Positions 1-64,000 of a stretch of DNA of 64,000 nucleotides are shown here, in pieces (positions within the stretch are counted from its first letter, which is position 1; every line of letters begins with the position of its first letter). Under the pieces are notes generated by a model. The model worked only from the letters and a program-made list of their open reading frames with translations. It did no database searches and was not told the DNA's origin. The translations under genes were made by a program, and so were the position numbers. Location of the stretch: contig JAQTUZ010000002.1 in assembly GCA_028707065.1 (NCBI GenBank), positions 6,513 to 70,512 of the forward strand. Direction: 5' to 3'. The stretch comes from Patescibacteria group bacterium (lineage in GTDB: Bacteria; Patescibacteriota; Patescibacteriia; Patescibacteriales; WJLG01).

Positions 1-918
1 GCAATTTAAGCAAGTTGAGCAATTTATTGTTGGGTCTTGGATGCATCCGGCGGCGTTAGTGACGGGCCCGCTGACAGCCGGGCAGCAGCACCAATTAGCA
101 TTGCCGAGCGTGCCGCATTTTTTTACCGCCTCATCGCCGGTCGAGAAAGATTCGTTGGCTTTACAATAATCAGCGCCGTTGTTGCTAATTAGCGTTTGGC
201 TATCGACCGGCGCGGAGGACCAATAACATTTAGTGGTAGGATCCTTGATATAAGAACAGCAACATTTGTAGGTCGAATTTTGGCCAGGGGAAGCGGGCAT
301 TGCCTTGGTGCAGGCGCTTACATCATCAGAAGCTTGGCCGGCGGCAAAACATCCGCCGGTGATGCCCAGACCCGGAATAGTTGTTTGAACTATCCAGTCG
401 CAGACGCCCCTGATTGTCAGTGGCGCGCCCGTGGTGATTTGTTGCGTTACTGTCGGCGTGCCGATTACGCCTGATTGCAGATTTACCAGCGCCGGATTGA
501 TTTGATTGAGAAGCAAATAGGAAACAAGCACCAAGACAAAACCGGTTAGCGAGGCGGTGATCATTGCTTTCGCTTCGGTAACATTGGAGGCATTGCCGCC
601 GGCGGTGATCCACATTAATCCCCCGATCATCAAAATTACGGCCGCGACGATTCCGACTACGCCGACAGCATAGGAGTAGATCGCTTTAATGTAATCGGCG
701 ATCGGCGCGGTAGTACCGTTGAAAGTGACGGTCGCGCTCCCGCCATGAAGAGTGGGGATGGGTACTTGCAAGGTAAGGGGAGGATAGGGAGCCGCTTGCG
801 CCGCGGCAGGCATAAAAAACAAAGCGGTAAAGGCAACGGTTTGCGCCAAAAAGACAACGGCGAAAATAGACATAAATATCGCCGACAAGGATTTTTGGTT
901 GGCAAATTTTTTAAACAT
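1..918 (-). CDS. T4SS pilin-like protein (TrbC/VirB2-type two-helix core) with Cys-rich C-terminal extension; C-terminus lies beyond the left window edge
   Basis: Absent from the supplied ORF track because it has no in-window stop. Minus-strand ATG at 918-916. I read all 306 codons down to base 1 and found no stop. The product starts MFKKFANQKSLSAIFMSIFAVVFLAQTVAF (signal/TM). It contains IADYIKAIYSYAVGVVGIVAAVILMIGGLMWITAGGNASNVTEAKAMITASLTGFVLVLVSYLLLNQINP, which is the conjugative-pilin layout (hydrophobic helix, AGGN loop, AK, hydrophobic helix). A Cys-rich tail follows (..KCCCSYIKD..NWCCCPAV..NCSTCLNC). Confidence 0.6.
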   Translation of the reverse strand, partial: MFKKFANQKSLSAIFMSIFAVVFLAQTVAFTALFFMPAAAQAAPYPPLTLQVPIPTLHGGSATVTFNGTTAPIADYIKAIYSYAVGVVGIVAAVILMIGGLMWITAGGNASNVTEAKAMITASLTGFVLVLVSYLLLNQINPALVNLQSGVIGTPTVTQQITTGAPLTIRGVCDWIVQTTIPGLGITGGCFAAGQASDDVSACTKAMPASPGQNSTYKCCCSYIKDPTTKCYWSSAPVDSQTLISNNGADYCKANESFSTGDEAVKKCGTLGNANWCCCPAVSGPVTNAAGCIQDPTINCSTCLNC

Positions 919-930
919 AATATAATATTG

Positions 931-1015
931 TTGCATTGTTAAACTGTTACATTGCTACGCAACGATTTAAAAAATGATTAGACAAAAAACAATGTAACAA
1001 TTTAACAATGTAACC
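931..1015. repeat. CAATGTAAC word repeats in the porA / pilin-gene spacer
   Basis: gttacattg at 946-954 (inverted), caatgtaac at 990-998 and 1007-1015, related ttgcattg at 931-938. Lies directly upstream of the minus-strand pilin-like start, so it may be operator- or promoter-associated. Confidence 0.6.
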
Positions 1016-1022
1016 AAAAATT

Positions 1023-2252
1023 TTATTTTCCCACAAACTCAACTTCTCCGCCTTTTCCGACCGCTTTAGCAATGATACTTCTGATCATTTCCCGCGTTAC
1101 GTCCCGGCCGCCGAGCCCGACAATGAAATTTTTAACGTTGGCGTTGATTTTTCCCTGCACCGCCGCTTTTACCTCCAGATATAATGGTCCGGCATAGCCT
1201 AAGGAAACGGCTTTTTCCGCGACCGCGACATTTTTGGCGCCGACATCTTTCAAAATTTTTATTATCTCTTCCGCCGGAAAGGGCCGGAAAGTTTTTAATT
1301 TCAAGACGCCGATGCCGCCACCGGCACTGAATATTCCGCCGGACGATTTTTTTTCATCAATCACTTCCTTAATCGTTCCAACTACCGAGCCCATGGCGAC
1401 GATCACGGTCTTGGCCCGCGGCGATCCGTAATATTCAAGAAGTCCGTTGTCGATAATTCCCCTCTCGAGAGGGGTGGATCCGCCCCTGGCGGAGACGGGG
1501 TGTGTTAAGCTTGGAAAAGCTTTATTATATTTTTCATACTCATCTTTAATGACCGGCAACGCAGAAATCAAATCATCGTGCAATTCCTGGCGGATCTCCA
1601 TATAATCAGCCGGCGTCGCGAACGCGCCTAAAGTGCGCGGATTAGCCGGATCAAGATAGGTTCCGTTTTTCGGCTGATAATCCGGCAAGAATTTTTTAAT
1701 GTCTTTTTCCGAGGGTATAGAAACTTCTTCATAGGAATGGGTTAAGACAAAGCCGTCGACGTTGACTATCACCGGCAGATTTAATTTTTCGGCGATTTTG
1801 TAAGCCAAAATATGTTGCGTCACCGCTTCCTGATGATTTTCCGCGAACAGCAAAATCCAGCCGGCATCGCGGATCGTCATCACGTCCTGGGCATCGTTCC
1901 AAATATTGATCGGCGCGGAAACGGCGCGGTTGGCGCAAGTGATCACCACCGGCAAGCGCATGCCGGCGATATTGAAAATCACCTCGGTCATCAATAATAA
2001 TCCTTGCGAGCTGGTTGAACTGTAAACGCGGACGCCGGTCGCCGAAGCGCCCAAGATTATGGAGGCGGCGGCGAATTCGCTTTCGGCCCGCACGTATTCA
2101 TAATCAGCTTCGCCATCGGCTTTGAAGTGCGCCAAATCTTCCACGATATGCGTTTGCGGCGTGATCGGATAAGCGGAAACAACTGAAGGTTTTATGTTCT
2201 TGATTGTTAAGGCAATAGCTCTTGATCCTTCAAGAATTTGTGGCTTAGACAT
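1023..2252 (-). CDS. porA: pyruvate/2-oxoacid:ferredoxin oxidoreductase, alpha subunit
   Basis: 409-aa ORF. The N-terminus MSKPQILEGSRAIALTIKNIKPSVVSAYPITPQTHIVE and the length fit alpha subunits of four-subunit 2-oxoacid:ferredoxin oxidoreductases. Follows gamma and delta subunit genes in the canonical G-D-A order. Confidence 0.9.
   Translation of the reverse strand: MSKPQILEGSRAIALTIKNIKPSVVSAYPITPQTHIVEDLAHFKADGEADYEYVRAESEFAAASIILGASATGVRVYSSTSSQGLLLMTEVIFNIAGMRLPVVITCANRAVSAPINIWNDAQDVMTIRDAGWILLFAENHQEAVTQHILAYKIAEKLNLPVIVNVDGFVLTHSYEEVSIPSEKDIKKFLPDYQPKNGTYLDPANPRTLGAFATPADYMEIRQELHDDLISALPVIKDEYEKYNKAFPSLTHPVSARGGSTPLERGIIDNGLLEYYGSPRAKTVIVAMGSVVGTIKEVIDEKKSSGGIFSAGGGIGVLKLKTFRPFPAEEIIKILKDVGAKNVAVAEKAVSLGYAGPLYLEVKAAVQGKINANVKNFIVGLGGRDVTREMIRSIIAKAVGKGGEVEFVGK
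1457..1506. repeat. family A double-hairpin element, in frame inside porA
   Basis: ttcccctctcgagaggggtggatccgcccctggcggagacggggtgtgtt: hairpins cccctc/gagggg and ccgcc/ggcgg plus a cggggtgtgt tail. The coding strand reads ..HPVSARGGSTPLERGI... Confidence 0.85.
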
Positions 2253-2364
2253 AATATGGAAATAATTTTTAATTTTTATAATTTTTAAAGAAATCCAAAT
2301 TTTTAATTTTTAAAAATTAGACCTTAAAAATTCTTTAAAAATTTAAAAATTACAAAAATTAAAT
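2253..2364. repeat. AT-only spacer repeat, copy 1 (porD-porA spacer)
   Basis: About 100 nt nearly identical to 2656-2764 (shared ..aatttttaatttttaaaaatta..ccttaaaaattctttaaaaatttaaaaattacaaaa..). Contains the palindrome taatttttaaaaatta. Confidence 0.85.
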
Positions 2365-2655
2365 TTATTTTCGTTCCAGTTCCATCTTAATCACCTTGAC
2401 CGGGCATTCGGAGGCGCAGACGCCGCAGCCTTTGCAGAAATCGTAATCGGTCTGCGGCTTGGGTTTCGGAACCACCCCCAGCCCCTCCTTCGGAAGGAGG
2501 GGAGCCGTCATCTTGATGCAATTTTCCGGACAGACGCGGGCGCAGGTGCCGCAGGAAATGCAGTGCTCCAAATCCGTGCTGGGGCGGAAAGTGCGCCAGC
2601 CACCCGTCTTATTAATAGTGGTTGAACCTGGTTGAACAGTAATATCTATAGACAT
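2365..2655 (-). CDS. porD: pyruvate/2-oxoacid:ferredoxin oxidoreductase, delta subunit (2x[4Fe-4S] ferredoxin)
   Basis: 96 aa with two ferredoxin cluster motifs, CISCGTCARVCP and CKGCGVCASECP. Positioned between the gamma and alpha subunit genes. Confidence 0.9.
   Translation of the reverse strand: MSIDITVQPGSTTINKTGGWRTFRPSTDLEHCISCGTCARVCPENCIKMTAPLLPKEGLGVVPKPKPQTDYDFCKGCGVCASECPVKVIKMELERK
2470..2504. repeat. family B hairpin element, in frame inside porD
   Basis: aaccacccccagcccctccttcggaaggaggggag (hairpin cccctcctt/aaggagggg next to a ccaccc box). Encodes ..LLPKEGLGVV.. between the two Fe-S motifs. Confidence 0.85.
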
Positions 2656-2764
2656 ATTGTAGAATTTTTAATTTTTAAATTTTGTAATTTTTAAAGAAAT
2701 CGAAAATTTTTAATTTTTAAAAATTATGCCTTAAAAATTCTTTAAAAATTTAAAAATTACAAAA
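2656..2764. repeat. AT-only spacer repeat, copy 2 (porG-porD spacer)
   Basis: Direct repeat of 2253-2364; see that entry. Confidence 0.85.
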
Positions 2765-3328
2765 TTAACTATTATAGGCTTTCTCTATCGCATTGATATT
2801 TTTATTTACTATCTCTTCTCCTTTTTCTTCGAATTTTTCTTTGATCGCTTCGCGCAAGCCGTTAATACTGACGAGGTCGATGGCTTTGGCCAGTACGCCG
2901 AGAATAGTCGTGTTGGCCAGATTGCGTCCCAAGATTTCCATGGCGATTTTACTGGCATCAACCGCGAAAATATCCGCTACCGGTACCGGTAATTTTTTCG
3001 GTCCATAAGTGAGTTTGAGTTCGCCGGCCGGTTGCGTGGTATTAACGATAATTTTTATGCCCTTGCCGCAATCCGAGGTCATATCGACCAGGCCGATCAA
3101 AGTCGGATCAAGAATAATCAAAATATCCGGATGATAAACCTGCTCGCGGTTGCGGATGAATTTGTCGTCGATGCGGGCAAAGGCCTGGATCGGCGCGCCG
3201 GTCCGCTCCACGCCGAAAGAGGGGAAGGCCTGGGCTTGGCGGCCGTCGGCATAAGCGGCAATGGCGATGAGCTCGGCGGCGGTGACGACTCCCTGTCCGC
3301 CGCGGCCGTGTAATCGGATCTGCTTCAT
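2765..3328 (-). CDS. porG: pyruvate/2-oxoacid:ferredoxin oxidoreductase, gamma subunit
   Basis: 187 aa. MKQIRLHGRGGQGVVTAAELIA is the characteristic GRGGQG N-terminus of gamma subunits. Confidence 0.9.
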   Translation of the reverse strand: MKQIRLHGRGGQGVVTAAELIAIAAYADGRQAQAFPSFGVERTGAPIQAFARIDDKFIRNREQVYHPDILIILDPTLIGLVDMTSDCGKGIKIIVNTTQPAGELKLTYGPKKLPVPVADIFAVDASKIAMEILGRNLANTTILGVLAKAIDLVSINGLREAIKEKFEEKGEEIVNKNINAIEKAYNS

Positions 3329-3366
3329 AAATATTTTTTGCTCAATTGTTGAATTGTTTTGTAAAC

Positions 3367-3459
3367 GTAATACTAATCTACGAATACATACTAATATAAC
3401 GAATATTTTTTAACAGGCATTCGTCATATTAGTATGTATTCGTATTAAATTAGTATTAC
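3367..3459. repeat. long imperfect hairpin built from CGAATAC/TACTAAT words
   Basis: Left arm gtaatactaatctacgaatacatactaatataacgaat. Right arm attcgtcatattagtatgtattcgtattaaattagtattac. Lies between porG and the dsbA-like gene. The same word family occurs at 10438-10545 and 37846-37986. Confidence 0.8.
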
Positions 3460-3477
3460 AATGAGTCAATCCGATTT

Positions 3478-4092
3478 TTACTTTAAAAACCGCTGGATTA
3501 TTTCTTCAAACTTGTCGGCCGGAATTTCTCCGGCCAACTTATAGCCATTGATGAAAAAAGTGGGCGTACCCGCTACTCCTAAAGATTGGCCGTCGGCATA
3601 ATCAGCCCTGATGTCATCTAAATATTTATTGCTCGATAAGCAATTGGTAAAGACGGTTTTATTGGCGCCCACCGAGATCGCCAGATCAATGAGGGAGCTG
3701 GTGGCGAATTGGCCTTGCAAGGCGAATAATTTATCATGCATCGGCCAGAAAAATCCCTGTTCGCCGGCGCAGCGGGCGGCTTGAGCCAGATCAAGCGAGT
3801 TGCCGTGCAAAGGAAAATCTTTAAAAATTATTTTGACTGATTTTTTATATTTATAGCCGATTTCCCTGACGACAGTATAGTCGTTGCGGCAATAGGGGCA
3901 GGCAAAATCGGCGAATTCAACAATAGTGATTTTCGGCGTGGTGGTGCCGAAAGAATAATCGGCCGGCCGATCCGGCACCACGAATTTTTGCGCCGTTTCC
4001 GTTGGTTTGGCCGGCGCCGTAAAATGCGCGATCAGCGCGCCAACAACAATTATCGCCGCGAAAACAATGACCGCGATCGTTTTTTTACTCAT
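3478..4092 (-). CDS. membrane-anchored DsbA-like thiol:disulfide oxidoreductase
   Basis: 204 aa. N-terminal TM (IAVIVFAAIIVVGALIAHF), thioredoxin-fold active site FACPYCRN (CxxC), and C-terminal GTPTFFING typical of the DsbA family. Confidence 0.85.
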   Translation of the reverse strand: MSKKTIAVIVFAAIIVVGALIAHFTAPAKPTETAQKFVVPDRPADYSFGTTTPKITIVEFADFACPYCRNDYTVVREIGYKYKKSVKIIFKDFPLHGNSLDLAQAARCAGEQGFFWPMHDKLFALQGQFATSSLIDLAISVGANKTVFTNCLSSNKYLDDIRADYADGQSLGVAGTPTFFINGYKLAGEIPADKFEEIIQRFLK

Positions 4093-4325
4093 ATTATTAA
4101 TTGCCGGCGATAAAAAAATAATCTATAATACAGCTAGCGGAGAATTGATTTTATTATATCATTTTTTACTTTCTATGGCGATAGCCAATCTTAATCATTG
4201 GGAAAAAAAGGCGTTAGCGAAAAGCGCCAAGCGGGAGAAGAAAAAAAAGCCGAAGATGAAAGTATCGGGGGCTTCAGTAAAAAGGCTGCAAAAAATTATT
4301 AATGAAAAGTGAAAACACCTTTTTT

Positions 4326-4478
4326 TGTCATCCTGATCCCGCTTTGGCGGGAGAAGGATCTAATGGGCGAGAAGTTCGTATAATAACTTTAAAAATTTTT
4401 GTCGAAAAAATCCGCAGTTCCTGCAAATTAGATCCTTCGTGCGGCGCTTCCTCCCCAAGGCGGACAGGCAGGATGACA
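4326..4478. repeat. inverted pair of family C (TGTCATCC..GGATC) hairpin elements flanking about 70 bp
   Basis: tgtcatcctgatcccgctttggcgggagaaggatc (4326-4360) and the inverted gatccttcgtgcggcgcttcctccccaaggcggacaggcaggatgaca (4431-4478). Related copies at 6036-6065 and 36679-36725. Confidence 0.7.
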
Positions 4479-4503
4479 AAAAGGGGGATGTGAATCGAAA
4501 ATT

Positions 4504-5397
4504 ATGAAGATTTTTTCTTGGAATGTAAATGGTATAAGAGCGGTAGTAAAAAAAGGCTTTACGGATTTTTTAAAGAAAGAAAGACCCGATATTTTATGTT
4601 TGCAGGAAATCAAGATTTCCGCTGACGCGCGCAATAAGGAAATTTTTGATTTTGCCGGCTATCAGGAATTCTGGCATTCGGCTCTGCGGCCCGGCTATTC
4701 GGGGACGATGACTTTGGTCAAGGACGATCTTGTCATTGCGAAGAGCGGAAACTCCCAAGTTTTAACACACCCCGTCTCGCGCGGCAGTGATTCTCGGAAA
4801 CCCACCCCGTCCGGCCAGGGGCCGTCCACCCCTCCCGAGGAGGGGAATAGCCACCCCTCCCGAGAGGGGAATAAATTAATTGGGCTCATAGATTTTCCCG
4901 ACGACCCGGAGGGGCGGGTGCAGATTTTGGAATTCGCTAAATTCTATCTGGCCAATGTTTATTTTCCGAACGCCAATCATGAATTGTCGCGGCTGGATTT
5001 TAAATTGAAATTCAATGACCGCTTGTTGAAATTTTTGAAGAAGTTGGAAAAGACCAAGCCGTTAGTTGTCTGCGGCGATTATAACGTCGCTCATGAGCCG
5101 ATCGATCTTTTCCATCCCAAAGAGAACGAAGGCAACGCCGGCTATACGGAGGAAGAGCGGGACTGGATGACTAAGTTCTTAAAAGCCGGTTTTGTCGATA
5201 CTTTCCGCGCCCAAAATCCTAATAAGGCGCAATATTCCTGGTGGAGTTTCCGGATGAACGTCCGAGCGCGTAATATCGGCTGGCGTATTGACTATTTTTG
5301 CGTTTCGTGGTATCTTTTTAAGTCAGTTAAAAGTTCTTTCATAATGGATAAAATACAAGGTTCTGACCATTGCCCGGTCGGGATCGAATTAAAATAA
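4504..5397 (+). CDS. xth: exodeoxyribonuclease III (AP endonuclease)
   Basis: 297 aa. MKIFSWNVNGIRA, LCLQEIK, NVYFPN, VVCGDYNVAH, WWSFR and GSDHCPV are the ExoIII/EEP-family motifs in order. Confidence 0.9.
   Translation: MKIFSWNVNGIRAVVKKGFTDFLKKERPDILCLQEIKISADARNKEIFDFAGYQEFWHSALRPGYSGTMTLVKDDLVIAKSGNSQVLTHPVSRGSDSRKPTPSGQGPSTPPEEGNSHPSREGNKLIGLIDFPDDPEGRVQILEFAKFYLANVYFPNANHELSRLDFKLKFNDRLLKFLKKLEKTKPLVVCGDYNVAHEPIDLFHPKENEGNAGYTEEERDWMTKFLKAGFVDTFRAQNPNKAQYSWWSFRMNVRARNIGWRIDYFCVSWYLFKSVKSSFIMDKIQGSDHCPVGIELK
4764..4872. repeat. compound family A elements (inverted orientation), in frame inside xth
   Basis: A partial copy, a full copy (acccaccccgtccggccaggggccgtccacccctcccgaggaggggaa) and an extra half (ccacccctcccgagaggggaat). 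Encodes ..HPVSRGSDSRKPTPSGQGPSTPPEEGNSHPSREGN.. between conserved ExoIII blocks. Confidence 0.85.
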
Positions 5398-5417
5398 ATA
5401 AATGAAGGGGGTTCAAG

Positions 5418-5651
5418 ATGACACCATATGGGAAAAAAGGATTGATCCGTACAATGGTAAGTTTTTTCGTCGCTATGGTACGCCGTCTCGTTGCCGCGCT
5501 GAAGATTACCGGAGAGGCAATGGTAGAAGGCGCCATTATTTTTTTATTCATGTTCGTGAGCGTATTTTTCTTCCTGATCTGGCGCCGGCGAGCGTACGCA
5601 AAATACCGGGAGTTGATCTGGCGAGAGAGAGACGAAAAAAAGCCGCAATAA
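5418..5651 (+). CDS. small hypothetical membrane protein
   Basis: 77 aa. Good SD (aaggggg, 6 nt before the ATG). Two hydrophobic segments, no recognisable motif. The overlapping 5402..5710 ORF is the less likely frame. Confidence 0.35.
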   Translation: MTPYGKKGLIRTMVSFFVAMVRRLVAALKITGEAMVEGAIIFLFMFVSVFFFLIWRRRAYAKYRELIWRERDEKKPQ

Positions 5652-5709
5652 AAGCAGGGGATCGATATGATTTTATCAACTCACCTTTAACCGCGAGAGG
5701 GCAAGAATA

Positions 5710-5937
5710 ATGTACCAAAAAGTCGTGCGGAAAATCGGAACGGGAACGATGGGGGCGCTGGGATTTAATGCGATTGTCGCCGCTATTCTGGCAGCAGCCA
5801 ACATGTCGGCCTCAAAACCGGTATTTTTTTTCGGAGCTTATGCCGGAGCCAGCGTACTGGCTTTTCTGCTGGCGATTTTCCCGTTTTGGGATAACGTCGA
5901 AAAGAGCAGAAAAAATATCGCGTCAACGCCCGACTAA
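5710..5937 (+). CDS. small hypothetical membrane protein
   Basis: 75 aa with two predicted TM helices. SD-like gagaggg upstream. Followed by a terminator at 5962-5990. Confidence 0.4.
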   Translation: MYQKVVRKIGTGTMGALGFNAIVAAILAAANMSASKPVFFFGAYAGASVLAFLLAIFPFWDNVEKSRKNIASTPD

Positions 5938-5961
5938 AAAACGGGCAAAGCAATCAACGTT

Positions 5962-5990
5962 CGGCTGAAGTAATATTCAGCCGTTTTTTA
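5962..5990 (+). terminator. Rho-independent terminator
   Basis: cggctgaa-gtaatat-tcagccg stem-loop followed by tttttt. Confidence 0.7.
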
Positions 5991-6076
5991 TTTGCTTTTT
6001 TGTGTTTTTTTCGGTAAAATGACATTATGATTTTTGTAATGTCATCACCGCGCGAGCGGGGATCCAGTTTTATTGT

Positions 6077-9000
6077 ATGCAAGACAAATTCGATCATAAA
6101 GGAATTGAAAACAAGTGGCACGGGGTCTGGGAAGAAGAAAAGATCTATCTGACCCCCTCGGCTTCGCTCGGGGCAGGCGGCGAGGATAAAGCCAGGCCGA
6201 AATATTATGTTTTGGATATGTTTCCTTATCCTTCGGGCGCCGGGTTGCATGTCGGCCATCCCAAAGGTTATATCGCCACGGATATTTTGGCGCGGATGAA
6301 AATGATGAGCGGTTTTAATGTTTTGCATCCGATTGGCTGGGACGCTTTCGGCTTGCCGGCGGAAAATTACGCTCTAAAGAATAAAGTTCATCCGCGGATC
6401 GCCACCGAAAAAAATATCGCCACCTTCAAGAGCCAATTGGAAAAGATCGGCCTGACTTATGATTGGGAGCGGGAAATAAATACTACTGACCCGGAATATT
6501 ATAAATGGACGCAATGGGCTTTCATCAAGATGTGGGAAAAAGGCTTGGCTTATGAATCGACCGAGCCGATCATCTGGTGTCCGACTTGCCAGACCGGGCT
6601 GGCGATGGAAGATCTGGAAAACGGCAAATGCGAGCGCTGCGAATCCGAAGTGGTGCGCAAACCGATGCGCCAATGGGTGATCAAGATTACTGATTATGCC
6701 GAGCGATTATTGAACGATTTGGATAAGCTTTCCGGCTGGGAAGATTCGATTAAAGAAATGCAACGCAACTGGATCGGGCGTTCGGAAGGAGCCGAAGTGA
6801 AGTTTGAAGTAAGAAGTAAGAAGGCAGAAGAAAAAAAGTCCCCCCTTGCTTGCCCCGCAAAGCGAAGCGATGCGTGGGAGAGGGGTGGCGCCGCCGCGGC
6901 GACGGGGTGTGTGACGGTTTTTACAACTCGTCCCGATACTTTGTTCGGTTGTACTTATGTGGTTTTGGCGCCGGAACATCCGGAAATTGGAAATTGGAAA
7001 TTGGAAATTGGAAATTGGAAAGAAGTTGAAAGTTATATTAATGAAGCCAAGAAAAAAACTGATCTTCAACGTACTGATTTAAACAAGGATAAGTTTGGAG
7101 TAAAGCTTGAGGGCGTGATGGCAGTCAATCCGGCGAATCAGGAAGAAGTGCCGGTGTTCATCGCCGATTATGTCCTGCCGAATTATGGCACGGGCGCGAT
7201 CATGGCCGTGCCGGCGCATGATCAGCGCGATTTTGAATTCGCGCAAAAATATGATTTGCCGATTAGAACTGTCGTCACAACTAATAAAGATAATATTGTT
7301 GGTGTCGGCGCGATGATCGAAACGAAAGAAGGAAAATTTTTATTTCAAAGACGAGATAAAAAAACTGATCGGAATCCGGGCATGCTGTCTTTTTTTGGCG
7401 GTGGCACAGAAAATAATGAAGACACCAAAGAAACGTTAAAACGAGAAATAAAGGAAGAATTAAACTTGGAAATAAAAAACAATTTTGTTTTATTGAATAA
7501 ATTCGAAAGTATTAATCATCCCGGAAGATTTTTAGATCTTTTTTACGTTAATAATGTTGACGAGGAAAACATGAAGCTTGGTGAAGGAGCGGCGATTGAA
7601 AAATTTGATTTAGCAGAAGCTTTACAGCGCGACGATGTTACGCCGTTTACAAAAAATGTCATAAAATATTTGCAAGATAAAAAATGTTTTACCGAAGAAG
7701 GCATAAATGAGAATTCCGATTTTCTCGATGGCTTAAAAACAGTCGAGGCGAAGAAGAAGATGATCGAGTGGCTGGAAAAAGAGGGGAAGGGGAAAAGAAA
7801 AATTAATTACAAATTGAATGACTGGGTTTTTTCAAGACAGAGATATTGGGGCGAGCCGATCCCGATGGTGCATTGCGAGAAGTGCGGGACCGTGCCGGTT
7901 GCGGAAAAAGATCTGCCGGTGCGCTTGCCCGAAGTTGAACATTATGAACCGACCGGAACAGGGGAATCGCCTTTGGCAAATATCACTGAATGGGTAAATA
8001 CGACCTGCCCGAAATGCGGCGGCCCGGCCAAGCGCGAAACCAATACTATGCCGCAATGGGCCGGTTCGTCTTGGTATTATTTAAGATATATTGATCCGAA
8101 AAATAATCAGGCCTTAGTTGATAAAGAGAAAGAAAAATATTGGTCGCCGGTGGATTTTTACGTCGGCGGCGCCGAGCATGCTACGCGCCATCTTATTTAC
8201 GCGCGCTTTTGGCATAAATTTTTGTTTGATATCGGCGTAGTGAATTACGAAGAGCCGTTTGCCAAATTTACTCATGTCGGCTTGATCATGGCCGAAGATG
8301 GGCGGAAAATGTCCAAGCGCTGGGGCAATGTCATTAATCCGGATGATATAATAGAAAAATTCGGCGCGGACGCGATGCGCGTTTATGAAATGTTTATGGG
8401 ACCATTCACTCAATCTTGCGCCTGGAGCACCAACGGCTTGACCGGCGCGCGTAAATTTTTGGATAAGGTATGGGTCATTGCGGAAAATTCCCCTCTCGAG
8501 AGGGGTGGCGCGCCCCTGGCGCGACGGGGTGTGTTAACGCCGGATAGCACTAAAGAAATTAAATCCTTGCTTCATAAAACAATCAAAAAGGTTTCCGAAG
8601 ATATCGCGGACTTTAAATTTAACACTTGCATTTCGGCAATGATGATTTTGTCCAATATGATTGAGGTGGCAACCACCCCTGACCCCTCCTTGGAAAGGAG
8701 GGGGATTGGCAAAGAAGATTTTGCTAAATTCATCCAGATTCTCGCGCCGTTCGCGCCGCATCTGGCTGAAGAAATCTGGCGGGAGAAATTAGGCAATAAA
8801 GAAAGCGTTTTCAAATCCGCCTGGCCTGAATATGATAAAGAATTGATCAAAGATGAAACGGTAAATTTGGTAGTGCAGGTTAACGGAAAATTGCGCGCGA
8901 CTATCTCCGTTCCCGCGGGAATTTCTAAAGATGAAGCCAGGGATTTGGTTTTAAAAAATGAGAATGTAAAAAAATGGCTGGCAGGGAAAAAAGTGACGAG

Positions 9001-9085
9001 GGATATTTATGTTCCAGACAAACTTTTTAATATCGTGGTTGTCGAATCTTTTGATATGAAGAGCCTTGCAAATCCTAATTCGTGA
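6077..9085 (+). CDS. leuS: leucyl-tRNA synthetase carrying an internal Nudix-domain insertion and several repeat-encoded inserts
   Basis: 1002 aa. Class I signatures PYPSGAGLHVGH (HIGH) and KMSKR (KMSKS). LeuRS-specific blocks RNWIGRSEGAEV, VFTTRPDTLFG, HDQRDFEFAQKY, SRQRYWGEPIP and VQVNGKLRA. Confidence 0.95.
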   Translation: MQDKFDHKGIENKWHGVWEEEKIYLTPSASLGAGGEDKARPKYYVLDMFPYPSGAGLHVGHPKGYIATDILARMKMMSGFNVLHPIGWDAFGLPAENYALKNKVHPRIATEKNIATFKSQLEKIGLTYDWEREINTTDPEYYKWTQWAFIKMWEKGLAYESTEPIIWCPTCQTGLAMEDLENGKCERCESEVVRKPMRQWVIKITDYAERLLNDLDKLSGWEDSIKEMQRNWIGRSEGAEVKFEVRSKKAEEKKSPLACPAKRSDAWERGGAAAATGCVTVFTTRPDTLFGCTYVVLAPEHPEIGNWKLEIGNWKEVESYINEAKKKTDLQRTDLNKDKFGVKLEGVMAVNPANQEEVPVFIADYVLPNYGTGAIMAVPAHDQRDFEFAQKYDLPIRTVVTTNKDNIVGVGAMIETKEGKFLFQRRDKKTDRNPGMLSFFGGGTENNEDTKETLKREIKEELNLEIKNNFVLLNKFESINHPGRFLDLFYVNNVDEENMKLGEGAAIEKFDLAEALQRDDVTPFTKNVIKYLQDKKCFTEEGINENSDFLDGLKTVEAKKKMIEWLEKEGKGKRKINYKLNDWVFSRQRYWGEPIPMVHCEKCGTVPVAEKDLPVRLPEVEHYEPTGTGESPLANITEWVNTTCPKCGGPAKRETNTMPQWAGSSWYYLRYIDPKNNQALVDKEKEKYWSPVDFYVGGAEHATRHLIYARFWHKFLFDIGVVNYEEPFAKFTHVGLIMAEDGRKMSKRWGNVINPDDIIEKFGADAMRVYEMFMGPFTQSCAWSTNGLTGARKFLDKVWVIAENSPLERGGAPLARRGVLTPDSTKEIKSLLHKTIKKVSEDIADFKFNTCISAMMILSNMIEVATTPDPSLERRGIGKEDFAKFIQILAPFAPHLAEEIWREKLGNKESVFKSAWPEYDKELIKDETVNLVVQVNGKLRATISVPAGISKDEARDLVLKNENVKKWLAGKKVTRDIYVPDKLFNIVVVESFDMKSLANPNS
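6794..6913. repeat. compound repeat insert in leuS (AGAAGTAAG words + family A-like element)
   Basis: gaagtgaagtttgaagtaagaagtaagaaggcagaag (same word as 27134-27160), then ..gggagaggggtggcgccgccgcggcgacggggtgtgtg. Encodes RSKKAEEKKSPLACPAKRSDAWERGGAAAATGC between the conserved SEGAEV and VFTTRPDT blocks. Confidence 0.8.
6982..7020. repeat. GGAAATT heptamer tandem array inside leuS
   Basis: ggaaatt x5 then ggaaag. Encodes EIGNWKLEIGNWK right after LAPEHP. Same heptamer at 10886-10915 and 29207-29290. Confidence 0.9.
7278..7690 (+). other. Nudix hydrolase domain embedded in LeuRS
   Basis: Residues about 401-538. The Nudix box GGGTENNEDTKETLKREIKEELNL at 7397-7468 fits G-x5-E-x7-REUxEE, with the trailing G replaced by N. 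The segment is visibly AT-richer than the flanking leuS sequence. Confidence 0.75.
8488..8535. repeat. family A double-hairpin element, in frame inside leuS
   Basis: ttcccctctcgagaggggtggcgcgcccctggcgcgacggggtgtgtt. Encodes NSPLERGGAPLARRGVL. Confidence 0.85.
8671..8705. repeat. family B hairpin element, in frame inside leuS
   Basis: aaccacccctgacccctccttggaaaggaggggga. Encodes TTPDPSLERRGI. Confidence 0.85.
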
Positions 9086-9193
9086 TACCCGATTATAAAT
9101 TTTTTGGCAGAGTCCCGAGGCGGAGACTCCGCCATAGCCAATATCGTTGTAAAATAAATTTTTTACTTTTAACTTTTTACTTTTAACTTATTT

Positions 9194-10432
9194 ATGTTTC
9201 GTCCTTCCTATCTTAGCAACCGCCTTTCCGGAGGCTTGGTCTCGATCTATTCTTCCCGGATAATTTTGAGCATCGCTTCATCACTGATGGGCCTGTTTTT
9301 ACCGATCTTTTTATTTGAGATTTTTGATCTGAAATTAAGCTATACGCTGATTTATTTTTTGATCGATTATGCCATTTACTGCGCTTTTGTTTCTCTGGGC
9401 GCGAAATTCGCCTTGAACAAGCTGGGGATGAAGGCAGCCATCATCATCAGCACTGTCTGGGGCTCGGTTTATTATTTGATATTTTATTTCATGACCGGCG
9501 CGAACAACACGGCCGTATCGGCTTTGGGGATGGGTCATGAAAGAACACTGATACTTCTGGGGGTGTCGATATTCTTTATGAATCTGCATCGCCTTTTGTA
9601 TTGGGTGCCGGTGCATACCGAGATGACCAAGTTCACCGACCGCGCCAATCTTACCCGGGAATTATCCTTGCTCGAGGCGACCTGCATCGCTTTCAATGCC
9701 GTGGTGCCGGCTTTCGCGGGCTGGATTCTGGTCGCTTTCGGCTATAATATCCTTTTTGTCATCACCATTTTTATTTTTTTCCTTTCGGTCGTCCCGCTTT
9801 TTTCCCTGCCCCGGACGGAAGAAAAATTCAGCTGGACTTATTGGCAGACCTGGAAAGAATTTTTTTCCAAGAAGCGGCAAAAAACCGTTTTGGCTTTCAT
9901 GGGCGACGGCGCTGAAAACGTGGTTTCAGGTATAGTCTGGCCGATCTTCATCTGGCAGATCTTGCAAGGCAATTATTTGACGGTCGGCGCGATCTCTTCG
10001 GCGATCGTTTTGTCCACCATTATTTTGGAATTGTTCGTGGGCAAATTCGCCGATTCGGGCAAGCGCGACAAGATCCTCCATTGGGGCACGTTCCTTTACG
10101 CTCTGGGCTGGTTCATTAAAATTTTTATCGATACCGCTTTCCAAATCTTTGTCGTTTCCACTTATCATAATCTTGCCCGTATTTTTACCCGCACGCCGTT
10201 CGATGCCGTGCTTTATGAGCGCGCCGCCGATCAGGGGCATTATGTCGATGAATATACCGTGATCCATGAGATGGCCTTGATGGTCGGCCGCATCTTGATA
10301 ATTCTCCTCATGCTTCTTTTGGTGCCGGTTTTCGGCATCGGCCTGACCTTTATTTTGGCCGCCGCCTCCACTTTATTAATGAATCTTTTGATCGATGAAA
10401 AAACCGTGCAGGAGATCAAAGCGAGAATATAA
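9194..10432 (+). CDS. multi-pass membrane transporter, MFS-like
   Basis: 412 aa with about 10-12 hydrophobic helices in two halves separated by a charged loop (PRTEEKFSWTYWQTWKEFFSKKRQK). No specific substrate motif recognised. Confidence 0.55.
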   Translation: MFRPSYLSNRLSGGLVSIYSSRIILSIASSLMGLFLPIFLFEIFDLKLSYTLIYFLIDYAIYCAFVSLGAKFALNKLGMKAAIIISTVWGSVYYLIFYFMTGANNTAVSALGMGHERTLILLGVSIFFMNLHRLLYWVPVHTEMTKFTDRANLTRELSLLEATCIAFNAVVPAFAGWILVAFGYNILFVITIFIFFLSVVPLFSLPRTEEKFSWTYWQTWKEFFSKKRQKTVLAFMGDGAENVVSGIVWPIFIWQILQGNYLTVGAISSAIVLSTIILELFVGKFADSGKRDKILHWGTFLYALGWFIKIFIDTAFQIFVVSTYHNLARIFTRTPFDAVLYERAADQGHYVDEYTVIHEMALMVGRILIILLMLLLVPVFGIGLTFILAAASTLLMNLLIDEKTVQEIKARI

Positions 10433-10437
10433 ACATG

Positions 10438-10545
10438 ATGCGAATACTACAAATTTTGCGCGAATACCGCGAATAGATTAACGAATTATCTAAAAATAAT
10501 TCGTTAAATAGTTCGTAGTATTCGCGAACGATTCGCAGGTTCGTA
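10438..10545. repeat. CGAATAC-word inverted repeat spacer
   Basis: ..gatgcgaatactacaaattttgcgcgaataccgcgaatagattaacgaatta.. pairs with ..taattcgttaaatagttcgtagtattcgcgaacgattcgc... Confidence 0.75.
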
Positions 10546-10554
10546 TCATATTTT

Positions 10555-11397
10555 ATGGATTTATTAGAAAGAACCAAGAAAATATGCAAACTGTATGATA
10601 TCTGGCCTTCCCGTTCCAAGGGTCAGAATTTTTTAATTACCGAAAGTATTTATGATAAAATAGTCGCGGCGGCGGATTTATCCAAAGATGATATTGTTTT
10701 GGAAGTCGGTCCGGGCTTGGGATTCCTTACCGCCAAACTGGCCAAGGCGGCCAAGCGGGTGATCGCCGTGGAATTGGACGATAAACTCGCCGCCTATCTT
10801 CGCGACGCGATTTCCGCCGGTGATGTCAGTAACGTGGAAATAGTCAACGAAAATATCCTTGATGTTCAGGTTGTGGAATTTTTTTCCAAATTCCAAATTC
10901 CAAATTCCAAATTCCGCATTGTTGCCAACCTTCCTTATAATATAACATCGGTATTTTTACGAAAATTTCTGTCCAACGAACCGCGGCCCGAATCCATGGT
11001 TTTGATGCTGCAAAAAGAAGTGGCCCAGCGCATCTGCGCCAAGCCTGGTGATATGTCGCTCCTTGCCCTGTCAGTGCAATTTTACGCCGATCCGGAAATA
11101 ATCGAAATTGTCCCGAAAAATAATTTTTGGCCCGCGCCGAAAGTGGACTCAGCCATCATTAAGATAAGAGTTAAGAGAGAAGAGAGAAAAGATGTCGAAG
11201 AAAAAAATTTTTTCCGGCTGGCGAAGTTCGGGTTTTCGGCCAAGCGCAAGATGCTGAAGAATAATTTGGCCGGCGGCCTGCGGATCAAACCGGCCGAGGC
11301 GGAAGCGATTTTGGTTAAAGCCGGTTTTAATCCCAAGATAAGAGCGGAAGATCTGGGAGTTGGAGATTGGCGGAAGATAGTAGAACAACGAACATAG
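10555..11397 (+). CDS. rsmA: 16S rRNA (adenine1518/1519-N6)-dimethyltransferase
   Basis: 280 aa. SKGQNFL, VLEVGPGLGFLT (SAM motif I) and NLPYNI are the KsgA/RsmA family signatures. Confidence 0.9.
   Translation: MDLLERTKKICKLYDIWPSRSKGQNFLITESIYDKIVAAADLSKDDIVLEVGPGLGFLTAKLAKAAKRVIAVELDDKLAAYLRDAISAGDVSNVEIVNENILDVQVVEFFSKFQIPNSKFRIVANLPYNITSVFLRKFLSNEPRPESMVLMLQKEVAQRICAKPGDMSLLALSVQFYADPEIIEIVPKNNFWPAPKVDSAIIKIRVKREERKDVEEKNFFRLAKFGFSAKRKMLKNNLAGGLRIKPAEAEAILVKAGFNPKIRAEDLGVGDWRKIVEQRT
10886..10915. repeat. CCAAATT heptamer array (reverse orientation of GGAAATT family) inside rsmA
   Basis: ccaaatt x4 then ccgcatt. Encodes FSKFQIPNSKFRI just before the NLPYNI motif. Confidence 0.9.
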
Positions 11398-11477
11398 AGC
11401 AAAGAGCAAGATACAATTAGCGGTCTTCAGGGAGCAAATATTCAAAGCTTGTTCTTTGTTCGCTGTTCTTTGTTCTG
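11382..11477. repeat. CATAGAAC/GTTCTATG-word hairpin (family E) overlapping the rsmA stop
   Basis: Left arm agaacaacgaacatagagcaaagagcaag. Right arm cttgttctttgttcgctgttctttgttct. Confidence 0.8.
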
Positions 11478-11490
11478 ATCAAATATGTCA

Positions 11491-11520
11491 TTGTCGTTTT
11501 TTGTCCAAATATGTTATAAT
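11491..11520 (+). promoter_or_regulatory. putative sigma70-type promoter with extended -10 (ATGTTATAAT)
   Basis: ttgtcg, 18 nt, tataat, with TG at -14/-15. The same tgttataat box recurs at 20821-20829 and 22566-22574, each upstream of a + strand gene block. Confidence 0.4.
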
Positions 11521-11550
11521 TATGCACAAAGAAGATAAGGGGATTTTCGC

Positions 11551-12147
11551 ATGGCTGAGACGAGGAATAATCTTGATAAAAGGCAAAAGTTGGCTTTAGC
11601 CGGGTTAACCGTTTTTGGCATTTTGTTGGTCGGAATTTGGCTTTTAAAATTAAATAGTGAAATCGTGGGTCCGTTGAGTTATTATTATTCCCCTGATAAT
11701 TACGCCTCGACCACCGTCCAAGACGCGGCGGATAAATTAAAGAGTCAGGATACCGACGGCGACGGCTTGTCCGACTGGGACGAGCTTAATGTTTACGGCA
11801 CTTCGCCTTATTTGGCGGACTCGGATAGCGATGGCATCGCGGATGGCGTGGAAATTAAAAATGGCACTGATCCGAATTGCCCGCAAGGAAAAATTTGCAA
11901 TTCGGTTTTACCGGTCAGCGTCTCAAGTACCATTCCGACGATCGGCCAGCTCGGCGCGGGGCAAAGCGCCGCTTCCAGCAGCCAGCTGGAGATGATCAAT
12001 TTGCTTACCGGCGGGAGCGACGCCGCCACTTTGAGGAATTTGTTATTGCAAGCCGGGGTGGATAAGGCTTCTCTGGATCAAATTTCCGACGAGGACTTAA
12101 TGAAAAATTATCAAGCTTTGGTCGCCAGCAGCACCAAGGGGCAGTGA
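11551..12147 (+). CDS. membrane-anchored secreted protein with thrombospondin type-3-like Ca-binding repeats
   Basis: 198 aa. N-terminal TM (LALAGLTVFGILLVGIWLL), then DTDGDGLSDWDE and DSDSDGIADGVE (DxDxDG repeats). Confidence 0.6.
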   Translation: MAETRNNLDKRQKLALAGLTVFGILLVGIWLLKLNSEIVGPLSYYYSPDNYASTTVQDAADKLKSQDTDGDGLSDWDELNVYGTSPYLADSDSDGIADGVEIKNGTDPNCPQGKICNSVLPVSVSSTIPTIGQLGAGQSAASSSQLEMINLLTGGSDAATLRNLLLQAGVDKASLDQISDEDLMKNYQALVASSTKGQ

Positions 12148-12180
12148 GCAATTTAGAGTTTCAAATATTAATTACAAAGT

Positions 12181-15100
12181 ATGCTTCTTCAAGGGGATCC
12201 AATCAAACGCGGAAAAAAAGGAAAACTGATTAAGATTTTCGCTACCGTATTTTTGATTTTTTTCCTGTCATCCTCTTTTTTGTTCATGGCTCCGGCGCCG
12301 GCCCGGGCCAATTTGCCCGTGGTTGATCTTTTGGGCAACGCGTTAACAACGGGCAAAACCATTTGGGATAAGATTCAAAATGTCTTAAAAGTCTTGTTGG
12401 TTAAGGTGGCGGGTTCCGCGGTGGAATCAGCTCTCTCTAATACTTTGAAAACGATCGTTTACGACGAGGCGACTTATTTGGGGACCGGCCGCGAAGGCCA
12501 GAAGCCGCTTTGGGAAACCGGCAATATCGGCACGATCATGGGCAATATCGGCGATAACGCCGCCGGTAATTTTATTTCCCAGCTCGAAAAGCAATTCGGG
12601 GTTAATCTTTGCCAGCCGTCGCTGCCGACAGTAAAGTTATCGATCGGCTTAGGCCTGGTCGGCGCGAAACGGCCCCCGCAGCCGGATTGTACCGCTTCCA
12701 CGATGGTAAAAAATTGGGACGCGACCCTTAAAGCGTTCGCTTCCCAGAATCGCCAGGATTTCTTGAAACAATTTGCCGGAATTTTTGACGTTACCGGCGG
12801 CAAGAGCGATCTCTCCGCCGCCTTATCCATCCAATCCGGTTTTATCGAAGCGCAAGCCACGGCGACAGCCAATAAGCAATTATCAATGCTCGCCGGCTCG
12901 GCCGGGCTGATGCTTGACAATCGCAATGTCGCCGGAACCGTCAAAGGGATCCCGGGAAAGAGCCAGCAAGATTTCAATAATACAATGGCAGCGGAAAAAG
13001 CTTCCCTGATGAAATCCACCCAGAGCGACTTGTCCGACCTGGTTTCAATCTTTATCAAGCAGCTTTCGATCACCGGCATTCAGACGATAATGAAAAAATT
13101 TACCGAGTCTTTGAACCAGCCCGCGGCCAATTCAAGCATTTCCAATCCCTATGCCGCGCCGCAATCCGGCGGCATTGCCGCGGCCCAAGGCGTGCTGCGC
13201 AAGATAATCGAACCGCAATTTTCCAGCAAGGCGGATTATGATATTTTACAGCAATTGTCAGTTTGCAATGTCGGCGTTTTGGGCGGTGTGGGTCCGACCG
13301 ATTGCGTGATCGACGATAGTTTCAGCCAGGCGATCTCCAACCGCAAAACAGTGGGGCAAGCTTTTGTCAACGATACCAAACCGTTCGGCTTTATCGCCGG
13401 TTCGGCCAATAATTCCGCGCCGATCGAACCGTCCTATACCCAAGGCTATCCTTACCGCTCGATGTCCATTTTGCGCAAATACCGGATCATCCCGGTCGGC
13501 TGGGAATTGGCCGCGCAATATATCGAGGCGCATCCCGAAGTTATCAGCGGCAATCATAATAATTTGAAAAGTTTGATCGCCTGTTACGATCCAAATGATT
13601 TATATCGCGGTTATAATGATAATGGCGACGAGAAATGGTGCCAGGGCTTGGTTGATCCCACCTGGGTTTTGAAAGCGCCGCAGAATTATTGCTCGAAACA
13701 GGGGTATGGCCCGCAGATCTTAAGCGGCCAATCGGTTTCCGGCGGCGTGGATGCCGACGGCAAGGCTTTGCAGACGGAATTTCAGGTGGTTCGTTCCGAT
13801 TCTTATTGCGGCGACGAGAAATCCTGCATCAAAGAAAACGACGACGGTTCCTGTAAATATTTCGGCTATTGCACCGAAGATAAGCGGTTGTGGAAATTCG
13901 GCGCCAGCGGCTCTTGCGACGCGCAATATAATACCTGCCAGACTTTTACCGATAGCCAGGGCGGCCGGGTTTCTTATTTGAAAAATTCGATACAATTTTG
14001 CGACCAGATCAACGCCGGCTGCCATGAATACGCGATCGCCGCGCCCGAAGGTTATAATTCCGCGACGGAAAATTTGGACTGGACGAAAAGTCCGGACTCG
14101 GTTTTTCTTAATAAGAGCGCCAAGACTTGCGATCAAAGCAATGAAGGCTGCCATGAATTTTTACGGTTCTCGAGCGGGCTGGGAACGAATTTAATTATTA
14201 ATTCGGATTTTTCCCTGGATACGGATGGCAACGCGCCGGCTCATTGGCCTGCCGATGTCCTGGCCAGGGTTTCCGGCGCCAATCCGGGCGGACACAGCGG
14301 CAATGTGGTACAAATAAATTCCAACTCGCCGGAAGCTTTTTATACCAAAGATTGGTCAGCCTCCGCGGCCGGTTTTATTTCGGCCTTCCCCGCCGGCTTC
14401 GTGATGCAACCGGAAGTTTCTTATACCTTGAGCGCCGAAGTTAATTTGCAATCAGGCGACAGCGTGACCATCGGCATCGGCCGGAGGGAAAGCACCTGGA
14501 AAGAAGCCAGGACAAAGGTTAAAGGCTGGCAGCCGCTTTCCATCACCCTGCTTAATAATAATGATATTCTGGCCAACGAGATCAGGATTTACGGAACCAG
14601 CGCCAATGGCACGGCGGTATTTTACGTCGCCAATATAAAATTCGAAGTCAGCACCGGTCCGACCGCTTACAGCGCTTACCGCGGCAATAATCTGGTCTAT
14701 GAAAAATTTATGCCCGATTATTTGCGGGACGCCTGCTATGCCGATCCGGCTAACGGCGATTTCCGCTTAAAAGACAAATTGACTCGTCCTTCGGCCTGCG
14801 ATAATTTCGCCCGCCAATGCAACGCCGATGAGGTCGGTTGTGATTCTTACACCAGGAATGACAACCCGGGCCAGCAGCCGATCCCGGCGGCCATTACCGA
14901 AGTTGATAATTGTCCGGCCAAGTGCGTCGGCTACAATACTTATATCCAAAGCCAAAATAATTTTACTACCGCTCACGTTAAATATTTCATTCCTTCGACG
15001 GCGAAAGCCTGCTCGGCGGCTTCAGTCGGCTGCCAGGAATTCACCAACTTGGCTTCCAGCACGGCCGGCGGCGAGCGCAAGGAATATTATTCCTATCTGC

Positions 15101-18100
15101 GGCAATGCGTGAAGCCGACCGACCAGAACGCCAATTGCGGAGATTTTTACGCTTGGGAAGGCAGCGGCACTGGGGGCCAGCAATTGGTCAAGTACAGTTT
15201 GAAAACCAATGGCGGCGCGCCGGCCGTAACCAGCGACGACCAGGCTTTGTGCAACCCCTTTGTTTATGGTCTTAATCCTTTGAACCCGGCCGCTAATGCC
15301 GATTGCCGCCAATTTTACGATAACCAGGGCAATATTTCCTTCCATCTTTATTCCCGCACGATCTCTTGCAGCTCTAATTGTTCCGTTTATCGCCTGACTA
15401 AAAAAGATAAACTTGATAATATCAATAATTCGGCCGATTGCGCCGGCGGCAATTGGGATGACGCGGCCCAGGCCTGTTATGTCTGCAAAAACGGCGGGAC
15501 TTGGAACGCAAATCAGAACGCCTGCGTCTATCAGGCGCTTCCGGCCGGAAGCGCGGCTTGCTCGGCGGCTGACAACGGCTGCGCCGAATACAACGGCAAT
15601 AGCGGCGCCAATACGCAGAATGTTTTCTATAATGATTTTGAAAACGGTACGGCAGACGGCTGGAGCGGCGGGTACGGCGCCAGCGTCAACACTTCCGCTT
15701 ATATCGCCGGCACTCATTCCTTCTCATTCACCAGCGACATCGTTAAGACTATCGGCGCTTCCGCGGTCGTGCCCGGTTCGTCTTACGTCCTGACTTTCTT
15801 GGCGAAAACCGACAATGTCGATGTTACTTTGAGCGCCGAACTTAATAATCAAACCGGCGGGGGCGTGTTGTCTTTTGATAAATCAGTCACGGTCAAACCG
15901 AGCGAATGGCGGATCTATAGTTTGAGCTTGCCGGTGGTCAATCAAATAGTCGCGGCAGGTGAAACTTTGACCATTAAAGTCGTTTCCGGTTCGGACCAAA
16001 TTTACCTCGATAATATCCAGCTGATGAAAATATCCGATCGTTATTATTTGGTCGATGGCTCCTGGAAAACTCCGGCGGTTTGCGATCAGGATACCAATGG
16101 CAATGCTTATCCTTTGTTCACTTTGGGCTGCGCTTCTTATAATAATCTTGCCGGCCAGACGAAATATCTGCATAGCTTTGACCATATTTGCCAGGCTTCG
16201 GCCGCCGGCTGCGAGGCGATCATCGACACGCAGAATACCGATTCGGCCGACGCGGATATTTCTCACGGCGCGACCACGACTATTGCCGCGGATCGCGTGG
16301 TCAATGTTGTTTACGATCAGAATTTGCTTTGCGATAAAACTAATCAGGGCTGCGAGCGCCTGGGTTTGAAAAAACCCTATGCCGGTCAATCAACTTTCCA
16401 GGATACTTATGTCCTTAATAATCCCCAGCTTTACAGTTCCACTCTTTGCTCTCAGCGGGGAGTCGGCTGCGATCTGTACACTTATACTTTGGGCGCCGGA
16501 CAGAGCGTGTCGCAAGCTTATTTCAAAGACCCGGGCGATCAGGTTTGCGAATGGCGCCAGTCGCCGGGAGTCGCTTCCAACAACGGCTGGGGCTGGTATA
16601 AAAAGAAAGTAACGAAATGCGGCGGTGTTGCCGCCGGCGAGGTTTGCGTTTTCAATAAGGATTGCCCGACCGGTTCCTCCTGCGCTCTGGAAAAAACCGA
16701 CACTCCCTGCCCCACGGAAAAATTAAAAACTATCGGTTCGGGCGGCTTAGGCAATGAAGTATTCCAGCCGGGAAGCGACGGGATTTATCAATGGACCGGC
16801 CTTTGTCCGGATACGCAATCAAGCTGCGCGGAATATATCGATCCGGTCAGTGATTTTTCCGGCAATCAGGTGGCCAACGCCGACTTCAGCCAGCATATCG
16901 GCAGTTTGGATGTCGCGGATGATTGGGAGAAAACCAGCGGAATTCAAAATATCAACTTGGAAGGCGGAACTTTATACGTTTTGGCGGTCGAAGGGCAAAA
17001 CACCGCCACCTTGGATTTCAGCACTTTCATTTCCGGCGTTAAACCTTTCCATGTTCTCCAGACTGACAATAGTTTTGCTCCGGCGATTGAAAAGATTCAA
17101 GTTGGTCCTGATTCCAGTGAACTATTTTATACCGATAACACGATAAAAGAAATAAAAGTCGCTAACGTGGCGCCTCGCGCTAATGGCAATCAAAGCACAA
17201 TCATTTTAAGAAAGGCCATTGTCAATTATCATTTGTCCGAGGGTGCTGACGGCGTTGATAATAGTTCTTGCACTCAAGGCGCCAATCCTTCGGCCGGTTG
17301 CGTTTTCTTCAATGAAAGATCGGCGACTGTCTCGGGAACGTTTAAGCCTTTGGATCCGGGTCCGACGATCGACCCTTGGGCAAGCTATGGCATTACCGGC
17401 ATTAATTCCGGCGCGATCAATTTGGCCAACGGCCCCCTGCCGCTTAAAGTGAATCCGGACCGGGATTGCGCCCAATGGCTTGCTTGTAAGAGCTATATCA
17501 AAGATGAAAATACCGACAGCAATGTTTGTTTTGACATTGCCAATTGCAACCGCCTTGACGATTCCGGCAGCTGCGCCAACTTCACGGTTTTGGCCGACAA
17601 TCAAACCGGTAATCGCATTTTCCCGACCTCTACCGCGGAAAATATCGAGACGATCAAAAATCTGACCGGTTATGTCAGGGTCGGCTTTCCGACTGTCAAT
17701 CCCTTGACTGATCTGAGGGATATTCCCGATGATCTGCTTAATCCGGGAGTAATGGCGCAAGTCGGAGCGAACGTGATCATTCCCAACGGCGATTTTGAAT
17801 TAGCTACGGTAACTTCGACGCCGATCAATGCCGGCGTGAACTGGATCGGCAATCCGTCCAATTGGACGCCGGCAGGCGGCGGAAAATGGTCGCGGGACAC
17901 GGCTGACTCGCTCTACTCGGTGATTTCCGATCCGGAGACCGCGCAAAATTACAGTTTCTTTGCTGATCGCCAGAAAAGCGCGAACACTTATCCGATGATC
18001 GGCAAATCATTCCTGCGCTATAATGCCACCAATCGCGACGGCACTTCTCCTAATTTCCCCAAGTCTGACGTAATTTACGTCCAATCGGGCAAAGATTATT

Positions 18101-20631
18101 ATCTTAGTTTTTACGTTGATACTTTTAGCCTAAAGACCGGTTCGGATCTTACTCCTTATGCCCAGGTCAGCATTCTGGACGGTAATGGCAAAGTGATCGA
18201 TTCGGTAACGCAAGACTACCAGGACGGCTGGATATTGAAAACGCAAAAATTCCGCGCCACTTCCAAGACGATCAGATTGCTTTTGGGCGCCACCGCTTCT
18301 TCGTCCGGCAATGTCTATATTGACGATATCGAGATTACCCCGGTGCTCTTGGCGCGCCAAGCTTCCAATTATCATGACGCCACGATCGGTAGCGGCCAGT
18401 CGGCGAATATTCCGGCTCTGTATGATCGGCAAACCTGCCGGCTTTACCCGCAAGAAAATTCTTTAGCTTGTGATTATTATGACAGCGCCGGCATTCTGCA
18501 AAAAGGCGACCGCGGCTATTGTCTGCAATATGATCGCTTCCCGGGCGACCCGAACGCCTGCATTCTCTGGTGGCCGATCGACAAGGTCAAAGGCGCCGGC
18601 ATCCAAACCGGCCAGGCCAAGGGCTATTCCGGGCGCGCGCCATTATACTATTGCACTAAATCCCTCTATACCGATCTTTTTTTCACCCCCGCCGACTTTA
18701 AATATTTCAGCCCTTCGCAATTCGATTATAAAATTACCACTAACAACGGCGCTGGATTTGGGAAGATAGAGGGGAATATTAATCCTGAACCGAGTTGCTG
18801 TTCTATTGTGTGCTCTATTTTTTCTAGTATTTTTGGTTTTGTTCCCGGGTTGGCCGATCTTTTTGACACTATTAATTTTGAGCATCCAGAAAAGATAAGC
18901 AGCGACTTAAGTACTATTATCTCCGATGGAGGCAATGATAAACCTTTGAATTATGGAACAAATTACATTCAAGTAACCCTTATTAAGAATGATCTTAGCT
19001 GTCTCACCAAAGAGCTCCCCTCGTTGTTTCAGTTTTCCGGAAAATATCACTATAAAAATGGCGATCAAACAGTAACCAAAAGTTTTGATTTTGTCCAAAT
19101 GTTTAAAGATTTGCAGGGAAAGAGCTGCGGTAACGGGACTTGTGCCGCCGATCAAGAGCAGATCCACAAATATTCTGACGGAAGCACTTTTCAAGTCTTG
19201 TATAGCTGCGGAACAGCAGCAAATAATGCTCATGACAATGGCGTGCAAGTTAAGTTGATAGGCTCCCAGGAGTTTATTAATTATGCTTCTTGCACGGGAG
19301 GCGATAAATTTGTAAGGTTAACCTATACATTTAACGCTCCCAGCGGTCCCGCTTGCGCGCAGATAGCCAATGTGGTTAATATTGACGGTCAAAACAAAGC
19401 TTGGGCAGAAAGAGTGCGGCAAGGAAGTTCTTATGCGGGGGCTACCTGCAATAAAAATATGCCCCCCGCCTTTTTTAACGCCAGTTTTGATCCTAGTCCG
19501 CCAGTCTTTGTTCCTGCTCCGACAACGGATCCCGCCGTCATCAGCAAGCTAATTCCAATTGATCCCCCGGGGAGTCCTGGCGGCAGTTCTTGTTCGTCGG
19601 TCGCGGCATCGCCTCCTTTTGGTTCGGCCAATTCGCCAGCCGGCGATTTAAGCGATTTGAGCGATCCGGCTGTTTGGAAAAATGCTTTGCCGTATTGGTC
19701 GTTGACTCCCGAGGAATCCGCAATTAATGGTTCGATGGGGCAGCTTTATGACAAGACTGATTTAAGCTATCTTTTCGCGCAAAGTAACGGCATTTGGAAT
19801 TGGGATTCAACCAAGGGTTATTATGTTAAAGCTCCTGATACGGAAAATTGGTCGGCGCCTGCCAACAGATGCGATAATAATGTCCGGTCGGCTTGTTATC
19901 AATATCCTGCTTATGGCGTGGCAGAAACTATGAGGCATATGGTTTGCATCGCTGATCATACTGCCCTGCCGGATTGCCTGCAATTTCTCCGTATCGCCCC
20001 TCCGCTCGGAACTCCTGACTGCAATTGCGCCGTGGCCCCGACAGTTTCCAATATCAGCCTGAATAGCGCCGGCTCGGCTTATATTTACGGGCGGGGATTT
20101 GTGAATCTGACATTCAATTCCCAAGTTGATTCGGAACAAGCGCCACTGGTTTCCTATTCGATTGATTGGGGCGACGGCCTATCTTCGGCGCTGGAAGTTT
20201 CCGGCGCGGATATGAATCCTCGTCCGCCCGGCACGCCGCCGCATTCCGCCTATCACGCCTATGATTATTACGATCTGCTGAACAAATATAATAAGGGCGA
20301 GAGTGATAGTGATGGATTTAAAACGCTGCCGACCCTGGAGTGCAAAGATTCCATCGGCCAATGTGTTGTCAAACCCCGGGTCAAGATCGTCGATAATTGG
20401 GGCTGGTGTTCGGAGGGGGTGACCGGAAATCCTTGCCCGACAACCGATATTGGAAATACTATAAGCGGCCTTTGTATGAATTCCGCTGGAAGTATTGAAA
20501 ATCCGGCTAGGCGTTGCTGGAGTAATAGCACGATTAAAAACGGAAGCAAAATTTGTACCAATAATAATTATCCTTATTGCGGCGATGGCTGGTATGAGTC
20601 AAGCGGACAAATAATCGTCTACAAACAATGA
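12181..20631 (+). CDS. giant Cys-rich extracellular protein (2816 aa) with CBM-like and PKD-like modules
   Basis: Uninterrupted 8451-nt ORF. N-terminal TM/signal (LIKIFATVFLIFFLSSSFLFMAPAPARA). Recurrent beta-sandwich starts (NLIINSDFSLD, NVFYNDFENGTADGW, NQVANADFSQ, VIIPNGDFELA) resemble CBM4/9-type modules. There is a PKD-like YSIDWGDG..HAYHAY near the C-terminus. Cys density is very high. A terminator follows directly. Confidence 0.85.
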   Translation: MLLQGDPIKRGKKGKLIKIFATVFLIFFLSSSFLFMAPAPARANLPVVDLLGNALTTGKTIWDKIQNVLKVLLVKVAGSAVESALSNTLKTIVYDEATYLGTGREGQKPLWETGNIGTIMGNIGDNAAGNFISQLEKQFGVNLCQPSLPTVKLSIGLGLVGAKRPPQPDCTASTMVKNWDATLKAFASQNRQDFLKQFAGIFDVTGGKSDLSAALSIQSGFIEAQATATANKQLSMLAGSAGLMLDNRNVAGTVKGIPGKSQQDFNNTMAAEKASLMKSTQSDLSDLVSIFIKQLSITGIQTIMKKFTESLNQPAANSSISNPYAAPQSGGIAAAQGVLRKIIEPQFSSKADYDILQQLSVCNVGVLGGVGPTDCVIDDSFSQAISNRKTVGQAFVNDTKPFGFIAGSANNSAPIEPSYTQGYPYRSMSILRKYRIIPVGWELAAQYIEAHPEVISGNHNNLKSLIACYDPNDLYRGYNDNGDEKWCQGLVDPTWVLKAPQNYCSKQGYGPQILSGQSVSGGVDADGKALQTEFQVVRSDSYCGDEKSCIKENDDGSCKYFGYCTEDKRLWKFGASGSCDAQYNTCQTFTDSQGGRVSYLKNSIQFCDQINAGCHEYAIAAPEGYNSATENLDWTKSPDSVFLNKSAKTCDQSNEGCHEFLRFSSGLGTNLIINSDFSLDTDGNAPAHWPADVLARVSGANPGGHSGNVVQINSNSPEAFYTKDWSASAAGFISAFPAGFVMQPEVSYTLSAEVNLQSGDSVTIGIGRRESTWKEARTKVKGWQPLSITLLNNNDILANEIRIYGTSANGTAVFYVANIKFEVSTGPTAYSAYRGNNLVYEKFMPDYLRDACYADPANGDFRLKDKLTRPSACDNFARQCNADEVGCDSYTRNDNPGQQPIPAAITEVDNCPAKCVGYNTYIQSQNNFTTAHVKYFIPSTAKACSAASVGCQEFTNLASSTAGGERKEYYSYLRQCVKPTDQNANCGDFYAWEGSGTGGQQLVKYSLKTNGGAPAVTSDDQALCNPFVYGLNPLNPAANADCRQFYDNQGNISFHLYSRTISCSSNCSVYRLTKKDKLDNINNSADCAGGNWDDAAQACYVCKNGGTWNANQNACVYQALPAGSAACSAADNGCAEYNGNSGANTQNVFYNDFENGTADGWSGGYGASVNTSAYIAGTHSFSFTSDIVKTIGASAVVPGSSYVLTFLAKTDNVDVTLSAELNNQTGGGVLSFDKSVTVKPSEWRIYSLSLPVVNQIVAAGETLTIKVVSGSDQIYLDNIQLMKISDRYYLVDGSWKTPAVCDQDTNGNAYPLFTLGCASYNNLAGQTKYLHSFDHICQASAAGCEAIIDTQNTDSADADISHGATTTIAADRVVNVVYDQNLLCDKTNQGCERLGLKKPYAGQSTFQDTYVLNNPQLYSSTLCSQRGVGCDLYTYTLGAGQSVSQAYFKDPGDQVCEWRQSPGVASNNGWGWYKKKVTKCGGVAAGEVCVFNKDCPTGSSCALEKTDTPCPTEKLKTIGSGGLGNEVFQPGSDGIYQWTGLCPDTQSSCAEYIDPVSDFSGNQVANADFSQHIGSLDVADDWEKTSGIQNINLEGGTLYVLAVEGQNTATLDFSTFISGVKPFHVLQTDNSFAPAIEKIQVGPDSSELFYTDNTIKEIKVANVAPRANGNQSTIILRKAIVNYHLSEGADGVDNSSCTQGANPSAGCVFFNERSATVSGTFKPLDPGPTIDPWASYGITGINSGAINLANGPLPLKVNPDRDCAQWLACKSYIKDENTDSNVCFDIANCNRLDDSGSCANFTVLADNQTGNRIFPTSTAENIETIKNLTGYVRVGFPTVNPLTDLRDIPDDLLNPGVMAQVGANVIIPNGDFELATVTSTPINAGVNWIGNPSNWTPAGGGKWSRDTADSLYSVISDPETAQNYSFFADRQKSANTYPMIGKSFLRYNATNRDGTSPNFPKSDVIYVQSGKDYYLSFYVDTFSLKTGSDLTPYAQVSILDGNGKVIDSVTQDYQDGWILKTQKFRATSKTIRLLLGATASSSGNVYIDDIEITPVLLARQASNYHDATIGSGQSANIPALYDRQTCRLYPQENSLACDYYDSAGILQKGDRGYCLQYDRFPGDPNACILWWPIDKVKGAGIQTGQAKGYSGRAPLYYCTKSLYTDLFFTPADFKYFSPSQFDYKITTNNGAGFGKIEGNINPEPSCCSIVCSIFSSIFGFVPGLADLFDTINFEHPEKISSDLSTIISDGGNDKPLNYGTNYIQVTLIKNDLSCLTKELPSLFQFSGKYHYKNGDQTVTKSFDFVQMFKDLQGKSCGNGTCAADQEQIHKYSDGSTFQVLYSCGTAANNAHDNGVQVKLIGSQEFINYASCTGGDKFVRLTYTFNAPSGPACAQIANVVNIDGQNKAWAERVRQGSSYAGATCNKNMPPAFFNASFDPSPPVFVPAPTTDPAVISKLIPIDPPGSPGGSSCSSVAASPPFGSANSPAGDLSDLSDPAVWKNALPYWSLTPEESAINGSMGQLYDKTDLSYLFAQSNGIWNWDSTKGYYVKAPDTENWSAPANRCDNNVRSACYQYPAYGVAETMRHMVCIADHTALPDCLQFLRIAPPLGTPDCNCAVAPTVSNISLNSAGSAYIYGRGFVNLTFNSQVDSEQAPLVSYSIDWGDGLSSALEVSGADMNPRPPGTPPHSAYHAYDYYDLLNKYNKGESDSDGFKTLPTLECKDSIGQCVVKPRVKIVDNWGWCSEGVTGNPCPTTDIGNTISGLCMNSAGSIENPARRCWSNSTIKNGSKICTNNNYPYCGDGWYESSGQIIVYKQ

Positions 20632-20639
20632 AAAATAAG

Positions 20640-20663
20640 ACCGCAATTAATATTGCGGTTTTA
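20640..20663 (+). terminator. Rho-independent terminator of the giant gene
   Basis: accgcaat-taat-attgcggt followed by ttt, 9 nt after the stop. Confidence 0.7.
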
Positions 20664-20886
20664 TGTTATCGCTTCGCGACCCGCGCTACGAATGCGGGAC
20701 ATCCGAATGTTTTTCTGATTTTAGATTCGGACAACCGGTTTGTTTTTGCGATAATAATTTTTTATTTAAAATTAGCTAAGATATCTTAATTTTATTGACC
20801 GTTCCTTGAAAATATGCTATTGTTATAATAGCAATTTATACCCTGCAAAAGGGATAAAGTGATCTTTCAAAAATGAGAAGGAAATG

Positions 20887-20924
20887 TCCCCCTCCTTTTT
20901 AAGGAGGTGTTAGGGGTGGTTTGG
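20887..20924. repeat. family B hairpin element (intergenic)
   Basis: tccccctcctttttaaggaggtgttaggggtggtttgg. Confidence 0.8.
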
Positions 20925-20958
20925 TAAACACAGTAAAATTAACCAATTGGAGGAACAA

Positions 20959-22119
20959 ATGAAAAAGGCATTAGTAACCTTAACGGTTCTGGTTTTCGCG
21001 TTTGTGTCAGCGGCGCAGGATTTTCCCGCGTCGGATTGGAAAGTTCTTAATCTTGTCGGTAACGCCGGCGGTACTCATTTTATCAAAAAGAGTCCCGCGG
21101 GCGCATATTGTCTTGATGGGGCGAATATTGATGCTTCCACCGGGGCAGGTCTTCCTGATTTTCCCCTAAATATTGCCAGAGACGTTGATTGGGATTCGGC
21201 AGGCAACACATACGTAGCTAGCGATAATGGCCTTCGCCGTTATGGTCAGAAGGATACTTCCATCTATTTGATCACGAACGGGATGCCCGCCAATTCGCTG
21301 CGGACGCTGGAGTGGGACAAAGCGAACAACCGTTTGATTGTCGGAACGGACAATGGCTTGTCGGTCGTAAAGCAGGACGCATCAGGCAAACCGCTGTCAT
21401 ACCAGAACTTGTTGGGCGGACAAACTTTCCATAAAGTGGGAACTTATGGCCAGGAAATGTGGGCCGTAAATTCTCTTCGTGTTTATCATATTGTGGGAAG
21501 CGACACCGCTGTCTATGACACGGGTAATTCGACCATCAAATATCCCTACGGCGCCTTTGTCGCTCCAAGCGGCAATGTCTACGTCGGAAGTGATAGTATG
21601 GTTGGCGCCGGCGGCTATGGGTATATCGCCGTTTTTGATCGGCAAGCCGGTTCATGGAGTAAAATCATTCCTGACTCCGGAGCGACCAAAGATTCGCGGA
21701 TTCCGAGCGTTGTAGTTGATAACCAGAATGCTTTGTGGCTAACTTGCATGAAGTATCTGGTACGCGTCGATCTTTCGACGATGAAGCAACGCCGATGGCC
21801 GCTTGATGGAAGCGTAGTGCCCTGGCTCAATGACGAGGGAAGTTCACTGGCGATTCCCACTCTCGGCCTGACTATCGACGGCTATCTGCTGATCGCGGGT
21901 AATGGCGCCATCGCTGAAAGGAAAAGCACTAACGCCGTGCGTTGGTATCCGGTCCTCGCGCCTAAAGTCGCCCGCGGGAGTTTCAAAATCATCGGCCAGA
22001 TCGACCCGCTCGGTCGGCTCGTCAAATCCTTCTCGCAAAATTCGGCTTCCGGGGTCAGCTTTACGCTTATCCGGACAACCGAAGGACTGCAAGCGGTTAA
22101 AACGCTTATCGCTCGATAA
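20959..22119 (+). CDS. secreted beta-propeller-like repeat protein
   Basis: The ORF track starts at TTG 20947. I prefer ATG 20959, preceded by ggagg. Signal peptide MKKALVTLTVLVFAFVSAAQ. Repeated ..DNGL.. blades (VASDNGLRRYG, VGTDNGLSVV) resemble two-component-regulator propeller repeats. Confidence 0.6.
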   Translation: MKKALVTLTVLVFAFVSAAQDFPASDWKVLNLVGNAGGTHFIKKSPAGAYCLDGANIDASTGAGLPDFPLNIARDVDWDSAGNTYVASDNGLRRYGQKDTSIYLITNGMPANSLRTLEWDKANNRLIVGTDNGLSVVKQDASGKPLSYQNLLGGQTFHKVGTYGQEMWAVNSLRVYHIVGSDTAVYDTGNSTIKYPYGAFVAPSGNVYVGSDSMVGAGGYGYIAVFDRQAGSWSKIIPDSGATKDSRIPSVVVDNQNALWLTCMKYLVRVDLSTMKQRRWPLDGSVVPWLNDEGSSLAIPTLGLTIDGYLLIAGNGAIAERKSTNAVRWYPVLAPKVARGSFKIIGQIDPLGRLVKSFSQNSASGVSFTLIRTTEGLQAVKTLIAR

Positions 22120-22180
22120 GCTTCCGCTCGTTCTTCTTCATGGAGCTCGCGACACAATTGTTGCGGGCTCTCTTTTTTTA

Positions 22181-22228
22181 TTCCCCTCCCCGGGAGGGGT
22201 GGCCGCCCCGGGCGGACGGGGTGGGTAT
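22181..22228. repeat. family A double-hairpin element (intergenic)
   Basis: ttcccctccccgggaggggtggccgccccgggcggacggggtgggtat. Confidence 0.85.
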
Positions 22229-22294
22229 ATTCCCGACAATATTAATAAATTTTCAAAAATCTTTGCCACTTTTTTAAAAAAAAGTGGCGCAAAC

Positions 22295-22331
22295 AAACCA
22301 CCCCCAAACCCCTCCTTGGAAAGGAGGGGAG
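22295..22331. repeat. family B hairpin element (intergenic)
   Basis: aaaccacccccaaacccctccttggaaaggaggggag, preceded by the perfect palindrome gccacttttttaaaaaaaagtggc (22265-22288). Confidence 0.85.
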
Positions 22332-22545
22332 ACGCGCAGGGCTTGTTTCCTATCACTCCGCCAGTCCCGCCGCGGCGGGATACGCTGCGTGATGACGGAA
22401 ATTTTCCAATGCGCGCTATAAAGGAATTTATTTAAATTTAGGTATATAAATACTAAAAATTGCAATCAGATAAATTATGGAAAAAGGCGATTTTTATTTG
22501 TCTTGCTCCATGTTTTATGCTCTATGTTCCGTGTCTTTTTCCCTA

Positions 22546-22574
22546 TTCAATATTTTTATCGATTATGTTATAAT
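22546..22574 (+). promoter_or_regulatory. putative promoter of the T4SS-like gene block (extended -10 TGTTATAAT)
   Basis: ttcaat, 17 nt, tataat, with upstream TG. A 110-nt leader follows with two hairpins (gggaa/ttccc + T-run; taggaacgc/gcgttccta). Confidence 0.4.
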
Positions 22575-22683
22575 AAAGTCAGTAAAATGCGCAGGGAAAT
22601 TCCCGTGTTTTTTGGTATTTGTCTAGCTATTTATCGTAGGAACGCAATATCTCGCGTTCCTATAAATTGAACGATCAAATCGC

Positions 22684-23244
22684 ATGCCCAATAAAAATTT
22701 AGAATTACCAAATCAGCCGACTTTGGCGTCCGGGCAAGAGCCAGAAGCCGCCAGACAATTAGGGAGCGAACAGGCGCAAGCCAGAAATGGCAATGTTCCC
22801 GAAAATGAACCGCAAGGGGATACTTTGGAACAGCAGCAAAGCGCGGCCCGGATCGCCCAGGAAAAAGAAGCTTCGGCCAAGACTTCCGCCGGGGAGGAAG
22901 GAGCGCTCGACGCCAAACTCAATCCCACCACCAAACTTTTGCAAGGAGCCGAGCGCATCCTTATTACCCCGGGATTTGCCTTAGGTTTTGCCTGGATCAA
23001 TATTCATGTTTGGTTTTTAAACAGGATTTTCGGCGAAAAATTATTTTGTAATCTGGGCAAGGAATGGGCTCCCACCGATCCGAGCCTGGCCGCGAGTTTA
23101 GGCCTGGGGGAAAAAATACTGCTGATCATTCTGGATGTTGTCGCCTTGGTCGCTTTGCTTGTGGCAGCGTATGTTATTTTGGAAATAGTCAGAAAATTAT
23201 ATCCGTTATTGAAAGTTTATTTATGGTTCGCGCAATTTTCTTAG
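22684..23244 (+). CDS. hypothetical membrane protein, first gene of the T4SS-like block
   Basis: 186 aa. Low-complexity hydrophilic N-terminal half, then two hydrophobic helices (ILITPGFALGFAWINIHVWFL; ILLIILDVVALVALLVAAYVIL). Confidence 0.5.
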   Translation: MPNKNLELPNQPTLASGQEPEAARQLGSEQAQARNGNVPENEPQGDTLEQQQSAARIAQEKEASAKTSAGEEGALDAKLNPTTKLLQGAERILITPGFALGFAWINIHVWFLNRIFGEKLFCNLGKEWAPTDPSLAASLGLGEKILLIILDVVALVALLVAAYVILEIVRKLYPLLKVYLWFAQFS

Positions 23245-23340
23245 GATGGTTTATTCCGCGTCGAATATTTTGAGCAGTTTTTTTTCAGGATTCATTCGGT
23301 ATTTTTTCAGGATATTTTGAAGTCAATAATTTTTTTCGCG

Positions 23341-26184
23341 ATGGGAGAAAGAAAGATGAAAAATAAAAAATTTCATTTCTTGAATGCCAAGACAGTTTTT
23401 TTTGTTGTCTTGTTTTTGCTGGTCGGCTTATTTTTTGCCAATCATTTTGTTTTCGCCCAACCCGTACCTGCCCAACAGACCGCGGGCATTCCTGCGGTTA
23501 CGGGTGGCACCACTTTAACGGGAGGTACCGGCAGCACGGCTGCTACCGGTAGCGGCGGCGGCAGCGGTATTTCCGACTGGATCGCCAATACCCTTTCTTT
23601 CATCGTCGGCGGCCTGATCAGCACTGTGGGGGTTCTGCTCATGATATTAATGAAAGGAGTGATTTTCGTGGCCCAGTATAATGATTTTACCAGCTCGGCT
23701 CCGGTTACCAACGGCTGGGTGATCGTGCGCGATCTCTGCAATATGTTTTTTATTCTGATCCTCTTGCTCATCGCTTTTGCCACGATCTTGCGCGTCGAAG
23801 GATATGATATCAAGAAAATGGTGCCTAAGCTGATCATCATGGCAGTCCTTATTAATTTTTCCAAAACCATCTGCGGCCTGATCATTGATTTCGCCCAGGT
23901 CATCATGAACGCTTTTCTTAGTCCGATCGCGGTGATCGGCCCCGCGAATATCACCAGCATGCTCGGTTTGCAAGATTTGATGAAGTTTTCTCCCGGTACC
24001 ACCACAGCCGCGGATAGTTGGAAAATTTTTGGCGCCTATGTTTTCGCTTTAGCTTATGTCTTGATCGCCTCCGTGGTCTTGCTGGTTATTTTCGCTGTCT
24101 TGATCGTCAGGGTCATTATGCTTTGGATTTACATCGTGCTTTCACCATTGTCTTATTTGTTAGCGACTTTTCCTCAAGGGCAAAAATACGTTTCGCAATG
24201 GTGGGATGAATTCACCAAAAATGTCATTGTCGGCCCGGTCTTGGCTTTTTTTCTCTGGCTGTCTTTTATTTCTCTGGGCAATTCAACTCCGGGAACCACT
24301 ATTTTGGGAAATAACGCGCCAAGCGGTGATTTAGTCAAAATAACCGATTCAATGCCCAAGGAGTTAACCAGCGCGATGACTCTTGACGCGCTGATCAAAT
24401 TCGCCATTGCTATCGGGATGCTCGTCGGCGGCCTGATCGTCACCCAGCAGATGGGCGGCTATATGGGCAAGATCGCCGGCCAGGGCATGGCCAAGATCCA
24501 AGGCGGCGCCAAACTCTTGGCCAAGGGCGCGCGGAAAGCCGTGACTGCTCCCGTGAAATATGCGGGTGGTTTAGGTATTGACGCGCTCCAACATAAAGGC
24601 ATCGTTGATTTGAATATTCCCCGGGCTTGGAAAGGATTTCAGGAGAGAAGACAGGAAAGGAAAGCATCGCTGTATAACCTGGGCCAAAAGCAGGCCGCGG
24701 AACGTTTACAAAAGACCGGTATTGTTGGCGGCGCCTTGGCTTTGACCGCCATGCCGCGCGATGCCTATAATCAACTTAACAGCAGGGAGGGATTAGTGGA
24801 AAGACTGCGGGGAGGCAAGAGAACGGCGGAGTTAAGAACTGAAAAAGGGAAACAGCTTGCCGCAGAGGAGAAGAAATTAACCGTCGCTCAACGTTTAAAA
24901 GAGATTGATGATCGGTCAATTCCCGCGGTGATGGCAGAGCAGGACGACAAGGCAAGAATTCAGGCGCAAATGGCGGGATTGGATCACGACCAGCGCAAGA
25001 ACGGTATTACTAGCGAGAAAGATGAAATTACTGCCGCTAAAAATAGAATAGCAACGCTTCAAGAGGGTCCGGCCAAAGATCAGGCTGAAGCAGAAGTGCG
25101 CGAAAAAGAGAAGAGGCTGGATTGGATGAAGCAAGTTGACGCAGATATCGGCGATGAAAAAGGCGAGAAAGCCGATCCGGAAGCGATTGCGGATAAAAAA
25201 GCGGCTTATACTGCTGCTGCAGACCCGGTCGCGAGGGCGGAGCAAAGGCAAAAAGAAGCGGCCAAGAGACAAGAACTGGCAAAGGAATTAAGTTCTGCCG
25301 ATTTGGCGACTTATGAAAAAGAAAAATCAACTGAGCCTTTTGAACAAAGGGTGAGAGCGGCGAGGGCAAAGCAAGGCGCTTATGCGCCTTTCTACAATGC
25401 CGAAGCCAGAAACGCCGGGCAGCAAGCTGAAGCGGTGGAGGGGGCAAAGACTAAAGATATTCTGGATTCCGACGAAAAATTAAGAATGTTAATTTCCGCG
25501 ATTAAAAATAAAAACCAGCCGGCGGTTAGGGCGATTTTCAAGCAAATGGCGATGAATGGCGATGATAATGAAGCTCTGCAGCCTTTGGTGGGGGATACTT
25601 CCGCTTTCGGCATCCAAAAGCTGATGAGAGCTTTATCCGGTACTTGCACTAAGGAAGAATTGGCGGAAAACCCCGATTTAGCCAATCTTAACGCCGGCTT
25701 CTCCGAGCAGGACTCTATGGCTTTGGGTTCTGAAATCGGCATGATTAACAAACAGACTAATCATTGGAACGCTACGGCGCCTTATAAGATGCGAGGCGGC
25801 GTTTGGGAGAAAAGCACGGAAAAAGATATGTCGGATTTCCGCAGCGCGGAAATATCCAAAATGGATCCCCAGGTGATCGCCAGAGCTTTTAACCGGTTGG
25901 CTTACGGCCGTGAAAATAACAAGAGAGAATTTAAGTTGGATGCTGCCGGCGTGATCAGTTTGAGGCTATTGGATAACGAGAACGGCATTAAGCAGATTGA
26001 CGGAAGAATGACGCAAAATACGGCGACGAAGTTGACTCAGGGTGATTCAGGCAAGAAGCTGATTGAATTGGCTAAAAATGGAATTTTATCCCAGCAGATT
26101 GTCGATATGCTTTTTAAGCGGGCGAGAACTACGGCTAAAAATCCAGCAGCCGATTTGGATGAGATACATAAGGTTTTGGGGTAA
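23341..26184 (+). CDS. VirB6/TrbL-like polytopic T4SS membrane protein with long hydrophilic coiled-coil C-terminal domain
   Basis: ORF track start is TTG 23317; ATG candidates at 23341 and 23356. Signal/TM, a Gly/Thr-rich stretch, then at least 6 hydrophobic helices (..LISTVGVLLMILM.., ..MFFILILLLIAFATIL.., ..IIMAVLINFSKTICGLIIDFAQVIMNAFL..) as in TrbL/VirB6. About 550 aa of charged, K/E/A-rich tail. Confidence 0.6.
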   Translation: MGERKMKNKKFHFLNAKTVFFVVLFLLVGLFFANHFVFAQPVPAQQTAGIPAVTGGTTLTGGTGSTAATGSGGGSGISDWIANTLSFIVGGLISTVGVLLMILMKGVIFVAQYNDFTSSAPVTNGWVIVRDLCNMFFILILLLIAFATILRVEGYDIKKMVPKLIIMAVLINFSKTICGLIIDFAQVIMNAFLSPIAVIGPANITSMLGLQDLMKFSPGTTTAADSWKIFGAYVFALAYVLIASVVLLVIFAVLIVRVIMLWIYIVLSPLSYLLATFPQGQKYVSQWWDEFTKNVIVGPVLAFFLWLSFISLGNSTPGTTILGNNAPSGDLVKITDSMPKELTSAMTLDALIKFAIAIGMLVGGLIVTQQMGGYMGKIAGQGMAKIQGGAKLLAKGARKAVTAPVKYAGGLGIDALQHKGIVDLNIPRAWKGFQERRQERKASLYNLGQKQAAERLQKTGIVGGALALTAMPRDAYNQLNSREGLVERLRGGKRTAELRTEKGKQLAAEEKKLTVAQRLKEIDDRSIPAVMAEQDDKARIQAQMAGLDHDQRKNGITSEKDEITAAKNRIATLQEGPAKDQAEAEVREKEKRLDWMKQVDADIGDEKGEKADPEAIADKKAAYTAAADPVARAEQRQKEAAKRQELAKELSSADLATYEKEKSTEPFEQRVRAARAKQGAYAPFYNAEARNAGQQAEAVEGAKTKDILDSDEKLRMLISAIKNKNQPAVRAIFKQMAMNGDDNEALQPLVGDTSAFGIQKLMRALSGTCTKEELAENPDLANLNAGFSEQDSMALGSEIGMINKQTNHWNATAPYKMRGGVWEKSTEKDMSDFRSAEISKMDPQVIARAFNRLAYGRENNKREFKLDAAGVISLRLLDNENGIKQIDGRMTQNTATKLTQGDSGKKLIELAKNGILSQQIVDMLFKRARTTAKNPAADLDEIHKVLG

Positions 26185-26207
26185 TATTAAATTTTTGAGC
26201 TTGAATT

Positions 26208-27155
26208 ATGGCGATAAATTCTTTGCCGACAAATAAAACCAGCTATCAAGACCCGTCGTTTTTAACCAAGGTTGAGGATTTTTTAAATTCTGCCGCGGCC
26301 GAGGATGATTCTAAGCGGGCCCTGGTTTTAAGCCGGATTATTGCGGAATTTTTGACGCGGAAAAAAAGTGAGTTAGAACGCAATCCTGACATTTACGATT
26401 TTTACCGGAAGGCCTTGGTAAAAGCGCAATTCATCGCTTTGCCGCTTTTGGACAATAATGTTGTTATTGATCTCCTTAAAAATCATTTTGTCAGCCAGTT
26501 CGAGATTGATCTGTATAATCTCGCGGATAAATTTAGGACTAAATTGATTGGTATTCCAGTCTATGAAGACCGCGACGCTTTGCGGAGAGAAGTCGGCAAA
26601 ATTATTTTAGCCAGCGGGCAACTTTTGACCGGCGGGGCAACGCCGCCGCGCACGGTCGGCGAATGGATCAAGGATTACAGCGCCAAATTAGGCGTCGGCC
26701 GCGTGGACAGCTTGAAAAGAACCCAATATTTTCTTGATCTGGGCCGGGAGAAAAAGTTAAACGAGAAAGACCAGGGAAAATTAAAAATATTGTTTGATCT
26801 TTATGAGGAAACCAAATTATCCTCCTTGGATCCTTTTGGCTATGATTATGACGTTCCCGTGATAGTCCAAAATCAATATTTTAGCTACAAAAGAGGCTTG
26901 CTGGAAAAATTGGGAGGAAATGAAAATGAATTGGCGAAGATCAATGAGTTATTAAAAACCGGTACGTTGACCGCGGCAGTAGCCGGAGAAAAACCGGCAA
27001 CTGTCCCGGGCGCGCCGAGCCGGCCGCCGGATGCCGCCGCCGACAAGCGGATCGCCGACTTAAAACAAACCGCGGCCCGATATCGTCCCGGCAGCCTGGA
27101 AAGAAAAGCGGTGGAAGCGGAAATACGGAAATTAGAAGTTAGAAGTAAGAAGTAA
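26208..27155 (+). CDS. hypothetical protein of the T4SS-like block
   Basis: 315 aa, no motif recognised. The last codons (..LEVRSKK) are encoded by the left inverted repeat of the downstream cassette. Confidence 0.55.
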   Translation: MAINSLPTNKTSYQDPSFLTKVEDFLNSAAAEDDSKRALVLSRIIAEFLTRKKSELERNPDIYDFYRKALVKAQFIALPLLDNNVVIDLLKNHFVSQFEIDLYNLADKFRTKLIGIPVYEDRDALRREVGKIILASGQLLTGGATPPRTVGEWIKDYSAKLGVGRVDSLKRTQYFLDLGREKKLNEKDQGKLKILFDLYEETKLSSLDPFGYDYDVPVIVQNQYFSYKRGLLEKLGGNENELAKINELLKTGTLTAAVAGEKPATVPGAPSRPPDAAADKRIADLKQTAARYRPGSLERKAVEAEIRKLEVRSKK

Positions 27156-27160
27156 GAAAT
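27134..27160. repeat. left 27-bp inverted repeat flanking the four-helix-bundle gene
   Basis: agaagttagaagtaagaagtaagaaat is the exact reverse complement of 27553-27579. Confidence 0.95.
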
Positions 27161-27178
27161 ATTAAACAGTTATTTAAT

Positions 27179-27553
27179 ATGAGGGAGGGAAGTTATCAAG
27201 ATATTGATCAGCGGACGTTTAATTTTGCCAATAGAGTTATAAAGATGGTTCCTCAATTGCCTAATAATGTGGCAACTTGGAAAATTGGCGCCCAGGTAAT
27301 TGATTCGGCCACGTCGGTTAATTCTAATATTGTTCAAGCTCGCGGAGGATTATCAAAAAAGGATTTTACCCACCACTTAAGGATCTCTTTAAAAGAAGCG
27401 CGGGAAACAAAGAGATGGCTGGAAATGATCGTTGCTGTCGGCTTGACCGATATTCAGAGAATGCAGCCTTTGTTGAATGAAAACGAGGAAATAATTTGCA
27501 TATTAGTAACAATGATAATAAATTCTCAAGATGAAGATTTGAACAAGAAGTAA
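27179..27553 (+). CDS. four-helix-bundle protein (23S rRNA intervening-sequence protein family)
   Basis: 124 aa. FNFANRVIKMVPQLP..IGAQVIDSATSVNSNIVQARGGLSKKDFTHHLRISLKEARETKRWLEMI matches the family pattern (F.F...V...LP....Q..RS..SI..NI.EG.GR.S.KDF..FL.IA.GS..E...WL). Confidence 0.8.
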   Translation: MREGSYQDIDQRTFNFANRVIKMVPQLPNNVATWKIGAQVIDSATSVNSNIVQARGGLSKKDFTHHLRISLKEARETKRWLEMIVAVGLTDIQRMQPLLNENEEIICILVTMIINSQDEDLNKK

Positions 27554-27579
27554 TTTCTTACTTCTTACTTCTAACTTCT
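27553..27579. repeat. right 27-bp inverted repeat flanking the four-helix-bundle gene
   Basis: atttcttacttcttacttctaacttct, a perfect complement of 27134-27160. Begins at the last base of the stop codon. Confidence 0.95.
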
Positions 27580-27589
27580 TACTTCAACT

Positions 27590-29161
27590 GTGTTGGAATA
27601 TTTAGAAAAATTTAATAATTTGCCCTCCGAGGTTAAGCAGAAAATTTCTTCCGGCGCGGTAATGGCCGCAATCGAAGAGTTGGAGGGCGAATATGGCCTG
27701 GAACTGGCCGGCTTTGTCATCAGAGTCATGGTGGGCGAATTGTATTATAAAAATCTTACCGCTAATCTGATCATTGAATATGATTTAGAACCGGAGGTGG
27801 CCGAAAAGTTGGCTCAGGATTTGCAGAATAAGATTTTTGATTCAGTGACGGACTATTTAAGCGGAGCAAGGCCGGCGATGAGTCTCAAACAGCCGGAAGC
27901 CGGTTCGCCATTTTTTGGCAATCAAGCCCCGTTAAAATCGCCCTTGCCCCGGGTAGCGGCACCGGCTGGGAGCAACCCGGCTGTTGCCAAGCCGATCGCT
28001 CCGATAGTGCGGCGCGCGCCGATAAATCCGGCGGCCGCGGCCAATTACTTGGAAGAAGATCAGGCGGATATCACCGCGGCGGGAAAAATAACCACGGCGA
28101 TGAAAACGATGCCGCAGGAAAAATTCAGCGCGCTATTGGCGGGAATAATCGCGGAAGCGAAAATCAGTTTTGCCAGCGAAACTTTGTCCAAAAGATTCCA
28201 GGAAATTTTGCTTTCTTATTTGCGCGGCGTGCGGACTAAAGTCGGGGTTAAAGAAAATTTATTGAAAGATTTTGCCTCGGGCGGCGTGAAAATGTCCGAG
28301 TCCGAAGCGGACCGGATCTTGAATATCGCGCAAAAAAAATTGGCCGGCGATGAAGAAAAATTTTCTCCCAGCCCCGGCAAAGTCACGGCCAAAAGTAACG
28401 CGGGCGGCACCAATTTTATTTTTAACGAGGAAGAGATCAAACAGGCTCTTGCCCAGCGAAACGGGATGATGAAAAGCAAGACGCTTGATTTGGGGGTGTC
28501 TGGCGCTCGCGATGTCGGTTATGATCTATCGGCTTTGAAAAATTCCTCCTCCGCCAAGGCTTCCGCCTACGCTAAGGCTTCGGCGGACAAGACGGAGGAC
28601 AAGACGGAGGACAAGTCGGAGGGCAAGCCGGCCGCGGCTCAAGCCCCGGTGAAAAATATTCCGCCCAGCGTTCCTGAAACTACAGAAATCATACTCAAGC
28701 CGCTCGCGGCAATTCCGGCTAGTCCGGCAAAGGTTGAAACCCCGGCGCCGGAAAAAATATCAGGTAACGAACCGAAGCGAACGGCGGCCGTGGTGGGAAA
28801 TAAAAAAAGAATGGAAGATATCAAGCCTTCGCCGCGCGTCATGAGCCCGATTGACGAATTGGCTTATATGGATTTGGTTAATTTTCGCCGGCTTGATATT
28901 GCGCCGGCCAATCGGGTGGCCAAGATCGAAGCCAAGATCGCCCTTTTGGAAAAAGAAGGGATTGATAAAAAGATCGAGGGCATCCGGGTCTGGCGGCTCA
29001 ATCCGGTCAATAAAACTTATTTGGCGATGGGGCAGGAAAGCATCGGTTCAGGCAAAACCATTACTGATATAATCAAAGAGCGCAAAGACCAGGGATTGAA
29101 CTACCTTTCCCAGGAAGAATTCGAAGCGGTGATGGATTTAAATAACAATCTTAGGTTTTAG
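27590..29161 (+). CDS. hypothetical protein of the T4SS-like block (low-complexity centre)
   Basis: 523 aa, GTG start. Central Ala/Pro/Lys-rich region with KASAYAKASADKTEDKTEDKSEGK repeats. Structured N- and C-terminal parts, no motif recognised. Confidence 0.5.
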   Translation: MLEYLEKFNNLPSEVKQKISSGAVMAAIEELEGEYGLELAGFVIRVMVGELYYKNLTANLIIEYDLEPEVAEKLAQDLQNKIFDSVTDYLSGARPAMSLKQPEAGSPFFGNQAPLKSPLPRVAAPAGSNPAVAKPIAPIVRRAPINPAAAANYLEEDQADITAAGKITTAMKTMPQEKFSALLAGIIAEAKISFASETLSKRFQEILLSYLRGVRTKVGVKENLLKDFASGGVKMSESEADRILNIAQKKLAGDEEKFSPSPGKVTAKSNAGGTNFIFNEEEIKQALAQRNGMMKSKTLDLGVSGARDVGYDLSALKNSSSAKASAYAKASADKTEDKTEDKSEGKPAAAQAPVKNIPPSVPETTEIILKPLAAIPASPAKVETPAPEKISGNEPKRTAAVVGNKKRMEDIKPSPRVMSPIDELAYMDLVNFRRLDIAPANRVAKIEAKIALLEKEGIDKKIEGIRVWRLNPVNKTYLAMGQESIGSGKTITDIIKERKDQGLNYLSQEEFEAVMDLNNNLRF

Positions 29162-29206
29162 TAAAAAATAATTTCGAAAAGCAGAACATTAACCCATTTT
29201 AAATTA

Positions 29207-29290
29207 CGGAAATTTGATATTAGAAATTGGAAATTTGTCGCTTCGGTAGTGACCATGAAACCAATTTCCAATTTCCAATTTCCAATTTCG
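29207..29290. repeat. GGAAATT/CCAATTT heptamer inverted repeat
   Basis: Left arm cggaaatttgatattagaaattggaaatttg. Right arm ccaatttccaatttccaatttccaatttcg. Confidence 0.85.
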
Positions 29291-29299
29291 TCCGTGCAG

Positions 29300-29746
29300 A
29301 TGTTCACTGTTCCTCAATTCATCGATGTTGAGGATAAAATTATCGGGCCGATCACTACCAGGCAATTCATCATTTGTCTGGTGGGTTTGGGCGTTTTGGT
29401 TCCGGCTTGGCGATTGTTGGATCTTGTCTGGTTTATTTTGGTGGGCTTGCTTGATTTCGTGATCGTCGGCGCTTTCGCTTTTGCCAAGATCAACGGCCGA
29501 CCTTTTCATTATTTTGTTTTGAATGTCATTCAGACCATGAAAAAACCGAATTTGCGCATTTGGAATCATCATAATCCGCTGAAGGATCTGCTTTCGGCCG
29601 AAGAAATAGCCGCCGAGGAAGTGCGGACAGTGACCAAGCCAACGGCAACCCGCGAACGCCTGGTCAGCTCCCATCTTAAGGAATTATCTTTGATTGTTGA
29701 TACCAAGGGAGTTTACAAGGGTGAAGAAGGGGAGGAGATTGTTTAG
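29300..29746 (+). CDS. PrgI-family / VirB3-like small T4SS membrane protein
   Basis: ORF track start 29249 lies in the heptamer repeat; I prefer the in-frame ATG 29300. MFTVPQFIDVEDKIIGPITTRQFIICLVGLGVLVPAW..INGRPFHYFVLNVIQTMKKPNLRIW follows the PrgI pattern (..K..G.LT.RQ, two TM helices, ..dG.P........p..R.W). Confidence 0.65.
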   Translation: MFTVPQFIDVEDKIIGPITTRQFIICLVGLGVLVPAWRLLDLVWFILVGLLDFVIVGAFAFAKINGRPFHYFVLNVIQTMKKPNLRIWNHHNPLKDLLSAEEIAAEEVRTVTKPTATRERLVSSHLKELSLIVDTKGVYKGEEGEEIV

Positions 29747-29817
29747 AAGAACATAGAGCATAGAACAGAGAGCAGGCACGTGGAAATGTTCTTTGTTCTA
29801 TGTTCTATGCTCTTGCT
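29746..29817. repeat. family E (CATAGAAC-word) hairpin
   Basis: agaagaacatagagcatagaacagagagca / tgttctttgttctatgttctatgctcttgct. Confidence 0.85.
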
Positions 29818-29866
29818 TGAATCAGCCGAACAGTTTGTTAAAAATAAAACACCAATTAATTATTGT

Positions 29867-30547
29867 ATGCCAACAAATCAGCTCGCTAAGGGAAAGATTT
29901 CCATTTCCACCCAGCAGTATTTGGATATTGCCGAGGTTAAGGATGACGTGGTGGTGATGCGCGACGGCACTTTGCGGGCCGTACTTTTGGTTTCCAGCAT
30001 CAATTTCGCTTTGAAAAGCGAAGACGAACAGGAAGCGATCGTTTCCTCTTACGTCGGCTTTTTGAATAATATCAATTTTCCGGTGCAGATCGTCATCCAG
30101 TCGCGCCGGCTGAATATCGAAGGCTATTTGGCTGAATTGAAGCAAAAAGAAAAAGAGCAATTGAACGAACTGCTGAAGATCCAAACGCATGAATACATCC
30201 AATATATCCAGGAATTGGTGTCCTTGGGAGATATTATGAGCAAGAGTTTTTACGTGGTGGTGCCGTACAATCCTTTATCCGACAAGCACAAAGGATTTTT
30301 TTCCTCGATCAACGAAGTTTTGAAACCGGCGACCTTGGTGCGGATGAAAGGAAAAAGATTTGATCGCTACAAAAAAGAATTGGACCGCCGTTTGGAATCG
30401 ATCGCCTCGGGTCTTGCTTCGGCCGGCCTGAAAACCGTGCAGCTGGATACGCAAGGTTTGATCGAATTGTATTATAATACTTACAATCCGGTAACTTCGG
30501 AAAACGAAAAATTGACCGAGATGAAGAATCTGCAGATAACCGAATAA
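29867..30547 (+). CDS. T4SS protein resembling the detached N-terminal domain of VirB4/TrsE/PrgJ-type ATPases
   Basis: ORF track start GTG 29780 lies in the hairpin; I prefer ATG 29867. YLDIAEVKDDVVVMRDGTLRAVLLVSSINFALKSEDEQEAIVSSYVGFLNNINFPVQIVIQSRRLNIEGYL follows the pattern I recall for the N-terminal region of Gram-positive VirB4 homologues. Confidence 0.5.
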   Translation: MPTNQLAKGKISISTQQYLDIAEVKDDVVVMRDGTLRAVLLVSSINFALKSEDEQEAIVSSYVGFLNNINFPVQIVIQSRRLNIEGYLAELKQKEKEQLNELLKIQTHEYIQYIQELVSLGDIMSKSFYVVVPYNPLSDKHKGFFSSINEVLKPATLVRMKGKRFDRYKKELDRRLESIASGLASAGLKTVQLDTQGLIELYYNTYNPVTSENEKLTEMKNLQITE

Positions 30548-30549
30548 TT

Positions 30550-30655
30550 CTCGCAACCCGTAACCCGTAACTCGTAACCCGTTACGCGACGAGATAATAA
30601 TTTAGAAAAATATTCATAAGCACGCGTTACGAGTTGTGAGTTACGCGTTATGAGA
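30550..30655. repeat. CGTAAC-word hairpin (family F)
   Basis: tctcgcaacccgtaacccgtaactcgtaacccgttacgcg / cacgcgttacgagttgtgagttacgcgttatgaga. Confidence 0.85.
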
Positions 30656-30660
30656 ATCAA

Positions 30661-32586
30661 ATGATTGACATAAGAAGATCTAATTTAGAAGAAAAAAAGC
30701 CGCCAACCGAAGAGGAGGTGCTGAACGCGCAGGCCGGCAACGAGAACGTGGCGGTCGTTTCCGAGCTGATCGAGGAGGAAAAAGCTTTCCGCCGCGGAGT
30801 TTTGTCAGTGCTGGATCTGATCGCTCCGGCCGCGATGCAGATGTTTCCCGATCATCTCCGCCTGGGCGATAAATTCGTGCGGACGATTTTTATCATCGGT
30901 TATCCGCGCTACATCAGCGTCGGCTGGTTCGCGCCGGTCATTAATTTGAACGAAGTTTTCGATGTGGCGATGTTTTTCTATCCGGTCAATACGGCGATCA
31001 TTCTTAAGCAATTAAAGAAAAAAGTAGGTTCGCTCGAAGCGCAGATAATTTCCGACGCGGAAAAAGGCGCGGCCCGCGATCCGCTGCGCGAGACCGCCCT
31101 GAAAGATATCGAATATTTGCGCGACGCGCTGACGCAAGGCATTGAGAAATTTTTCCAGTTTTCTCTTTATGTCACGATTTACGCTGATAATAAAGAAAAT
31201 TTGGATAAGCTGTCCAATCAGGTCGAAGATATTTTCGGTTCCCGCCTGGTCTATTCCAAAAAAGTTTTTTTCCAATCCGAGCAGGGCTTTAATTCCACTA
31301 TTCCGCTTTGCAATGACGAACTGTACATCACTTTTAATATGAATTCTTCGCCGGCCGCTTCTTCTTTCCCTTTTATTTCGAGCGATCTGACCTCTGATCA
31401 CGGAATTCTATACGGCATCAATCGCCATAATAACAGCTTGATCCTCTTTGATCGTTTCAGTTTGCAGAATGCCAACAATGTCGTTTTTGCCACTTCCGGA
31501 GCGGGCAAAAGCTATGCCATCAAGCTGGAAATTCTGCGTTCGCTGATGATGGGCACGGACGTGATCATCATTGATCCGGAATATGAATACAAGCATTTAG
31601 CCGAATCGGTCGGCGGCACCTACATTAATATCTCGCTGGCTTCGGAAGAGAAGATCAATCCGTTTGATCTGCCCCAGTCGATCGGCGGCGAATCCAAGCC
31701 GGCCGATATCATCCGCGGCGCGGTGATCACCGTCAAAGGTTTGGTCAGGCTGATGCTGGGCGATCTCACTCATACCGAGGATTCCATCGTTGACCGGGGA
31801 CTTTTGGAAACTTACGCCAAGAAAGATATCACTCCCGACGCCGATCTGTCGCAAGTCGAGCCGCCGGTGATGGAAGATTTCCAGGAGGTTTTGGAAGGCA
31901 TTGAAGGCGGCGCCGACCTGGCGATGCGTTTGCGCAAATACACCGAGGGAACTTTTGCCGGCATTTTGAACAATCCGACCAACGTCAAATTGGACAATCA
32001 GCTGGTGTGTTTTTCCGTCCGCGATCTGGAAGACGAATTGCGGCCGCTGGCGATCTACACGATCATCAACTACATCTGGAATATTGTCCGCTCGGAATTG
32101 AAGAAAAGAATTTTGGTGATTGACGAGGCCTGGTGGCTGATGCAGAACGATGACAGCGCCAAGTTCATTTACGCTTTGGTCAAGCGCTGCCGCAAATATT
32201 ATCTCGGTGTTACTACCATCACCCAAGACGTCAATGATTTTTTGCGCTCGCCGTACGGGCAGGCGATCGTCACCAATTCTTCTTTGCAGTTGTTATTGAA
32301 GCAGTCGCCGGCGGCAATCGATCTGATCCAGAAAACTTTTGTCTTGACCGAGGGCGAAAAATATTTGCTGTTGGAATCGGGCGTGGGCGAGGGGATTATT
32401 TTCGCCGGCAACAAGCACGCCGCGATCAAGATCGTCGCTTCTTACAGCGAAGATCAATTGATCACTTCCGACCCGCGGCAATTATTGGAGATCGAAGAAG
32501 CCAAAAAAGAATTTGCCGCTTCAATGGGCCAGGAAGCGCAAGGAGAGCCGGCTGCCGCTCCGGCCTTGCCGGATATGGAAATATAA
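30661..32586 (+). CDS. virB4: type IV secretion ATPase VirB4 (TraC/TrsE/PrgJ family), ATPase portion
   Basis: 641 aa. VRTIFIIGYPRYISVGWFAPV (VirB4 middle-domain pattern), Walker A FATSGAGKSYAIK, Walker B RILVIDEAWWLM, and a TTITQDV motif. Confidence 0.9.
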   Translation: MIDIRRSNLEEKKPPTEEEVLNAQAGNENVAVVSELIEEEKAFRRGVLSVLDLIAPAAMQMFPDHLRLGDKFVRTIFIIGYPRYISVGWFAPVINLNEVFDVAMFFYPVNTAIILKQLKKKVGSLEAQIISDAEKGAARDPLRETALKDIEYLRDALTQGIEKFFQFSLYVTIYADNKENLDKLSNQVEDIFGSRLVYSKKVFFQSEQGFNSTIPLCNDELYITFNMNSSPAASSFPFISSDLTSDHGILYGINRHNNSLILFDRFSLQNANNVVFATSGAGKSYAIKLEILRSLMMGTDVIIIDPEYEYKHLAESVGGTYINISLASEEKINPFDLPQSIGGESKPADIIRGAVITVKGLVRLMLGDLTHTEDSIVDRGLLETYAKKDITPDADLSQVEPPVMEDFQEVLEGIEGGADLAMRLRKYTEGTFAGILNNPTNVKLDNQLVCFSVRDLEDELRPLAIYTIINYIWNIVRSELKKRILVIDEAWWLMQNDDSAKFIYALVKRCRKYYLGVTTITQDVNDFLRSPYGQAIVTNSSLQLLLKQSPAAIDLIQKTFVLTEGEKYLLLESGVGEGIIFAGNKHAAIKIVASYSEDQLITSDPRQLLEIEEAKKEFAASMGQEAQGEPAAAPALPDMEI

Positions 32587-32589
32587 TCA

Positions 32590-32672
32590 GAGAACATAAA
32601 ACATAGAACATAGAACATGAAAAAGAAAGAACATGATTAAGCTAATGTTCTATGCTCTTTGTTCTTTGCTCT
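32590..32672. repeat. family E (CATAGAAC-word) hairpin after virB4
   Basis: agagaacataaaacatagaacatagaacatg / atgttctatgctctttgttctttgctct. Confidence 0.85.
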
Positions 32673-32683
32673 ATTTATAAAAT

Positions 32684-33298
32684 ATGAATAAACGAACAAT
32701 CAGGACGATTATTTTGATCGCTGTCATTATTTTGCTGCTTCTCATCATTGCCTATTTTCTTTGGATGTTTAAGTTTCCGGGAAGCGTGATTCCCAAAGCG
32801 GTTAGCAAGGCCACGACCAGCCCGATAACCAATACGATCGGTCAGAATTCAACTATTGCCGCGACCACGCCGGTTACGCCGGTTAAACCAAGCGTTCCGC
32901 CGGCCTCCAGCGAGACGATTACCCAGGCCAACTTGGTCAAGATCGCCGACTCGTTCGCCGAACGCCTGGGCAGTTATTCCAATCAATCCAATTTCAGCAA
33001 TATCAATGACTTAAAACTTTTGATGACCGCCTCGATGCAATCTTGGGCGGATAAATATATCGCCGCCAACCAAAAAGCGGCTTATTCCGGCGTTTACCAG
33101 GGAGTAACCACCCGCGCGATTTCGACCGAAACCATTGATTTTAATGACGCCAAAGGCCAGGCTGACTTTTTGGTGCATACGCAAAAAGTGGCGCAAACCG
33201 GCGCGGACAAGCCGGTGGTCACTTATCAAGACATCAGTATTGCTTTCGTCAAGCAAAATAATATCTGGCTGGTGGACAATGCGGTGTGGAAAAAATAG
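32684..33298 (+). CDS. membrane-anchored hypothetical protein
   Basis: 204 aa. N-terminal TM (TIILIAVIILLLLIIAYFLW), a Thr/Pro-rich linker and a globular C-terminal domain. No motif recognised. Confidence 0.55.
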   Translation: MNKRTIRTIILIAVIILLLLIIAYFLWMFKFPGSVIPKAVSKATTSPITNTIGQNSTIAATTPVTPVKPSVPPASSETITQANLVKIADSFAERLGSYSNQSNFSNINDLKLLMTASMQSWADKYIAANQKAAYSGVYQGVTTRAISTETIDFNDAKGQADFLVHTQKVAQTGADKPVVTYQDISIAFVKQNNIWLVDNAVWKK

Positions 33299-33333
33299 AA
33301 AATTAGAAAATTAGAAAATTAGAAAATTAGAAT
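33297..33333. repeat. AGAAAATT octamer tandem array
   Basis: agaaaatt x4 then agaat, starting at the stop codon of the preceding gene. Confidence 0.9.
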
Positions 33334-33382
33334 CTCTTCTTATTTCTCGCCTATTAAATTATCGAAACAAGGAATTATTGCA

Positions 33383-34726
33383 ATGGCTAATAAGGTAAAG
33401 AACGTTTACGTCTGCACGAATTGCGGCGCCCAATCCATCAAATGGAGCGGGCGTTGTTTGGAATGCGGCGGCTGGGGAACTCTGACGCTTGAAACCGTGG
33501 CCGAAGGCGAAGCTAAGATAGCGGCAAGCGCGGTGCCGGCGGAAATCGTTGACTTGAGCAAGATCAAGGAGACAAATTTGAACCGGCTCGCGACCGGGAT
33601 CGGCGAATTTGATCGCGTGGTCGGCGGCGGCATCGTGCCTGGCTCATTATTGCTTCTTTCCGGCGAGCCGGGGATCGGCAAATCAACTATCGTGGCGCAA
33701 GTGGCGGACAAGATCGGGCTCTCGGGCATTGGAAAAGTTTTTTATGTTTCCGGCGAAGAATCGGCCGCGCAGGTGAAATCGCGCCTGGACCGGCTCAATT
33801 GCGGTTTGGATAATATCAAGTTCATCAGTGAAACCGACGCGGATAAAATTTGCGCCGCGCTCGTCAAAGAAAAGCCGGCTTTGGCGATCATTGATTCCAT
33901 CCAAACCGTTTATTGTCCCGAAGTCGCTTCCGAAGCCGGCGGCTTGAGTCAGATTCGCGCCGCGGCCGTAAAATTTTTGGAAGTGGCCAAGCAAAAGGGG
34001 GTTGCCGTGCTCTTGATCGGCCATATTACCAAGGACGGGCAGATTGCCGGGCCGAAATCTTTGGAGCATATCGTTGATACGGTGATATATCTGGAAGCGG
34101 ATACGACCAATGATTACCGCGTCTTGCGGGCGATGAAAAATCGCTTTGGTTCGGTGAATGAATTGGGAATTTTTGAGATGACCGGCGCCGGCTTCAAAGA
34201 AATCATCAATCCGTCGCTTGTTTTTGTGGAAACCGGTTTGGAAAATATTTCCGGCTCGGTCTTGTCGGCGGTGATGGAAGGCACGCGTCCGTTTATTGTC
34301 AATGTCCAGGCTTTGGCTACTAAAACGGTTTTTGGTTATCCCCAGCGCCGCGCTTCGGGCTTTGATCTTAATCGTTTGCAAGTTCTGGCCGCGGTGCTGA
34401 CTAAAAAAGCCAAAATAAATCTGATGGCCGAAGATGTGGTTTTAAATATTGTCGGCGGCTTGAAACTAAATGATCCGGCCATGGACTTGGCGGTTTGTCT
34501 GGCGATCATTTCTTCTTTATTAAATAAAGTCATCGATAATAAAACGATCGTTTTGGGCGAGGTCGGCTTGGGCGGGGAAGTGCGCTCGGTGCCGAAATTA
34601 GCCGAGCGCCTTAAAGAAGCGGAAAAACTTGGCTTCACGCGCGCCATAATTCCCGATGCCAAAATTTCCAGCGGCAAATTAAAACTTACCAAGATCAAGA
34701 GTGTTTCCGAGTTATTGGACATTTGA
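33383..34726 (+). CDS. radA: DNA repair protein RadA/Sms
   Basis: 447 aa. Zn finger CTNCGAQSIKWSGRCLECGGWG, Walker A GEPGIGKST, the KNRFG motif and a Lon-like C-terminal domain. Confidence 0.95.
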   Translation: MANKVKNVYVCTNCGAQSIKWSGRCLECGGWGTLTLETVAEGEAKIAASAVPAEIVDLSKIKETNLNRLATGIGEFDRVVGGGIVPGSLLLLSGEPGIGKSTIVAQVADKIGLSGIGKVFYVSGEESAAQVKSRLDRLNCGLDNIKFISETDADKICAALVKEKPALAIIDSIQTVYCPEVASEAGGLSQIRAAAVKFLEVAKQKGVAVLLIGHITKDGQIAGPKSLEHIVDTVIYLEADTTNDYRVLRAMKNRFGSVNELGIFEMTGAGFKEIINPSLVFVETGLENISGSVLSAVMEGTRPFIVNVQALATKTVFGYPQRRASGFDLNRLQVLAAVLTKKAKINLMAEDVVLNIVGGLKLNDPAMDLAVCLAIISSLLNKVIDNKTIVLGEVGLGGEVRSVPKLAERLKEAEKLGFTRAIIPDAKISSGKLKLTKIKSVSELLDI

Positions 34727-34803
34727 CAAAAATAGTAAAATGAGCTATGGTGCCTTGAAGCGTTTTTTTATCGAAATAAAAACATTTTCAAGGGAGGTTT
34801 ATT

Positions 34804-35097
34804 TTGCAAGTTAAAATTTGCATTCCCGAAGGGCATGCTGCTGCGAATGGAACTTCTTTCATTGGAAGTTTTTTTCTTTTTAAATCAATGAGCAGGAGGG
34901 GAAAGCCCAGATTCGATTTTCACGATAGCGCTGAAAAAACTAAATTTAGCCGCGTGATCGAGGTACTGGAAAAAAAAGAAGGCGCAAGGTTGGATAATTT
35001 TTTCACCGAAGCCAGAAGCCGGCACATGGCGAAACGGCTCGGAGTGGTAGTAGTTGTTGAAAAACAGGCCTATTTTCCGGAATTGATCGTGGCTTAA
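34804..35097 (+). CDS. hypothetical small protein
   Basis: 97 aa, TTG start 7 nt after gggagg. Followed by the terminator at 35131-35164. No motif. Confidence 0.3.
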   Translation: MQVKICIPEGHAAANGTSFIGSFFLFKSMSRRGKPRFDFHDSAEKTKFSRVIEVLEKKEGARLDNFFTEARSRHMAKRLGVVVVVEKQAYFPELIVA

Positions 35098-35130
35098 AAA
35101 CAGCGAATTTAGCTCAAAAATGACGAAAAT

Positions 35131-35164
35131 AATAGCGGTTTCCCAATGAAATCGCTATTTTTAT
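35131..35164 (+). terminator. Rho-independent terminator
   Basis: aatagcggtttc-ccaat-gaaatcgctatt stem (one mismatch) followed by a T-run. Confidence 0.6.
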
Positions 35165-35169
35165 TACTA

Positions 35170-35198
35170 TTGACTTTTTATTATTTTTATGCTATGAT
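35170..35198 (+). promoter_or_regulatory. sigma70-type promoter TTGACT-17-TATGAT
   Basis: ttgact at 35170-35175, a 17-nt spacer, tatgat at 35193-35198. About 70 nt upstream of the 35267 ORF, which has an aagggg SD. Confidence 0.5.
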
Positions 35199-35266
35199 AA
35201 TAACAGGTTTATAATTAATATTTGAACCTTGAAATATACTAATTTAACCTAATAGAAGGGGCTAAA

Positions 35267-35554
35267 ATGGAAAATGCCGCTATCGGTTTTCAATCAGGAA
35301 CGATGTTAAGGACAGTGAAAACAGTATGGGTCAGAAATATTTGGCGCAAAATTACTCCGAAGATTAAGAGCTGCTGGCACATTTTACTGCAGATAACCCG
35401 CCTTTGCTTCTATTTTTTCATCAGTCTTTATTTTGTTGGCATTTTTCTTCTCTATCAGATTTCCACCAAAGAAATCGCTGATGGATGGACGAGATTTCCT
35501 TTTCATATGGCATCGCATCTTTGGCAATATTTACTGCGTAATTTCGCGGGATGA
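35267..35554 (+). CDS. hypothetical small membrane protein
   Basis: 95 aa. Has a promoter and SD upstream and one clear TM (LCFYFFISLYFVGIFLLY). Confidence 0.4.
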   Translation: MENAAIGFQSGTMLRTVKTVWVRNIWRKITPKIKSCWHILLQITRLCFYFFISLYFVGIFLLYQISTKEIADGWTRFPFHMASHLWQYLLRNFAG

Positions 35555-35579
35555 TTGCATTTTTTTTCACAGTAATAAT

Positions 35580-35617
35580 GAGCCCGGTTCGAAATCGAAC
35601 CGGGCTCAAATTTTTTT
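35580..35617. terminator. strong hairpin between convergent genes (bidirectional terminator candidate)
   Basis: gagcccggttcgaaatcgaaccgggctc (12-bp stem) followed by aaattttttt on the + strand. Lies 6 nt beyond the recG stop on the - strand. Confidence 0.6.
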
Positions 35618-35622
35618 AAATG

Positions 35623-37845
35623 CTATTCCAAATGAATTTTTTCTTCGAAAATTTCCATTTCCTGCTTTAAGGCAGGATTTTTTTTAAGGTCTGGATCGAT
35701 GTTGAGCAAGGCGACGGCTTCGTTTTGCGCTTGTTGCATTAATTCATAATCCCAGAGCGTGGCGATCTTCAATCCGGGGAAGCCGGATTGGGCCGTGCCG
35801 AAAATTTCGCCCGAACCGCGCAATTTTAAATCCATCTTGGCCAAGGCAAAACCGTCGGAAATTTTTTCCATCGCTTCCAGGCGGCGGCGAGTTTTTTCAT
35901 CGTTGGAAGAAGGGAAGAGAAAACAATATGATTGCTCGGCGCCGCGCCCGACCCGGCCGCGGAATTGATGCAATTGCGCCAAGCCGAAACGATCGGCGCC
36001 TTCGATCATCATAATAGTTGCGTTGGGAACATCGACGCCGACTTCGATCACGGAAGTGGAAACCAAGATTTTATATTCATTATCCAAAAAGCCGCGCATG
36101 ATTTCTTCTTTGTCTTTGGCCTTAAGTTTTCCGTGCAGGGCGGCCATCTTTATTTCCGGAAAAATTGCTTTGTCTAGTTTGATAAATTCTTCTTTGACTG
36201 ATTTCACGCCATAAAGATCAGATTCTTCAATCAGGGGACAAATGACAAAAGTTTGCCGGCCGGCCTTGATTTGTTTCCTGATAAAATCATAAGCGGCGGC
36301 GCGTTTTTCTTCCGGAACGATACGGGTCATGATCGGTTTGCGCCCGATCGGCATCTGTTTGATCACGGAAATATCCAGATCGCCAAACAGCGCCAGCGCC
36401 AGCGAGCGGGGGATCGGCGTGGCCGTCATCGATAATAAATGCGGCGTCAAATCCGAATGGCCGGATTTGGCCATTAAAGTTTTTCTCTGCTCCACGCCGA
36501 AGCGGTGCTGTTCGTCGATTACGGCTAAAGCCAAATTTTTAAATTTCACATCTTCCTGCAATAACGCATGCGTGCCGATAATGATATCTATTTCGCCCGC
36601 CCCGACCATCTTTAAAATTTCCGCCCTGCCGATTTTTTTCCCTCCTTGCGAAGGAGAGGTTAGGGGTGGTTTGTTTTTGTCATCCCGCCTGCCCGGCCAG
36701 GGAGCACAGGCCGCCTCGGCGACGGGGCAAGCAGCTGAAAAATCCCCTCTTGGGAGGGGTGGCCGCGCCGCGCGGACGGGGTGGGTATATTTATTTTCGT
36801 TATTTAAGAGTCGATAATTATTTGTCAGTAAGGCAATTCTTAATGGAAAATTATTTAGCAATCGCGAAAGCGAATTAAAATGCTGCTGCGCGAGAATTTC
36901 CGTCGGCGCCATCAAAACGCCCTGCTTATTATTCAGCGCCACGTTTAGCAAGGCGATGACCGCTACCAAAGTTTTTCCCGAGCCAACATCGCCGTTCAAG
37001 AGCCGCGACATCGGCCGCGTTTTGCCCAAATCGCCTAAGATCGCCCAAGCGGCTTGCCGCTGGTCGTCAGTTAATTTGAAAGGCAAACCGGCCACAAATT
37101 CCTTGGTATCTTTTTCCTTGAATTCGATTTTTACAGCAGTTGCCAAATCGCGGTCTTTTTTTACCAATTGCGATTTTAATTGCAGCAAAAATAATTCATC
37201 GAAGGCCAGGCGGCGGCGCGCCGTCTCCGCGTCAGCCCATTTTTTGGGGAAATGGATCAGTTTTATCGTTTCCTTGAGCGGTAATAAATTAAGTTTTTTT
37301 CTGATTTCTTCCGGCAGAGCGTCGGGTAAATTATGGCTAAGATCGATAACCTGGCTGATTAAAAATCTTAATTGTTTTTGGGTGATCTTTTCAGTCAAAT
37401 GATAATTGGGCACCAAGCCGGAAGTGTGAATCAGTCCTGATGTGCTGACCCGTTCATAAACCGGCGAGGCCATGGTCAAAACGCCCTGATCTTCGGCTCG
37501 GCCGGCGAGCGAGATTGTGTCGCCGACGCGCAAGGTTTTGCCGATGAACGGCTGATTGAACCAGATCACTTTTAAAGTTTCCGTTCCATCGTTAATGAGC
37601 GCTTCAGTGATATACATGCGGCGATGGTGGGCGCGGCGATTCTCGATCAATTCGATCTGGCCGATGACATTGGCGGCAATTCCCGGCCGCAAATCCTTAA
37701 TTTTGGTCGAATGGGTAAAATCGTCATAACGATAGGGAAAATAAAAAAGCAGATCTTCTGCGTTATTAAGACCGATCATTGCCAGACGCTTGCCGATGCT
37801 CGCGCCCACGCCTTTGAGGGAAGTTAGAGGAGTATTTAAGTCCAT
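35623..37845 (-). CDS. recG: ATP-dependent DNA helicase RecG with repeat-encoded internal insert
   Basis: ORF track start 37884 lies in CGAATAC-word repeats; I prefer the ATG at 37845 (MDLNTPLTSLKGVG). Wedge/OB N-terminus, helicase motifs GDVGSGKT, VIDEQHRFG, LSMTATPIPR, QLHQFRGRVGRG. Confidence 0.9.
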   Translation of the reverse strand: MDLNTPLTSLKGVGASIGKRLAMIGLNNAEDLLFYFPYRYDDFTHSTKIKDLRPGIAANVIGQIELIENRRAHHRRMYITEALINDGTETLKVIWFNQPFIGKTLRVGDTISLAGRAEDQGVLTMASPVYERVSTSGLIHTSGLVPNYHLTEKITQKQLRFLISQVIDLSHNLPDALPEEIRKKLNLLPLKETIKLIHFPKKWADAETARRRLAFDELFLLQLKSQLVKKDRDLATAVKIEFKEKDTKEFVAGLPFKLTDDQRQAAWAILGDLGKTRPMSRLLNGDVGSGKTLVAVIALLNVALNNKQGVLMAPTEILAQQHFNSLSRLLNNFPLRIALLTNNYRLLNNENKYTHPVRAARPPLPRGDFSAACPVAEAACAPWPGRRDDKNKPPLTSPSQGGKKIGRAEILKMVGAGEIDIIIGTHALLQEDVKFKNLALAVIDEQHRFGVEQRKTLMAKSGHSDLTPHLLSMTATPIPRSLALALFGDLDISVIKQMPIGRKPIMTRIVPEEKRAAAYDFIRKQIKAGRQTFVICPLIEESDLYGVKSVKEEFIKLDKAIFPEIKMAALHGKLKAKDKEEIMRGFLDNEYKILVSTSVIEVGVDVPNATIMMIEGADRFGLAQLHQFRGRVGRGAEQSYCFLFPSSNDEKTRRRLEAMEKISDGFALAKMDLKLRGSGEIFGTAQSGFPGLKIATLWDYELMQQAQNEAVALLNIDPDLKKNPALKQEMEIFEEKIHLE
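36639..36788. repeat. compound B + C + A element insert, in frame inside recG
   Basis: Family B 36639-36673, tgtcatcc-type hairpin 36679-36725, family A 36743-36788. The coding strand reads ..YTHPVRAARPPLPRGDFSAACPVAEAACAPWPGRRDDKNKPPLTSPSQGGKK... Confidence 0.85.
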
Positions 37846-37898
37846 AAATATAACGCGAATACTGCGAATTTTACGCGAATACAACGAACTATTTTTAA

Positions 37899-37946
37899 TT
37901 CCCCTCCGCGGGAGGGGTGGTCCGCCCTGGGCGGACCGGGGTGTGT
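37899..37946. repeat. family A double-hairpin element (intergenic, upstream of recG)
   Basis: ttcccctccgcgggaggggtggtccgccctgggcggaccggggtgtgt, followed by catcc. Confidence 0.85.
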
Positions 37947-38014
37947 CATCCGATTCATAGAGTTTGCGGTATTCGCATTATGTATCTGATTTTACCTTTT
38001 TTCACCTTTTATTT

Positions 38015-38066
38015 CAAATAAAAATCCCGCACCTTTTGTAGAGAGTATTCTCAAAAAGGTGCGGGA
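38015..38066 (-). terminator. Rho-independent terminator of the 38075-38527 gene
   Basis: Minus strand: cccgcaccttttt-loop-aaaaggtgcggg followed by atttttatttg. Confidence 0.6.
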
Positions 38067-38074
38067 TGCGAGAT

Positions 38075-38527
38075 TTAAGCAAGCAATTTGGCGACTGCTT
38101 GTTTTATTTTTTTGTTGAGTTTGATGGAAATGTTCGGGTCGCCATCGCGGCCTGTTCCGGGACAGGGGATGCAAAGATAATTATGATCGCGGATAAACTT
38201 GGCTTGCTCGGCCGCGTCGCCCCCGTAGTGATTGATCAGCCATTGGCTTTGATTATCGATAGTGGCCTCGATTAAGCCAAAAGCATTTTGTAATGACTCC
38301 TTTTTCATTATCCTGCACCCAGTCACTATTTCAGAAGGGCCGTGAACGACTCGCCAGGCTACGTCATAATAATTTTCGGTGAAGTTTTTTGATATTGTTA
38401 ATTGTTCCGCTCTTCCGCCAATGGCCAGATAGCCATTTTCTCTGATAAAATTTGTTATCCGCATTTCATCGCCATGACTGTGCCACCAATCGGGACGCTG
38501 TTTTAACCGAGGTATTTTTGTCGCCAT
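38075..38527 (-). CDS. hypothetical protein
   Basis: 150 aa, no motif recognised. A terminator lies downstream. Confidence 0.55.
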   Translation of the reverse strand: MATKIPRLKQRPDWWHSHGDEMRITNFIRENGYLAIGGRAEQLTISKNFTENYYDVAWRVVHGPSEIVTGCRIMKKESLQNAFGLIEATIDNQSQWLINHYGGDAAEQAKFIRDHNYLCIPCPGTGRDGDPNISIKLNKKIKQAVAKLLA

Positions 38528-38654
38528 CAGAACCTCCGTTTTTGTTTTTAAGTTGCAAATTTAAGCCGATTAGCTTAACAGATTATATTAAGGCAAAACA
38601 ACAAAAAAGGCAAGAAATAAAAAAGCCTGGTTTTTGAGGCCAAGCTTTTGCGAG

Positions 38655-39611
38655 TCAGAGTGAAAAAAAACTCGATTTCTTCTTTTTTTGCTTAGTATTT
38701 TTGCTTTTTTCCGGAGCGGGCGGCAATTTGATTATGTCATTAATCGGGTGGCAAATGGTTTCGGTTGGCGCTTTGCGACGTTTAGGAGACTCCGCCGAAG
38801 CCGTTTCGATGCCATATTTTTTTCCCAGCGCCAGATAGATTTCCATGAAGATTTTTTCCGCTTCCTTGATCATTGATGAGCCCGGGGGATAATTGATGAT
38901 CGGGTCTTTGATAACCAGATAGTCGGCGTTGGAATTGATTGCCGCGGTCGGGGTAATCGTTTTCCCCAGACAATTTGACGAACCTTTCGGGTCAACACCA
39001 TAGATCATTTTCTTAATGTGTCCAAAAGCGATTTTGTCGTCGTATGATTTAATATCTCTGGGGCTGCAAATCACCCCATCTAATTCGCGTCTGGAAACAA
39101 TATCCTGGAAAGATTTCATCCGGCCATAAAATTCGCCAAAAATCGGCGCAGCAGCACACGGTTCAAGGTTAATGGGTATGGTAATGGCAAAGATCAACGG
39201 TCGGAACGGCAAACTGGACGAGCTTTCTTCCGGCTGGATTTCCCATGCTTCCCGAAATGGCCTGGTGCCTTTGTTCATTTCATCAACGAAATTTTCGATT
39301 GCTTTAAACCCGGCGGAACAATGGATGCTGACCATTGCCGCTCCGCTGTCTTTGAGCTTTTTTCCCAGATTACCCATTTCATCGTCAGGCACATTGATGT
39401 TCAAATTAAGGAAAATGCGCGTCTTTAAGTCTTTAGCCGCCAAGAGTATCGCATAGTAAGAACTTAGGCTGGCTGCCAGATTTACGCAAAACCCTCCGAC
39501 ATGGGGAGATAATTCCCGCATAATCGGATGGGCCTCATCAAAATAAGCAAAATCAGACATGTCGACCATCATTATGCCTCGAGCTTTTAGTTTCAGGGTG
39601 GCTTCATCCAT
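38655..39611 (-). CDS. hypothetical protein with weak, degenerate OMP-decarboxylase-like (TIM-barrel) pattern
   Basis: 318 aa. IMMVDM.., ..RIFLNLNINVPDDE.. and ..AAMVSIHCSAG.. loosely parallel the OMPDC blocks (..vALD.., ..iFLDlKlhDIpnT.., ..vtvH...G), but the catalytic Asp/Lys positions are replaced. Lys-rich C-terminal tail. Confidence 0.45.
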   Translation of the reverse strand: MDEATLKLKARGIMMVDMSDFAYFDEAHPIMRELSPHVGGFCVNLAASLSSYYAILLAAKDLKTRIFLNLNINVPDDEMGNLGKKLKDSGAAMVSIHCSAGFKAIENFVDEMNKGTRPFREAWEIQPEESSSSLPFRPLIFAITIPINLEPCAAAPIFGEFYGRMKSFQDIVSRRELDGVICSPRDIKSYDDKIAFGHIKKMIYGVDPKGSSNCLGKTITPTAAINSNADYLVIKDPIINYPPGSSMIKEAEKIFMEIYLALGKKYGIETASAESPKRRKAPTETICHPINDIIKLPPAPEKSKNTKQKKKKSSFFSL

Positions 39612-39720
39612 GATAATGTCCTTTTTTAAAGTGTTTAAAGAGCATTACAAGTTTTCTATCTAAAATACCATAAAGATTAAAATTAATCAATGGGTACGTA
39701 TGTAGCGGGATATTGATAAA

Positions 39721-39748
39721 ATAAAAACAGGCCTCGTCGGCCTGCTTT
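39721..39748 (-). terminator. Rho-independent terminator closing the tRNA-Arg/repeat transcription unit
   Basis: Minus strand: aaagcaggcc-gacg-aggcctg followed by tttttat. Confidence 0.65.
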
Positions 39749-39752
39749 AAAT

Positions 39753-40094
39753 TGTGCTCTCGACAGGAAATCGAATCGTCGCTTCGCTCCTCTTTGGAAG
39801 GGGTTTCCACCCCTTCCAATACCATCCCCCGAAAACAGCGGGGAACTACCGTTCCCCAAACCCCTCCCGTTCGATTCCTGTCGGACAAAACAAAAACGGC
39901 CGCCGATGCGTCCGCTTTTGTTTTGTGCTCTCGACAGGAAATCGAATCGTCGCTTCGCTCCTCTTTGGAAGGGGTTTTCACCCCTTCCAATACCATCCCC
40001 CGAAAACAGCGGGGAACTACCGTTCCCCAAACCCCTCCCGTTCGATTCCTGTCGGACAAAACAAAAACGGCCGCCGATGCGTCCGCTTTTGTTT
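39753..40094. repeat. two tandem 171-bp units, each starting with a copy of the tRNA-Arg 3' end
   Basis: Units 39753-39923 and 39924-40094 differ at one base that I could see. Each begins tgtgctctcgacaggaaatcgaa (compare the tRNA 3' end tgtgctctcgacaggaatcgaa at 40095) and carries an inverted partner gttcgattcctgtcggac. Each holds three internal hairpins (ttggaagggg/ccccttccaa, ccccg/cgggg, gggaac/gttccc) and a terminator-like aaaacaaaa..ttttgtttt hairpin. Confidence 0.9.
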
Positions 40095-40096
40095 TG

Positions 40097-40168
40097 TGCT
40101 CTCGACAGGAATCGAACCTGTATCACAAGCTTCGGAGGCCTGCGTCCTATCCGTTGAACGACGAGAGC
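40097..40168 (-). tRNA. tRNA-Arg (anticodon CCG)
   Basis: 72 nt folded by hand: acceptor GCTCTCG/CGAGAGC, D arm GTTC-AACGGATA-GGAC, anticodon arm CAGGC-CTCCGAA-GCTTG, T arm ACAGG-TTCGATT-CCTGT, discriminator A. Confidence 0.85.
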
Positions 40169-40233
40169 TAAATGTGTTTCTTTATCTTTTTTTACTTTGT
40201 AAAAAGTGTAAAACGCGCCCGGCCCTGCCGGGC

Positions 40234-40283
40234 ATCCGTTGCCACCCAGAGGGTGGTCCGCCTTTGGCGGAAACGACGAGAGC
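40234..40283 (-). pseudogene. tRNA-Arg 5' fragment (acceptor + D arm) interrupted by a 30-bp double-hairpin element
   Basis: The plus strand reads atccgttg[ccacccagagggtggtccgcctttggcgga]aacgacgagagc. Without the bracketed insert (40242-40271) it equals the 5' 20 nt of the CCG tRNA. No anticodon or T arm follows; a hairpin gcccggc/gccgggc follows instead. Confidence 0.6.
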
Positions 40284-40446
40284 TTCTAGTTAATTATAAA
40301 TTAAAAATTATAAATTATAAATAGGCGATTTGTTCATAACAAATAAAACCCTTCAAAGGGTTCTATTTGTACAATTTTTCATCTTTAATTTTTAATTGAT
40401 TCATGTGCCCTTATGGGGACTGGATTGGAACCGAATACTGCGGGAA

Positions 40447-41061
40447 TTAAGGTTTTGGCAGGGAGTGCTCCAGTCCGCCGAATAAGCGTTTCCTGTATAT
40501 GGAAAAAAGTATTAACGTGTTCGCAATAAGTAAATAGATTTGAAATGCAGAATTTTCTATGTTCCATCTTGGAATAGACGGAAGAACCAACACTACTGCA
40601 ACCAGGCTAGCAATAAAGGTAACCCCAGTCTCTGTTTCGGGATGCGTCCAGGCTTTACGAATTGTAGGAAGTGATGCAAGGCCATCACCAAGAGCCGCTA
40701 GTAGTATTGCACTACGAGGAGAATCAGCTAACGCCCAAACAATTAGTGCCAACACCGAACATAAACCACACGCCAAATCAAATCTTGTTAGTTTCCAATA
40801 GCTCTGCTTATTAACAAATGAAACAAGAAAGACGAGTAAGGGTAAAAAACCAGCGAGGAAAATTCTAACCGTTGCCCAAACATCAGCGTGGGCATAAAGA
40901 GCGGCGGCAGTTCCTATAAGTGGGGCAAGTGCCCACATAGACCAAGAGATGCGGTTGGGTTTTGTTTTACCATTCAACGTATCTCGAATATAGGCAAATG
41001 AGCCAAGCACGCTTATAACCGCACTTATTATGACCAGCCAATGAATTAAAGGTAATCCCAT
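40447..41061 (-). CDS. hypothetical polytopic membrane protein
   Basis: 204 aa with about 6-7 hydrophobic helices, no motif recognised. It is the only gene between the two tRNA-Arg clusters. A hairpin with a T-rich tract lies downstream at about 40330-40364. Confidence 0.55.
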   Translation of the reverse strand: MGLPLIHWLVIISAVISVLGSFAYIRDTLNGKTKPNRISWSMWALAPLIGTAAALYAHADVWATVRIFLAGFLPLLVFLVSFVNKQSYWKLTRFDLACGLCSVLALIVWALADSPRSAILLAALGDGLASLPTIRKAWTHPETETGVTFIASLVAVVLVLPSIPRWNIENSAFQIYLLIANTLILFSIYRKRLFGGLEHSLPKP

Positions 41062-41104
41062 ATTTGTAGCTTATCGTAGATTCAAATAGTTTATTATGGA
41101 TTGG

Positions 41105-41200
41105 TGCTCTCGGCAGGAATCGAACCTGCATTACAAGATCCGCAATCTTGCGTCCTATCCATTGCCACCCAGTGGGTGGTCACCCTCTGGGTGAAACGAC
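41105..41200 (-). pseudogene. tRNA-Arg(GCG) near-full duplicate with a 30-bp double-hairpin element in the D arm and no 5' acceptor strand
   Basis: 41105-41164 is identical to the 3' 60 nt of the adjacent tRNA. Then comes the insert ccacccagtgggtggtcaccctctgggtga (41165-41194), then aacgac, then unrelated ttgtgtaa instead of gagagc. Confidence 0.65.
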
Positions 41201-41209
41201 TTGTGTAAG

Positions 41210-41281
41210 TGCTCTCGGCAGGAATCGAACCTGCATTACAAGATCCGCAATCTTGCGTCCTATCCATTGAACGACGAGAGC
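41210..41281 (-). tRNA. tRNA-Arg (anticodon GCG)
   Basis: 72 nt: acceptor GCTCTCG/CGAGAGC, D arm GTTC-AATGGATA-GGAC, anticodon arm CAAGA-TTGCGGA-TCTTG, T arm GCAGG-TTCGATT-CCTGC, discriminator A. Confidence 0.8.
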
Positions 41282-41290
41282 TCAATAATT

Positions 41291-41377
41291 TATCCATTGC
41301 CCGCTACATCGGCCTTTGGCCGTGAGCGGGTCCGCGCACGCCGCATCTGGCGGCGATGTCGCGGAAACGACGGGCGC
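41291..41377 (-). pseudogene. tRNA 5' fragment interrupted by a 66-bp double-hairpin element at the same D-arm position
   Basis: tatccattg[cccgct..agcgggtccgcg..cgcgga]aacgacgggcgc. Acceptor strand GCGCCCG. Insert at 41300-41365. Confidence 0.55.
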
Positions 41378-41388
41378 TTTTTTAAAAT

Positions 41389-41423
41389 ACCCCTCCTTTC
41401 CAAGGAGGGGATGGGGTGGTTTG
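41389..41423. repeat. family B hairpin element (intergenic)
   Basis: acccctcctttccaaggaggggatggggtggtttg. Confidence 0.85.
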
Positions 41424-41445
41424 ATTCACCGCTATGAACATCTTG

Positions 41446-42021
41446 CTATAACCGGAACAGTTTTGTCAACTGTTCGGACAGGGGGATGGTCGTTCTTTCC
41501 AGATTTTCTTTGACGTATTTAAGCAGATTCCGGCGGATGACGATCGGATTCATATCATCCAAGGGGATGGAAAAGCGGGTGCGGGCGAAATTGACCAGCC
41601 AAAAAAGCCAGCTATAGCGGGCCGGTTCGTTGGCCGGCAAAGCGGGTCGGGCAAATCTCTTGAATTCCAAATAAAGATTTTTTACTCCCTCGTCCGGCTC
41701 ATAAATTATAAAAAAATCCTGAATAAGGCCATAATCATAAAATTCTTTGCCCACTGTCACGCCCCGATCGCTTAAAGTGACATTAAGCGATCCTGGTCTG
41801 CCACCGTCAAAAATTACGAGCAAGACCGCCGCAAAAATAATAATGATGGCAAAAATCAGATTTTGCGTAAAAATCGCGTAGGTCAAAAGAGCGATGGCGA
41901 TGAGCGAGTAGATCGCGTACCAAAGCTTTGTTTTCCCTTCGCTTTGATATTCGGGTATTTGCCAGCTGATGACGTCGGTTTCGGATTTGATGTCTTGAGT
42001 CGGCTTGTATTCTTCGGCCAT
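41446..42021 (-). CDS. hypothetical membrane protein (two TM helices + soluble C-terminal domain)
   Basis: 191 aa. TM hairpin LWYAIYSLIAIALLTYAIF / LIFAIIIIFAAVLLVIF. No motif recognised. Confidence 0.55.
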   Translation of the reverse strand: MAEEYKPTQDIKSETDVISWQIPEYQSEGKTKLWYAIYSLIAIALLTYAIFTQNLIFAIIIIFAAVLLVIFDGGRPGSLNVTLSDRGVTVGKEFYDYGLIQDFFIIYEPDEGVKNLYLEFKRFARPALPANEPARYSWLFWLVNFARTRFSIPLDDMNPIVIRRNLLKYVKENLERTTIPLSEQLTKLFRL

Positions 42022-42138
42022 ATTGTTTGACAGTCAATTTTTTATCTTATATTATGATTATATCATATTTGTAAGTTAACGTAAAATATACCAATAGATA
42101 AATCGAAAATCTGAAATCTTAAATCGAAAATCGAAAGA

Positions 42139-42228
42139 GGAGAGGTGGCTGAGTGGCTGAAAGCAGCACACTGCTAATGTGTTAACCTAGCAATAGGTTC
42201 ATGGGTTCGAATCCCATCCTCTCCGCCA
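42139..42228 (+). tRNA. tRNA-Ser (anticodon GCT), class II with long variable arm, CCA encoded
   Basis: GGAGAGG..CCTCTCC acceptor, anticodon loop CTGCTAA, variable-arm hairpin aacct-agcaat-aggtt, T arm ATGGG-TTCGAAT-CCCAT, then GCCA. Confidence 0.9.
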
Positions 42229-42468
42229 AGATAACTAAGTATCGTGCAGACCCGAGTGGCTTTAAAGTGGGGAGTTCGCTGATAATAAAAAAATAACGAT
42301 TTTAAAGTCGTTATTTTTTTATAGCAGAGGAATTTATACTCATTTGATAAGCGATTTTGAAGCCCACAGGCCGTCGCCAATCCGATACCAGCCATTTTTT
42401 TCTTCAAACGCTTGTATTGCAGCATCTCATCATTTACAAGACTCGTTTTTCGCGTTATTATTTTGAAT

Positions 42469-44730
42469 ATGTTCAAACATTTAAAAACGAAAAAATGGGT
42501 TGTTTATGTGTCAACTTTTCCGCCCCGCGAGTGCGGAATTGCCACCTTTACCGAGGATTTAATGGATTACTTCGACGAAATGTATAAGCCTCATGAAGAG
42601 GCGAAAGTTATTGCCATGAATCTTGATCGGACTTCCCGATATGCTTATGATCAATCGAGGGTTATTTATCAGATTCCCCAGCCGAGCGAATCCCGTTATG
42701 AGGACGCCGCAAAATACCTGAATTCTCTTGACCAAGTAGCCCTTGTCCACGTTCAGCATGAATTTGGAATTTTTGGCGGATTATATGGCGGTCATCTGAT
42801 TCTTTTTCTGCGTGAGCTCAAAAAACCAGCGATAGTTACTTTTCATACGGTATTACCTTCGCCTAATCCCGAGCTGAAAGATATGGTGGGCGCGATCAAT
42901 AATCACGTACAGAAGATCGTGGTCATAACGGAAACCTCAAAGCGGATACTGATTGCCGAATACGGAATCGACCCGGAAAAAATCGTCATTATTGCCCACG
43001 GCATCCATCCGGTTAATTTTTCTAACGGCCAAAAAAATCGCGCGGATTTAGGGCTCGAAAAATCCGTGGTTATTTCAACCTTCGGCTTGATTGGAAGAGG
43101 CAAGGGGATAGAGTACGGCATTGAGGCCATGGCGGAAGTCGTCAAAAAAAATCCCAACGCCATTTATCTTATCATCGGCGCTACGCATCCGGTTGTTTTA
43201 AAAAACGAAGGCGAAGCTTATCGGAATTCGTTAGAGCAAAAGGTCCATGATCTTGGCCTCGAGGATCATGTTTTCTTTTATGATAAATATCTTGAACTCC
43301 ACGAGTTGCTTTATTTTCTGGATGCCACGAATATTTATTTGGCGCTTTCCCAAGATCCGAATCAAGCTGTTTCCGGAACTTTATCTTATGCGCTGGGCTG
43401 CGGCCGTCCGGTTGTTTCTACGTCGTTCGCCCAGGCCAAGGAAGATGTCACCGAAGATATCGGCATCTTAGTCGGTTTTAAGGATGTAACCGGCATAGCT
43501 GAAGCTCTTTCTCATTTGATAAATAATTCAGAGCTTCGCGGCCAGATGGGCAAGAATGCTTATTTTAAGACGCGAGTCAGAACGTGGAGAAATTCCGTGC
43601 TCCGCCATATGAATGAATATATCCGCCTGGTGCCCTCTTTGGGAGAAGAAGAAAAAAATCTGCCCAGGATACGGCTTACCCATCTTAACGCCATGACTGA
43701 CAGCTTTGGCATCATCCAATTCGCCAATCTGATAACGCCGGATCCGTCCTCCGGATATACTCTTGATGATAACGCACGGGCATTGGCGGCGGCGGTAAAA
43801 TATTATGAAATTTCCGGCAAGAAAAAAGTTTTTCCGCTCATTCATACTTATCTGAATTTTATCGAGTATGTTCAAAAGGACGGCGGAGGTTTTCATAATT
43901 ACGTGGATGCTAAAAGAAAAATTATCGGTAATGAGCAGCTTGATGAAAATCTCGAAAGCGCCAGCACCAGGGCGATGCATGCTTTGGCGGCAACCGCCGC
44001 TTCTCCTTCTTTGCCGCAACAGTTCCGCGAAAAGGCGATTGCAATGTTTAAAAAGAACCTGCCTATGCTATTAGCCGTAACTTCTCCCCGCTCAATCGCC
44101 TATGCTATCAAGGCGCTCCGTTTTTGGAATTCCGCTTATCCTTCTCCCGATACGGTCCAGGCCGCGGCCAAGCTTGCCGACAAGCTGGTTGAATATTACG
44201 AAAAGACCAGCGCTCCCGATTGGCATTGGTTTGAAGATATCCTGGCTTATGCCAACGGCATCATGCCCGATTCCCTGATCGACGCGTATTTGCTTACTAA
44301 GAACGAAAAATATTTGAGCATCGCCCGCGAATCGCTCGATTTTCTCATCGGCAACAGCTTTAAGGAAAATATTTGCGTCCCGATCGGCCAGAACGGCTGG
44401 CTGAAGCGCGGCGAAAAGAAATATAACTACGATCAGCAGCCGGAAGAGGCGGCCAGTCTGGTTATAGCTTTAAAGTCAATGCACGAGGCCACTCGCGATG
44501 AAAAATACGCGCGCCGGATGCGCCAGGCTTTTGATTGGTTTTTAGGGAACAATCTTCTTCGCCGCGTCGTTTATGATCAGAATTCCGGCGGCTGCTTTGA
44601 CGGCCTCGGCGAAAACGAGGTTAATCTTAATCAGGGCGCGGAATCCACTATCATGTATCTTCTGGCGCGCCTTGAATTCGAGCAGTCTTTAGTAGGGCGG
44701 CAAAACGAGGACATTAAGGACGCGGTTTAG
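42469..44730 (+). CDS. GT4-family glycosyltransferase fused to a large C-terminal domain of unknown function
   Basis: ORF track start 42412; I prefer ATG 42469 (MFKHLKTKKWVVYVSTFPPRECGIATFTEDL). The GT-B/GT4 pattern extends to about residue 400 (..GRGKGIEY.., ..EDHVFF..YLALSQDPNQAVSGTLSYALGCGRPVVST..). About 350 further residues carry no recognised motif. Confidence 0.75.
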   Translation: MFKHLKTKKWVVYVSTFPPRECGIATFTEDLMDYFDEMYKPHEEAKVIAMNLDRTSRYAYDQSRVIYQIPQPSESRYEDAAKYLNSLDQVALVHVQHEFGIFGGLYGGHLILFLRELKKPAIVTFHTVLPSPNPELKDMVGAINNHVQKIVVITETSKRILIAEYGIDPEKIVIIAHGIHPVNFSNGQKNRADLGLEKSVVISTFGLIGRGKGIEYGIEAMAEVVKKNPNAIYLIIGATHPVVLKNEGEAYRNSLEQKVHDLGLEDHVFFYDKYLELHELLYFLDATNIYLALSQDPNQAVSGTLSYALGCGRPVVSTSFAQAKEDVTEDIGILVGFKDVTGIAEALSHLINNSELRGQMGKNAYFKTRVRTWRNSVLRHMNEYIRLVPSLGEEEKNLPRIRLTHLNAMTDSFGIIQFANLITPDPSSGYTLDDNARALAAAVKYYEISGKKKVFPLIHTYLNFIEYVQKDGGGFHNYVDAKRKIIGNEQLDENLESASTRAMHALAATAASPSLPQQFREKAIAMFKKNLPMLLAVTSPRSIAYAIKALRFWNSAYPSPDTVQAAAKLADKLVEYYEKTSAPDWHWFEDILAYANGIMPDSLIDAYLLTKNEKYLSIARESLDFLIGNSFKENICVPIGQNGWLKRGEKKYNYDQQPEEAASLVIALKSMHEATRDEKYARRMRQAFDWFLGNNLLRRVVYDQNSGGCFDGLGENEVNLNQGAESTIMYLLARLEFEQSLVGRQNEDIKDAV

Positions 44731-44776
44731 AGTATTTTTTGGTGAAGTAATTTTTCATAGGACGGATACCGCTCAT

Positions 44777-44805
44777 AAGCCTTATTTTTGGGAGGCTTTT
44801 TTATT
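44777..44805 (+). terminator. Rho-independent terminator
   Basis: aagcct-loop-aggctt followed by ttttttatttg. Confidence 0.5.
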
Positions 44806-44851
44806 TGTCTTAATTGGATTTTTATGATTTTTTGTGTTATTTTTAAGATAT

Positions 44852-47245
44852 ATGACTGATCAAGATTATCCCGGACTATCAACCATTGAGGCGGAAAAAA
44901 GATTGGAAAAATTCGGGCTGAACGATGTTGAAGAAAGGAAGAGCGGCTTGGTGAAAAAGTTTTTAGCGCCTCTATACTCTCCCATCTCGCTCATGCTTTT
45001 GGGAGCGGCTTTTTTGTCGTATATAAACGGCAAGATTTTCGATTTTTATTTCATTATCGCCCTGTATTTCGTTAATTACTCAATCCAAAAATGGCAGGAA
45101 TTCAAAGCGGACAAAGCCATCAAGGAGTTGCAGGACAAACTGTCGTTCGATGTCTGGACTTGGCGCGACGGAAAATGGGATTATGTCAATGCCAAACGGT
45201 TAGTTCCCGGCGATCGCATCCGCCTGGGTTTAGGCAGTATTATTCCGGCCGATGGAACAGTCCTGTCAGCCAAGAATCTTTCCGTGAATGAAGCGGTCCT
45301 GACCGGAGAATCGCTGCCAAAAGATAAAAAAACAGGTGATAAGATATTTTCCGGTTCGTTCATCGCCGCCGGTAATTTTGAAGCCGAGATCACGGCTACG
45401 GGAAAAGATACGAATTTCGGCAAGACAATATTTTCTATCGAACAATCGACGGAAAAAAGCATTTTGGAAAAAGACATTTTAAACATTACCCGATTCTTAA
45501 CAATTGTCAGCATTGTGTCAGTAATAATTCTTTCCGTTGTTTTTTTTCTCCGTGGTTTTTCCATCGCCGATCTTCTGACGCTTGACCTGAGCTTGATAAT
45601 CGCGGGCATCCCGATCGCCTTGCCAGCAGTGATGGCAATAATCTTGAGTATCGGGGCCGGCGGCTTGGCCAAAAAGCAAGTGGTGGTTAGGCGGCTCTCG
45701 GCCTTGCAGGATTTGGCCAATGTCAATTTGCTTTTGACTGATAAGACAGGGACGCTGACCAAGAATGAAATCAGCGTCGTCAGCGTCGTTTGCTATCAGC
45801 CGAATTTGAGCACCGATGATGTTATTGAATTGGCGAGCTATGCCGCTTCCAACGATATTCCCGATGCGATTGACTCGGCAGTTGTCAAAAAATTCAAGGA
45901 GACCGGCCGGCAGCCAGCCAAGATTGAAATTATCCATTACACTCCTTACGACTCAGACCGGAAGAGATCGACAGCCTTCATTAAGAAGGGCGAAGAAAAA
46001 ATACTGATCAGCCTGGGCGCGCCGCAAGTGATAATGGCTTTTGATGAATTCGGCTCGAAAGAAACGGCGGAAAAGTTCGAAAAAGATATTCAGGATGCGG
46101 CCAATGAGGGCTATCGGGTTTTGGCAGTGGCGGTCAAGAATGGCGGCGGCGATGAAGAAAAGCATATGCGGATCGCCGGCTTGCTTTTGCTGGCCGATCC
46201 CTTGGACGAAACTTCGAAAGAAGCGATGAGGTTTATGCGGGATAACGGCATCGGCGTCAAAATGCTTACTGGCGATAATAAGGTCATTGCCGAACGGATC
46301 GCCAATGAGCTGGAATTTTCCGGAACGATTTTGGCCGCGGCGGAAGCGAGAAAATTATATGAAAACAAAAAAACTTTTCAAAAGAAGCTGAATGACATTT
46401 CGGTTTTCGCAGAAATCCTGCCCAAAGATAAATATGAGATCGCCAAAGCCTTCGAGAAGAAATACGTTGTCGCCGTTACCGGCGATGGCATCAATGATCT
46501 ACCCGCTCTTAAAGTTGCCGATGTCGGCATTGCCGTTTCCGGCGCCGTCAGCGCCCTGAAAAGTCTGGCAGACATAGTTTTGCTCGGCCAAGGACTCTCG
46601 GTTATCAAAGACGCTATTTTGGAATCGCGGAAGATTTTTGTCCGTCTTTATAATTATACGGTTTATCGCATCTCCGAAAGTTTCCGGCTCATCATCACTA
46701 TTTTGATCCTCGGTTTATGGATCGGCGCTTATCCGCTTCAGCCCTTGCAGCTTATCCTTTTGGCTTTTCTTAATGATATTCCGATAATCTCCTTGGCTTT
46801 TGACCGGGTAAAAATTTCCGCCAAGCCATCAGAAATAAATAACAAAGAAAGATTGGTTTCTAGTTTGTTGTTCGGTTTGGTAGGAGTATTGAACAGTATG
46901 CTGATGTTTTTTCTGATGGCTAATATTTTTCATCTATCTTTGCCGGTTATCCAAACGATGTTTTTCCTTAAGCTGACCGTGTCCGGCCATGCCTTGATTT
47001 TTGTGGCTCATACCAAGGAGCGCTGGTTTAAATTCTTGCCTGCCAAGCAGGTGATCATCGCCACCTTGGCCACGCAAGCGATTGCGACTACCTTGGCCAT
47101 TACCGGTTTTATGATGCCGGCGGGAATCAATCCTTTGTATGCCTTTTTCGTCTGGTGCTGGGCTTTATTCTGGATGCAGATCGGTGAATTAACCAAAGAT
47201 TTACAGACAAAGTATGTGAAAATAATAAAAAATGGAACAAGATAA
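44852..47245 (+). CDS. cation-transporting P-type ATPase (type III H+/Mg2+-like)
   Basis: ORF track start GTG 44834; ATG at 44852. Motifs LTGES, DKTGTLT (phosphorylation site), MLTGDN, TGDGINDLPALKVADVGIAV, with 8-10 TM helices. Confidence 0.9.
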   Translation: MTDQDYPGLSTIEAEKRLEKFGLNDVEERKSGLVKKFLAPLYSPISLMLLGAAFLSYINGKIFDFYFIIALYFVNYSIQKWQEFKADKAIKELQDKLSFDVWTWRDGKWDYVNAKRLVPGDRIRLGLGSIIPADGTVLSAKNLSVNEAVLTGESLPKDKKTGDKIFSGSFIAAGNFEAEITATGKDTNFGKTIFSIEQSTEKSILEKDILNITRFLTIVSIVSVIILSVVFFLRGFSIADLLTLDLSLIIAGIPIALPAVMAIILSIGAGGLAKKQVVVRRLSALQDLANVNLLLTDKTGTLTKNEISVVSVVCYQPNLSTDDVIELASYAASNDIPDAIDSAVVKKFKETGRQPAKIEIIHYTPYDSDRKRSTAFIKKGEEKILISLGAPQVIMAFDEFGSKETAEKFEKDIQDAANEGYRVLAVAVKNGGGDEEKHMRIAGLLLLADPLDETSKEAMRFMRDNGIGVKMLTGDNKVIAERIANELEFSGTILAAAEARKLYENKKTFQKKLNDISVFAEILPKDKYEIAKAFEKKYVVAVTGDGINDLPALKVADVGIAVSGAVSALKSLADIVLLGQGLSVIKDAILESRKIFVRLYNYTVYRISESFRLIITILILGLWIGAYPLQPLQLILLAFLNDIPIISLAFDRVKISAKPSEINNKERLVSSLLFGLVGVLNSMLMFFLMANIFHLSLPVIQTMFFLKLTVSGHALIFVAHTKERWFKFLPAKQVIIATLATQAIATTLAITGFMMPAGINPLYAFFVWCWALFWMQIGELTKDLQTKYVKIIKNGTR

Positions 47246-47840
47246 AAAAATAAAAAAAATATTTGCATTAATTTTTCCTCACACAAGGCTGAATAATAGC
47301 CTGCGAATTTTGGTAACAACTAACGCCATTTTCGTTTTTATTATAGGCCTGTTTGCGCCATTTTATGCAGTGTTTATCCAGCATATCGGCGGGAACATTG
47401 CTTTTGCCGGATTATCGTGGGCTATATTTTCAATTGTTAGCGGCGTGCTGATATTTCTTTTTTCGAAGTGGGAATTAAAGGTAAAAGAGCCAGAGCTTTT
47501 GATTGCATTGGGATATATTTTGCGCAGCGGCGTATTCTTGAGCTATGCTTTTATGACAAGCATTACCCAGCTAATTGTCACCCAAGTTTTTTGGGGAGTG
47601 GCAACGGCTTTGGGAACACCGGCATTTGATTCTGTCTATGCTAACCACACAACTAAAGAAAATTCCATTGTTGAATGGGGACAATGGGAGGGTATTTCAG
47701 CTATTGTCACGGGCACAGCGGCGCTTGTCGGCGGATTCTTTATTCAAACATTCGGCTACCAGGTAATTTTTATTATTATGGCGATAATATCTGCTAGTTT
47801 GGGAATTTATATTTGGAAGTTGCCGCGTGAAGTTTTATAA
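47232..47840 (+). CDS. six-TM membrane protein (MFS-half-like)
   Basis: 202 aa with six hydrophobic helices. Overlaps the ATPase stop by 14 nt. Confidence 0.5.
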   Translation: MEQDKKIKKIFALIFPHTRLNNSLRILVTTNAIFVFIIGLFAPFYAVFIQHIGGNIAFAGLSWAIFSIVSGVLIFLFSKWELKVKEPELLIALGYILRSGVFLSYAFMTSITQLIVTQVFWGVATALGTPAFDSVYANHTTKENSIVEWGQWEGISAIVTGTAALVGGFFIQTFGYQVIFIIMAIISASLGIYIWKLPREVL

Positions 47841-47873
47841 AATAAATAATTATTTTAATAAAATTATAAATTT

Positions 47874-48332
47874 ATGCGCCGAAAATTTATCCTATCCGTA
47901 TTAAACGTTTTAACACTCTGTGTTGTCATCGCCGCCGTTAGCATATCTTTTGTTGAAAACAACAAATGGATGGGCATTGTGTTAATTGTTCTTGCTATTC
48001 TTTGCGTTGTTTCTCTTATACCTTTTAAAATTAATTTAAAATCCGCCTTGCCTGATATTTTTTTTGGCGTAATTGATAATGGTATTTTGGCCATTTTAGC
48101 TATATTTGGCGGTCATTTTGCGGGCGTAGTCGGCGCAATTATCGGCGGAGTTGTCGGCAACGCTATAACCGATGGCATCGCTGGCATATTTGAAGGACAT
48201 ATGGCAGAAAGATTAAGATTACGGTTTGTTAATGAGGAGAGAACGATGCTTAAGTCGGCCGTCGGGAAAATGGCAGGCTGTCTTTTGGGTGCGGGAGCTG
48301 TTTTGGCCGCAAACAGTATTATAAAATTTTAA
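47874..48332 (+). CDS. hypothetical membrane protein with Gly-zipper segment
   Basis: 152 aa with TM helices and GVVGAIIGGVVGNAITDGIAGIF. Its stop overlaps the convergent recombinase stop (48329-48332). Confidence 0.5.
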   Translation: MRRKFILSVLNVLTLCVVIAAVSISFVENNKWMGIVLIVLAILCVVSLIPFKINLKSALPDIFFGVIDNGILAILAIFGGHFAGVVGAIIGGVVGNAITDGIAGIFEGHMAERLRLRFVNEERTMLKSAVGKMAGCLLGAGAVLAANSIIKF

Positions 48333-49690
48333 GTTCTTTCATATTTTAAAAGAGTTAAAGTTTTGTCTTTGTAGACTATTTTTGATCTTAGATTTCCAAG
48401 CAGTTCGCGTTTTTCCGATACCGACCCCTCTTTAAGAATATATTTAGCGTAATTACGAATATCCATATCATCCCTGGTTTTTACTTTATCTGTACTGCCC
48501 AGCACCGATCTTTGGAAGATATTGAACCGGGCAATTTCGTCTTCTAGCCGTTTTCTCATGCCAAGTTCGTTGATATCTACCTTGTCTAATATTTTTAACA
48601 GTTCTTCTATTAATTCTTCTTCCCGGATATATTTATTTTTGCAATTCCGGTCTCTCGCCCTAGAACAAGAATAATAGACATATCTGTTGTGCGTGCCGTC
48701 TTTAAGCTGTTTGTATTTTTCTTCGGCCGAGATGCCCGATCCGCAATAGCCGCAAGTGAATAATTTGGTGAAGGAAAATTCATGATTTTTTCTCGTGATA
48801 TTATCCCTCTCTAATTGCGCCTTAGCCTTTTCGAATAACTCCTGGGTGATAATCGGCTCGTGTTTGCCGGTATACCAATTGCCGCTGTTCAGCGGACGTT
48901 CGAATACTCCATAATAGAAAGGATTATTCAGGATGCGATAGACTCCGCTTAATGTCAGCGGTTTGTTGCCCCGAGTATAAAAATTCAGTTCATGCCTGAG
49001 CCAGTTATATATCTTTCGGCCTGAATAATTATCAAAAGCGACTTTCTCAAACATTTTTTTGATAACCGGCGCCCTTTGCGGGTCTAATATAATTTGGCAT
49101 TTTTTATCCATCCGATTTTGATTCAGATAACCCAACGGCGCCAGCCCTGCCCAGAGCCCCATCTCGGCTCTAGTCCGCAGACCGCGTTTAACATTTACTC
49201 CTCGGTTATCGTTTTCTAATTTTGCCTGCGATCCTAAAATCATTAGTAAAAATTTTTCATTGGGGTTGTTGCCGAACCTTTGGCCGTAAGTTCGGATGTC
49301 TTGCAGTAACCCCGAATCCATTAAATCGACGATTCTGCCTAAGTCCCCGGCATTCCTGGAAATGCGATCCGGTGCCCATGTCAGAATACCATTAAATTTT
49401 TTCTGCTTGATTTCATCGATAATCTCATTAAAAACCGGCCGTTGGCCGGTTTCTTTGGCAGAATGGGATTCTCGCTTCATGGTCACTACTTCCAGATTTT
49501 CCTTTTCGGCCAGCAAAAGCATCTCTTTAATTTGACTGTCGATTGAAAGGACTTGCCGTTCCTCGGATTCGCTCGATTTCCTAGCATATAAGCAGTACTT
49601 CACCGGAACGTCCAAAGAAACTGAATTTGACCCCGAATTTCGCCCCGGGCTCGCGGATAATACCGCCGTGTTTGTTGCCTGTTGTTGCAT
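48329..49690 (-). CDS. large serine recombinase (phage-integrase type)
   Basis: 453 aa. Resolvase-type catalytic N-terminus (YCLYARKSSESEERQVLSIDSQ, catalytic Ser context YxRxSS..Q), a recombinase domain, then the zinc-ribbon CGYCGSG..YYSCSRARDRNCKNKY and a coiled-coil tail. Confidence 0.85.
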   Translation of the reverse strand: MQQQATNTAVLSASPGRNSGSNSVSLDVPVKYCLYARKSSESEERQVLSIDSQIKEMLLLAEKENLEVVTMKRESHSAKETGQRPVFNEIIDEIKQKKFNGILTWAPDRISRNAGDLGRIVDLMDSGLLQDIRTYGQRFGNNPNEKFLLMILGSQAKLENDNRGVNVKRGLRTRAEMGLWAGLAPLGYLNQNRMDKKCQIILDPQRAPVIKKMFEKVAFDNYSGRKIYNWLRHELNFYTRGNKPLTLSGVYRILNNPFYYGVFERPLNSGNWYTGKHEPIITQELFEKAKAQLERDNITRKNHEFSFTKLFTCGYCGSGISAEEKYKQLKDGTHNRYVYYSCSRARDRNCKNKYIREEELIEELLKILDKVDINELGMRKRLEDEIARFNIFQRSVLGSTDKVKTRDDMDIRNYAKYILKEGSVSEKRELLGNLRSKIVYKDKTLTLLKYERT

Positions 49691-49726
49691 AATGTTGTTG
49701 GTTAGTTACTTAATTACAACAACATT
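49691..49726. promoter_or_regulatory. perfect 10-bp inverted repeat abutting the recombinase start codon
   Basis: aatgttgttg-(16 nt)-caacaacatt. Candidate autoregulatory operator or recombination-site half. Confidence 0.35.
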
Positions 49727-49875
49727 GATGACGCAACGGTTGGAAGGAGTCCAGAGGGTCCCGAGTAGGTAAAATGTTGATAACCCTAAGTAAAATAGAC
49801 TGAAAATTGTCTATAATCCGCCTTTACTTTTGGCTAAAAGTATTGTAAATTAGATATATAACCATAAAAAATATT

Positions 49876-52800
49876 ATGCCAGCTATAACTAATACGGGAA
49901 CAAATACGCTATCTAGCAAGCTAAAAAGTATGCTTCCCGATTGCGATAAAATCGACGCCCTTGTCGGCTATTTTTATTTTTCCGGGTTTAAAGACTTGCA
50001 CAATGAGTTGAGGGATAAACAGATAAGGATTCTTGTTGGCATGGATATTGACAAAAAGATCATTGAAAAGGTTTCAACGCTAAAAGATCTTGATTTGGAT
50101 TCCCATGTCGTTGAAACAAAAAAATCTTCTAGAACGGGAGCAAAAGAGGACTATATTGAAAATTTTTCGAAGATTTTTAATGATACGGACTATTTTGATA
50201 ATGATGAGTCCCAAAAAGCATTTGAAATATTTTTGGATAAAATAAAAGATGGAAGTCTTCAGATTAAAAAAACGGCGGTCGCTAATCACTCGAAATTTTA
50301 TATTCTTCACAACAAGACCGGTGACGGCGTTGTGATTGTTGGATCAAGTAATTTAACTGTCTCCGGCCTTAGAGAGCAGAGAGAGCATAATATTTTGCTT
50401 TCAGAAAAACATTATTATGATAGCCATGTAAAAGATTTTGAAGAGTGCTGGGATGACGAGGATAATATAACAATTACGGATATTGGTTCGTCAGATAATT
50501 TTATTACTGAAATAAAAAGTAGAATCTGGCTTTATTCCTTGCCTGACCCAATTTTGATGTATTACCGCGTTTTAAGTGAGTATTTTGCCGTAAGCGAATC
50601 TGCTGATATGAAAACGCCGATGCGCATTACCGGCGGCAAATTTTTTGACCTCAAGTATCAGAAGGACGCGATCAATCTTGGTATAGATAGAATTAAAAAA
50701 TTTGGCGGCGTTATTATTGCTGATGTCGTCGGTCTTGGTAAAAGTATTATCGCTTCTGCGATTGCGCATAATCTTGGCATGCAAACGATTATCATTGCTC
50801 CGCCTCATCTCGAAAGTCAGTGGAAGGATTATATGGCTGAATTTGATTTCAAGGGCCAGGTTTATACGACCGGCAGAATCGAGGAGGCCCTCGAAAGACA
50901 TAAGGACAATGGAGGGAAGCTTTTGATTATTCTTGACGAAGCCCATAAACATCGTAATGAAGATACTGATAATTATAAGGTGTTGCATAGATTGTGCGCC
51001 GGTAATTTTGTCATGGCTTTGTCGGCGACACCGTTCAATAATGATCCGAAAGATATTTACGCCTTGATAAAATTGTTTAGTACCCCCGGACAATCTACTG
51101 TTCGAACCGTAGAGAATTTGAGCATGTCTTTTCATATGCTTTTCAAGCGATATAAAAAGGTTAGAAAAGATTTGAGAAAAAACAGCGATGGTGATGAAAA
51201 AGATAAATTAGAAGTTAAGACAGAATTGCATTCTATCGCAGATGAGCTCAGAAAAATGATTGAGCCACTTGTTATTCGCCGTTCGCGTTTAGACCTAGAA
51301 GAGATTGAAGACTATCGTGAAGATTTAAAGAGGCAAGGAATTTCCTTTGCCAAGGTGAAAGATCCGGAATTGCTCGAATATAATCTTGGCGACATGCTTA
51401 ATTTGTATATAGACACTCTTGAAAAAATATCACCGGACGATAAAAGTACCAGCTTTATTGGCACACGCTATAAACCGGCAAGCTATATTAGGGAAGGTTC
51501 AGAATTTATAAAGAAATTGGCAGAGAGTGAGGATGATGATGAAAGTGGCGCTTCCCCGGAGGAACAGATGCAAAGAATTAAGCAAGCTCAGGTTAACGTG
51601 GCAAAGTTCATGAGAAGATTGTTGGTTAGGCGCTTTGAAAGCTCGATCGGTGCCTTTAAGATATCCCTTGATCATATGATCACTTCTTCGGAAACAATGC
51701 TGGATTGGTATGTAAACAGACAGCAAGTTCCAATTTTTAAAAAAGGAGCACTCCCTGAAGTCGATGAATTGGAAGAAATGGAAGATAAGGAAAGGGAGGA
51801 GCTATTTTCAAAGCTAGAAGGAAAAGGACTTATACTTATCCCAGCCAAGGAAATTGATTTGAATTTTGAGCGCGATTTAAAAGCCGATATTGAATTGTTG
51901 AAAAAAATTCAAACGGAATGGTCTCAAAATAGCAATGATTATAAATATGAATTTCTTAAACAAAGATTATCAGAATCAATTGCCAAAGATAGGAGTAGGA
52001 AAATAATTATATTTACTGAGTTTTCAGATACGGCTAATTATGTTTACGAAAAATTAAGCAAAGATGGTTTTAAACGCGTGTTTAAATATAGCTCGGCGGA
52101 TTCATCGGACGAAAATAAAAAAATAATTCGGACTAATTTTGATGCCGGCTTAGATTTAGCAAAACAATCCGATGATTTTGATATAATTATCGCGACCGAC
52201 GCGATTTCGGAAGGTTTCAATCTTCATCGCGCCGGGACGATTATTAATTATGATATTCCCTATAATCCGACCAGAGTTATTCAGCGCGTTGGCCGTATAA
52301 ATCGTGTCAATAAAAAAGTTTTTGACGAGCTTTATATCTATAATTTTTTTCCGACAGCCACCGGCGAGCAGGAAACGCAGACAAAAGCAATTTCAACTTT
52401 AAAAATGGACCTTATCCATACTCTTTTGGGTGAGGATACAAAAACTTTAACATCGGACGAAGATTTAAAAAATTATTTTGCTAAACAGTACAAAGAAGAA
52501 AACGCGGAAAATGAAAGTCTGTCATGGGATGCGCCGTATAGGAACACTTGGCTGAAAATTAAGGATGATCAAGCGATAATGCAAAAGATTTCGGAAATTC
52601 CTCATCGTTCAAGAATTGCCAGAAAAGGAAAAGTGGCCGGGGTGGTGGCGTTTGCCAAGAAAAGCGGGAATTATATTTTTGCCTTTGGTGAAACGCCGGA
52701 AACGGTTAGTATTGTGTCGCCGCAAGTGGCATTGCCGCTATTTGACGATACGACTGATTCAGAAAAGGCATTACAAACAAGCGTCAACTTTGACCCCATT

Positions 52801-53148
52801 TATAAAATGGCTAAGGAGCATATTTTTAAAGAAAATACTAAGCCGCCGGTTGAAACCGGAAGGAGACAGGATGCTTTAAACAAAATTAAGATTTTAGCCG
52901 ATAATTACCCCCAGGCGCATGATTTGTGTCTTGATGTGATCAAAATAATTAAAGATCTTGATGGCTTGCCCAATGGATTGCTCAAGGACATTGCCGAAAT
53001 AAAGATTGATAAAAAGGATTTTGATTCTGCGCTTAAAGCACTAAAACAGTTGGTGCCAATTAAATATATTGAAAGTATTTTTAATACGGCGGAGCGGGCT
53101 AACGATACCGGCAAGCTTATTGTTTTATCGGAAGAATTATTTATATGA
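49876..53148 (+). CDS. PLD(HKD)-nuclease-like domain fused to SNF2-family helicase
   Basis: 1090 aa. N-terminal HKD-like motif HSKFYILH..VIVGSSNLT. SF2/SNF2 motifs ADVVGLGKS (I), LLIILDEAHKHRN (II, DEAH), ALSATPFNN (III), ATDAISEGFNLH (V), QRVGRINR (VI). Confidence 0.85.
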   Translation: MPAITNTGTNTLSSKLKSMLPDCDKIDALVGYFYFSGFKDLHNELRDKQIRILVGMDIDKKIIEKVSTLKDLDLDSHVVETKKSSRTGAKEDYIENFSKIFNDTDYFDNDESQKAFEIFLDKIKDGSLQIKKTAVANHSKFYILHNKTGDGVVIVGSSNLTVSGLREQREHNILLSEKHYYDSHVKDFEECWDDEDNITITDIGSSDNFITEIKSRIWLYSLPDPILMYYRVLSEYFAVSESADMKTPMRITGGKFFDLKYQKDAINLGIDRIKKFGGVIIADVVGLGKSIIASAIAHNLGMQTIIIAPPHLESQWKDYMAEFDFKGQVYTTGRIEEALERHKDNGGKLLIILDEAHKHRNEDTDNYKVLHRLCAGNFVMALSATPFNNDPKDIYALIKLFSTPGQSTVRTVENLSMSFHMLFKRYKKVRKDLRKNSDGDEKDKLEVKTELHSIADELRKMIEPLVIRRSRLDLEEIEDYREDLKRQGISFAKVKDPELLEYNLGDMLNLYIDTLEKISPDDKSTSFIGTRYKPASYIREGSEFIKKLAESEDDDESGASPEEQMQRIKQAQVNVAKFMRRLLVRRFESSIGAFKISLDHMITSSETMLDWYVNRQQVPIFKKGALPEVDELEEMEDKEREELFSKLEGKGLILIPAKEIDLNFERDLKADIELLKKIQTEWSQNSNDYKYEFLKQRLSESIAKDRSRKIIIFTEFSDTANYVYEKLSKDGFKRVFKYSSADSSDENKKIIRTNFDAGLDLAKQSDDFDIIIATDAISEGFNLHRAGTIINYDIPYNPTRVIQRVGRINRVNKKVFDELYIYNFFPTATGEQETQTKAISTLKMDLIHTLLGEDTKTLTSDEDLKNYFAKQYKEENAENESLSWDAPYRNTWLKIKDDQAIMQKISEIPHRSRIARKGKVAGVVAFAKKSGNYIFAFGETPETVSIVSPQVALPLFDDTTDSEKALQTSVNFDPIYKMAKEHIFKENTKPPVETGRRQDALNKIKILADNYPQAHDLCLDVIKIIKDLDGLPNGLLKDIAEIKIDKKDFDSALKALKQLVPIKYIESIFNTAERANDTGKLIVLSEELFI

Positions 53149-56100
53149 TTAAATTTAATGAGAAATATGATTCAGGCAATTTTTTGCAATTTCTGCAGGA
53201 TTTTTTGCCTTCTGATTTTGTAGAAAAAGAAGAAGATGTAGTTATAAACAAAGATAGGTATAAAGAAATAACCAAGGCTAAGATATTGGGCTATTGTGAA
53301 TCTCTTGATCTTTACATCTTAGAAATGGAGCACTCTAGAGAAAAAGATCCTAGGGTGACTATTGCCACTGATGCATTCAAAATTTTAGCTGATCACTGGA
53401 TCCATAAGGCGTTGGTTATTTTTGAAAATAAGGACTCTGATAATTATAGATTTTCCTATCTCACAATCTCTTTAGATTTGAATGAAAAAAATAAGGCGGT
53501 AAAAAAATATTCAAACGCTCGCCGGTATTCTTTTTATTTGGGGGTTAATGCGAAAGTTAGAACGCCAGAGCAGCAACTCATTAAGAAGGGGAGACTTCAG
53601 AACATAGAAGATTTGTTTAACAGATTTTCCGTCGAGGTGGTAAATAAACAATTTTATTTAGAGGTTGCAAGATTTTTTGATGAATTAGTTTCTGGATTAT
53701 CACTTCCCAGTGTTTCCCAGGAGAATATAAATATCAAAAAGACTTTTGCTGTCAGATTGATCGGCCGGCTTATGTTTTGCTGGTTTTTGAAGCAGAAAAA
53801 ATCAGCATCCGGTCAGCTTATACCTGATGAAATACTTTCTTCTAAAGTCGTATCGAATAATTATTATCACGGGATTATTGAGCCGCTTTTCTTTGAGGTG
53901 CTAAATACCAGCATTGAAACCCGTGGAATAAGAAATGATTTATTTGATAAAGTTCCATATTTAAATGGCGGTTTATTTAATCCCCAGTCAGAAGATTATT
54001 ACGAATTAGACAGGGGAACGTTCACCTCGAAATTTATCAACACTCTAAAGATAAGTGATGATTGGTTTAAGAATTTTTTTGAGCTTCTTGAAACGTATAA
54101 TTTTACTATTGATGAAAATACTGTTTTTGATCAAGAGCTTTCGGTTGACCCGGAAATGCTCGGGAGAATTTTTGAAAATTTGCTCGCTGAAATTGATCAT
54201 AAAGAAGGCAGTAGCGAACAAAAAAGAACAGGGAGCTTCTATACCCCACGTCAAATAGTGGAATACATGGTAGATCAATCGCTCATTGAATATTTAAAAA
54301 CAAAGACTGGCATAGAATCGGAAAAGCTCTCAGCTCTTTTAAGTTATGATTTAAATGACGACGAAGATTATCCGCTTAATGATATTGAAAAGCAAGAAAT
54401 TGTTGAAGCTATTGGTTCTTTGAAAATTTTAGATCCGGCGTGTGGGTCAGGCGCTTATCCCATTGGTGCACTTCAAAAAATTGTTTACGCCCTACAATTA
54501 GTTGATCCGGATTGTAAATTGTGGCTTGATTTAAAATTAAAAGGCGTCCCAGATTTATATAAGCAAAAAATAATCAATGAGGTGCAAGAAAACCCTTTTG
54601 ATTATGTCCGCAAGCTTGATGTTATAAAATATTCAATCTTCGGAGTTGATATTCAGCCAATAGCCGTAGACGTATCGCGCTTGCGTTGTTTTTTAACCCT
54701 TGTTGTTGAATCTGAAATTGACGACGCTAAATCAAATAGGGGAATTGAGCCGTTGCCTAACCTGGATTTTAAATTTGTCTGCGCCAACACTTTGATTGGT
54801 TTGCCGAAGGTTGAAAAGACCGGACTTTTTGATGATCATTCCGGGATCGCCGAGCTTTCAAACATAATGTCAGAATATTTTTCTTGCAATAGTCAAGGTA
54901 AAAATGAAATAAAATTAAAGTTTGCCAATTCACAAAAGATGATTCTGGAAAAAACAATATCGGCTTTTAGGGGAAGCACGGGGGATTTGACTTTAAAACT
55001 AGTTAGCTGGAACCCTTTTAGTAATAATTGCAATCCTTGGTTTGATCCGGAGTGGATGTTCGGAACTGAGGAAAAATTTGACATCGTGATTGGTAATCCG
55101 CCCTATATCAAAGAATACACTAACAGAGGCGCATTTGATGGGGTAAGAGAAAGTGATTATTATCAGGGCAAGATGGATATTTGGTACATGTTTGCCTGTA
55201 TGGGGTTTGATTTTTTGAAGGAAAATGGCGTTGAGTGTTTTATAGCTCAAAATAACTGGGTAACAAGTAGCGGCGCTTCAAAGATGAGAAATAAAATAAT
55301 AAGAGATAATCAAATAGTAAGTATTCTTGATTTTGGAAATTATAAAATTTTTGAAACGGCTGGGATACAAACAATGGTTATGCTTTTTAAAAAAAGCAGC
55401 TCATTGGATAATTATCAAATTGATTATAGGAGGCTCAAGGGTGAAGACCTTGTTATTGGTGACGCCCTTGATCTTCTGATGAAAAAAACAAACCCCAACG
55501 CTGAGTATCTAACCCCAGAAATCAGCAGAAAGGAGTTGTTTGATAAGAAAATTACATTTAGTGATTCGGTGTCGGACAAAATACTTAAAAAGATTGTCAA
55601 AAATTCAAATTTTAAATTGACCGAAAAAGAAGTTGCAAATGGTATACACCATCATCACGATAGGATAAATAAGGATAGAAAAAATATTCTTAATGGCCGG
55701 TATAAAGTTGGCGATGGAATTTTTGTGCTTAGCAATCAAGAAAAAGATAAAATTTGCTTTACTCAAAAAGAATTAGAATTAATAAAGCCATCGTATACTA
55801 CCAAGGAATTGATAAAATGGTACGGAAACCCTCATAATAAGGAATGGGTAATTTACACCGATTCAAGTTTTAGAAATGAGGACAAAATTAATGAATATCC
55901 AAATATAAAAAAACATCTTGATCAATTCAAAGAGGTTATAACTTCGGATAACAAGCCATATGGATTGCATAGATCTAGAGAAGAGTATTTTTTTAAAGGA
56001 GAAAAAATAATTGCAGTTAGAAAATGTCTAACCCCGACATTTACGTATACTGATTTTGATTGTTATGTTTCGGCGACTTTTTATGTAATTAAAACAGAAA

Positions 56101-56405
56101 GATTAAATCAAAAATATTTAACTGGATTGTTAAACTCAAGCTTGATAAAGTTTTGGTTAAGGAATAAAGGCAAGATGCAGGGTAATAATTTCCAGATAGA
56201 TAAAGACCCTATAATGGATTTGCCACTGAGCATCGCTACTAAAGAAAAGCAATATGAAATTTCTAATTTAGTAGATAATATTTTGGCATTAAAAAGGAAT
56301 GACCGTAATGCGGATATCAAAAGTTTTGAATCGCAAATTGATAAACTAGTTTATGAAATTTATGGTTTAACCGAAGACGATATTAAAATTGTCGAAGCCT
56401 CTTAA
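53145..56405 (+). CDS. gamma-class N6-adenine DNA methyltransferase with target-recognition domain (Eco57I/PglX/MmeI-like architecture, no evident nuclease motif)
   Basis: 1086 aa. The start overlaps the helicase stop (ATGA at 53145-53148). RTGSFYTPRQIVEYMV, motif I ILDPACGSGAY, motif IV VIGNPPYI. The C-terminal region resembles Eco57I/TaqI-type specificity domains. Confidence 0.85.
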   Translation: MIKFNEKYDSGNFLQFLQDFLPSDFVEKEEDVVINKDRYKEITKAKILGYCESLDLYILEMEHSREKDPRVTIATDAFKILADHWIHKALVIFENKDSDNYRFSYLTISLDLNEKNKAVKKYSNARRYSFYLGVNAKVRTPEQQLIKKGRLQNIEDLFNRFSVEVVNKQFYLEVARFFDELVSGLSLPSVSQENINIKKTFAVRLIGRLMFCWFLKQKKSASGQLIPDEILSSKVVSNNYYHGIIEPLFFEVLNTSIETRGIRNDLFDKVPYLNGGLFNPQSEDYYELDRGTFTSKFINTLKISDDWFKNFFELLETYNFTIDENTVFDQELSVDPEMLGRIFENLLAEIDHKEGSSEQKRTGSFYTPRQIVEYMVDQSLIEYLKTKTGIESEKLSALLSYDLNDDEDYPLNDIEKQEIVEAIGSLKILDPACGSGAYPIGALQKIVYALQLVDPDCKLWLDLKLKGVPDLYKQKIINEVQENPFDYVRKLDVIKYSIFGVDIQPIAVDVSRLRCFLTLVVESEIDDAKSNRGIEPLPNLDFKFVCANTLIGLPKVEKTGLFDDHSGIAELSNIMSEYFSCNSQGKNEIKLKFANSQKMILEKTISAFRGSTGDLTLKLVSWNPFSNNCNPWFDPEWMFGTEEKFDIVIGNPPYIKEYTNRGAFDGVRESDYYQGKMDIWYMFACMGFDFLKENGVECFIAQNNWVTSSGASKMRNKIIRDNQIVSILDFGNYKIFETAGIQTMVMLFKKSSSLDNYQIDYRRLKGEDLVIGDALDLLMKKTNPNAEYLTPEISRKELFDKKITFSDSVSDKILKKIVKNSNFKLTEKEVANGIHHHHDRINKDRKNILNGRYKVGDGIFVLSNQEKDKICFTQKELELIKPSYTTKELIKWYGNPHNKEWVIYTDSSFRNEDKINEYPNIKKHLDQFKEVITSDNKPYGLHRSREEYFFKGEKIIAVRKCLTPTFTYTDFDCYVSATFYVIKTERLNQKYLTGLLNSSLIKFWLRNKGKMQGNNFQIDKDPIMDLPLSIATKEKQYEISNLVDNILALKRNDRNADIKSFESQIDKLVYEIYGLTEDDIKIVEAS

Positions 56406-56409
56406 AATT

Positions 56410-58749
56410 ATGCCCACCACTTCGCTTTCAATAAAATATCGTCCGGTAAAAATAGGCTTTTTGGTTAGAGATGGAAATATCGAAGATTTAGTTAGGGCCG
56501 CTGAAATCAATACCTTGTTATGGGGAGGTGTGCGCAACCCCATAATTCCAGTTTCAGCATCAAATAAAGATTTTTTTGACCAGCTTGTAAAACTGTTTTC
56601 CGTCGATGTTTTTTTTGCAATTTCCCATACGCCTGAAATTGATAAAATAATTAGTGACAACCAATTCCTTAAAAATCCTAATCATTATGCCGAAAATATA
56701 TTTTATGAGGATTGGGATACTAAAAAGAATGCGCTCGGGTATTTAGATTCAATAAACATCGTTAATTATTATTGGGAAAAAGAATTTAAAAATAAATCTA
56801 AAGGTTATAGAAGTAATTGCACTCTAGTTGAGTGGGATGGAAACGATCCTTGTAACGATTTATTTTCAATACTTTTTGGACGCTTTCCAGAATCGTTCAA
56901 TCTAAAAGATGATTTTAAAAACGCTTTTCTTAAAGGGTTGTGTTCAAGGGAGGTTATTATTGCTCAAGGCGGTATTATTGACAAGGTTATTTCTAAAAGT
57001 GTTAACCCGCTTACAGCGACAACACTCGAGTTAAGCGGTTACGGAGGGACATGGCGTGGTAATGGACTTTATGTAGGCTCTGGAAACAACTTTTCAGACT
57101 TAATGTCTTTTTGGAACTTACGCGCATCTGGATTAATGCTTGAATTTTTGCCCAGAGAGCATGTTGATAGATTTGATGAATTTATCAAAGCTTATTTAAA
57201 GAGGCTTGACGATTATCCTAATAGAAATCCAAATATTGAAGATTGGATAACCGTCTATTATGGTGGTGGCCATGAGGTCGTTAAAGAAGTAATCAAAGGT
57301 TTTACAGTAAAGAAACGTTTTGTTCTTTCGCATTGCGATGAGGTTACTTGGAATGGTTTAAATATTAAACCGGCCGATTTTTATTTTAATTGGCAACAAG
57401 TAACAGCAAGTGTAGAAAAAAACTATGATAGATATAATGTTTCTGTGACATTGCCAAACAAAAAATTTCTTGATCCCGATCAGGGTAGACGAGATAGGAA
57501 TATTGATTATCAGAGTTTGGTTGTTTCGATAGATCCGATTGGTGAATTTGGATATCCTGAGCACACACTAAAACCGCCGTTCATTAGAGAATTAAATGAA
57601 TTTTATAGTAGGGAAATCGAATTTGATCCGTGGCGTGTCAGGTCTGAACAAAATGGCATTGGCATATTAATACAGGCTCACGATAATTCACTTTCTCTTT
57701 ACCCAATCGCTCATTATAAATTGATGGAAAAAATTTTCGAGCTCGCTGGGTACAGGGCAGATATGAGTCAGGCTGGGTTACTCGCTAAACAGATTGTACG
57801 CGGAATGAGGGAGGATAACCCCCTTGAAGCTTGTCGAGTATTTAAGATAACAGGCGCACGAAAACTCATTAGTTCACTGAAAGCCGATGAAGATGTTGAA
57901 TGGAAAAAAGCAATTAAAACAATAGGAGAAAATAGTTTTGATAAATTCAAAAAATTATATATCGAATCAAGAGAGACACCAGAGCTGACCCCAATTGATG
58001 TTTTCAGTTTTTTGCTAAAGAAAAAAGTTTTTTCCCCAAAAATTAGAATCCGATACAAGATGCTTAGATCAAAATGGAAATTTAAATGTATAAATTGTGG
58101 ACTGGAGGAAAAAATTTTAGTTAAAGATTTTGAGAGTTTTTGGGATTGCCCTTATTGTGGGTACAAACATTATATGCCTTCTTACATAGCAGAATCTTTC
58201 AAACGCAACCAGAATATTTATTGGAATTTTAAGAAAAGCGGTTTGTTTGCAAAAGACAATAATCAGGAAGGAGCTGTTCCGGTAATTGTTAGCTTACTTA
58301 CTTTTGCCAGAATTTTTAATAATAATAAATTAATTTATTCCACATCGTTAAATTTACAAAATTCTAAAAAATGCGAGATTGATTTTTGCGTTCTGCAACA
58401 TGATCGTGGCGATAAGATCCAACTTGGAATCGCGGAATGTAAAAGCGAGGGGCAGGAAGTTAACCAACAAGATGTTAATAATTTAAAGCGTGTTCAAGAC
58501 GATATCAATAAAGTTGGGATTGACTGCTACATTATTTTTTCTAAAACCGCAGACAATTATGAGGCGTCTGAGATAGAGCTTTTTAGGACATTAAAAAATG
58601 AAGGTCGAAAATTTGTAATTTTGAGTAACAAAGAACTCGAACCATATCATCCGTATTGGGAAATGGAAAAAACCGACAAGTTGCCGGAAAAATACGCCCT
58701 AGATTTAATGGGCATGTATAGAAATTCATTATTTTTATACCTCAATTAA
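56410..58749 (+). CDS. uncharacterised large protein ending in Zn-ribbon + PD-(D/E)xK nuclease-like domain
   Basis: ATG 56410 is 4 nt after the MTase stop; the ORF track uses TTG 56389, overlapping by 17 nt. The first 560 aa or so carry no motif I can name. Then CINCG-x16-CPYCG (CxxC..CxxC), then ..KCEIDFCVL..-x-..LGIAECKSEG (D-x17-ExK). Confidence 0.75.
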   Translation: MPTTSLSIKYRPVKIGFLVRDGNIEDLVRAAEINTLLWGGVRNPIIPVSASNKDFFDQLVKLFSVDVFFAISHTPEIDKIISDNQFLKNPNHYAENIFYEDWDTKKNALGYLDSINIVNYYWEKEFKNKSKGYRSNCTLVEWDGNDPCNDLFSILFGRFPESFNLKDDFKNAFLKGLCSREVIIAQGGIIDKVISKSVNPLTATTLELSGYGGTWRGNGLYVGSGNNFSDLMSFWNLRASGLMLEFLPREHVDRFDEFIKAYLKRLDDYPNRNPNIEDWITVYYGGGHEVVKEVIKGFTVKKRFVLSHCDEVTWNGLNIKPADFYFNWQQVTASVEKNYDRYNVSVTLPNKKFLDPDQGRRDRNIDYQSLVVSIDPIGEFGYPEHTLKPPFIRELNEFYSREIEFDPWRVRSEQNGIGILIQAHDNSLSLYPIAHYKLMEKIFELAGYRADMSQAGLLAKQIVRGMREDNPLEACRVFKITGARKLISSLKADEDVEWKKAIKTIGENSFDKFKKLYIESRETPELTPIDVFSFLLKKKVFSPKIRIRYKMLRSKWKFKCINCGLEEKILVKDFESFWDCPYCGYKHYMPSYIAESFKRNQNIYWNFKKSGLFAKDNNQEGAVPVIVSLLTFARIFNNNKLIYSTSLNLQNSKKCEIDFCVLQHDRGDKIQLGIAECKSEGQEVNQQDVNNLKRVQDDINKVGIDCYIIFSKTADNYEASEIELFRTLKNEGRKFVILSNKELEPYHPYWEMEKTDKLPEKYALDLMGMYRNSLFLYLN

Positions 58750-58855
58750 TCTCGTAGTTATTGGGTCAATTTTAAATAGGTAATGAATTTAACAATTAAA
58801 ACAGCCCTTGATCTTCATACGTGGAGTGGGATACGGTCAAGAGGGGGTTGATAAT

Positions 58856-59554
58856 ATGAGTTTAATAGAATTTATAAAAGAATATCAGACTTTAATCGGT
58901 TCTCTTGTCGGTTCGTTTTTTGCTATAATATCATCTATCGGATTGTGGTGCCTAAAAACATATGTTGAAAAAAAGCGTCAGATAAAGGGGGATAAAAAAG
59001 AAGTAGAGAATATTTTTCTCAGGGCTTCCAGGGAGTGTCAAGATTCAATCGGCAATCTTAAAAATTTTGTAAATAAGTCGGGGGAGATATTAAAAAATAG
59101 GACAGCAGAATTAAATGTAATTTTTCCGGCGAAATTTAATAAAATATATATTAATGAAGAAAGACTGTTTGTTTTAAGTAAGAATTTTCATTATATTATT
59201 TCACAACAAATTGACATAGCTGTTTCTGCGGCTAAAAAATTTAATTCTTGGCTGGAGATGTACGAGGAATTCCCTGAAATTTTTTATAATCATAACATCG
59301 AAGATCTGAAGGTGAATATTAAGTCAAAAGACGAGATGATAAAAAGTTTTCAAGAAGATCAAAGACAATATATTTTAGGAATAGAAGATTGTTTGAAGAA
59401 TAAAGTTAAAACAATTCAAATTCAGTTGTTAAGACCTGCGGTTGCACTGCAAAAAAAAGATAATGAACTGGAGGGGATGGCGCTATCTGGTAATTTGGAT
59501 AAAATTCTAGATCATGAAGCAAGATTTAATTTAGAGTCGAATGATGCGATTTAA
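58856..59554 (+). CDS. hypothetical membrane-anchored coiled-coil protein
   Basis: ORF track start TTG 58808; I prefer ATG 58856, 8 nt after gaggggg. One N-terminal TM (LIGSLVGSFFAIISSIGLWCL); the rest is helical and charged. Confidence 0.55.
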   Translation: MSLIEFIKEYQTLIGSLVGSFFAIISSIGLWCLKTYVEKKRQIKGDKKEVENIFLRASRECQDSIGNLKNFVNKSGEILKNRTAELNVIFPAKFNKIYINEERLFVLSKNFHYIISQQIDIAVSAAKKFNSWLEMYEEFPEIFYNHNIEDLKVNIKSKDEMIKSFQEDQRQYILGIEDCLKNKVKTIQIQLLRPAVALQKKDNELEGMALSGNLDKILDHEARFNLESNDAI

Positions 59555-59600
59555 TTTCGGTTTGCATTTTTGGCGTTATTTAAATTAGCAATTTGTAAAA

Positions 59601-60386
59601 ATGAAAACTATCGGAAATAAAAAATCATATTCTGAAAGCCAGCTTAGAAAAAATAGAATAATAAAATATAGCGCGCTAGTGACTCTTTTGGTGATTTTTA
59701 TAGTTCTAATAAAATACGCCATCTTGCCTATATTTCAACCCAAGGTATGGATGAATGCGAATTCTTGGGTAATTTTAATACTTATAGTTTTGGGGGCTAT
59801 TACCGGAATTGCCGCGCTGGCTATGTCAAAGTGGTTAGAATCATTTTTCGACAAGGTGAATTATAATATAAGCATTTCGGCAGCAGGGGACGAGGGTGAG
59901 AAAAAAGTTTATGATGAGTTGCGTAAAGTTTTAGACGATAAATATACCGTTTATCCTAACTATATTATTCCCGGACATAAATTCGATCTCGATTTTTTGA
60001 TAGTCGGGCCAAAAGGATTGATAGTGATGGAAGTTAAGAATTTTTCCAATTCGACTGTTTTTTCTGAAGATAAAGCCCTTAGTGTAAAAGAGTCTGGGTA
60101 TAAGAAAGAAGTTACAAAACTGGTCGGCAGTTCCGATCCGCGCAATAAAATTGATATTCATTGCAAGGTTATGAATAGTTATTTAAATTATTTGAATTTT
60201 GATAATATTAAAATCAGAAAAGTTTTAGTGTTTGCGAAAGATCACATTACAATTGAAGGAAAATCTAAAATTTATATCGTTAAAAAAATTAACGAATTAG
60301 GTCAATATTTTGATAGTCTTTATCGAGACGAAAGATTTACGCCGGAATTTTGCGAGGAAATAAATAAAAAGTTATTAATTAATTAA
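59601..60386 (+). CDS. membrane-anchored NERD (nuclease-related domain) protein
   Basis: 261 aa. Two N-terminal TM helices, then GDEGEKKVYDELRKVL..KFDLDFLIVGPKGLIVMEVKNFS, which is the NERD pattern (GxxGE..., D-h-h-h, hhhhE.K). Confidence 0.7.
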   Translation: MKTIGNKKSYSESQLRKNRIIKYSALVTLLVIFIVLIKYAILPIFQPKVWMNANSWVILILIVLGAITGIAALAMSKWLESFFDKVNYNISISAAGDEGEKKVYDELRKVLDDKYTVYPNYIIPGHKFDLDFLIVGPKGLIVMEVKNFSNSTVFSEDKALSVKESGYKKEVTKLVGSSDPRNKIDIHCKVMNSYLNYLNFDNIKIRKVLVFAKDHITIEGKSKIYIVKKINELGQYFDSLYRDERFTPEFCEEINKKLLIN

Positions 60387-60534
60387 CTTAATTATAAAAT
60401 TTTTAATTATTTAAAATTTGTTCCAGAAAATGTAGTAGATAAGATGTAGACAACTAGCCCTTCGCAAATTAGCTATTCTAAGCTAAGATACACTGGACTT
60501 TAACCCATATATTGGTTAAACTATAATTGACAAT

Positions 60535-60732
60535 TTAAGCCGGGTAAAACCGGGCGCCTAAACTCGTAAGACCTCTTGCGGGCATGGTGCGAAAACTCGT
60601 TGAAAATACTGATCCCCACGATCAGCGACTTTTCAACGAGTCATATCTGGAAACGGGTATGGGACCGCAAGGTCTAGCTGGCGTGGGGTTTAGTGTTTCT
60701 ATGACCAGCTAAACCACTTAGTTGGTTTTTTA
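60535..60732 (+). ncRNA. candidate structured RNA / 5' leader of unknown class upstream of the thermonuclease gene
   Basis: tataat at 60522-60527. Nested helices: agacct(c)ttgcgg 60569-60581 with accgcaaggtct 60664-75; perfect 12-bp actcgttgaaaa/ttttcaacgagt (60594-605 / 60629-40) enclosing ctgatc/gatcag. Terminator-like accagct/agttggt + tttttt at 60704-60732. Confidence 0.35.
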
Positions 60733-60751
60733 TTATTAATTAATAAAAAAT

Positions 60752-61912
60752 ATGGAAAATTTAGTCGCCACTTTATTTTTAGCCTCATTTGTTTGTCTGA
60801 TTATCGGCCTGGTTCGTCCGAATTCATTTAAGGGATTATTTAAGGGTAAAGAACTGAATAGAAAATCCATTCTTAAAATATTCGGAACAGCTACGGCTGT
60901 TTTATTTGTTTTCACGTTGTTTTTGGCTCCGCCGGCAGAAAAGTTAAGTAATGACACAAAGCAAAGCACTGCAACCACTTCGAAGATCACGGATCAGAAT
61001 AGTGCTTCGCCGTCGGCAGGGGATTTGGAAAAAACGCAGTCGCAAACGGCTCCGGCGGCCACCGGCACGGAGGAGGTTATTGATAACGGATCAGGTATTG
61101 TTGCTGACGCACCAGTTAATAATAAGTTGGCAGATAATTCAATATCGGGGCGGGCGACAATTTCAGCCGAAAAGAATACTCCGCCCGCAACGGCGCCAGT
61201 TAAGACGAATGATCCGGCGCCAACCATTCCGGTTACTGCTAAACCGAACTCCCAGTATGTATTTTATTCGGTGACCGATGTTGTCGATGGCGATACGATC
61301 AAGGTAAATATAGGCGGTACGATTACGACGCTTCGTCTTATCGGTATCGACACGCCGGAAACAGTGGATCCGAGAAAGCCGGTTCAATGCTTCGGCAAAG
61401 AGGCGTCGAACAAAGCCAAAGAACTCCTTTCCGGCCAAAAGGTCCGGCTGGAAAAAGACCCTTCGCAAGGCGAACTGGATAAATACGGCCGCACCCTTGC
61501 CTATGTCTATCGCGTAGATGGTTTGTTTTACAACAAATATATGATCGCTCAGGGCTATGCCCACGAATATACTTACGATACTCCCTATAAATATCAGGCC
61601 GAATTCAAAGCGGCGCAAAAGACGGCCCAGGATAACCAGTTGGGATTGTGGTCGCCCAGCACTTGCAATGGCGACACTACGCAAGCCGCCGTGTCCTCGG
61701 TACCATCCGCAAATACGAGCGCGACTGCCGATTCTACACCGTCCGGTAAATTTTACACATCTTCATATAGCACTTCTAAGTATTATTATCCGGCCGATTG
61801 TTCGGGCTGGCAGAGCCTGACTCCTAAATATCTTAAGGCGTTTGATTCTCTGGCCGCGCTATTAGCCGCTTATCCATCCCGGACTTTAAGTCCGCAGTGT
61901 CAGAAAGAGTAA
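60752..61912 (+). CDS. membrane-anchored secreted thermonuclease (SNase family) with Cys-containing C-terminal domain
   Basis: 386 aa. N-terminal TM, a Thr/Ala/Pro-rich linker, and an SNase core VVDGDTIKV..LRLIGIDTPET..CFGKEA..LEKD..DKYGRTLAYVY..GYA. C-terminal YY.ADC.GW..L..-..LSPQC segment. Confidence 0.85.
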   Translation: MENLVATLFLASFVCLIIGLVRPNSFKGLFKGKELNRKSILKIFGTATAVLFVFTLFLAPPAEKLSNDTKQSTATTSKITDQNSASPSAGDLEKTQSQTAPAATGTEEVIDNGSGIVADAPVNNKLADNSISGRATISAEKNTPPATAPVKTNDPAPTIPVTAKPNSQYVFYSVTDVVDGDTIKVNIGGTITTLRLIGIDTPETVDPRKPVQCFGKEASNKAKELLSGQKVRLEKDPSQGELDKYGRTLAYVYRVDGLFYNKYMIAQGYAHEYTYDTPYKYQAEFKAAQKTAQDNQLGLWSPSTCNGDTTQAAVSSVPSANTSATADSTPSGKFYTSSYSTSKYYYPADCSGWQSLTPKYLKAFDSLAALLAAYPSRTLSPQCQKE

Positions 61913-61946
61913 AAAAAGCTTTGTGATCCCGTTACCCGTTTCAATA

Positions 61947-63482
61947 TTAATCGCAAACAACGTCTTGCGGGTACTCGTCGTCATCTTCGCCAATAATTAT
62001 TACGGGACTATCGATGTATAGGGTGTGATCTCGATGGATCATTTTAGTCGTCAAACAGGTAAAAGCATCTACCAAGTCATCGTGTTTTTCTTTGCCGAAA
62101 TTAACCATTTGATTTATTAACTCCTCGGCGCCATGCTTCGGAAATAATATTTTACCGTTTTGAATATAAGGGCTGATAGCCGCCAACCTGGCTCTTTTAT
62201 CTCCTTTTGGTATATAATCCTCAATTTTTAATCGTTTAGGTTCACCCCAGGTTTTGTAGACATTATCAATATCTTTTTGAAGCAATTGAATTAATGCTTG
62301 CTGATATCCAACACCTTCGATAAATATTCGATTTTTTTTGTAGGAGCTGTTCAGCTCAATTAATTCTCTGACGGTTTCCACCGTTTTCGGAAAAGTCAGT
62401 CTCTGGTTAAGGGGATTGGGTAAAATATATATTCGAAAAAATTCTTCCGCCCCGAACATTTCCGCTGATACCATAGCCGTATAATCGGCTGATTCCTTCT
62501 CTGAAATTGCCAGATCAATGCCGGTGCCGTGAAAGCGGAATCTGTCCTCTTTGGTCTGCGTTTCGTAGTCGTTTGGTATTTCGTCGTAATAATGTATCCA
62601 TTCGGGATGAACAACCCTTTCCTGGTCGGAAATTATTCTTAAAAGATATTCTCTCTGCCAAGATGATTCGTTGGCGATTTTTTTTCTCTCTATTTCAATT
62701 TCGTCCATATTCTTAAATTTTCCAGTCCAGGTTATTTGGTTTGCTTCGTCAATCAAAGGAACGGTCAGCAGTCTGGCATTCATTTCTCCGGCTTCAATTT
62801 TTTCTTTTATTCTCATAAGCAAAGAATCCTCGTGGAGCAAGTTGCCGACGAATATTATTTTAGTGCTTTTATCCCCGGCCGGAATAACTTCGCCTGATAT
62901 CCATTGATGGATTTTGTCCCTGCCCTCTTTTGTTTTAACGCTTTGCAGATCCTCAATATCGTCGCAGATTATTAAATCCGGACGATACTGCATGTGCTTC
63001 ATGCCCCGGATGGTTTGCTCCATGGAAGCGGCAGTAATGCGCGCTTCATATTTCGGAATTACTAAAGACATCGATCCCCACTCATCTTCAATTTGCTGAA
63101 ACGGTCCGAGGTCTGCTCTTAGCAATTCGTTTCCTTCCAATTCTTTGCGGATATTTATCAGATGTTGCCTGGCTTGCCGCTGGGTTTGCCCAAGAATGAT
63201 AACAAATTTTTTTTGCGGTTTGCCAAGGATGGACCAAATGGGATAAGACAAGGTAAAGATCGTCGATTTTGCGCTGCCCCTGAAAGCCATGATTAAGGCT
63301 GTGTTGATTGTTTCATCTTCCGTTATATTGAACATTTTGTAATGAAAATCGGCAAAGGGATAAAACATGTAATGGTTGAAGTAAACGCTGAAAAACCAAA
63401 GATGGCTGTCGTTGGTTACGGCGACTCTTGATTTGCGGTCGCGAATCATTTCTTCAACTTGCTCTTTGTTGATCTCGGCCAT
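61947..63482 (-). CDS. phage terminase large subunit
   Basis: ORF track start 63548; I prefer the ATG at 63482 (MAEINKEQ), 13 nt after the upstream gene. Walker A-like AFRGSAKST, Walker B-like DLIICDDIED, and a C-terminal nuclease-like region with conserved acidic residues (..HDDLVDAF..). Confidence 0.8.
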   Translation of the reverse strand: MAEINKEQVEEMIRDRKSRVAVTNDSHLWFFSVYFNHYMFYPFADFHYKMFNITEDETINTALIMAFRGSAKSTIFTLSYPIWSILGKPQKKFVIILGQTQRQARQHLINIRKELEGNELLRADLGPFQQIEDEWGSMSLVIPKYEARITAASMEQTIRGMKHMQYRPDLIICDDIEDLQSVKTKEGRDKIHQWISGEVIPAGDKSTKIIFVGNLLHEDSLLMRIKEKIEAGEMNARLLTVPLIDEANQITWTGKFKNMDEIEIERKKIANESSWQREYLLRIISDQERVVHPEWIHYYDEIPNDYETQTKEDRFRFHGTGIDLAISEKESADYTAMVSAEMFGAEEFFRIYILPNPLNQRLTFPKTVETVRELIELNSSYKKNRIFIEGVGYQQALIQLLQKDIDNVYKTWGEPKRLKIEDYIPKGDKRARLAAISPYIQNGKILFPKHGAEELINQMVNFGKEKHDDLVDAFTCLTTKMIHRDHTLYIDSPVIIIGEDDDEYPQDVVCD

Positions 63483-63495
63483 ATGTTTTTTATAG

Positions 63496-63924
63496 TTAAG
63501 AAGAAGCAGGTTTTTCTTCTTGGCTAGTAAGTAAATTATTGTTTTCAAACAATGAGGCGAGTTTTAATGCTTGCTTGATGCTTTCCTCTTGCTCGGGCGT
63601 CAGGCGGCCGTTGTCAGTTTTTACTCTCCCGTCTATCTCCAGTTTGTTGGCGTAGTTTTTATGATTGTGGTTGAGCCAGTAAATAATCGCCGTAAGATTG
63701 TTATTTTTAATAGCGGTGAGCAGTTGTGATTCGGCAAAATCATTTATCAAGTGCCGTCCGTCGCAGATAGCTTTGTTGACGGCTTCGGCGAATTTTTCGT
63801 CATTTTCTTTCCAGCGGTAAAAGGTTGTCCGGGGAAGACCGATTTTTTCGCAAACGACCTGCACAATCGGAGTTTTATTCAATTGCTCGATGGCTAATTG
63901 TTTTAATTTTTCATCGTCTTTCAT
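63496..63924 (-). CDS. terminase small subunit-like HTH protein
   Basis: 142 aa. An N-terminal helix-turn-helix (VCEKIGLPRTTFYRWKENDEKF) directly upstream of the TerL gene. Confidence 0.6.
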   Translation of the reverse strand: MKDDEKLKQLAIEQLNKTPIVQVVCEKIGLPRTTFYRWKENDEKFAEAVNKAICDGRHLINDFAESQLLTAIKNNNLTAIIYWLNHNHKNYANKLEIDGRVKTDNGRLTPEQEESIKQALKLASLFENNNLLTSQEEKPASS

Positions 63925-64000
63925 ATTTTTTCAGATTTTAAGCCTGCGATTTTTTCCCAGCGGGCGATAATAGTTGAACAATGGCCTTCGTCTATTTCGA

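What the first reader, a model, noticed from the sequence alone, without database searches (positions are those of the whole stretch)
7278..7690. Nudix hydrolase domain inserted inside leucyl-tRNA synthetase
Seen: between the conserved LeuRS blocks HDQRDFEFAQKYDLPI and ..NENSDFLDGL..YKLNDWVFSRQRYWGEPIP lie about 137 extra residues. They carry a near-canonical Nudix box (GGGTENNEDTKETLKREIKEELNL, 7397-7468). The DNA of the insert is visibly AT-richer than the flanking leuS. As I recall the E. coli LeuRS sequence, the equivalent linker is only a few tens of residues. Inference: this looks like a domain fusion by insertion. A Nudix module on an aaRS could hydrolyse Ap4A/Ap3A side products, aminoacyl-adenylate or other nucleotide conjugates, or act in a moonlighting role. 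I am not aware of a described LeuRS-Nudix architecture.
Basis: partly seen in the sequence, partly recalled or inferred. Interest (0 to 1): 0.7.

Follow-up and report, generated by a model that had tools for sequence, protein, structure and literature searches.

The report
Nudix enzyme nested inside leucyl-tRNA synthetase
A complete, apparently active MutT-like Nudix hydrolase domain sits in frame in a surface loop of the editing domain of this candidate-phyla bacterium's leucyl-tRNA synthetase; the layout is real, under selection, common in that bacterial group, and I found no paper describing it.

Summary
leuS (6077-9085, +, 1002 aa) carries a 134-138-aa in-frame insert (7277-7690). The equivalent loop in Thermus thermophilus LeuRS is 11 residues.

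- **It is a Nudix domain.** Pfam NUDIX scores 48 bits (E 1.6e-12) over the full profile. The Nudix box is canonical except for one G->N. The AlphaFold2 model (pLDDT 91) is closest to MutT structures.
- **The host enzyme looks intact.** The HIGH, KMSKS and editing motifs are all present.
- **It is not an assembly artefact.** The identical protein is public (NCBI Patescibacteria MAG). 32 of the 120 closest LeuRS carry a Nudix domain, 30 of them at this site.
- **It is under purifying selection.** dN/dS is 0.09-0.23, and the catalytic residues are invariant across the family.
- **The loop is a general insertion hot spot.** In relatives it holds two or three Nudix subfamilies, a serine hydrolase, nucleotidyltransferase-like domains and unknown domains.
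- **This Nudix subfamily turns up in many contexts.** It also occurs free-standing, at two other LeuRS sites, in IleRS and in a Mur ligase.
- **The insert is compositionally distinct.** Its GC3 is 17-32 points below the host gene in every orthologue checked, and its phylogeny does not track the host's.

Most likely it is an autonomous nucleotide-pyrophosphatase module riding in a permissive loop. Coupling to LeuRS chemistry is untested. I found no published description.

The parts
6077..9085 (+). leuS: bacterial-type leucyl-tRNA synthetase, 1002 aa plus a TGA stop, carrying the nested Nudix domain
   Evidence: ORF listed. TIGR00396 scores 1020.5 bits against a cutoff of 548.4. The full-length AF2 model (pLDDT 82.7) matches E. 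coli LeuRS 4AQ7/5OMW with target-normalised TM-score 0.87. The sequence is 100% identical to public protein P0174, an NCBI Patescibacteria MAG entry.
6248..6259 (+). HIGH motif (HVGH, aa 58-61) of the aminoacylation site
   Evidence: Coordinates. H58, G60 and H61 are invariant in the 40-sequence alignment A4.
6923..6940 (+). Threonine-rich editing motif TTRPDT (aa 283-288) of the CP1 editing domain
   Evidence: Coordinates. These residues are invariant in A4. The motif lies inside the PF13603 editing-domain match at aa 230-406.
7217..7231 (+). HDQRD editing motif (aa 381-385). The second Asp aligns with T. thermophilus D347, the conserved editing-site aspartate. The insert begins 16 residues downstream.
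   Evidence: Alignment to 1H3N. H381, D382, R384 and D385 are invariant. The identity of the editing-site aspartate comes from established LeuRS knowledge.
7277..7690 (+). The inserted Nudix domain (aa 401-538; Pfam envelope aa 408-530, nt 7298-7666). It is a whole MutT-sized protein without its own start or stop codon, in frame with leuS.
   Evidence: PF00293 scores 48 bits, E 1.6e-12. AF2 gives pLDDT 91.2 and pTM 0.85. The top Foldseek hits are MutT structures 3GRN and 3A6T with TM 0.74-0.80. The domain replaces the 11-residue loop 364-374 of T. thermophilus LeuRS. GC3 is 0.275 in the insert and 0.524 in the host.
7343..7357 (+). Subfamily motif FQRRD (insert residues Q24, R26, D27)
   Evidence: Invariant or nearly invariant in alignments A1 and A3, in inserted and free-standing copies alike.
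7400..7468 (+). Nudix box GGTENNEDTKETLKREIKEELNL (aa 442-464), holding catalytic residues E448, R456, E457, E460 and E461
   Evidence: Coordinates. R56, E57, E60 and E61 (insert numbering) are invariant and E48 is conserved in at least 90% of sequences, across 21-sequence alignments of inserted and free copies.
7577..7654 (+). Subfamily motifs EG (insert residues E103, G104) and VTxFTK (insert residues 121-126)
   Evidence: Conserved in alignments A1 and A3.
7691..7852 (+). C-terminal remainder of the CP1 editing domain and the beta-strand linker (..TEEGINENSDFLDGL..YKLNDWVFSRQRYWG) that resumes after the insert
   Evidence: Alignment to 1H3N residues 375 onward. Coordinates.
8306..8320 (+). 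KMSKS motif (KMSKR, aa 744-748)
   Evidence: Coordinates. K744, S746 and K747 are invariant.

Best explanation
A complete MutT-like Nudix hydrolase of a distinct subfamily, here called NudA, is nested in frame in a variable surface loop of the CP1 editing domain of the organism's functional LeuRS. The organism is a Patescibacteria/CPR bacterium whose closest relative is a Candidatus Falkowbacteria MAG. NudA is recognisable by the motifs FQxRD, PFGGG, REhxEEL, EG and VTxFTK.

Shown:
- The polypeptide is continuous.
- Both the LeuRS motifs and the Nudix catalytic residues are intact.
- The insert folds as an independent Nudix domain.
- The insert is kept by purifying selection, and the architecture recurs in many Patescibacteria.

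Inferred:
- The domain works as an autonomous Mg2+-dependent pyrophosphohydrolase acting on nucleoside triphosphates or related nucleotide derivatives (a 'house-cleaning' activity).
- It is made together with an essential, constitutively expressed enzyme, and the LeuRS loop simply tolerates it.
- It probably arose by capture of a small free-standing gene of the accessory gene pool. It seems to have been exchanged, lost and re-gained among leuS alleles and sites rather than inherited strictly vertically.
For: Nudix identity: Pfam NUDIX 48 bits over the full length. AF2 pLDDT is 91.2 and MutT structures are the top structural neighbours.

Catalytic residues: R, E, E, E of the Nudix box are invariant in 21-sequence alignments of inserted and free copies.

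Host function: HIGH, KMSKS, the T-rich motif and HDxRD are invariant. The full-length model superposes on E. coli LeuRS with TM 0.87, and the Nudix region has block pLDDT 86-96.

Selection: dN/dS of the insert is 0.092 against the syntenic orthologue L003 and 0.226 against L088. Host segments give 0.04-0.14.

Recurrence: 32 of the 120 closest LeuRS carry a Nudix domain, 30 of them at this site. They come from JGI, NCBI, ENA and Logan assemblies.

Permissive loop: the same site holds two or three Nudix subfamilies, PF06821 serine hydrolase, nucleotidyltransferase-like domains, three unknown domains and short repeat-derived peptides.

Autonomy:
- NudA exists as free 129-139-aa proteins about 40% identical to the insert.
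- A free copy sits beside a free PF06821 hydrolase, the same family that is inserted in other LeuRS.
- NudA also occurs at two other LeuRS sites, in IleRS, in a Mur ligase and as C-terminal fusions.
Against: No biochemical evidence exists, and the substrate cannot be read from sequence. The MutT, NudG and other equivalog models all score far below their cutoffs.

Nudix inserts are strongly biased towards LeuRS. Of the 13 multidomain carriers among the top hits that are not end-to-end fusions, 7 are LeuRS, one more is a fragment whose flanks match the window LeuRS, and 2 are IleRS. At least two Nudix subfamilies share this one loop. LeuRS-embedded NudA copies from all three sites (P0005 excepted) cluster together in a weakly supported tree. 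This could mean a LeuRS-linked function rather than mere tolerance.

A persistent GC3 gap of 17-32 points within a single mRNA is not explained by simple vertical inheritance.

Whether the genome lacks a separate MutT-like gene could not be checked. Only 64 kb were available, and they hold no other Nudix gene.
Confidence: 0.6

Rival explanations
1. Functional coupling. The Nudix domain acts on a product or side product of LeuRS chemistry (Ap4A/Ap3A, Leu-AMP or non-cognate aminoacyl-adenylate, PPi-linked nucleotides). Alternatively, it senses a nucleotide and modulates editing or aminoacylation from its position in CP1.
For: Nudix domains of at least two subfamilies occupy the same CP1 loop in 30 of 120 related LeuRS. 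NudA is found at three different LeuRS sites and in IleRS, another class Ia editing synthetase. LeuRS-embedded NudA copies from all three sites (except P0005) group together in the NJ tree. The insert starts 16 residues after the editing-site Asp. From general knowledge, aaRS make Ap4A and some Nudix enzymes hydrolyse it.
Against: The same loop carries unrelated enzymes: serine hydrolase, nucleotidyltransferase-like and unknown domains. Closely related LeuRS (77-84% identical) do without any insert there. NudA is also free-standing and occurs in a Mur ligase. The deep nodes of the tree are unsupported. The domain's nearest structures are MutT-type NTPases, not Ap4A hydrolases.
Confidence: 0.2
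2. Mobile or selfish in-frame cassette. NudA behaves as a domain-sized genetic element that spreads between leuS alleles, sites and hosts, for example by recombination in the conserved flanks. It persists because excision from an essential gene must be precise. Any benefit to the cell is secondary. This overlaps with the best explanation as to origin.
For: Distribution is patchy among syntenic orthologues: the window and L003 have NudA at aa 400, while L004/P0176 (84% core identity) has it at aa 806 and nothing at 400. P0180, P0181 and P0185 (about 80%) have none. Host and insert identities are decoupled, with r = -0.06 over 13 carriers and Mantel r = -0.25 among the 8 closest. One example is a 57-60% host pair with 78-79% insert identity. 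Insert GC3 is 17-32 points below the host in all five loci checked, despite dS of about 0.7-1.2. Other inserts in these LeuRS include PD-(D/E)XK_3.
Against: There are no terminal repeats, target duplications or mobility genes at the boundaries. No intein/Hint signature was found. No relatives turned up in phage or viral collections. Purifying selection and invariant catalytic residues point to a cellular function. The apparent recombination tract in the flanks is confounded by how the hit list was ranked. The low GC3 may simply reflect accessory-gene codon usage, as seen for the free copy in L005.
Confidence: 0.25
3. Non-catalytic relic. The domain has lost activity and serves only as a structural spacer or interaction surface.
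For: The Nudix box has G->N at its penultimate position. The nearest protein-database relative P0001 has E->K changes and a 1-residue insertion in the box. P0175 has a 2-residue insertion there.
Against: R56, E57, E60 and E61 are invariant and E48 is nearly so. P0001 comes from a frame-broken contig. The near-identical copy in the L088 genome has an intact box, so P0001's changes look like sequencing errors. dN/dS is 0.09-0.23.
Confidence: 0.05
4. Artefact or spliced element. The insert is an assembly chimera, or an intein-like element removed after translation.
For: The base composition is sharply different from the flanks.
Against: The same in-frame junctions appear in many independent assemblies and in syntenic loci. 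No Hint/intein domain is detected, and the boundary residues (VV|TT ... CF|TE) lack the Cys/Ser ... His-Asn/Cys-Ser-Thr signature. The insert lies in a variable loop, not a conserved motif.
Confidence: 0.02

Closest known systems
MutT/NudG-type single-domain Nudix NTP pyrophosphohydrolases (E. coli MutT 3A6T, M. mazei MutT 3GRN, E. coli Orf135/NudG 2RRK)
   Same: Same fold and size. The Nudix box carries all catalytic Glu/Arg residues. There is a QRR-type motif before the box. These are the best sequence and structure neighbours.
   Different: Identity is only 20-28%. Scores are far below the equivalog cutoffs (MutT 35 against 98 bits; NudG 37 against 156). The subfamily has its own motifs (EG, VTxFTK). 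Here it is not a free protein but is nested inside another enzyme.
Bacterial LeuRS with the CP1 editing domain (T. thermophilus 1H3N/2BTE, E. coli 4AQ7)
   Same: All catalytic and editing motifs are present. Structural TM-score is up to 0.87.
   Different: A 134-138-aa enzyme domain replaces the 11-residue CP1 loop 364-374. The leucine-specific domain (T. thermophilus 580-636) is absent. Three short repeat-derived loops are added.
NCBIfam NF040702 'isoleucine--tRNA ligase, N-acetyltransferase domain-containing' (ileS_w_GNAT)
   Same: A curated precedent for a class Ia synthetase that carries an extra enzyme domain in one polypeptide. It is listed among the hits.
   Different: The host is IleRS and the guest is GNAT. 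The window protein matches that model only through shared synthetase regions (71 bits against a cutoff of 1999). No corresponding curated model for LeuRS-Nudix came up.
Lineage-specific insertion domains in large essential enzymes (RNA polymerase beta/beta' insertions, PMC11515920; domain-insertion surveys, PMC13114784)
   Same: A compact domain is nested in a permissive loop of a conserved host. aaRS and CP1 are known insertion-prone contexts.
   Different: Those inserts are mostly non-enzymatic structural modules fixed in a lineage. Here the guests are varied stand-alone enzymes with a patchy, site-hopping distribution. PMC13114784 describes CP1 as an inserted module only, never a host.
Inteins
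   Same: An in-frame foreign segment inside an essential gene, with distinct composition and patchy distribution.
   Different: There is no Hint domain and no splice-junction residues. The segment lies in a variable loop rather than a conserved site, and it is predicted to stay in the mature protein.

Membership tests
Nudix hydrolase superfamily (PF00293) | Profile HMM match above the curated threshold over the whole domain | tested here: met
   48.0 bits against a gathering score of 21.1, covering profile positions 4-133 of 134.
Nudix hydrolase superfamily (PF00293) | Nudix box GX5EX7REUXEEXGU | tested here: met
   aa 442-464 read G-x5-E-x7-R-E-I-K-E-E-L-N-L. All acidic and Arg positions are present, and the only deviation is G->N at the penultimate position. 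Box residues are invariant in the subfamily.
Nudix hydrolase superfamily (PF00293) | Alpha/beta/alpha sandwich Nudix fold | tested here: met
   The AF2 model has pLDDT 91.2. Foldseek finds 568 PDB matches at E<=1e-3, and the best-ranked are Nudix proteins with TM up to 0.80.
Nudix hydrolase superfamily (PF00293) | Divalent-cation-dependent hydrolysis of a nucleoside diphosphate linked to X | not testable with these tools
   Needs an enzyme assay.
MutT 8-oxo-dGTP diphosphatase (TIGR00586 / NF008044 equivalogs) | Score above the equivalog cutoff | tested here: not met
   35.4 bits against 97.9, and 35.3 against 148. The domain is MutT-like in fold only and is not filed as MutT.
NudG/Orf135 CTP pyrophosphohydrolase (NF007834) | Score above the equivalog cutoff | tested here: not met
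   36.7 bits against 156.
Bacterial leucine--tRNA ligase (TIGR00396) | Equivalog score above the cutoff | tested here: met
   1020.5 bits against 548.4. The match falls into two stretches that are split by the insert.
Bacterial leucine--tRNA ligase (TIGR00396) | HIGH and KMSKS catalytic motifs; CP1 editing motifs (T-rich region, conserved Asp) | tested here: met
   HVGH is at aa 58-61, KMSKR at 744-748, TTRPDT at 283-288 and HDQRD at 381-385. All are invariant in A4.
Bacterial leucine--tRNA ligase (TIGR00396) | Leucine-specific insertion domain of the T. thermophilus / E. coli type | tested here: not met
   Window aa 739-744 span T. thermophilus residues 579-637, so this domain is absent. It is not universal among bacterial LeuRS, so membership stands.
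Intein | Hint splicing domain and junction residues (N-terminal Cys/Ser, C-terminal His-Asn followed by Cys/Ser/Thr) | tested here: not met
   No Hint or intein family appears among the Pfam hits. The junctions read TVV|TTNK and KKCF|TEEG.
DNA transposon / MITE-type insertion | Terminal inverted repeats or target-site duplication at the boundaries | tested here: not met
   Only short chance-level repeats occur, and none flanks 7277/7690.

The most novel reading that the evidence does not exclude
NudA, along with the other enzyme domains found in these LeuRS, is a domain-sized, in-frame mobile cassette. On this reading, a whole small enzyme gene without its own start or stop moves between permissive loops of essential Patescibacteria proteins (three LeuRS sites, IleRS, a Mur ligase). 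It moves by recombination, keeps a foreign AT-rich composition, and is retained because it sits in a gene that cannot be lost. LeuRS would then act as a 'landing pad' that carries part of the accessory enzyme repertoire of these tiny genomes. A second novel reading is that the Nudix activity is mechanistically coupled to LeuRS editing or adenylate chemistry.
Probability: 0.25. Interest if true: 0.8.

Novelty: new variant of a known kind. Interest (0 to 1): 0.58.

Why it matters
aaRS specialists regard bacterial LeuRS as architecturally fixed: a catalytic core, CP1, a Zn module, the leucine-specific domain and the anticodon-binding and C-terminal domains. In one large, poorly studied bacterial radiation, about a third of the LeuRS nearest to this one carry whole extra enzymes nested in CP1 and two or three other loops. 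Nudix hydrolases are the commonest guest.

If the Nudix domain is active, this is a natural two-enzyme chimera. It could be used to test three things:
- how far CP1 tolerates large inserts, which bears on protein engineering and on benzoxaborole-type drugs that target CP1;
- whether nucleotide sanitation or Ap4A turnover is physically tied to aminoacylation;
- how minimal genomes package accessory functions.

The patchy, site-hopping, compositionally foreign behaviour of the insert also raises the possibility of a kind of in-frame domain mobility that has not been described. The sequences are already public but carry only generic names such as 'class I tRNA ligase family protein' or 'leucine--tRNA ligase', so the phenomenon is hidden by annotation.

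Tried and rejected
- **Word-indexed search with the insert alone.** It found only one fragment, P0001. That under-counted relatives badly. The exhaustive HMMER search and the full-length LeuRS search showed the true spread.
- **Degraded Nudix box in P0001.** This first suggested decay. I rejected it because contig L001 is frame-broken and the near-identical L088 copy has an intact box.
- **Locus search with alignments A1 and A2.** The genome scan with the insert alone found nothing.
- **Phage or viral origin.** One weak phage NudI hit at 35% identity and no viral contigs.
- **Transposon-like boundaries.** None found.
- **Intein.** No Hint domain and no junction residues.
- **Recombination tract in the flanks.** P0247, P0198 and P0203 gave residuals of +11 to +21 points. 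I do not rely on this. Those three proteins entered the top-120 list because the insert raised their score, and only one non-carrier of similar divergence was available for comparison.
- **General low GC3 of inserts.** The GC3 gap is small for most other Nudix inserts (0-0.09), so the big gap is specific to NudA and a few others.
- **Literature.** Eight searches combining LeuRS, aaRS, Nudix, CPR, Patescibacteria and domain insertion found no description.
- **Inter-domain geometry.** Model coordinates are not returned by the tools, so it could not be measured.
Full report
**1. What is in the sequence**

The finding lies inside one long ORF, 6077..9085 on the + strand, 1002 aa. The finding's start is one base out of frame. 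Codon 401 starts at 7277, and 7277-7690 translates cleanly.

The whole protein is a bacterial LeuRS. It scores 1020.5 bits against TIGR00396, whose cutoff is 548.4, and the match falls into two stretches. The Pfam LeuRS editing-domain model PF13603 matches aa 230-406 and stops at profile position 146 of 185. Pfam NUDIX PF00293 follows directly at aa 408-530.

On its own, the 138-aa insert scores 48.0 bits (E 1.6e-12, gathering score 21.1) over profile positions 4-133 of 134. The strict 23-residue box is aa 442-464. It fits GX5EX7REUXEEXGU apart from one G->N at the penultimate position.

Aligned to T. thermophilus LeuRS (1H3N), window aa 279-401 match residues 243-363 and aa 536-739 match residues 375-579. 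About 134 residues therefore replace an 11-residue loop, starting 16 residues after the HDQRD editing motif.

The compositional contrast is real:
- The insert has 32.6% GC and GC3 0.275.
- The rest of leuS has 47.1% GC and GC3 0.524.
- The 25 window ORFs of at least 250 aa have mean GC3 0.50, sd 0.09, minimum 0.298.

**2. It is a folded, probably active Nudix domain inside an intact LeuRS**

I modelled the insert with AlphaFold2 using a 21-sequence family alignment. The model has pLDDT 91.2 and pTM 0.85, with the strand/helix order of a minimal Nudix protein. Its best PDB neighbours are M. mazei MutT (3GRN), E. coli MutT (3A6T and related entries), YfcD, NudI and similar proteins, with TM 0.74-0.80. 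By sequence, the best solved relatives are E. coli Orf135/NudG and MutT-related proteins.

It is not an orthologue of any curated Nudix equivalog. MutT scores 35 bits against a cutoff of 98, and NudG scores 37 against 156.

The full-length model has pLDDT 82.7 and pTM 0.75. The Nudix segment keeps block pLDDT 86-96. The model superposes on E. coli and T. thermophilus LeuRS with target-normalised TM up to 0.87.

The following LeuRS motifs are present and invariant in a 40-sequence alignment:
- HIGH: HVGH, aa 58-61.
- KMSKS: KMSKR, aa 744-748.
- T-rich editing motif: TTRPDT, aa 283-288.
- HDQRD: aa 381-385.

No Hint or intein family matches. The junction residues are not intein-like. No terminal repeats or target duplications flank the insert.

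**3. It is not an artefact and not a one-off**

The identical 1002-aa protein is public as P0174. NCBI names it 'MAG: class I tRNA ligase family protein [Patescibacteria group bacterium]', and it sits on a 138,861-bp contig.

Among the 120 best LeuRS relatives, drawn from JGI, NCBI, ENA and Logan assemblies:
- 47 have at least 40 extra residues at this loop, and 41 have at least 90.
- 32 carry a Nudix domain: 30 at this site, one near aa 245 and one near aa 806.

Syntenic orthologous loci (xth, a small ORF, then leuS followed by an MFS transporter or an rRNA methyltransferase) were recovered for P0175 (L003; Nudix at the same site) and P0176 (L004).

The closest species-representative genome is a Candidatus Falkowbacteria MAG (L088). 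It is 85% identical over aa 330-620, with the same insert and an intact Nudix box.

Large inserts at this loop also occur in Saccharibacteria, Paceibacterota, Kaiserbacteria and Zambryskiibacteria. They also occur in gut MAGs labelled 'Tenericutes'.

**4. Selection**

| Comparison | Insert dN | Insert dS | Insert dN/dS | Host segments dN/dS |
|---|---|---|---|---|
| Window vs L003 | 0.109 | 1.18 | 0.092 | 0.06-0.11 |
| Window vs L088 | 0.167 | 0.74 | 0.226 | 0.04-0.14 |

dS values near or above 1 are rough estimates. In alignments that mix inserted and free-standing copies, R56, E57 and E60 are invariant in both A1 and A3, and E61 is invariant in A3 and at least 90% conserved in A1. E48 is conserved in at least 90% of sequences. 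So are the subfamily motifs Q24/R26/D27, F40-G41-G42, E103-G104 and VTxFTK.

The apparently degraded box of the fragment P0001 comes from a frame-broken contig. The near-identical L088 copy contradicts it, so I treat it as sequencing error.

**5. The wider pattern, which changes the interpretation**

(a) The loop is a general hot spot. At the same position, related LeuRS carry the following inserts of at least 90 aa:

| Guest at this loop | Number of LeuRS |
|---|---|
| This Nudix subfamily (NudA) | 11 |
| Other Nudix subfamilies (about 155-178 aa, sharing only the Nudix box with NudA) | 19 |
| Nucleotidyltransferase-like domains (weak matches to PF14907 and PF10706) | 5 |
| PF06821 serine hydrolase | 1 |
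| Unknown domains of about 120-130 aa with no Pfam match (3 of one recurrent type, 2 singletons) | 5 |

Two further copies of the recurrent unknown domain lie a few residues away in the alignment (P0237, P0288). Other LeuRS loops (near aa 245, 550, 603 and 806) carry Ham1/ITPase, ASCH, PD-(D/E)XK_3 and alpha/beta-hydrolase domains. Some proteins reach 1260-1398 aa with three guests.

(b) NudA appears in several contexts. The exhaustive search of 1.84 billion representatives found 1335 Nudix relatives at E<=1e-3. The best hits after the near-orthologue are:
- NudA copies inside LeuRS at three different sites (P0003, P0005; P0004, P0010, P0014; P0002).
- Copies inside IleRS, next to a low-molecular-weight phosphatase (P0021, P0023).
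- A copy inside a Mur ligase (P0070).
- C-terminal fusions to an unknown domain (P0041, P0060, P0113).
- Free 129-139-aa proteins about 40% identical (P0006-P0012, P0151-P0156).

A free copy (P0153) lies in a block of small stand-alone enzyme genes. That block includes a free PF06821 hydrolase, the same family that is nested in other LeuRS.

(c) Distribution is patchy among close relatives:
- P0176/L004 has 84% core identity to the window LeuRS and is syntenic. It has nothing at aa 400 but a 44%-identical NudA at aa 806.
- L002 shows the same aa-806 arrangement.
- P0180, P0181, P0183 and P0185 (about 80% identical) have only 18-55 residues at the loop.

(d) Host and insert histories look decoupled. 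Over the 13 NudA-carrying LeuRS, core and insert identities are uncorrelated (r = -0.06). Among the eight carriers of the window's NudA clade, Mantel r = -0.25. For example, P0247 has 57-60% host identity to the window protein but 78-79% insert identity. P0179 and P0182 have 75% host identity to each other but 62% insert identity.

In an NJ tree, the LeuRS-embedded copies from all three sites (P0005 excepted) group together, apart from most free copies, with the sites interleaved. Only shallow clades have bootstrap support.

(e) NudA stays AT-rich wherever it sits:

| Locus | Insert GC3 | Host gene GC3 |
|---|---|---|
| Window | 0.275 | 0.524 |
| L003 | 0.234 | 0.414 |
| L004 (insert at aa 806) | 0.267 | 0.486 |
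| L002 (insert at aa 806) | 0.19 | 0.41 |
| L088 | 0.23 | 0.55 |

Most other Nudix inserts differ from their host by only 0-0.09. The free copy in L005 shares the lower GC3 of its accessory-gene block (0.43-0.53), while the neighbouring core genes are at 0.6-0.76.

A test for a recombination tract in the LeuRS flanks gave large positive residuals. It is confounded by ascertainment: distant carriers entered the list because of the insert itself. I count it as inconclusive.

**6. Mechanism**

Shown:
- There is a single continuous polypeptide.
- The LeuRS catalytic and editing motifs are intact.
- The insert is an independently folding Nudix domain with a complete catalytic box.
- The insert is under purifying selection.
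- The architecture recurs in many Patescibacteria.

Inferred: the domain is an autonomous Mg2+-dependent nucleotide pyrophosphohydrolase of the MutT/NudG type, most likely acting on (d)NTPs or damaged nucleotides. It was captured from the pool of small accessory enzyme genes into a permissive CP1 loop. There it is co-expressed with an essential enzyme.

Three observations argue for tolerance rather than a role specific to editing:
- The same loop accepts unrelated enzymes and disordered repeat-derived peptides.
- NudA also lives free and in other hosts.
- Close relatives manage without it.

Three observations argue against pure tolerance and leave room for coupling to aaRS chemistry (Ap4A, adenylates):
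- Nudix is by far the commonest guest.
- At least two Nudix subfamilies share the site.
- LeuRS and IleRS dominate among NudA hosts.

The patchiness, the use of three sites, the host-insert incongruence and the persistent foreign composition suggest the insert moves between leuS alleles and sites. No mobility machinery or boundary signature was found.

**7. Comparison with what is known**

The parts belong to known families: the Nudix superfamily and bacterial LeuRS. The kind of event, a domain nested in a loop of a large enzyme, is also well known. A curated precedent for a class Ia synthetase with an embedded enzyme exists (NF040702, IleRS with GNAT).

A recent survey of insertion architectures treats the LeuRS editing domain as an exclusively inserted module, never a host (PMC13114784). 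Eight full-text searches found no paper describing LeuRS-Nudix or enzyme-domain insertions in CPR synthetases. The library lacks much subscription literature, so absence there is not proof.

I therefore rate this a new variant of a known kind. The architecture is real, widespread and apparently undescribed, but it is built from known families and already present, generically annotated, in public databases.

**8. Verdict**

Its functional suggestions are untested and, on present evidence, less likely than an autonomous house-cleaning role.

Interest is moderate to high (0.58). The single locus is a clean example. The larger story, in which Patescibacteria LeuRS acts as a landing pad for varied enzymes and a Nudix subfamily behaves like an in-frame cassette, is what a specialist would find surprising.

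Noticed in passing
window 6824-6910, 8483-8554 and 8672-8728 (inside leuS); 4759-4908 (inside xth); also 1455-1508, 2482-2502, 20887-20920, 22177-22329, 36640-36786, 37898-37920, 41390-41410: A family of GC-rich palindromic mini-repeats with core CCCCTC-N2-9-GAGGGG. There are 11 copies against 0.02 expected by chance. Several are inserted in frame in coding genes, giving peptides such as SPLERGGAPLARRGVL and PSLERRG. They are absent from the closest relatives (L088, L001). In the AF2 model they are disordered loops (pLDDT below 50). Similar peptides (SPLERGG.., CHPERSDSE..) fill the same LeuRS hot spots in other Patescibacteria. This resembles the Rickettsia palindromic elements that insert into protein-coding genes. 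Evidence.
   Followed up: partly
relatives of leuS: P0003, P0005, P0184, P0197, P0221, P0229, P0232, P0246, P0253, P0270, P0275, P0277, P0281, P0288, P0293: Patescibacteria LeuRS carry many other whole enzyme domains nested at four or five hot spots: Ham1/ITPase, PF06821 and alpha/beta hydrolases, ASCH, PD-(D/E)XK_3, nucleotidyltransferase-like domains, and three unknown domains of about 120-130 aa with no Pfam match. Up to three guests occur in one protein (1260-1398 aa). Evidence.
   Followed up: partly
window 8291-8306 (aa 739-744 of LeuRS): The leucine-specific insertion domain of T. thermophilus / E. coli LeuRS (T. thermophilus residues about 580-636) is missing from this LeuRS.
   Followed up: no
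window 6977-7030 (LeuRS aa about 301-318): A short tandem duplication in the editing domain (EIGNWKLEIGNWK) coincides with a local GC3 dip to 0.225.
   Followed up: no
window 7277-7690 and the equivalent inserts in L002, L003, L004, L088: The NudA insert keeps a GC3 17-32 points below its host gene in every locus examined, although synonymous divergence between orthologues is about 0.7-1.2. Most other Nudix inserts at the same site do not show this. No explanation tested here accounts for it.
   Followed up: partly
L010-L013 and L089 (gut metagenomes; MAG labelled 'uncultured Tenericutes bacterium UMGS900'): LeuRS from very AT-rich gut organisms outside the labelled Patescibacteria (GC3 about 0.1) also carry a Nudix domain of a different subfamily at the same CP1 loop.
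   Followed up: no
window 60555-60675 (+): LOOT RNA (Rfam RF03000), 84.5 bits against a gathering score of 46.4.
   Followed up: no
window 41112-41168 (-): A weak, truncated tRNA-like Rfam match (29.9 bits, model positions 7-64) lies next to tRNA-Arg(gcg). ARAGORN does not call it.
   Followed up: no
L001 (ENA ERZ25039473 contig_76779) and L088 (MFD01188.bin.1.43): leuS is broken into several frames in these assemblies. In L001 the Nudix box shows E->K changes typical of homopolymer errors. These are probably long-read assembly errors rather than pseudogenes.
   Followed up: partly

Follow-up and report, generated by a model that had tools for sequence, protein, structure and literature searches.

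A probable chromosomal type IV secretion system, uncoupled from conjugation, in Ca. Falkowbacteria

Main finding

The locus at 22684-33298 of the window (the whole 64,000-nucleotide stretch of DNA analysed here) is probably a chromosomal, vertically inherited type IV secretion system (T4SS) of the Patescibacteria clade, derived from monoderm MPF-FATA conjugation machinery and uncoupled from conjugation, in Ca. Falkowbacteria (ABY1). The cluster encodes a cytoplasmic-membrane translocon composed of a split VirB4 motor, PrgI/VirB3, an extended VirB6-like protein and a VirB8-like bitopic protein. On the core reading of the original prediction, namely a monoderm-style T4SS with VirB6-like, PrgI/VirB3 and VirB4 proteins on a CPR chromosome, the HMMs, structure predictions, synteny and literature all agree. 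The nine co-oriented genes that it had listed were also recovered, as plus-strand ORFs:

22684..23244, plus strand: g1, lineage-specific membrane-hairpin protein (orthologues; no database match)
23356..26184, plus strand: g2, predicted extended VirB6-like polytopic membrane protein (TM scan, AF2, Foldseek, sub-threshold TrbL)
26208..27155, plus strand: g3, cytoplasmic lineage-specific protein (no HMM match; family comparison)
27128..27585, plus strand: IVS-like cassette (four-helix-bundle gene at 27179-27553 inside 33-nt inverted repeats)
27590..29161, plus strand: g5, cytoplasmic lineage-specific protein (locus conservation)
29300..29746, plus strand: PrgI/VirB3-like small membrane protein (PF12666)
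29867..30547, plus strand: TrsD-like protein, a free-standing homologue of the VirB4 N-terminal domain (NF045975, NF041427 and NF045971 matches)
30661..32586, plus strand: VirB4 ATPase, CD1110/MPF-FATA-like (NF045971 match)
32684..33298, plus strand: g9, predicted VirB8-like bitopic protein (AF2 and Foldseek)

Co-conservation of the genes was checked by tblastn and HMM searches in 80 related Patescibacteria loci from species-level relatives, mostly Falkowbacteria, and the gene order recurs in 71-78 of the 80. Counted gene by gene, g5 is present in 71 loci, PrgI in 75, TrsD in 78, VirB4 in all 80, g9 in 76-77 and the downstream RadA in 61, with identical order. An arrangement kept in this way is far beyond chance.

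Components of the translocon

The ATPase originally called VirB4 passed the cutoff of NF045971 (CD1110 family, NCBIfam; E 2.6e-104, 350 bits against 325), covering profile positions 180-730, and further matched P-loop_TraG, AAA_10 and DUF87. Its translation shows intact Walker motifs A (GAGKS) and B (VIDEAWW), and the protein is 76-96% identical to its counterparts in the 80 relatives. Directly upstream, the TrsD-like gene (~226 aa) matched NF045975 VirB4_plasma (E 3.9e-10, profile positions 86-233), NF041427 TrsD (E 1.5e-5) and positions 8-104 of NF045971, all three matches lying below the curated cutoffs; its start, first read at 29780, is probably at 29867 as judged from ortholog N-termini. 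Full-length VirB4 profiles are thus covered in two consecutive stretches, first by the TrsD-like protein and then by VirB4; with a match that begins at position 180, this VirB4 lacks the N-terminal part, which TrsD supplies. TrsD is widespread in Patescibacteria and essential in Southlakia (PMC12102498). The PrgI/VirB3 assignment is likewise sound (PF12666, E 1.7e-9, 38.5 bits against a gathering score of 27), with the start probably at 29300 after correction via ortholog N-termini MQQFTVPQFIDVE.

For g2, which probably starts at 23356 (the NCBI protein has 942 aa), the VirB6/TrbL claim survived in part. No Pfam or NCBIfam match was found for g2 itself, so that no HMM threshold was passed; TrbL (PF04610) matched 4 of 10 members of its family, all below threshold (best E 4.1e-5, 23.9 bits, gathering score 25.9). 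In the Foldseek search of the PDB, chains of R388 TrwI/VirB6 took ranks 1-4 and 6, with weak E-values of 0.11-0.44 and TMt up to 0.52. Together with the genomic context, these matches support a VirB6-like assignment. The protein comprises a signal peptide, about seven TM helices (residues ~85-380; TM scan) and a helical, folded cytoplasmic domain of ~500 aa. The latter had been described as a 550-aa charged tail; the region is indeed present but is not disordered, being all-helical in the AF2 model (pLDDT ~90-97 over residues ~440-950; mean of the whole model 80) and conserved across a family of at least 1120 members, most of them aligned over >80% of the query. Neither sequence searches nor Foldseek fold searches of the PDB returned a match for this C-terminal domain.

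Structure prediction also gave an assignment to g9. In the AF2 model (pLDDT 87.7), a TM helix at the N-terminus is followed by a linker rich in Pro, Thr and Ser and by an NTF2-like domain. Its best Foldseek PDB matches were CagV, Rickettsia VirB8, R388 TrwG, PrgL, TraH, TcpC and TraE (E 1e-4 to 5e-3, TMt 0.5-0.7), which supports a VirB8-like protein at the level of the model; the NTF2 fold is common, and CaMKII hub and ARC6 domains matched too, at E ~1e-3.

Three proteins of the cluster, g1, g3 and g5, are lineage-specific. In g1, a variable hydrophilic N-terminus precedes the conserved motif ..AW.NLIPSFGL.LIWINIHVF...FCKLGEEW and a second TM helix; searches of Pfam, NCBIfam and PDB sequences gave no match, and orthologues lie directly 5' of g2 in ~30 loci. 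The g3 gene follows g2 in 35 loci and had no hit in Pfam and NCBIfam HMM searches. Comparison of the g3 and g5 families by hhalign revealed an N-terminal domain common to both (Prob 98.3, E 2.3e-14, 110 columns), which is degraded and mostly lost in the present copy of g3. Low-complexity linkers connect the N-terminal, middle and C-terminal domains of g5, all three of which are conserved. Its gene is always directly 5' of PrgI; the family amounts to 3180 representative clusters at E<=1e-3, and Pfam and PDB-sequence searches were empty. Among the genes first left unassigned, 29780-30547 proved TrsD-like, 32684-33298 VirB8-like and 27179-27553 an IVS protein. As candidate lineage-specific genes, 22684, 26208 and 27590 were retained and 32684 was removed by its VirB8-like structure.

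Passenger elements in the operon gaps

The gene at 27179-27553 encodes a four-helix-bundle/23S rRNA IVS protein (PF05635, E 2.9e-18; TIGR02436, E 1.9e-23), and the inverted repeat around it is 33 nt long, built of 7-nt units and 94% complementary. It is no T4SS part but a passenger, since only 7-12 of the 80 loci carry such a gene, in differing intergenic gaps. Inverted repeats also flank nearly all of the 16 evaluable copies in relatives (L001 and L002 included). The gaps between the operon genes are filled by such IVS-like cassettes and by heptad-repeat hairpins:

29209..29289, plus strand: hairpin with heptad-repeat arms, g5/PrgI gap (fold z -3.5)
29747..29814, plus strand: hairpin with heptad-repeat arms, PrgI/TrsD gap (MFE -38.8 kcal/mol, z -5.3)
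30547..30657, plus strand: hairpin with CGTAACC-type repeat arms, TrsD/VirB4 gap (fold z -5.65; 5 repeat matches against 0.11 expected)
32591..32672, plus strand: hairpin with heptad-repeat arms, VirB4/g9 gap (fold z -3.5)

The four-helix-bundle gene and the intergenic hairpins are best taken as genome-wide passengers outside the machine.

Neighbourhood and alternative explanations

Several further features of the window bear on the role of the cluster:

1..936, minus strand (from ~936 to 1, 3' end beyond the window start): VirB2-like T4SS pilin gene (PF18895)
12181..20631, plus strand: giant putative surface protein, 2816 aa (ORF, composition, synteny)
22142..22171, plus strand: terminator-like hairpin, 13-bp stem then T-run (hairpin scan)
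33383..34726, plus strand: RadA, DNA repair/recombination helicase (Pfam domains)
35579..35608, either strand: bidirectional terminator-like hairpin, 13-bp stem (hairpin scan)
35623-37884, minus strand: RecG (Pfam domains)

The pilin-like gene noted ~22 kb away at the window edge exceeded the gathering score of PF18895 T4SS_pilin (E 3.8e-6, 27.3 bits against 26.6), and its product has a signal peptide and two hydrophobic helices, with a C-terminal extension rich in Cys. The window has no second PF18895 pilin, and in the 80 relatives no such gene lies closer than 10 kb to virB4. The giant gene beside the cluster was confirmed as well. Its product is N-terminally anchored by a hydrophobic segment and Cys-rich (3.2%), with a weak CBM_4_9 match as its sole domain, and homologues occur 5' of the cluster in 12-17 related loci; it is a candidate adhesin or host-contact protein. 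Profile searches of every ORF of at least 100 aa in the whole window detected no VirD4/T4CP, relaxase, VirB11 or cell-wall hydrolase domain, in line with the absences reported earlier. A T4CP or relaxase could be located elsewhere in the genome; T4CP homologues far from virB4 are common in Patescibacteria (PMC12102498).

The hairpin at 22142..22171 likely marks the left operon boundary, on slender evidence, and that at 35579..35608 likely the right one, facing RecG; the terminator-like hairpin scan overall showed no enrichment over shuffled sequence. On the plus strand between 22171 and 35579 the scan found no strong terminator-like site, and radA may therefore belong to the same transcription unit as the T4SS genes.

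This neighbourhood invites the thought of a DNA-import (competence-type) T4SS resembling H. pylori ComB or archaeal Ced, in which DNA, possibly from the host cell, would be taken up and the strand processed by RadA and RecG for recombination or nucleotide salvage. We regard this as unlikely, although the tight synteny with radA and recG accords with a DNA-related function no less than with the export of effectors. RadA lies directly 3' of g9 in the 61 loci, with no strong terminator-like site in between, and RecG is adjacent; comF, recG and radA are common in ABY1 T4SS loci, for which functional coordination was suggested by the authors (PMC12102498). An importer would also be consistent with the absence of relaxase and T4CP. 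However, synteny among close relatives could reflect inherited gene order, DsbA-like genes intervene before radA in many related loci, radA lies elsewhere in L012 and L049, and comF and comEC are absent from the window. VirB4 does match CedB and CedD weakly, but over the generic ATPase core only (~70 residues). Furthermore, Saccharibacteria achieve competence via type IV pili and ComEC, and their T4SS homologue is essential for epibiotic growth independently of ComEC-mediated competence, a comEC deletion mutant being viable (PMC10633639, PMC12857230).

It is very improbable that the cluster belongs, as a remnant or still active, to an integrative conjugative element with its relaxase, T4CP and integrase beyond the window. 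Such an element would agree with a VirB4 of the CD1110 family, which is characteristic of ICEs and plasmids in Firmicutes, and with the serine recombinase and terminase at 48-64 kb of the window; the recombinase, however, is part of a separate defence island, 15 kb from the cluster, and few relaxases occur in Patescibacteria (109 in 103 genomes; PMC12102498). No integrase was detected in or beside the cluster by domain searches, and the chromosomal context is constant across the 80 species. Housekeeping genes border the cluster, with KsgA and LeuRS on its upstream side and RadA and RecG on its downstream side. Because, in addition, the GC content does not deviate (0.44-0.49, like the rest of the window, against 0.32-0.38 in the island at 50-60 kb), and VirB4 is conserved above RadA in the same loci (76-96% against 53-91% identity), the cluster is very probably not a mobile element.

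That two ORFs encode VirB4, that the operon is broken up by long hairpins and a passenger gene, and that g3 is without most of the domain common to the g3/g5 families might be read as pseudogenisation of a decaying, non-functional system, which is scarcely credible given that relatives keep the TrsD/VirB4 split with intact ORFs in 78 of 80 cases, TrsD is essential in Southlakia, the Walker motifs are intact and VirB4 is highly similar across species.

Relation to known systems

The preferred reading, a Patescibacteria-clade T4SS, concerns a kind of system already described, including its ABY1 radA/recG context (Wang et al. 2023, Cell, Southlakia epibionticum SEML1_0006-0019; Quiñonero-Coronel et al. 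2025, Microb Genom). As the original prediction held, T4SS-like loci are widely reported in CPR genomes, and the Patescibacteria-wide repertoire comprises TrsD, PrgI, VirB6 and VirB2-like pilins in chromosomal location with no relaxase (PMC12102498). The present locus shares with those systems its chromosomal position, VirB4 with adjacent TrsD, PrgI/VirB3, a VirB6-like protein, a VirB2-like pilin in the genome, no relaxase or T4CP beside virB4, and the ABY1-type radA and recG neighbourhood. It differs in having a single visible pilin gene 22 kb off rather than an in-cluster pilin array, no lysozyme or peptidase 3' of virB4 (the Saccharibacteria cluster contains pilin arrays and hydrolases), a VirB6 with its folded cytoplasmic domain, and g1, g3 and g5 as class-specific additions. 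A clear VirB8-like protein is predicted here, whereas none was found structurally in Southlakia; VirB8 is sparse across Patescibacteria and mostly found in ABY1 (PMC12102498).

Among MPF-FATA systems (pCF10 PrgH-PrgL; pGO1/pSK41 TrsC-TrsE; the CTn2 CD1110 family), the order of VirB6-like, VirB3-like, VirB4 and VirB8-like genes mirrors prgH-prgI-prgJ-(prgK)-prgL, the TrsD and VirB4 split recalls pGO1, and an outer-membrane core complex is likewise missing. In contrast to them, our locus is off any plasmid or ICE, has a VirB2-like pilin in the genome, and is devoid of relaxase, T4CP (PcfC), PrgK-type hydrolase and PrgB-type LPXTG adhesin. Sequence likeness beyond VirB4 is marginal: against single pCF10 proteins, hhalign gave a best E of 1e-3, a level that the PrgI positive control did not beat. 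A polytopic VirB6-like N-terminus followed by a large hydrophilic domain is also the layout of the extended VirB6 proteins, i.e., Rickettsiales VirB6 paralogues, F-plasmid TraG and C. perfringens TcpH (PMC12857230), from which g2 departs in its C-terminal helical domain, with no detectable sequence or PDB fold match to any of them. Bordetella Ptl, Brucella VirB and H. pylori ComB, which export proteins or import DNA, manage without a relaxase or a dedicated coupling protein; these diderm systems, however, have a VirB7/9/10 core and VirB11 (ComB excepted), and are not homologous in detail beyond VirB4.

What the present study adds is the VirB8 and TrsD assignments, the folded VirB6 helical domain with no PDB match, the g5 family of >3,000 clusters, and the heptad hairpins and IVS-like cassettes in the operon gaps.

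Proposed function

We propose that VirB4/TrsD hexamers, docked to the membrane by VirB3, would drive a macromolecular substrate across the wall and the single membrane by way of a channel made of VirB6 and VirB8. Substrate docking might fall to a platform of g3, g5 and the large cytoplasmic domain of VirB6, which would stand in for an adjacent coupling protein, although the roles of g1, g3, g5 and this domain are purely inferred. Contact with the host cell would be given by the distant VirB2-like pilin and the adjacent giant Cys-rich surface protein. A function for the T4SS of Falkowbacteria is extrapolated from Saccharibacteria, another class with another gene set. By that analogy, the machine would serve not plasmid or ICE transfer but an episymbiotic lifestyle, through effector export, or through macromolecule exchange or uptake, at the host interface.

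A chromosomal type IV secretion cluster and its setting

The window comes from the chromosome of a Candidatus Falkowbacteria-like Patescibacterium; in it, nine co-oriented ORFs (22684-33298) with housekeeping flanks include a VirB4 that is 96% identical to the VirB4 of a Falkowbacteria MAG contig. All nine had been taken for parts of one type IV secretion system (T4SS); the co-orientation holds, but g4 is an intervening-sequence-type passenger and not a T4SS part.

Genes of the cluster and its downstream neighbours
22684-23244 (+): g1, lineage-specific membrane hairpin with a strongly conserved motif; no database match
23356-26184 (+): g2, putative extended VirB6-like protein with a signal peptide, about 7 TM helices and a long hydrophilic region
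26208-27155 (+): g3, lineage-specific cytoplasmic protein; no Pfam, NCBIfam or PDB-sequence match
27179-27553 (+): g4, passenger, 23S rRNA intervening-sequence (IVS) protein; PF05635, E 2.9e-18
27590-29161 (+): g5, lineage-specific cytoplasmic protein; no Pfam, NCBIfam or PDB-sequence match
true start probably 29300 (+): g6, PrgI/VirB3; PF12666, 38.5 bits against a gathering score of 27
true start probably 29867 (+): g7, putative TrsD-like protein, matching the N-terminal part of full-length VirB4 profiles
30661-32586 (+): g8, VirB4 ATPase of the CD1110 family; NF045971, E 2.6e-104, 350 bits against a cutoff of 325
32684-33298 (+): g9, putative VirB8-like bitopic protein, from its AF2 model and Foldseek
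33383-34726: RadA, downstream of g9
35623-37884: RecG, near RadA

Upstream lie PFOR subunits, DsbA, LeuRS, an MFS transporter, KsgA, a TSP3-repeat protein, a 2816-aa Cys-rich surface protein and a secreted propeller-like protein, and downstream RadA and RecG are followed by tRNAs, a glycosyltransferase and a P-type ATPase. The presence of radA and recG beside the cluster is the neighbourhood pattern of the class ABY1, while no comF was found in the window. As separate observations among these flanks, a NUDIX domain interrupts the leucyl-tRNA synthetase (6077-9085) at residues 408-530 (PF00293, E 6.8e-11), and two palindromes, each present twice, adjoin a tRNA gene in a region of overlapping doubtful ORFs: the 42-nt ACAAAACAAAAACGGCCGCCGATGCGTCCGCTTTTGTTTTGT (39885-39926 and 40056-40097) and the 26-nt GC-rich TTGGAAGGGGTTTCCACCCCTTCCAA (39794-39819 and 39965-39990).

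The 80 best related loci are nearly all labelled as Patescibacteria, CPR or "bacterium"; three bear a Nanoarchaeia/Nanoarchaeota label, and many have been labelled "uncultured Gammaproteobacteria" automatically. Across these species-level relatives the order g5-PrgI-TrsD-VirB4-g9 is kept in 71-78 of 80, with RadA downstream in 61 of them. In every locus with a long enough flank, g1-g2-g3 stand upstream of the g5 block, and a homologue of the giant surface protein often comes before them. In these relatives the g5-g9 core is conserved as a set, and the counterparts of g4 occupy different gaps. In one sub-lineage, housekeeping-looking genes part g1-g3 from g5-g9, so that the system consists of two blocks. 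These intervening genes were considered as additional T4SS parts and rejected, as their sequences, read without HMM support, look like a PfkB-type kinase, an S-adenosylhomocysteine hydrolase (AhcY), MetK and a PEP-utilising enzyme.

Strong terminator-like hairpins lie at 22142-22171 and 35579-35608, and none as strong occurs between them on the + strand, so that radA and the T4SS genes may share a transcript; a promoter and terminator scan gave no enrichment over shuffled sequence, which makes the boundary hairpins weak evidence.

Probably not a conjugative element

The original prediction saw no VirD4, relaxase, VirB11 or peptidoglycan hydrolase in the window, and the domain scans agree. No relaxase (MOB) domain was detected in window ORFs of at least 100 aa, no type IV coupling protein (T4CP; VirD4 or TcpA) and no outer-membrane core protein (VirB7/9/10) among the window ORFs, no VirB11 or integrase in or beside the cluster, and no cell-wall hydrolase of the VirB1, PrgK or TrsG type (lytic transglycosylase, CHAP, M23) near VirB4 in the window. 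Nor does the locus bear the marks of a mobile element: its flanks are housekeeping genes, its GC content (0.44-0.49) is the same as that of the surroundings, and its synteny is conserved in 80 species. At these loci conservation is higher for VirB4 (76-96% identity) than for RadA (53-91%). Taken together, the flanks, the GC content, the synteny, the conservation of VirB4 above RadA and the missing conjugation genes argue for a chromosomal T4SS, vertically inherited and under strong purifying selection, rather than a conjugative element. A T4CP may be encoded elsewhere in the genome; T4CP homologues far from virB4 are common in Patescibacteria.

The sole recombinase of the window (48329-49690) belongs to a separate low-GC island (0.32-0.38, about 50-60 kb). 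This stretch, 48329-60386, adjoins the serine recombinase and looks like an acquired defence island, with an HKD(PLD)+SNF2 helicase (DrmD-like, E 1.3e-34), a type IIG restriction-methyltransferase (E 1.8e-77), a NERD nuclease and two proteins of 786 and 248 aa without assignment. Beyond it, at 60555-60675 (+), lies a LOOT RNA (Rfam RF03000; 84.5 bits, gathering score 46.4). The gene that closely follows (60752-61912) encodes a protein with a staphylococcal-nuclease domain, and phage terminase genes are nearby (61947-63924, minus strand).

Components of the machine

The VirB4 of the window also matches P-loop_TraG, AAA_10 and DUF87, and its Walker A (GAGKS) and Walker B (VIDEAWW) motifs are intact in the translation. 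It aligns with a full-length VirB4 profile only from about position 180 on, and the preceding TrsD-like gene matches NF045975 (E 3.9e-10) over profile positions 86-233; its match to NF041427 (TrsD) has an E of 1.5e-5, yet reaches 24.9 bits against a cutoff of 200. Together g7 and g8 amount to a VirB4 split into two polypeptides. The TrsD-like gene keeps its position and length in 78 of the 80 loci, and this conserved split rules out a frameshifted VirB4 pseudogene. PrgI, next to VirB4, is present in 75 of the 80 relatives. As for the PrgI and VirB6 calls of the original prediction, PrgI is supported by PF12666 above its gathering score, and g2 itself has no HMM match.

The VirB6-like character of g2 draws on its family and its fold. 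The family has at least 1120 members, those listed being about 630-1040 aa long, and four of ten gave TrbL/VirB6 matches just under the gathering score (best E 4.1e-5, 23.9 bits against 25.9). In a Foldseek search of 350,542 chains, the AF2 model (pLDDT 80) retrieved TrwI/VirB6 of R388 at ranks 1-4 and 6 (E 0.11-0.44). A profile search against PDB sequences returned nothing meaningful, and tblastn with the TM domain found no match among 72,556 plasmids. The family and fold matches make g2 a candidate VirB6-like polytopic protein. The charged tail of the original prediction is not disordered: residues of about 440-950 are modelled as a helical domain (pLDDT 90-97), which is conserved across the family and has no PDB match.

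The gene after VirB4, left unassigned before, turned out to yield VirB8-family matches on structure prediction. Its AF2 model, built from 61 homologues (pLDDT 87.7), comprises a TM helix, a disordered linker and an alpha+beta NTF2-like domain, and its best PDB matches are CagV, Rickettsia VirB8, R388 TrwG in the assembled T4SS, PrgL, TraH, TcpC and TraE (VirB8-family matches with E 1e-4 to 5e-3, target-normalised TM 0.5-0.7). Generic NTF2 folds follow at lower ranks; the fold also occurs outside VirB8, and neither HMM scans nor a profile search against PDB sequences gave a sequence-level match. The assignment of g9 as a probable, structure-supported VirB8-like subunit therefore rests on fold, topology and the position right after VirB4. 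An hhalign comparison of the family alignments with single Prg proteins of pCF10 gave a score for g9 with PrgL alone (E 1e-3). Since PrgI with PrgI, run as the positive control, did no better (E 2.6e-3), the test has low power and its negatives, including g2 against PrgH, are uninformative.

Five proteins had been described as lacking recognisable motifs. This stands for g1, g3 and g5 (no Pfam, NCBIfam or PDB-sequence match), whereas g7 is TrsD-like, g9 is VirB8-like in fold and g4 bears PF05635. Pfam scans of the g1 and g5 family members were likewise empty, and profile searches of both against PDB sequences gave nothing meaningful. A VirB2 pilin was considered for g1 and rejected: the protein has no signal peptide and no PF18895 or PF04956 match. 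The g3 and g5 families have an N-terminal domain of about 100 residues in common (hhalign probability 98.3%, E 2.3e-14), degraded in the g3 of the window, and the g5 family alone counts 3180 representative clusters at E<=1e-3.

Pilin and surface proteins

The pilin-like gene at the window edge is real, with PF18895 (T4SS_pilin) just above its gathering score. It encodes a Cys-rich extension, lies on the minus strand at a distance of 22 kb from the cluster and is cut off by the start of the window; in the 80 related loci no pilin was found within 10 kb of virB4. The giant protein (12181-20631, 2816 aa) is N-terminally anchored and Cys-rich, has a single weak match (CBM_4_9) and is preceded by a small TSP3-repeat membrane protein (11551-12147). 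In 12-17 relatives a homologue precedes the T4SS cluster, and we regard the protein as a candidate adhesin; we know of no PrgB-type adhesin reported for the lineage.

In many relatives a membrane-anchored gene of about 250 aa lies between the VirB8-like gene and radA (12589-13332 in locus L003, 12557-13411 in locus L056, and others); by eye, without HMM support, it is DsbA/thioredoxin-like with a CxxC motif and not hydrolase-like. The window has no such gene between g9 and RadA, and a DsbA-like gene is found instead at 3478-4092. This arrangement may bear on the pilin and the surface protein, both of them Cys-rich.

Heptad-repeat hairpins and IVS-like cassettes

The gaps between the operon genes are filled with long hairpins, the arms of which are tandem 7-nt repeats with a unit sequence of their own in each.

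Hairpin and cassette sites
Cluster: 27128-27585; 29209-29289; 29747-29814; 30547-30657; 32591-32672
Elsewhere in the window: 930-1014; 2263-2363/2648-2788; 3379-3444; 10447-10538
Relatives: locus L001, 5713-6209, 7817-8228 and 8685-9117; locus L002, 8727-9152

Four intergenic hairpins gave fold z-scores of -3.5 to -5.7. One 7-nt-repeat stem encloses g4 in its loop; some stems hold such a gene, and others are empty. In the relatives, 16 four-helix-bundle genes could be evaluated. Nearly all of them stand between inverted repeats, mostly of 7-nt periodicity, and they sit in different gaps of the T4SS operon; empty hairpins and gene-bearing stems have repeat-unit types in common (GAAGTAA-type and ACGCATA/CGTAACC-type). 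Conserved regulatory elements of the T4SS were considered and rejected, as the hairpins do not keep their positions in relatives (median z about 0) and similar ones flank a PFOR ferredoxin gene. Rather than T4SS regulation, they look like a genome-wide family of mobile IVS-like cassettes, together with empty derivatives, located in the intergenic regions of mRNAs and possibly bearing RNase III-type stems; the literature searched contained no description of such a family. Separately, AAAATTAG occurs four times in tandem at 33299-33335 in the g9-RadA gap, with no complementary arm. The region's fold is poorer than that of shuffled sequence (z +2.3), and the repeat may represent one half of a hairpin element.

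Possible mechanism and significance

The T4SS of Saccharibacteria is essential for epibiotic growth, resembles Gram-positive conjugative systems and has pilins, without a recognisable coupling protein or relaxase (Wang et al. 2023, PMC10633639). The VirB4 of Patescibacteria forms a distinct clade related to MPF-FATA, with abundant TrsD and PrgI, with VirB6 and VirB2-like pilins, with VirB8 rare and nearly all in ABY1, with almost no relaxases, and with a chromosomal location and recG/radA/comF neighbours in ABY1 (Quiñonero-Coronel et al. 2025, PMC12102498). As our cluster fits these descriptions point for point, it is an already described kind of system. A 2025 review calls the T4SSs of Patescibacteria newcomers to the T4SS superfamily and the function of the extended VirB6 unknown (PMC12857230).

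Beyond the component identities, the conservation and the non-mobile context established in the present study, a mechanism may be proposed. TrsD and VirB4 would come together on PrgI/VirB3 at the membrane and power transport through a channel of VirB6 and VirB8; the cytoplasmic domain of VirB6 together with g3 and g5 would serve as a docking platform where no T4CP is adjacent; the pilin and the giant surface protein would mediate host contact; and the substrate would be a protein or another macromolecule exchanged with the host.

The main rival, which we consider unlikely, is a machine for DNA import that is coupled with RadA and RecG. The conserved radA/recG linkage and the missing relaxase and T4CP speak for it, but that linkage is possibly mere inherited gene order, and in the genetics of Saccharibacteria the T4SS is essential independently of ComEC. 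Another reading, to which we give only a slim chance, would have the g5-PrgI-TrsD-VirB4-VirB8-RadA block act as a relaxase-independent importer of nucleic acids or macromolecules, where the g3/g5 families and the VirB6 domain form a new substrate-handling platform that replaces the coupling protein and passes host DNA to RadA and RecG. If this importer reading were true, Patescibacteria would have a T4SS-based route to host nucleotides or genes.

The additions made here are small: a VirB8 assignment, backed by structure, for the gene that follows VirB4, the VirB4 split with its conservation, a predicted folded cytoplasmic domain of VirB6 without a PDB match, the common N-terminal domain of g3 and g5 with the family sizes, the synteny with the giant surface protein, and the recognition of one of the nine genes as a passenger. 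To our knowledge, the T4SS of Patescibacteria is the only one known to be essential for the growth of its owner. The Falkowbacteria locus offers no new principle; it does offer a sharper parts list for ABY1, in which a VirB8-like subunit, reported as largely missing in Patescibacteria, is joined by the split VirB4, by the extended VirB6-like protein with its predicted folded cytoplasmic domain, and by the large unannotated g3 and g5 families and the g1 hairpin, which travel with the system. These parts are candidates for the missing coupling or substrate-recognition function.

Follow-up and report, generated by a model that had tools for sequence, protein, structure and literature searches.

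Repeats that lie behind tRNA genes and regenerate the tRNA 3' end have been known in Escherichia coli since the 1970s, and their Rfam entry, the RtT RNA, we take to be RF00391. When we re-derived the tyrT-tyrV trailer of E. coli K-12, we obtained a 178-bp unit that closes with the 3' end of tRNA-Tyr and is present in 3.1 copies; its annotation lists a 171-nt ncRNA, rttR, and a small ORF, tpr. Here we describe two tandem units of similar design in a 64-kb window (the whole stretch of DNA that was analysed) of a Patescibacteria genome, where they stand directly 3' of a tRNA-Arg(CCG) gene and on the tRNA strand. We see about an even chance that the two units arose by recent tandem duplication of a single conserved, non-coding, RtT-like module, anchored at the tRNA 3' end, read as RNA and under selection. 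By analogy, and with the same divided confidence, the family to which this module belongs would be of the same kind as the E. coli tyrT/RtT repeats, yet a different and undescribed family.

The tRNA-Arg(CCG) gene was placed by ARAGORN and Rfam at 40096/40097-40168 on the minus strand. Behind it, Tandem Repeats Finder reports a period of 171 with 2.1 copies, 98% matches and a score of 716 at 39752-40116, and a repeat search resolves the 171-bp units as 39752-39922 and 39923-40093. Their sole difference is C at 39807 versus T at 39978, which agrees with the initial annotation of two near-identical 171-bp units with one mismatch. Along the minus strand the order is tRNA(D0)-A-B-C-D-A-B-C-D, followed by a separate terminator-like hairpin, and a single module has the layout tRNA 3' end, A, B, C, copy of the tRNA 3' end. 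The features are as follows.

40210..40283, minus strand: 5' context of tRNA-Arg(CCG), with tRNA positions 1-12, two 15-nt hairpins, positions 13-20 and then a hairpin
40097..40168, minus strand: tRNA-Arg(CCG), CCA not encoded (ARAGORN; Rfam tRNA, 59.6 bits)
Last ~24 bases of tRNA-Arg(CCG), minus strand: D0, from the T loop to 3 nt beyond the discriminator; first direct-repeat copy
40057..40096, minus strand: hairpin A, copy 1, CAAAACAAAAGCGGACGC-ATCG-GCGGCCGTTTTTGTTTTG, terminator-like, with flanking A and T tracts
40040..40056, minus strand: B, copy 1, an inverted copy of tRNA positions ~53-67 that pairs with D (helix 1)
39949..40039, minus strand: C core, copy 1, 91 nt of hairpins, with the derived base at 39978
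40001-40040, minus strand: extended G.U-rich hairpin in C, copy 1
39965-39990, minus strand: hairpin C3 in C, copy 1, containing the single derived base (39978)
39949-39960, minus strand: mini-hairpin GAGCGAAGCGAC in C, copy 1
39926..39948, minus strand: D, copy 1, GATTCGATTTCCTGTCGAGAGCA; its extra T is the bulge in the B-D stem
39886..39925, minus strand: hairpin A, copy 2
39869..39885, minus strand: B, copy 2
39778..39868, minus strand: C core, copy 2, with the family-consensus base at 39807
39755..39777, minus strand: D, copy 2, followed by CAA and then unique flank
39718..39748, minus strand: distal hairpin resembling an intrinsic terminator, AAAGCAGGCC-GACGA-GGCCTGTTTTTATTTT, which closes the array

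D (GATTCGATTTCCTGTCGAGAGCA) repeats the tRNA 3' end in direct orientation, starting at the T loop and reaching the discriminator, with one extra T, and B (TCCGACAGGAATCGAAC) is complementary at 15 of 15 nt to the T loop, the T stem and the start of the acceptor strand. These are the tRNA 3'-end copy and the inverted partner that had been noticed in each unit. An imperfect palindrome of ~82 nt spans the tRNA 3' end, A and B, and B pairs with D too. Hairpin A, 40 nt long, has its GC stem between CAAAACAAAA and TTTTGTTTTG, with a T run after it. An 8-bp GC stem with one mismatch and then TTTTTGTTTTG give it the layout of an intrinsic terminator, which a simple terminator scan missed because of the mismatch. 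Each unit does carry a terminator-like hairpin, as originally described, and this hairpin, with its GC stem, its TTTTTGTTTTG and its retention in six genomes, leaves the accompanying view that 39721-39748 holds the only real terminator unsupported. Equivalent distal hairpins with other stems follow D in three relatives (L009, L015 and L020). As for the three perfect hairpins that had been seen within each unit, two are perfect and independent, GGGGAAC-GGTA-GTTCCCC and a 10-11-bp hairpin TTGGAAGGGG...CCCCTTCCAA; the third, CCCCG...CGGGG, runs into the 3' arm of the first, and the comparative fold puts one extended G.U-rich hairpin in its place. ARAGORN found no tRNA or tmRNA inside the units, no promoter-like site was found within a unit, and neither the repeat search nor a covariance model found further copies in the 64-kb window beyond the tandem pair.

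The source genome was metagenome-assembled from short reads and the units differ by a single base, as would fit an artefact in which one unit was unrolled to two through strain polymorphism. An independent Logan assembly, of run SRR22315508, in which the gene for the flanking 318-aa ORF is also present, speaks against it. Its contig begins exactly 30 nt (k-1) before the fork between D/A and D/flank; this break is a de Bruijn fork at k = 31, and the D-to-A junction is therefore present in the reads. One unit could not give the fork, because D0 and D have only 17 common bases and a single unit repeats no k-mer. The reads thus contain at least two units, with more copies possible. An assembly artefact is unlikely as the source of the tandem, and we consider the unrolling of a single unit highly improbable.

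The wider distribution of the module was followed from a tRNA 3'-end scan over one genome per species, which gave ten Patescibacteria loci, and from homologues of the adjoining 191-aa gene with gene order preserved, which gave extra ones; the 318-aa flanking ORF is identical to a hypothetical protein from an NCBI metagenome-assembled Patescibacteria genome and had no other homologue, and synteny was therefore traced through the 191-aa ORF instead. The shared gene order is tRNA-Ser(GCT), the 191-aa gene, tRNA-Arg(GCG), tRNA-Arg(CCG) and RecG. One homologous module each stands behind tRNA-Arg(CCG) in L009, L015, L020, L026 and L028, the one in L009 having a partly different interior. The module is absent behind this tRNA in L008 and L018, and L013, L017 and L021 have unrelated short units there that likewise end in the tRNA 3' end. 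Copy number among relatives is thus 0, 1 or 2, and the spread is patchy: the closest relative, L013, is without the module, whereas more distant relatives have it. The empty site of L008 and the filled site of L028 have homologous flanks on both sides of the insert, a picture that would equally come from recombinational deletion between D0 and D. Within D of L015, L020 and L009 there is also a 19-nt hairpin (TCCGCC-TCG-GGCGGA) that is absent from the window.

Scanning metagenomes for the invariant C3 hairpin, as a 26-mer, returned five contigs, all of which carry the module in a tRNA trailer; the 26-mer was not found outside modules. The tRNA is tRNA-Arg(CCG) in L026 and L028 and tRNA-Ser(TGA) in L025, and in L024 and L027 the module lies beside tRNA-like 3' ends at which a tRNA was not recognised. 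An earlier metagenome pattern, made of B and the start of C, had no match, and the homologues found later differ from it by at least one base. All genome and metagenome scans used exact patterns, and diverged copies were missed by them. A covariance model built from nine copies scores all the modules named above at 138-158 bits and finds a diverged copy behind tRNA-Leu(CAG) in L027 (66 bits, E 4.5e-15), so that this 3.8-kb contig has two diverged copies at different tRNAs. The family as known has ten members, with 64 kb of the present genome covered by the window. At least three recognised tRNA species host the module, namely Arg(CCG), Ser(TGA) and Leu(CAG), and the proposed search for the unit in other tRNA contexts was in this respect positive. 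Every known copy is on the tRNA strand and in the trailer.

The arms of the module follow the tRNA behind which it stands. At every site D consists of GA, the local T loop, an extra T, the 3' strand of the local T stem, the acceptor 3' strand, the discriminator and 1-3 bases. B holds the local T loop inverted, and the loop sequences TTCGATT, TTCGAAT and TTCAAGT are each mirrored in both arms; the extra T of D is kept regardless of the T-loop sequence. The insert is bracketed by a direct repeat, with the tRNA intact, of 17 identical bases plus the T loop here and of 15-19 elsewhere. One site is mixed: in L025 the A and B parts belong to the L027 type and D fits the site's own tRNA-Ser, from which it follows that A-B-C travels and that the tRNA-specific part of D is local.

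Other, unrelated interiors with the same architecture, an inverted and then a direct copy of the tRNA end, occur in L017, at the tRNA-Ala of L027, in L002 and in L005. More broadly, module types other than the present one were seen behind tRNA genes in L017 (7815-8010), L027 (2290-2447), L013 (5099-5240), L021 (4855-4920), L005 and L002. Each finishes with the local tRNA 3' end in copy, and several open with an inverted one. A right end of AGAAGAGACGGGG-loop-CCCC is common to the L017 (Arg) and L027 (Ala) modules. In L013 and L021 the short units consist of T arms whose T loop is broken up by hairpins, and the last unit of each L013 array has the 3' end of another acceptor variant (CGGGTGCAC).

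Sequence conservation is uneven along the module. B-C-D is 92-96% identical among the window, L015 and L020, genomes in which the adjacent 191-aa gene is 76-79% identical and its third codon positions, at 52-60%, are saturated. Across seven other copies the C core is 93-95% identical and hairpin A only 60-80%, the stem of A being preserved via compensatory changes in six genomes. Within the close set the orphan module of L024, whose tRNA is not recognisable, has diverged furthest (85%). Since A drifts although it lies inside the inserted segment and is absent at the empty site, recent whole-unit transfer cannot explain the contrast between A and C. The C core is, to judge from these alignments, probably under purifying selection at the sequence level.

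The array region folds far better than shuffled sequence, with z = -10.1 in sense and -11.3 in antisense. RNAalifold predicts a B-D stem of 12 pairs with a bulged T that encloses the extended hairpin, the invariant C3 and the mini-hairpin. In an alignment of ten sequences, 97.6% of the cells are paired, a figure that reflects an alignment fitted to the model. Both-sided changes occur in nine pairs, where shuffles gave 2.7 (0/500) and slid controls 0-3, and the covariation that the initial annotation had proposed to look for is therefore seen. Helix 2 is largely G.U, alternating with G.C and A.U, and its pairs are available to the tRNA-sense strand alone; in eight of the ten modules this strand has a fold better by 5-13 kcal/mol than that of its complement. 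Helix 4 (C3) is invariant and gives no structural information, and in the B-D stem covariation could have an alternative source, both arms being copied from the local tRNA. Read with these limits (ten sequences, an alignment fitted to the model and B-D arms that are possibly tRNA-copied), the covariation lends support to the predicted fold.

Protein coding by the unit was considered and rejected, an ATG-led frame in the core being broken by 1-nt and 19-nt indels among homologues. Long ORFs run through the repeat because 171 is a multiple of 3; they overlap the tRNA gene, their frame is not conserved, and none of the four gave anything above threshold in Pfam. Their initial dismissal as repeat artefacts was sound, the 1- and 19-nt indels breaking every frame. 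Searched with Rfam at E <= 1, the region 38500-43000 yielded tRNAs and chance matches only, with no ribozyme, RtT or HEARO. Four patterns had 0 matches in viral contigs, and BLAST against phages and plasmids likewise gave 0. No integrase or transposase was found adjoining any module, neighbouring ORFs hold no recombinase domain, and the only recombinase of the window (48329-49690) is 8 kb off. The array sequence has no integron core motif, and no short target-site duplication was found outside B and D. Retrons, CRISPR, integrons and IS200/IS605-type ends were rejected as candidates, with no reverse transcriptase, cas, IntI or TnpA/TnpB nearby. In the literature on the Candidate Phyla Radiation we found no description of such elements. 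No Rfam family, annotated element or paper that we found matches the family, which is undescribed.

The surroundings of the array are themselves rich in repeats. The fragment at 40210-40283 lies just downstream of promoter-like hexamers at 40293-40342 and, from its position, this duplicated 5' fragment is probably the leader of the tRNA-Arg(CCG) precursor; homologous leader fragments occur in L009, L015 and L026, and their 12/13 site holds either longer nested hairpins or none. The neighbouring tRNA-Arg(GCG), at 41210-41281 on the minus strand, is followed by a second copy of positions 7-73 at 41105-41200, whose D stem is interrupted by a 30-nt double hairpin, and preceded by a 5' fragment at 41291-41377 made of positions 1-12, two nested hairpins and positions 13-21. 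Its downstream copy is conserved in L008 (4387-4560), where an identical compensatory change in the anticodon stems of tRNA and copy indicates that the two evolve in concert. The usual anticodon of this bacterial tRNA-Arg is ACG; GCG is found in the window as well as in L002-L005, L008-L010, L013, L015-L023 and L028, and among close relatives tRNA-Arg(GCG) has two acceptor-stem variants, GCTCTCG and GCACCCG.

Small hairpin elements are scattered through the window. One family of GC-rich double hairpins, AATT-CCCCTC-N4-GAGGGG-TGG-CCGCC-N3-GGCGG-ACGGGGTG, is present at ~1459-1493, 4829-4869, 8490-8523, 22183-22199, 36744-36790 and 37901-37937. Several copies lie in frame inside long ORFs, and the one in RecG is an insertion of ~20 aa that three orthologues are without; in this the elements resemble Rickettsia palindromic elements. 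A second hairpin, AACCACCCC-N3-CCCCTCCTTGGAAAGGAGGGG, occurs four times (2482-2502, 8683-8703, 22309-22329 and 41390-41410), one copy being a terminator-like hairpin, and 14 bases (CCCCAAACCCCTCC) are common to this motif and the unit core. At least the copy at 8683-8703 is inside a long ORF, that of leucyl-tRNA synthetase (6077-9085, 1002 aa), which holds two small hairpin elements and has a NUDIX domain at residues 408-530, between the editing and catalytic domains. Farther along, the large serine recombinase gene at 48329-49690 abuts an MFS transporter fragment and adjoins an island of low GC content (32-38%) at 49876-63548. The island carries genes for a PLD-SNF2 helicase, an Eco57I-like methylase, NERD and SNase nucleases and a terminase large subunit, and is probably an integrated element with defence genes.

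If the array is an RtT-like module duplicated in tandem, as we prefer to read it, homologous recombination between D0 and D, direct repeats of ~17-24 bp, would shift its copy number by unequal exchange. Such an exchange would give a duplication with the extra T in the middle repeat, as seen, and the reciprocal deletion would leave an empty site. Unequal crossover between D repeats is also simpler than the accretion of elements in tandem that had first been suggested. With one mismatch per 171 bp the duplication, or a conversion, must be recent; the derived base (39978) is in the proximal unit. The module would act as RNA on the tRNA strand. Hairpin A would terminate most tRNA transcripts, and read-through of A would produce a trailer RNA that folds into the B-D stem and its hairpins. 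The 3' end of this RNA may be set by the tRNA 3'-end machinery, as reported for RtT RNA, with trimming expected at D because D mimics the tRNA 3' end. The nearly universal T-loop sequence could be the place where recombination or template switching carried the module to new tRNA genes, after which B and D would be matched to the new tRNA.

Strand bias, the fixed position in the trailer, the pattern of conservation and the greater divergence of L024 favour an RNA role. The structured, tRNA-linked ncRNA that was one of the two options raised at the outset thus gains from the conserved core beside a drifting A, from a G.U helix available in sense only and from the constant position in the trailer on the tRNA strand. 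Hairpin A, as an efficient-looking putative terminator upstream of B-C-D, counts against the RNA reading: with A in this place and no internal promoter-like site, co-transcription requires read-through. A distribution over several tRNAs with flanking direct repeats is also expected of a mobile DNA element, and the unrelated interiors of like architecture in L017, L027-Ala, L002 and L005 point to a generating process at the DNA level.

The other option raised at the outset, a MITE-like or integrative element, leads to a reading that we hold to be a serious, if less likely, rival: a selfish, non-autonomous miniature integrative element or cassette that recombines in or next to the T loop of tRNA genes. 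The insert of 150-171 bp would be A-B-C with the left part of D, and its entry would duplicate the tRNA sequence between the T loop and a point slightly beyond the 3' end, leaving the tRNA whole. The B-D hairpin and its extrahelical T would be the substrate of a recombinase encoded at another place, and the two copies in the window would be a double insertion or a dimer. One core behind at least three recognised tRNA species, each with direct repeats of its own tRNA (15-19 bases and the T loop), is what such an element would leave, and the imprint of another tRNA on A and B of L025, the extra T that stays constant across T-loop sequences, the orthologous sites that are empty in some genomes and filled in others, and the patchy distribution, with L013 as the closest relative lacking the module, all fit it. 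What survives of the original proposal is thus presence and absence at orthologous sites and repeats matched to the tRNA. Against it stand the lack of an adjoining integrase or transposase (the sole recombinase in the window is the large serine recombinase 8 kb off), of matches in viral contigs, phages or plasmids, of the classical short target-site duplication of a MITE outside B and D, and of extra copies in the 64-kb window. Nor does recent whole-unit transfer account for A at 60-80% beside C at 93-95%, a contrast that selection on C in single-copy, vertically inherited modules can explain. A rather unlikely variant is that the family is something new altogether, either a cassette that targets tRNA genes as a folded single strand or a ~170-nt D-A-B-C circle, or a trailer ncRNA of tRNA 3' metabolism. 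For the cassette, by analogy with attC, recombination would take place at the B-D stem with its conserved extrahelical T, and docking at the stretch from T loop to 3' end of any tRNA gene, which would explain both the arms rewritten for each tRNA and the arrays of direct and inverted copies behind Patescibacteria tRNA genes; the ncRNA would be conserved at a tRNA-like level and have a role in the tRNA 3'-end metabolism of reduced genomes.

Duplication by snap-back or template switching gives direct, inverted and direct copies with palindromic junctions, as in the tandem inversion duplications of Salmonella, and the direct-inverted-direct pattern of tRNA ends with palindromic junctions at this locus would fit such an event. 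The modules would then have begun as tandem or tandem-inversion duplications of the tRNA 3' region that arose through fold-back at terminator and T-arm palindromes, decayed, were later colonised by GC-rich hairpins and have no function. Both the many small hairpin elements of the genome, some of them inside genes, and the partial tRNA copies with hairpin insertions that flank both tRNA-Arg genes are in keeping with this origin. We nevertheless find a functionless by-product quite improbable, because 93-95% identity is not sustainable where third codon positions are saturated, the C3 26-mer was found only within modules in the metagenome scan and the fold is kept by compensatory changes. Fold-back duplication may have been the first origin of the direct-inverted-direct pattern, but it does not explain the conservation.

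Patescibacteria thus have an unrelated and much more strongly conserved family that follows the logic of the E. coli RtT repeats, in genomes that are tiny and leave little space for junk. The core conserved at the level of tRNA, the arms that co-vary with the local tRNA, the conserved bulge and sites with 0, 1 or 2 copies provide handles for testing the family's role. If the module works as RNA, it would be a new class of ncRNA linked to tRNA 3'-end processing; if it works as DNA, it would represent a new way to target tRNA genes without killing them. For annotation the arrays carry a warning, as ORFs predicted across them are spurious.

Set against described systems, the module is like integrative elements at tRNA 3' ends in that it has a tRNA-segment direct repeat flanking an insert, an intact tRNA and both empty and filled sites, and, like tandem integrase-less cis-mobilizable remnants, its tandem copies have a middle repeat in common. 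Its insert of ~150 bp is, however, geneless, with no integrase nearby and no phage or plasmid match, and its repeat fits a different tRNA at each site, unlike a fixed attP. MITE- or REP-like elements are similarly small, non-coding and strongly folded, with terminal inverted repeats (here B and D) and several copies per lineage, but the inverted repeats of the module are copied from the local T arm and are not fixed ends, a short target-site duplication is lacking, and all known copies are in tRNA trailers rather than dispersed. The imperfect palindrome with a conserved bulged base, variable centre and arrayed units recalls integron attC sites as a resemblance only, for there is no GTTRRRY/RYYYAAC core, no IntI-type integrase was found and the array follows a tRNA, not attI.

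The E. coli RtT repeats differ from the module in sequence and model, with no match to Rfam RtT at E <= 1. Their unit encodes Tpr, keeps the T arm's 5' half directly oriented and lacks an inverted copy of the tRNA end, whereas the Patescibacteria module has the inverted T-arm copy B, an internal terminator-like hairpin, no conserved ORF and relatives behind several tRNA species. Yet both lie immediately 3' of a tRNA gene and on its strand, both have a hairpin-rich interior and a unit that ends in the tRNA 3' end, and both are tandem at ~170-180 bp (178 bp in 3.1 copies in E. coli, 171 bp in 2.1 copies here). The short units of L013 and L021 come nearer still in design to the E. coli RtT unit.
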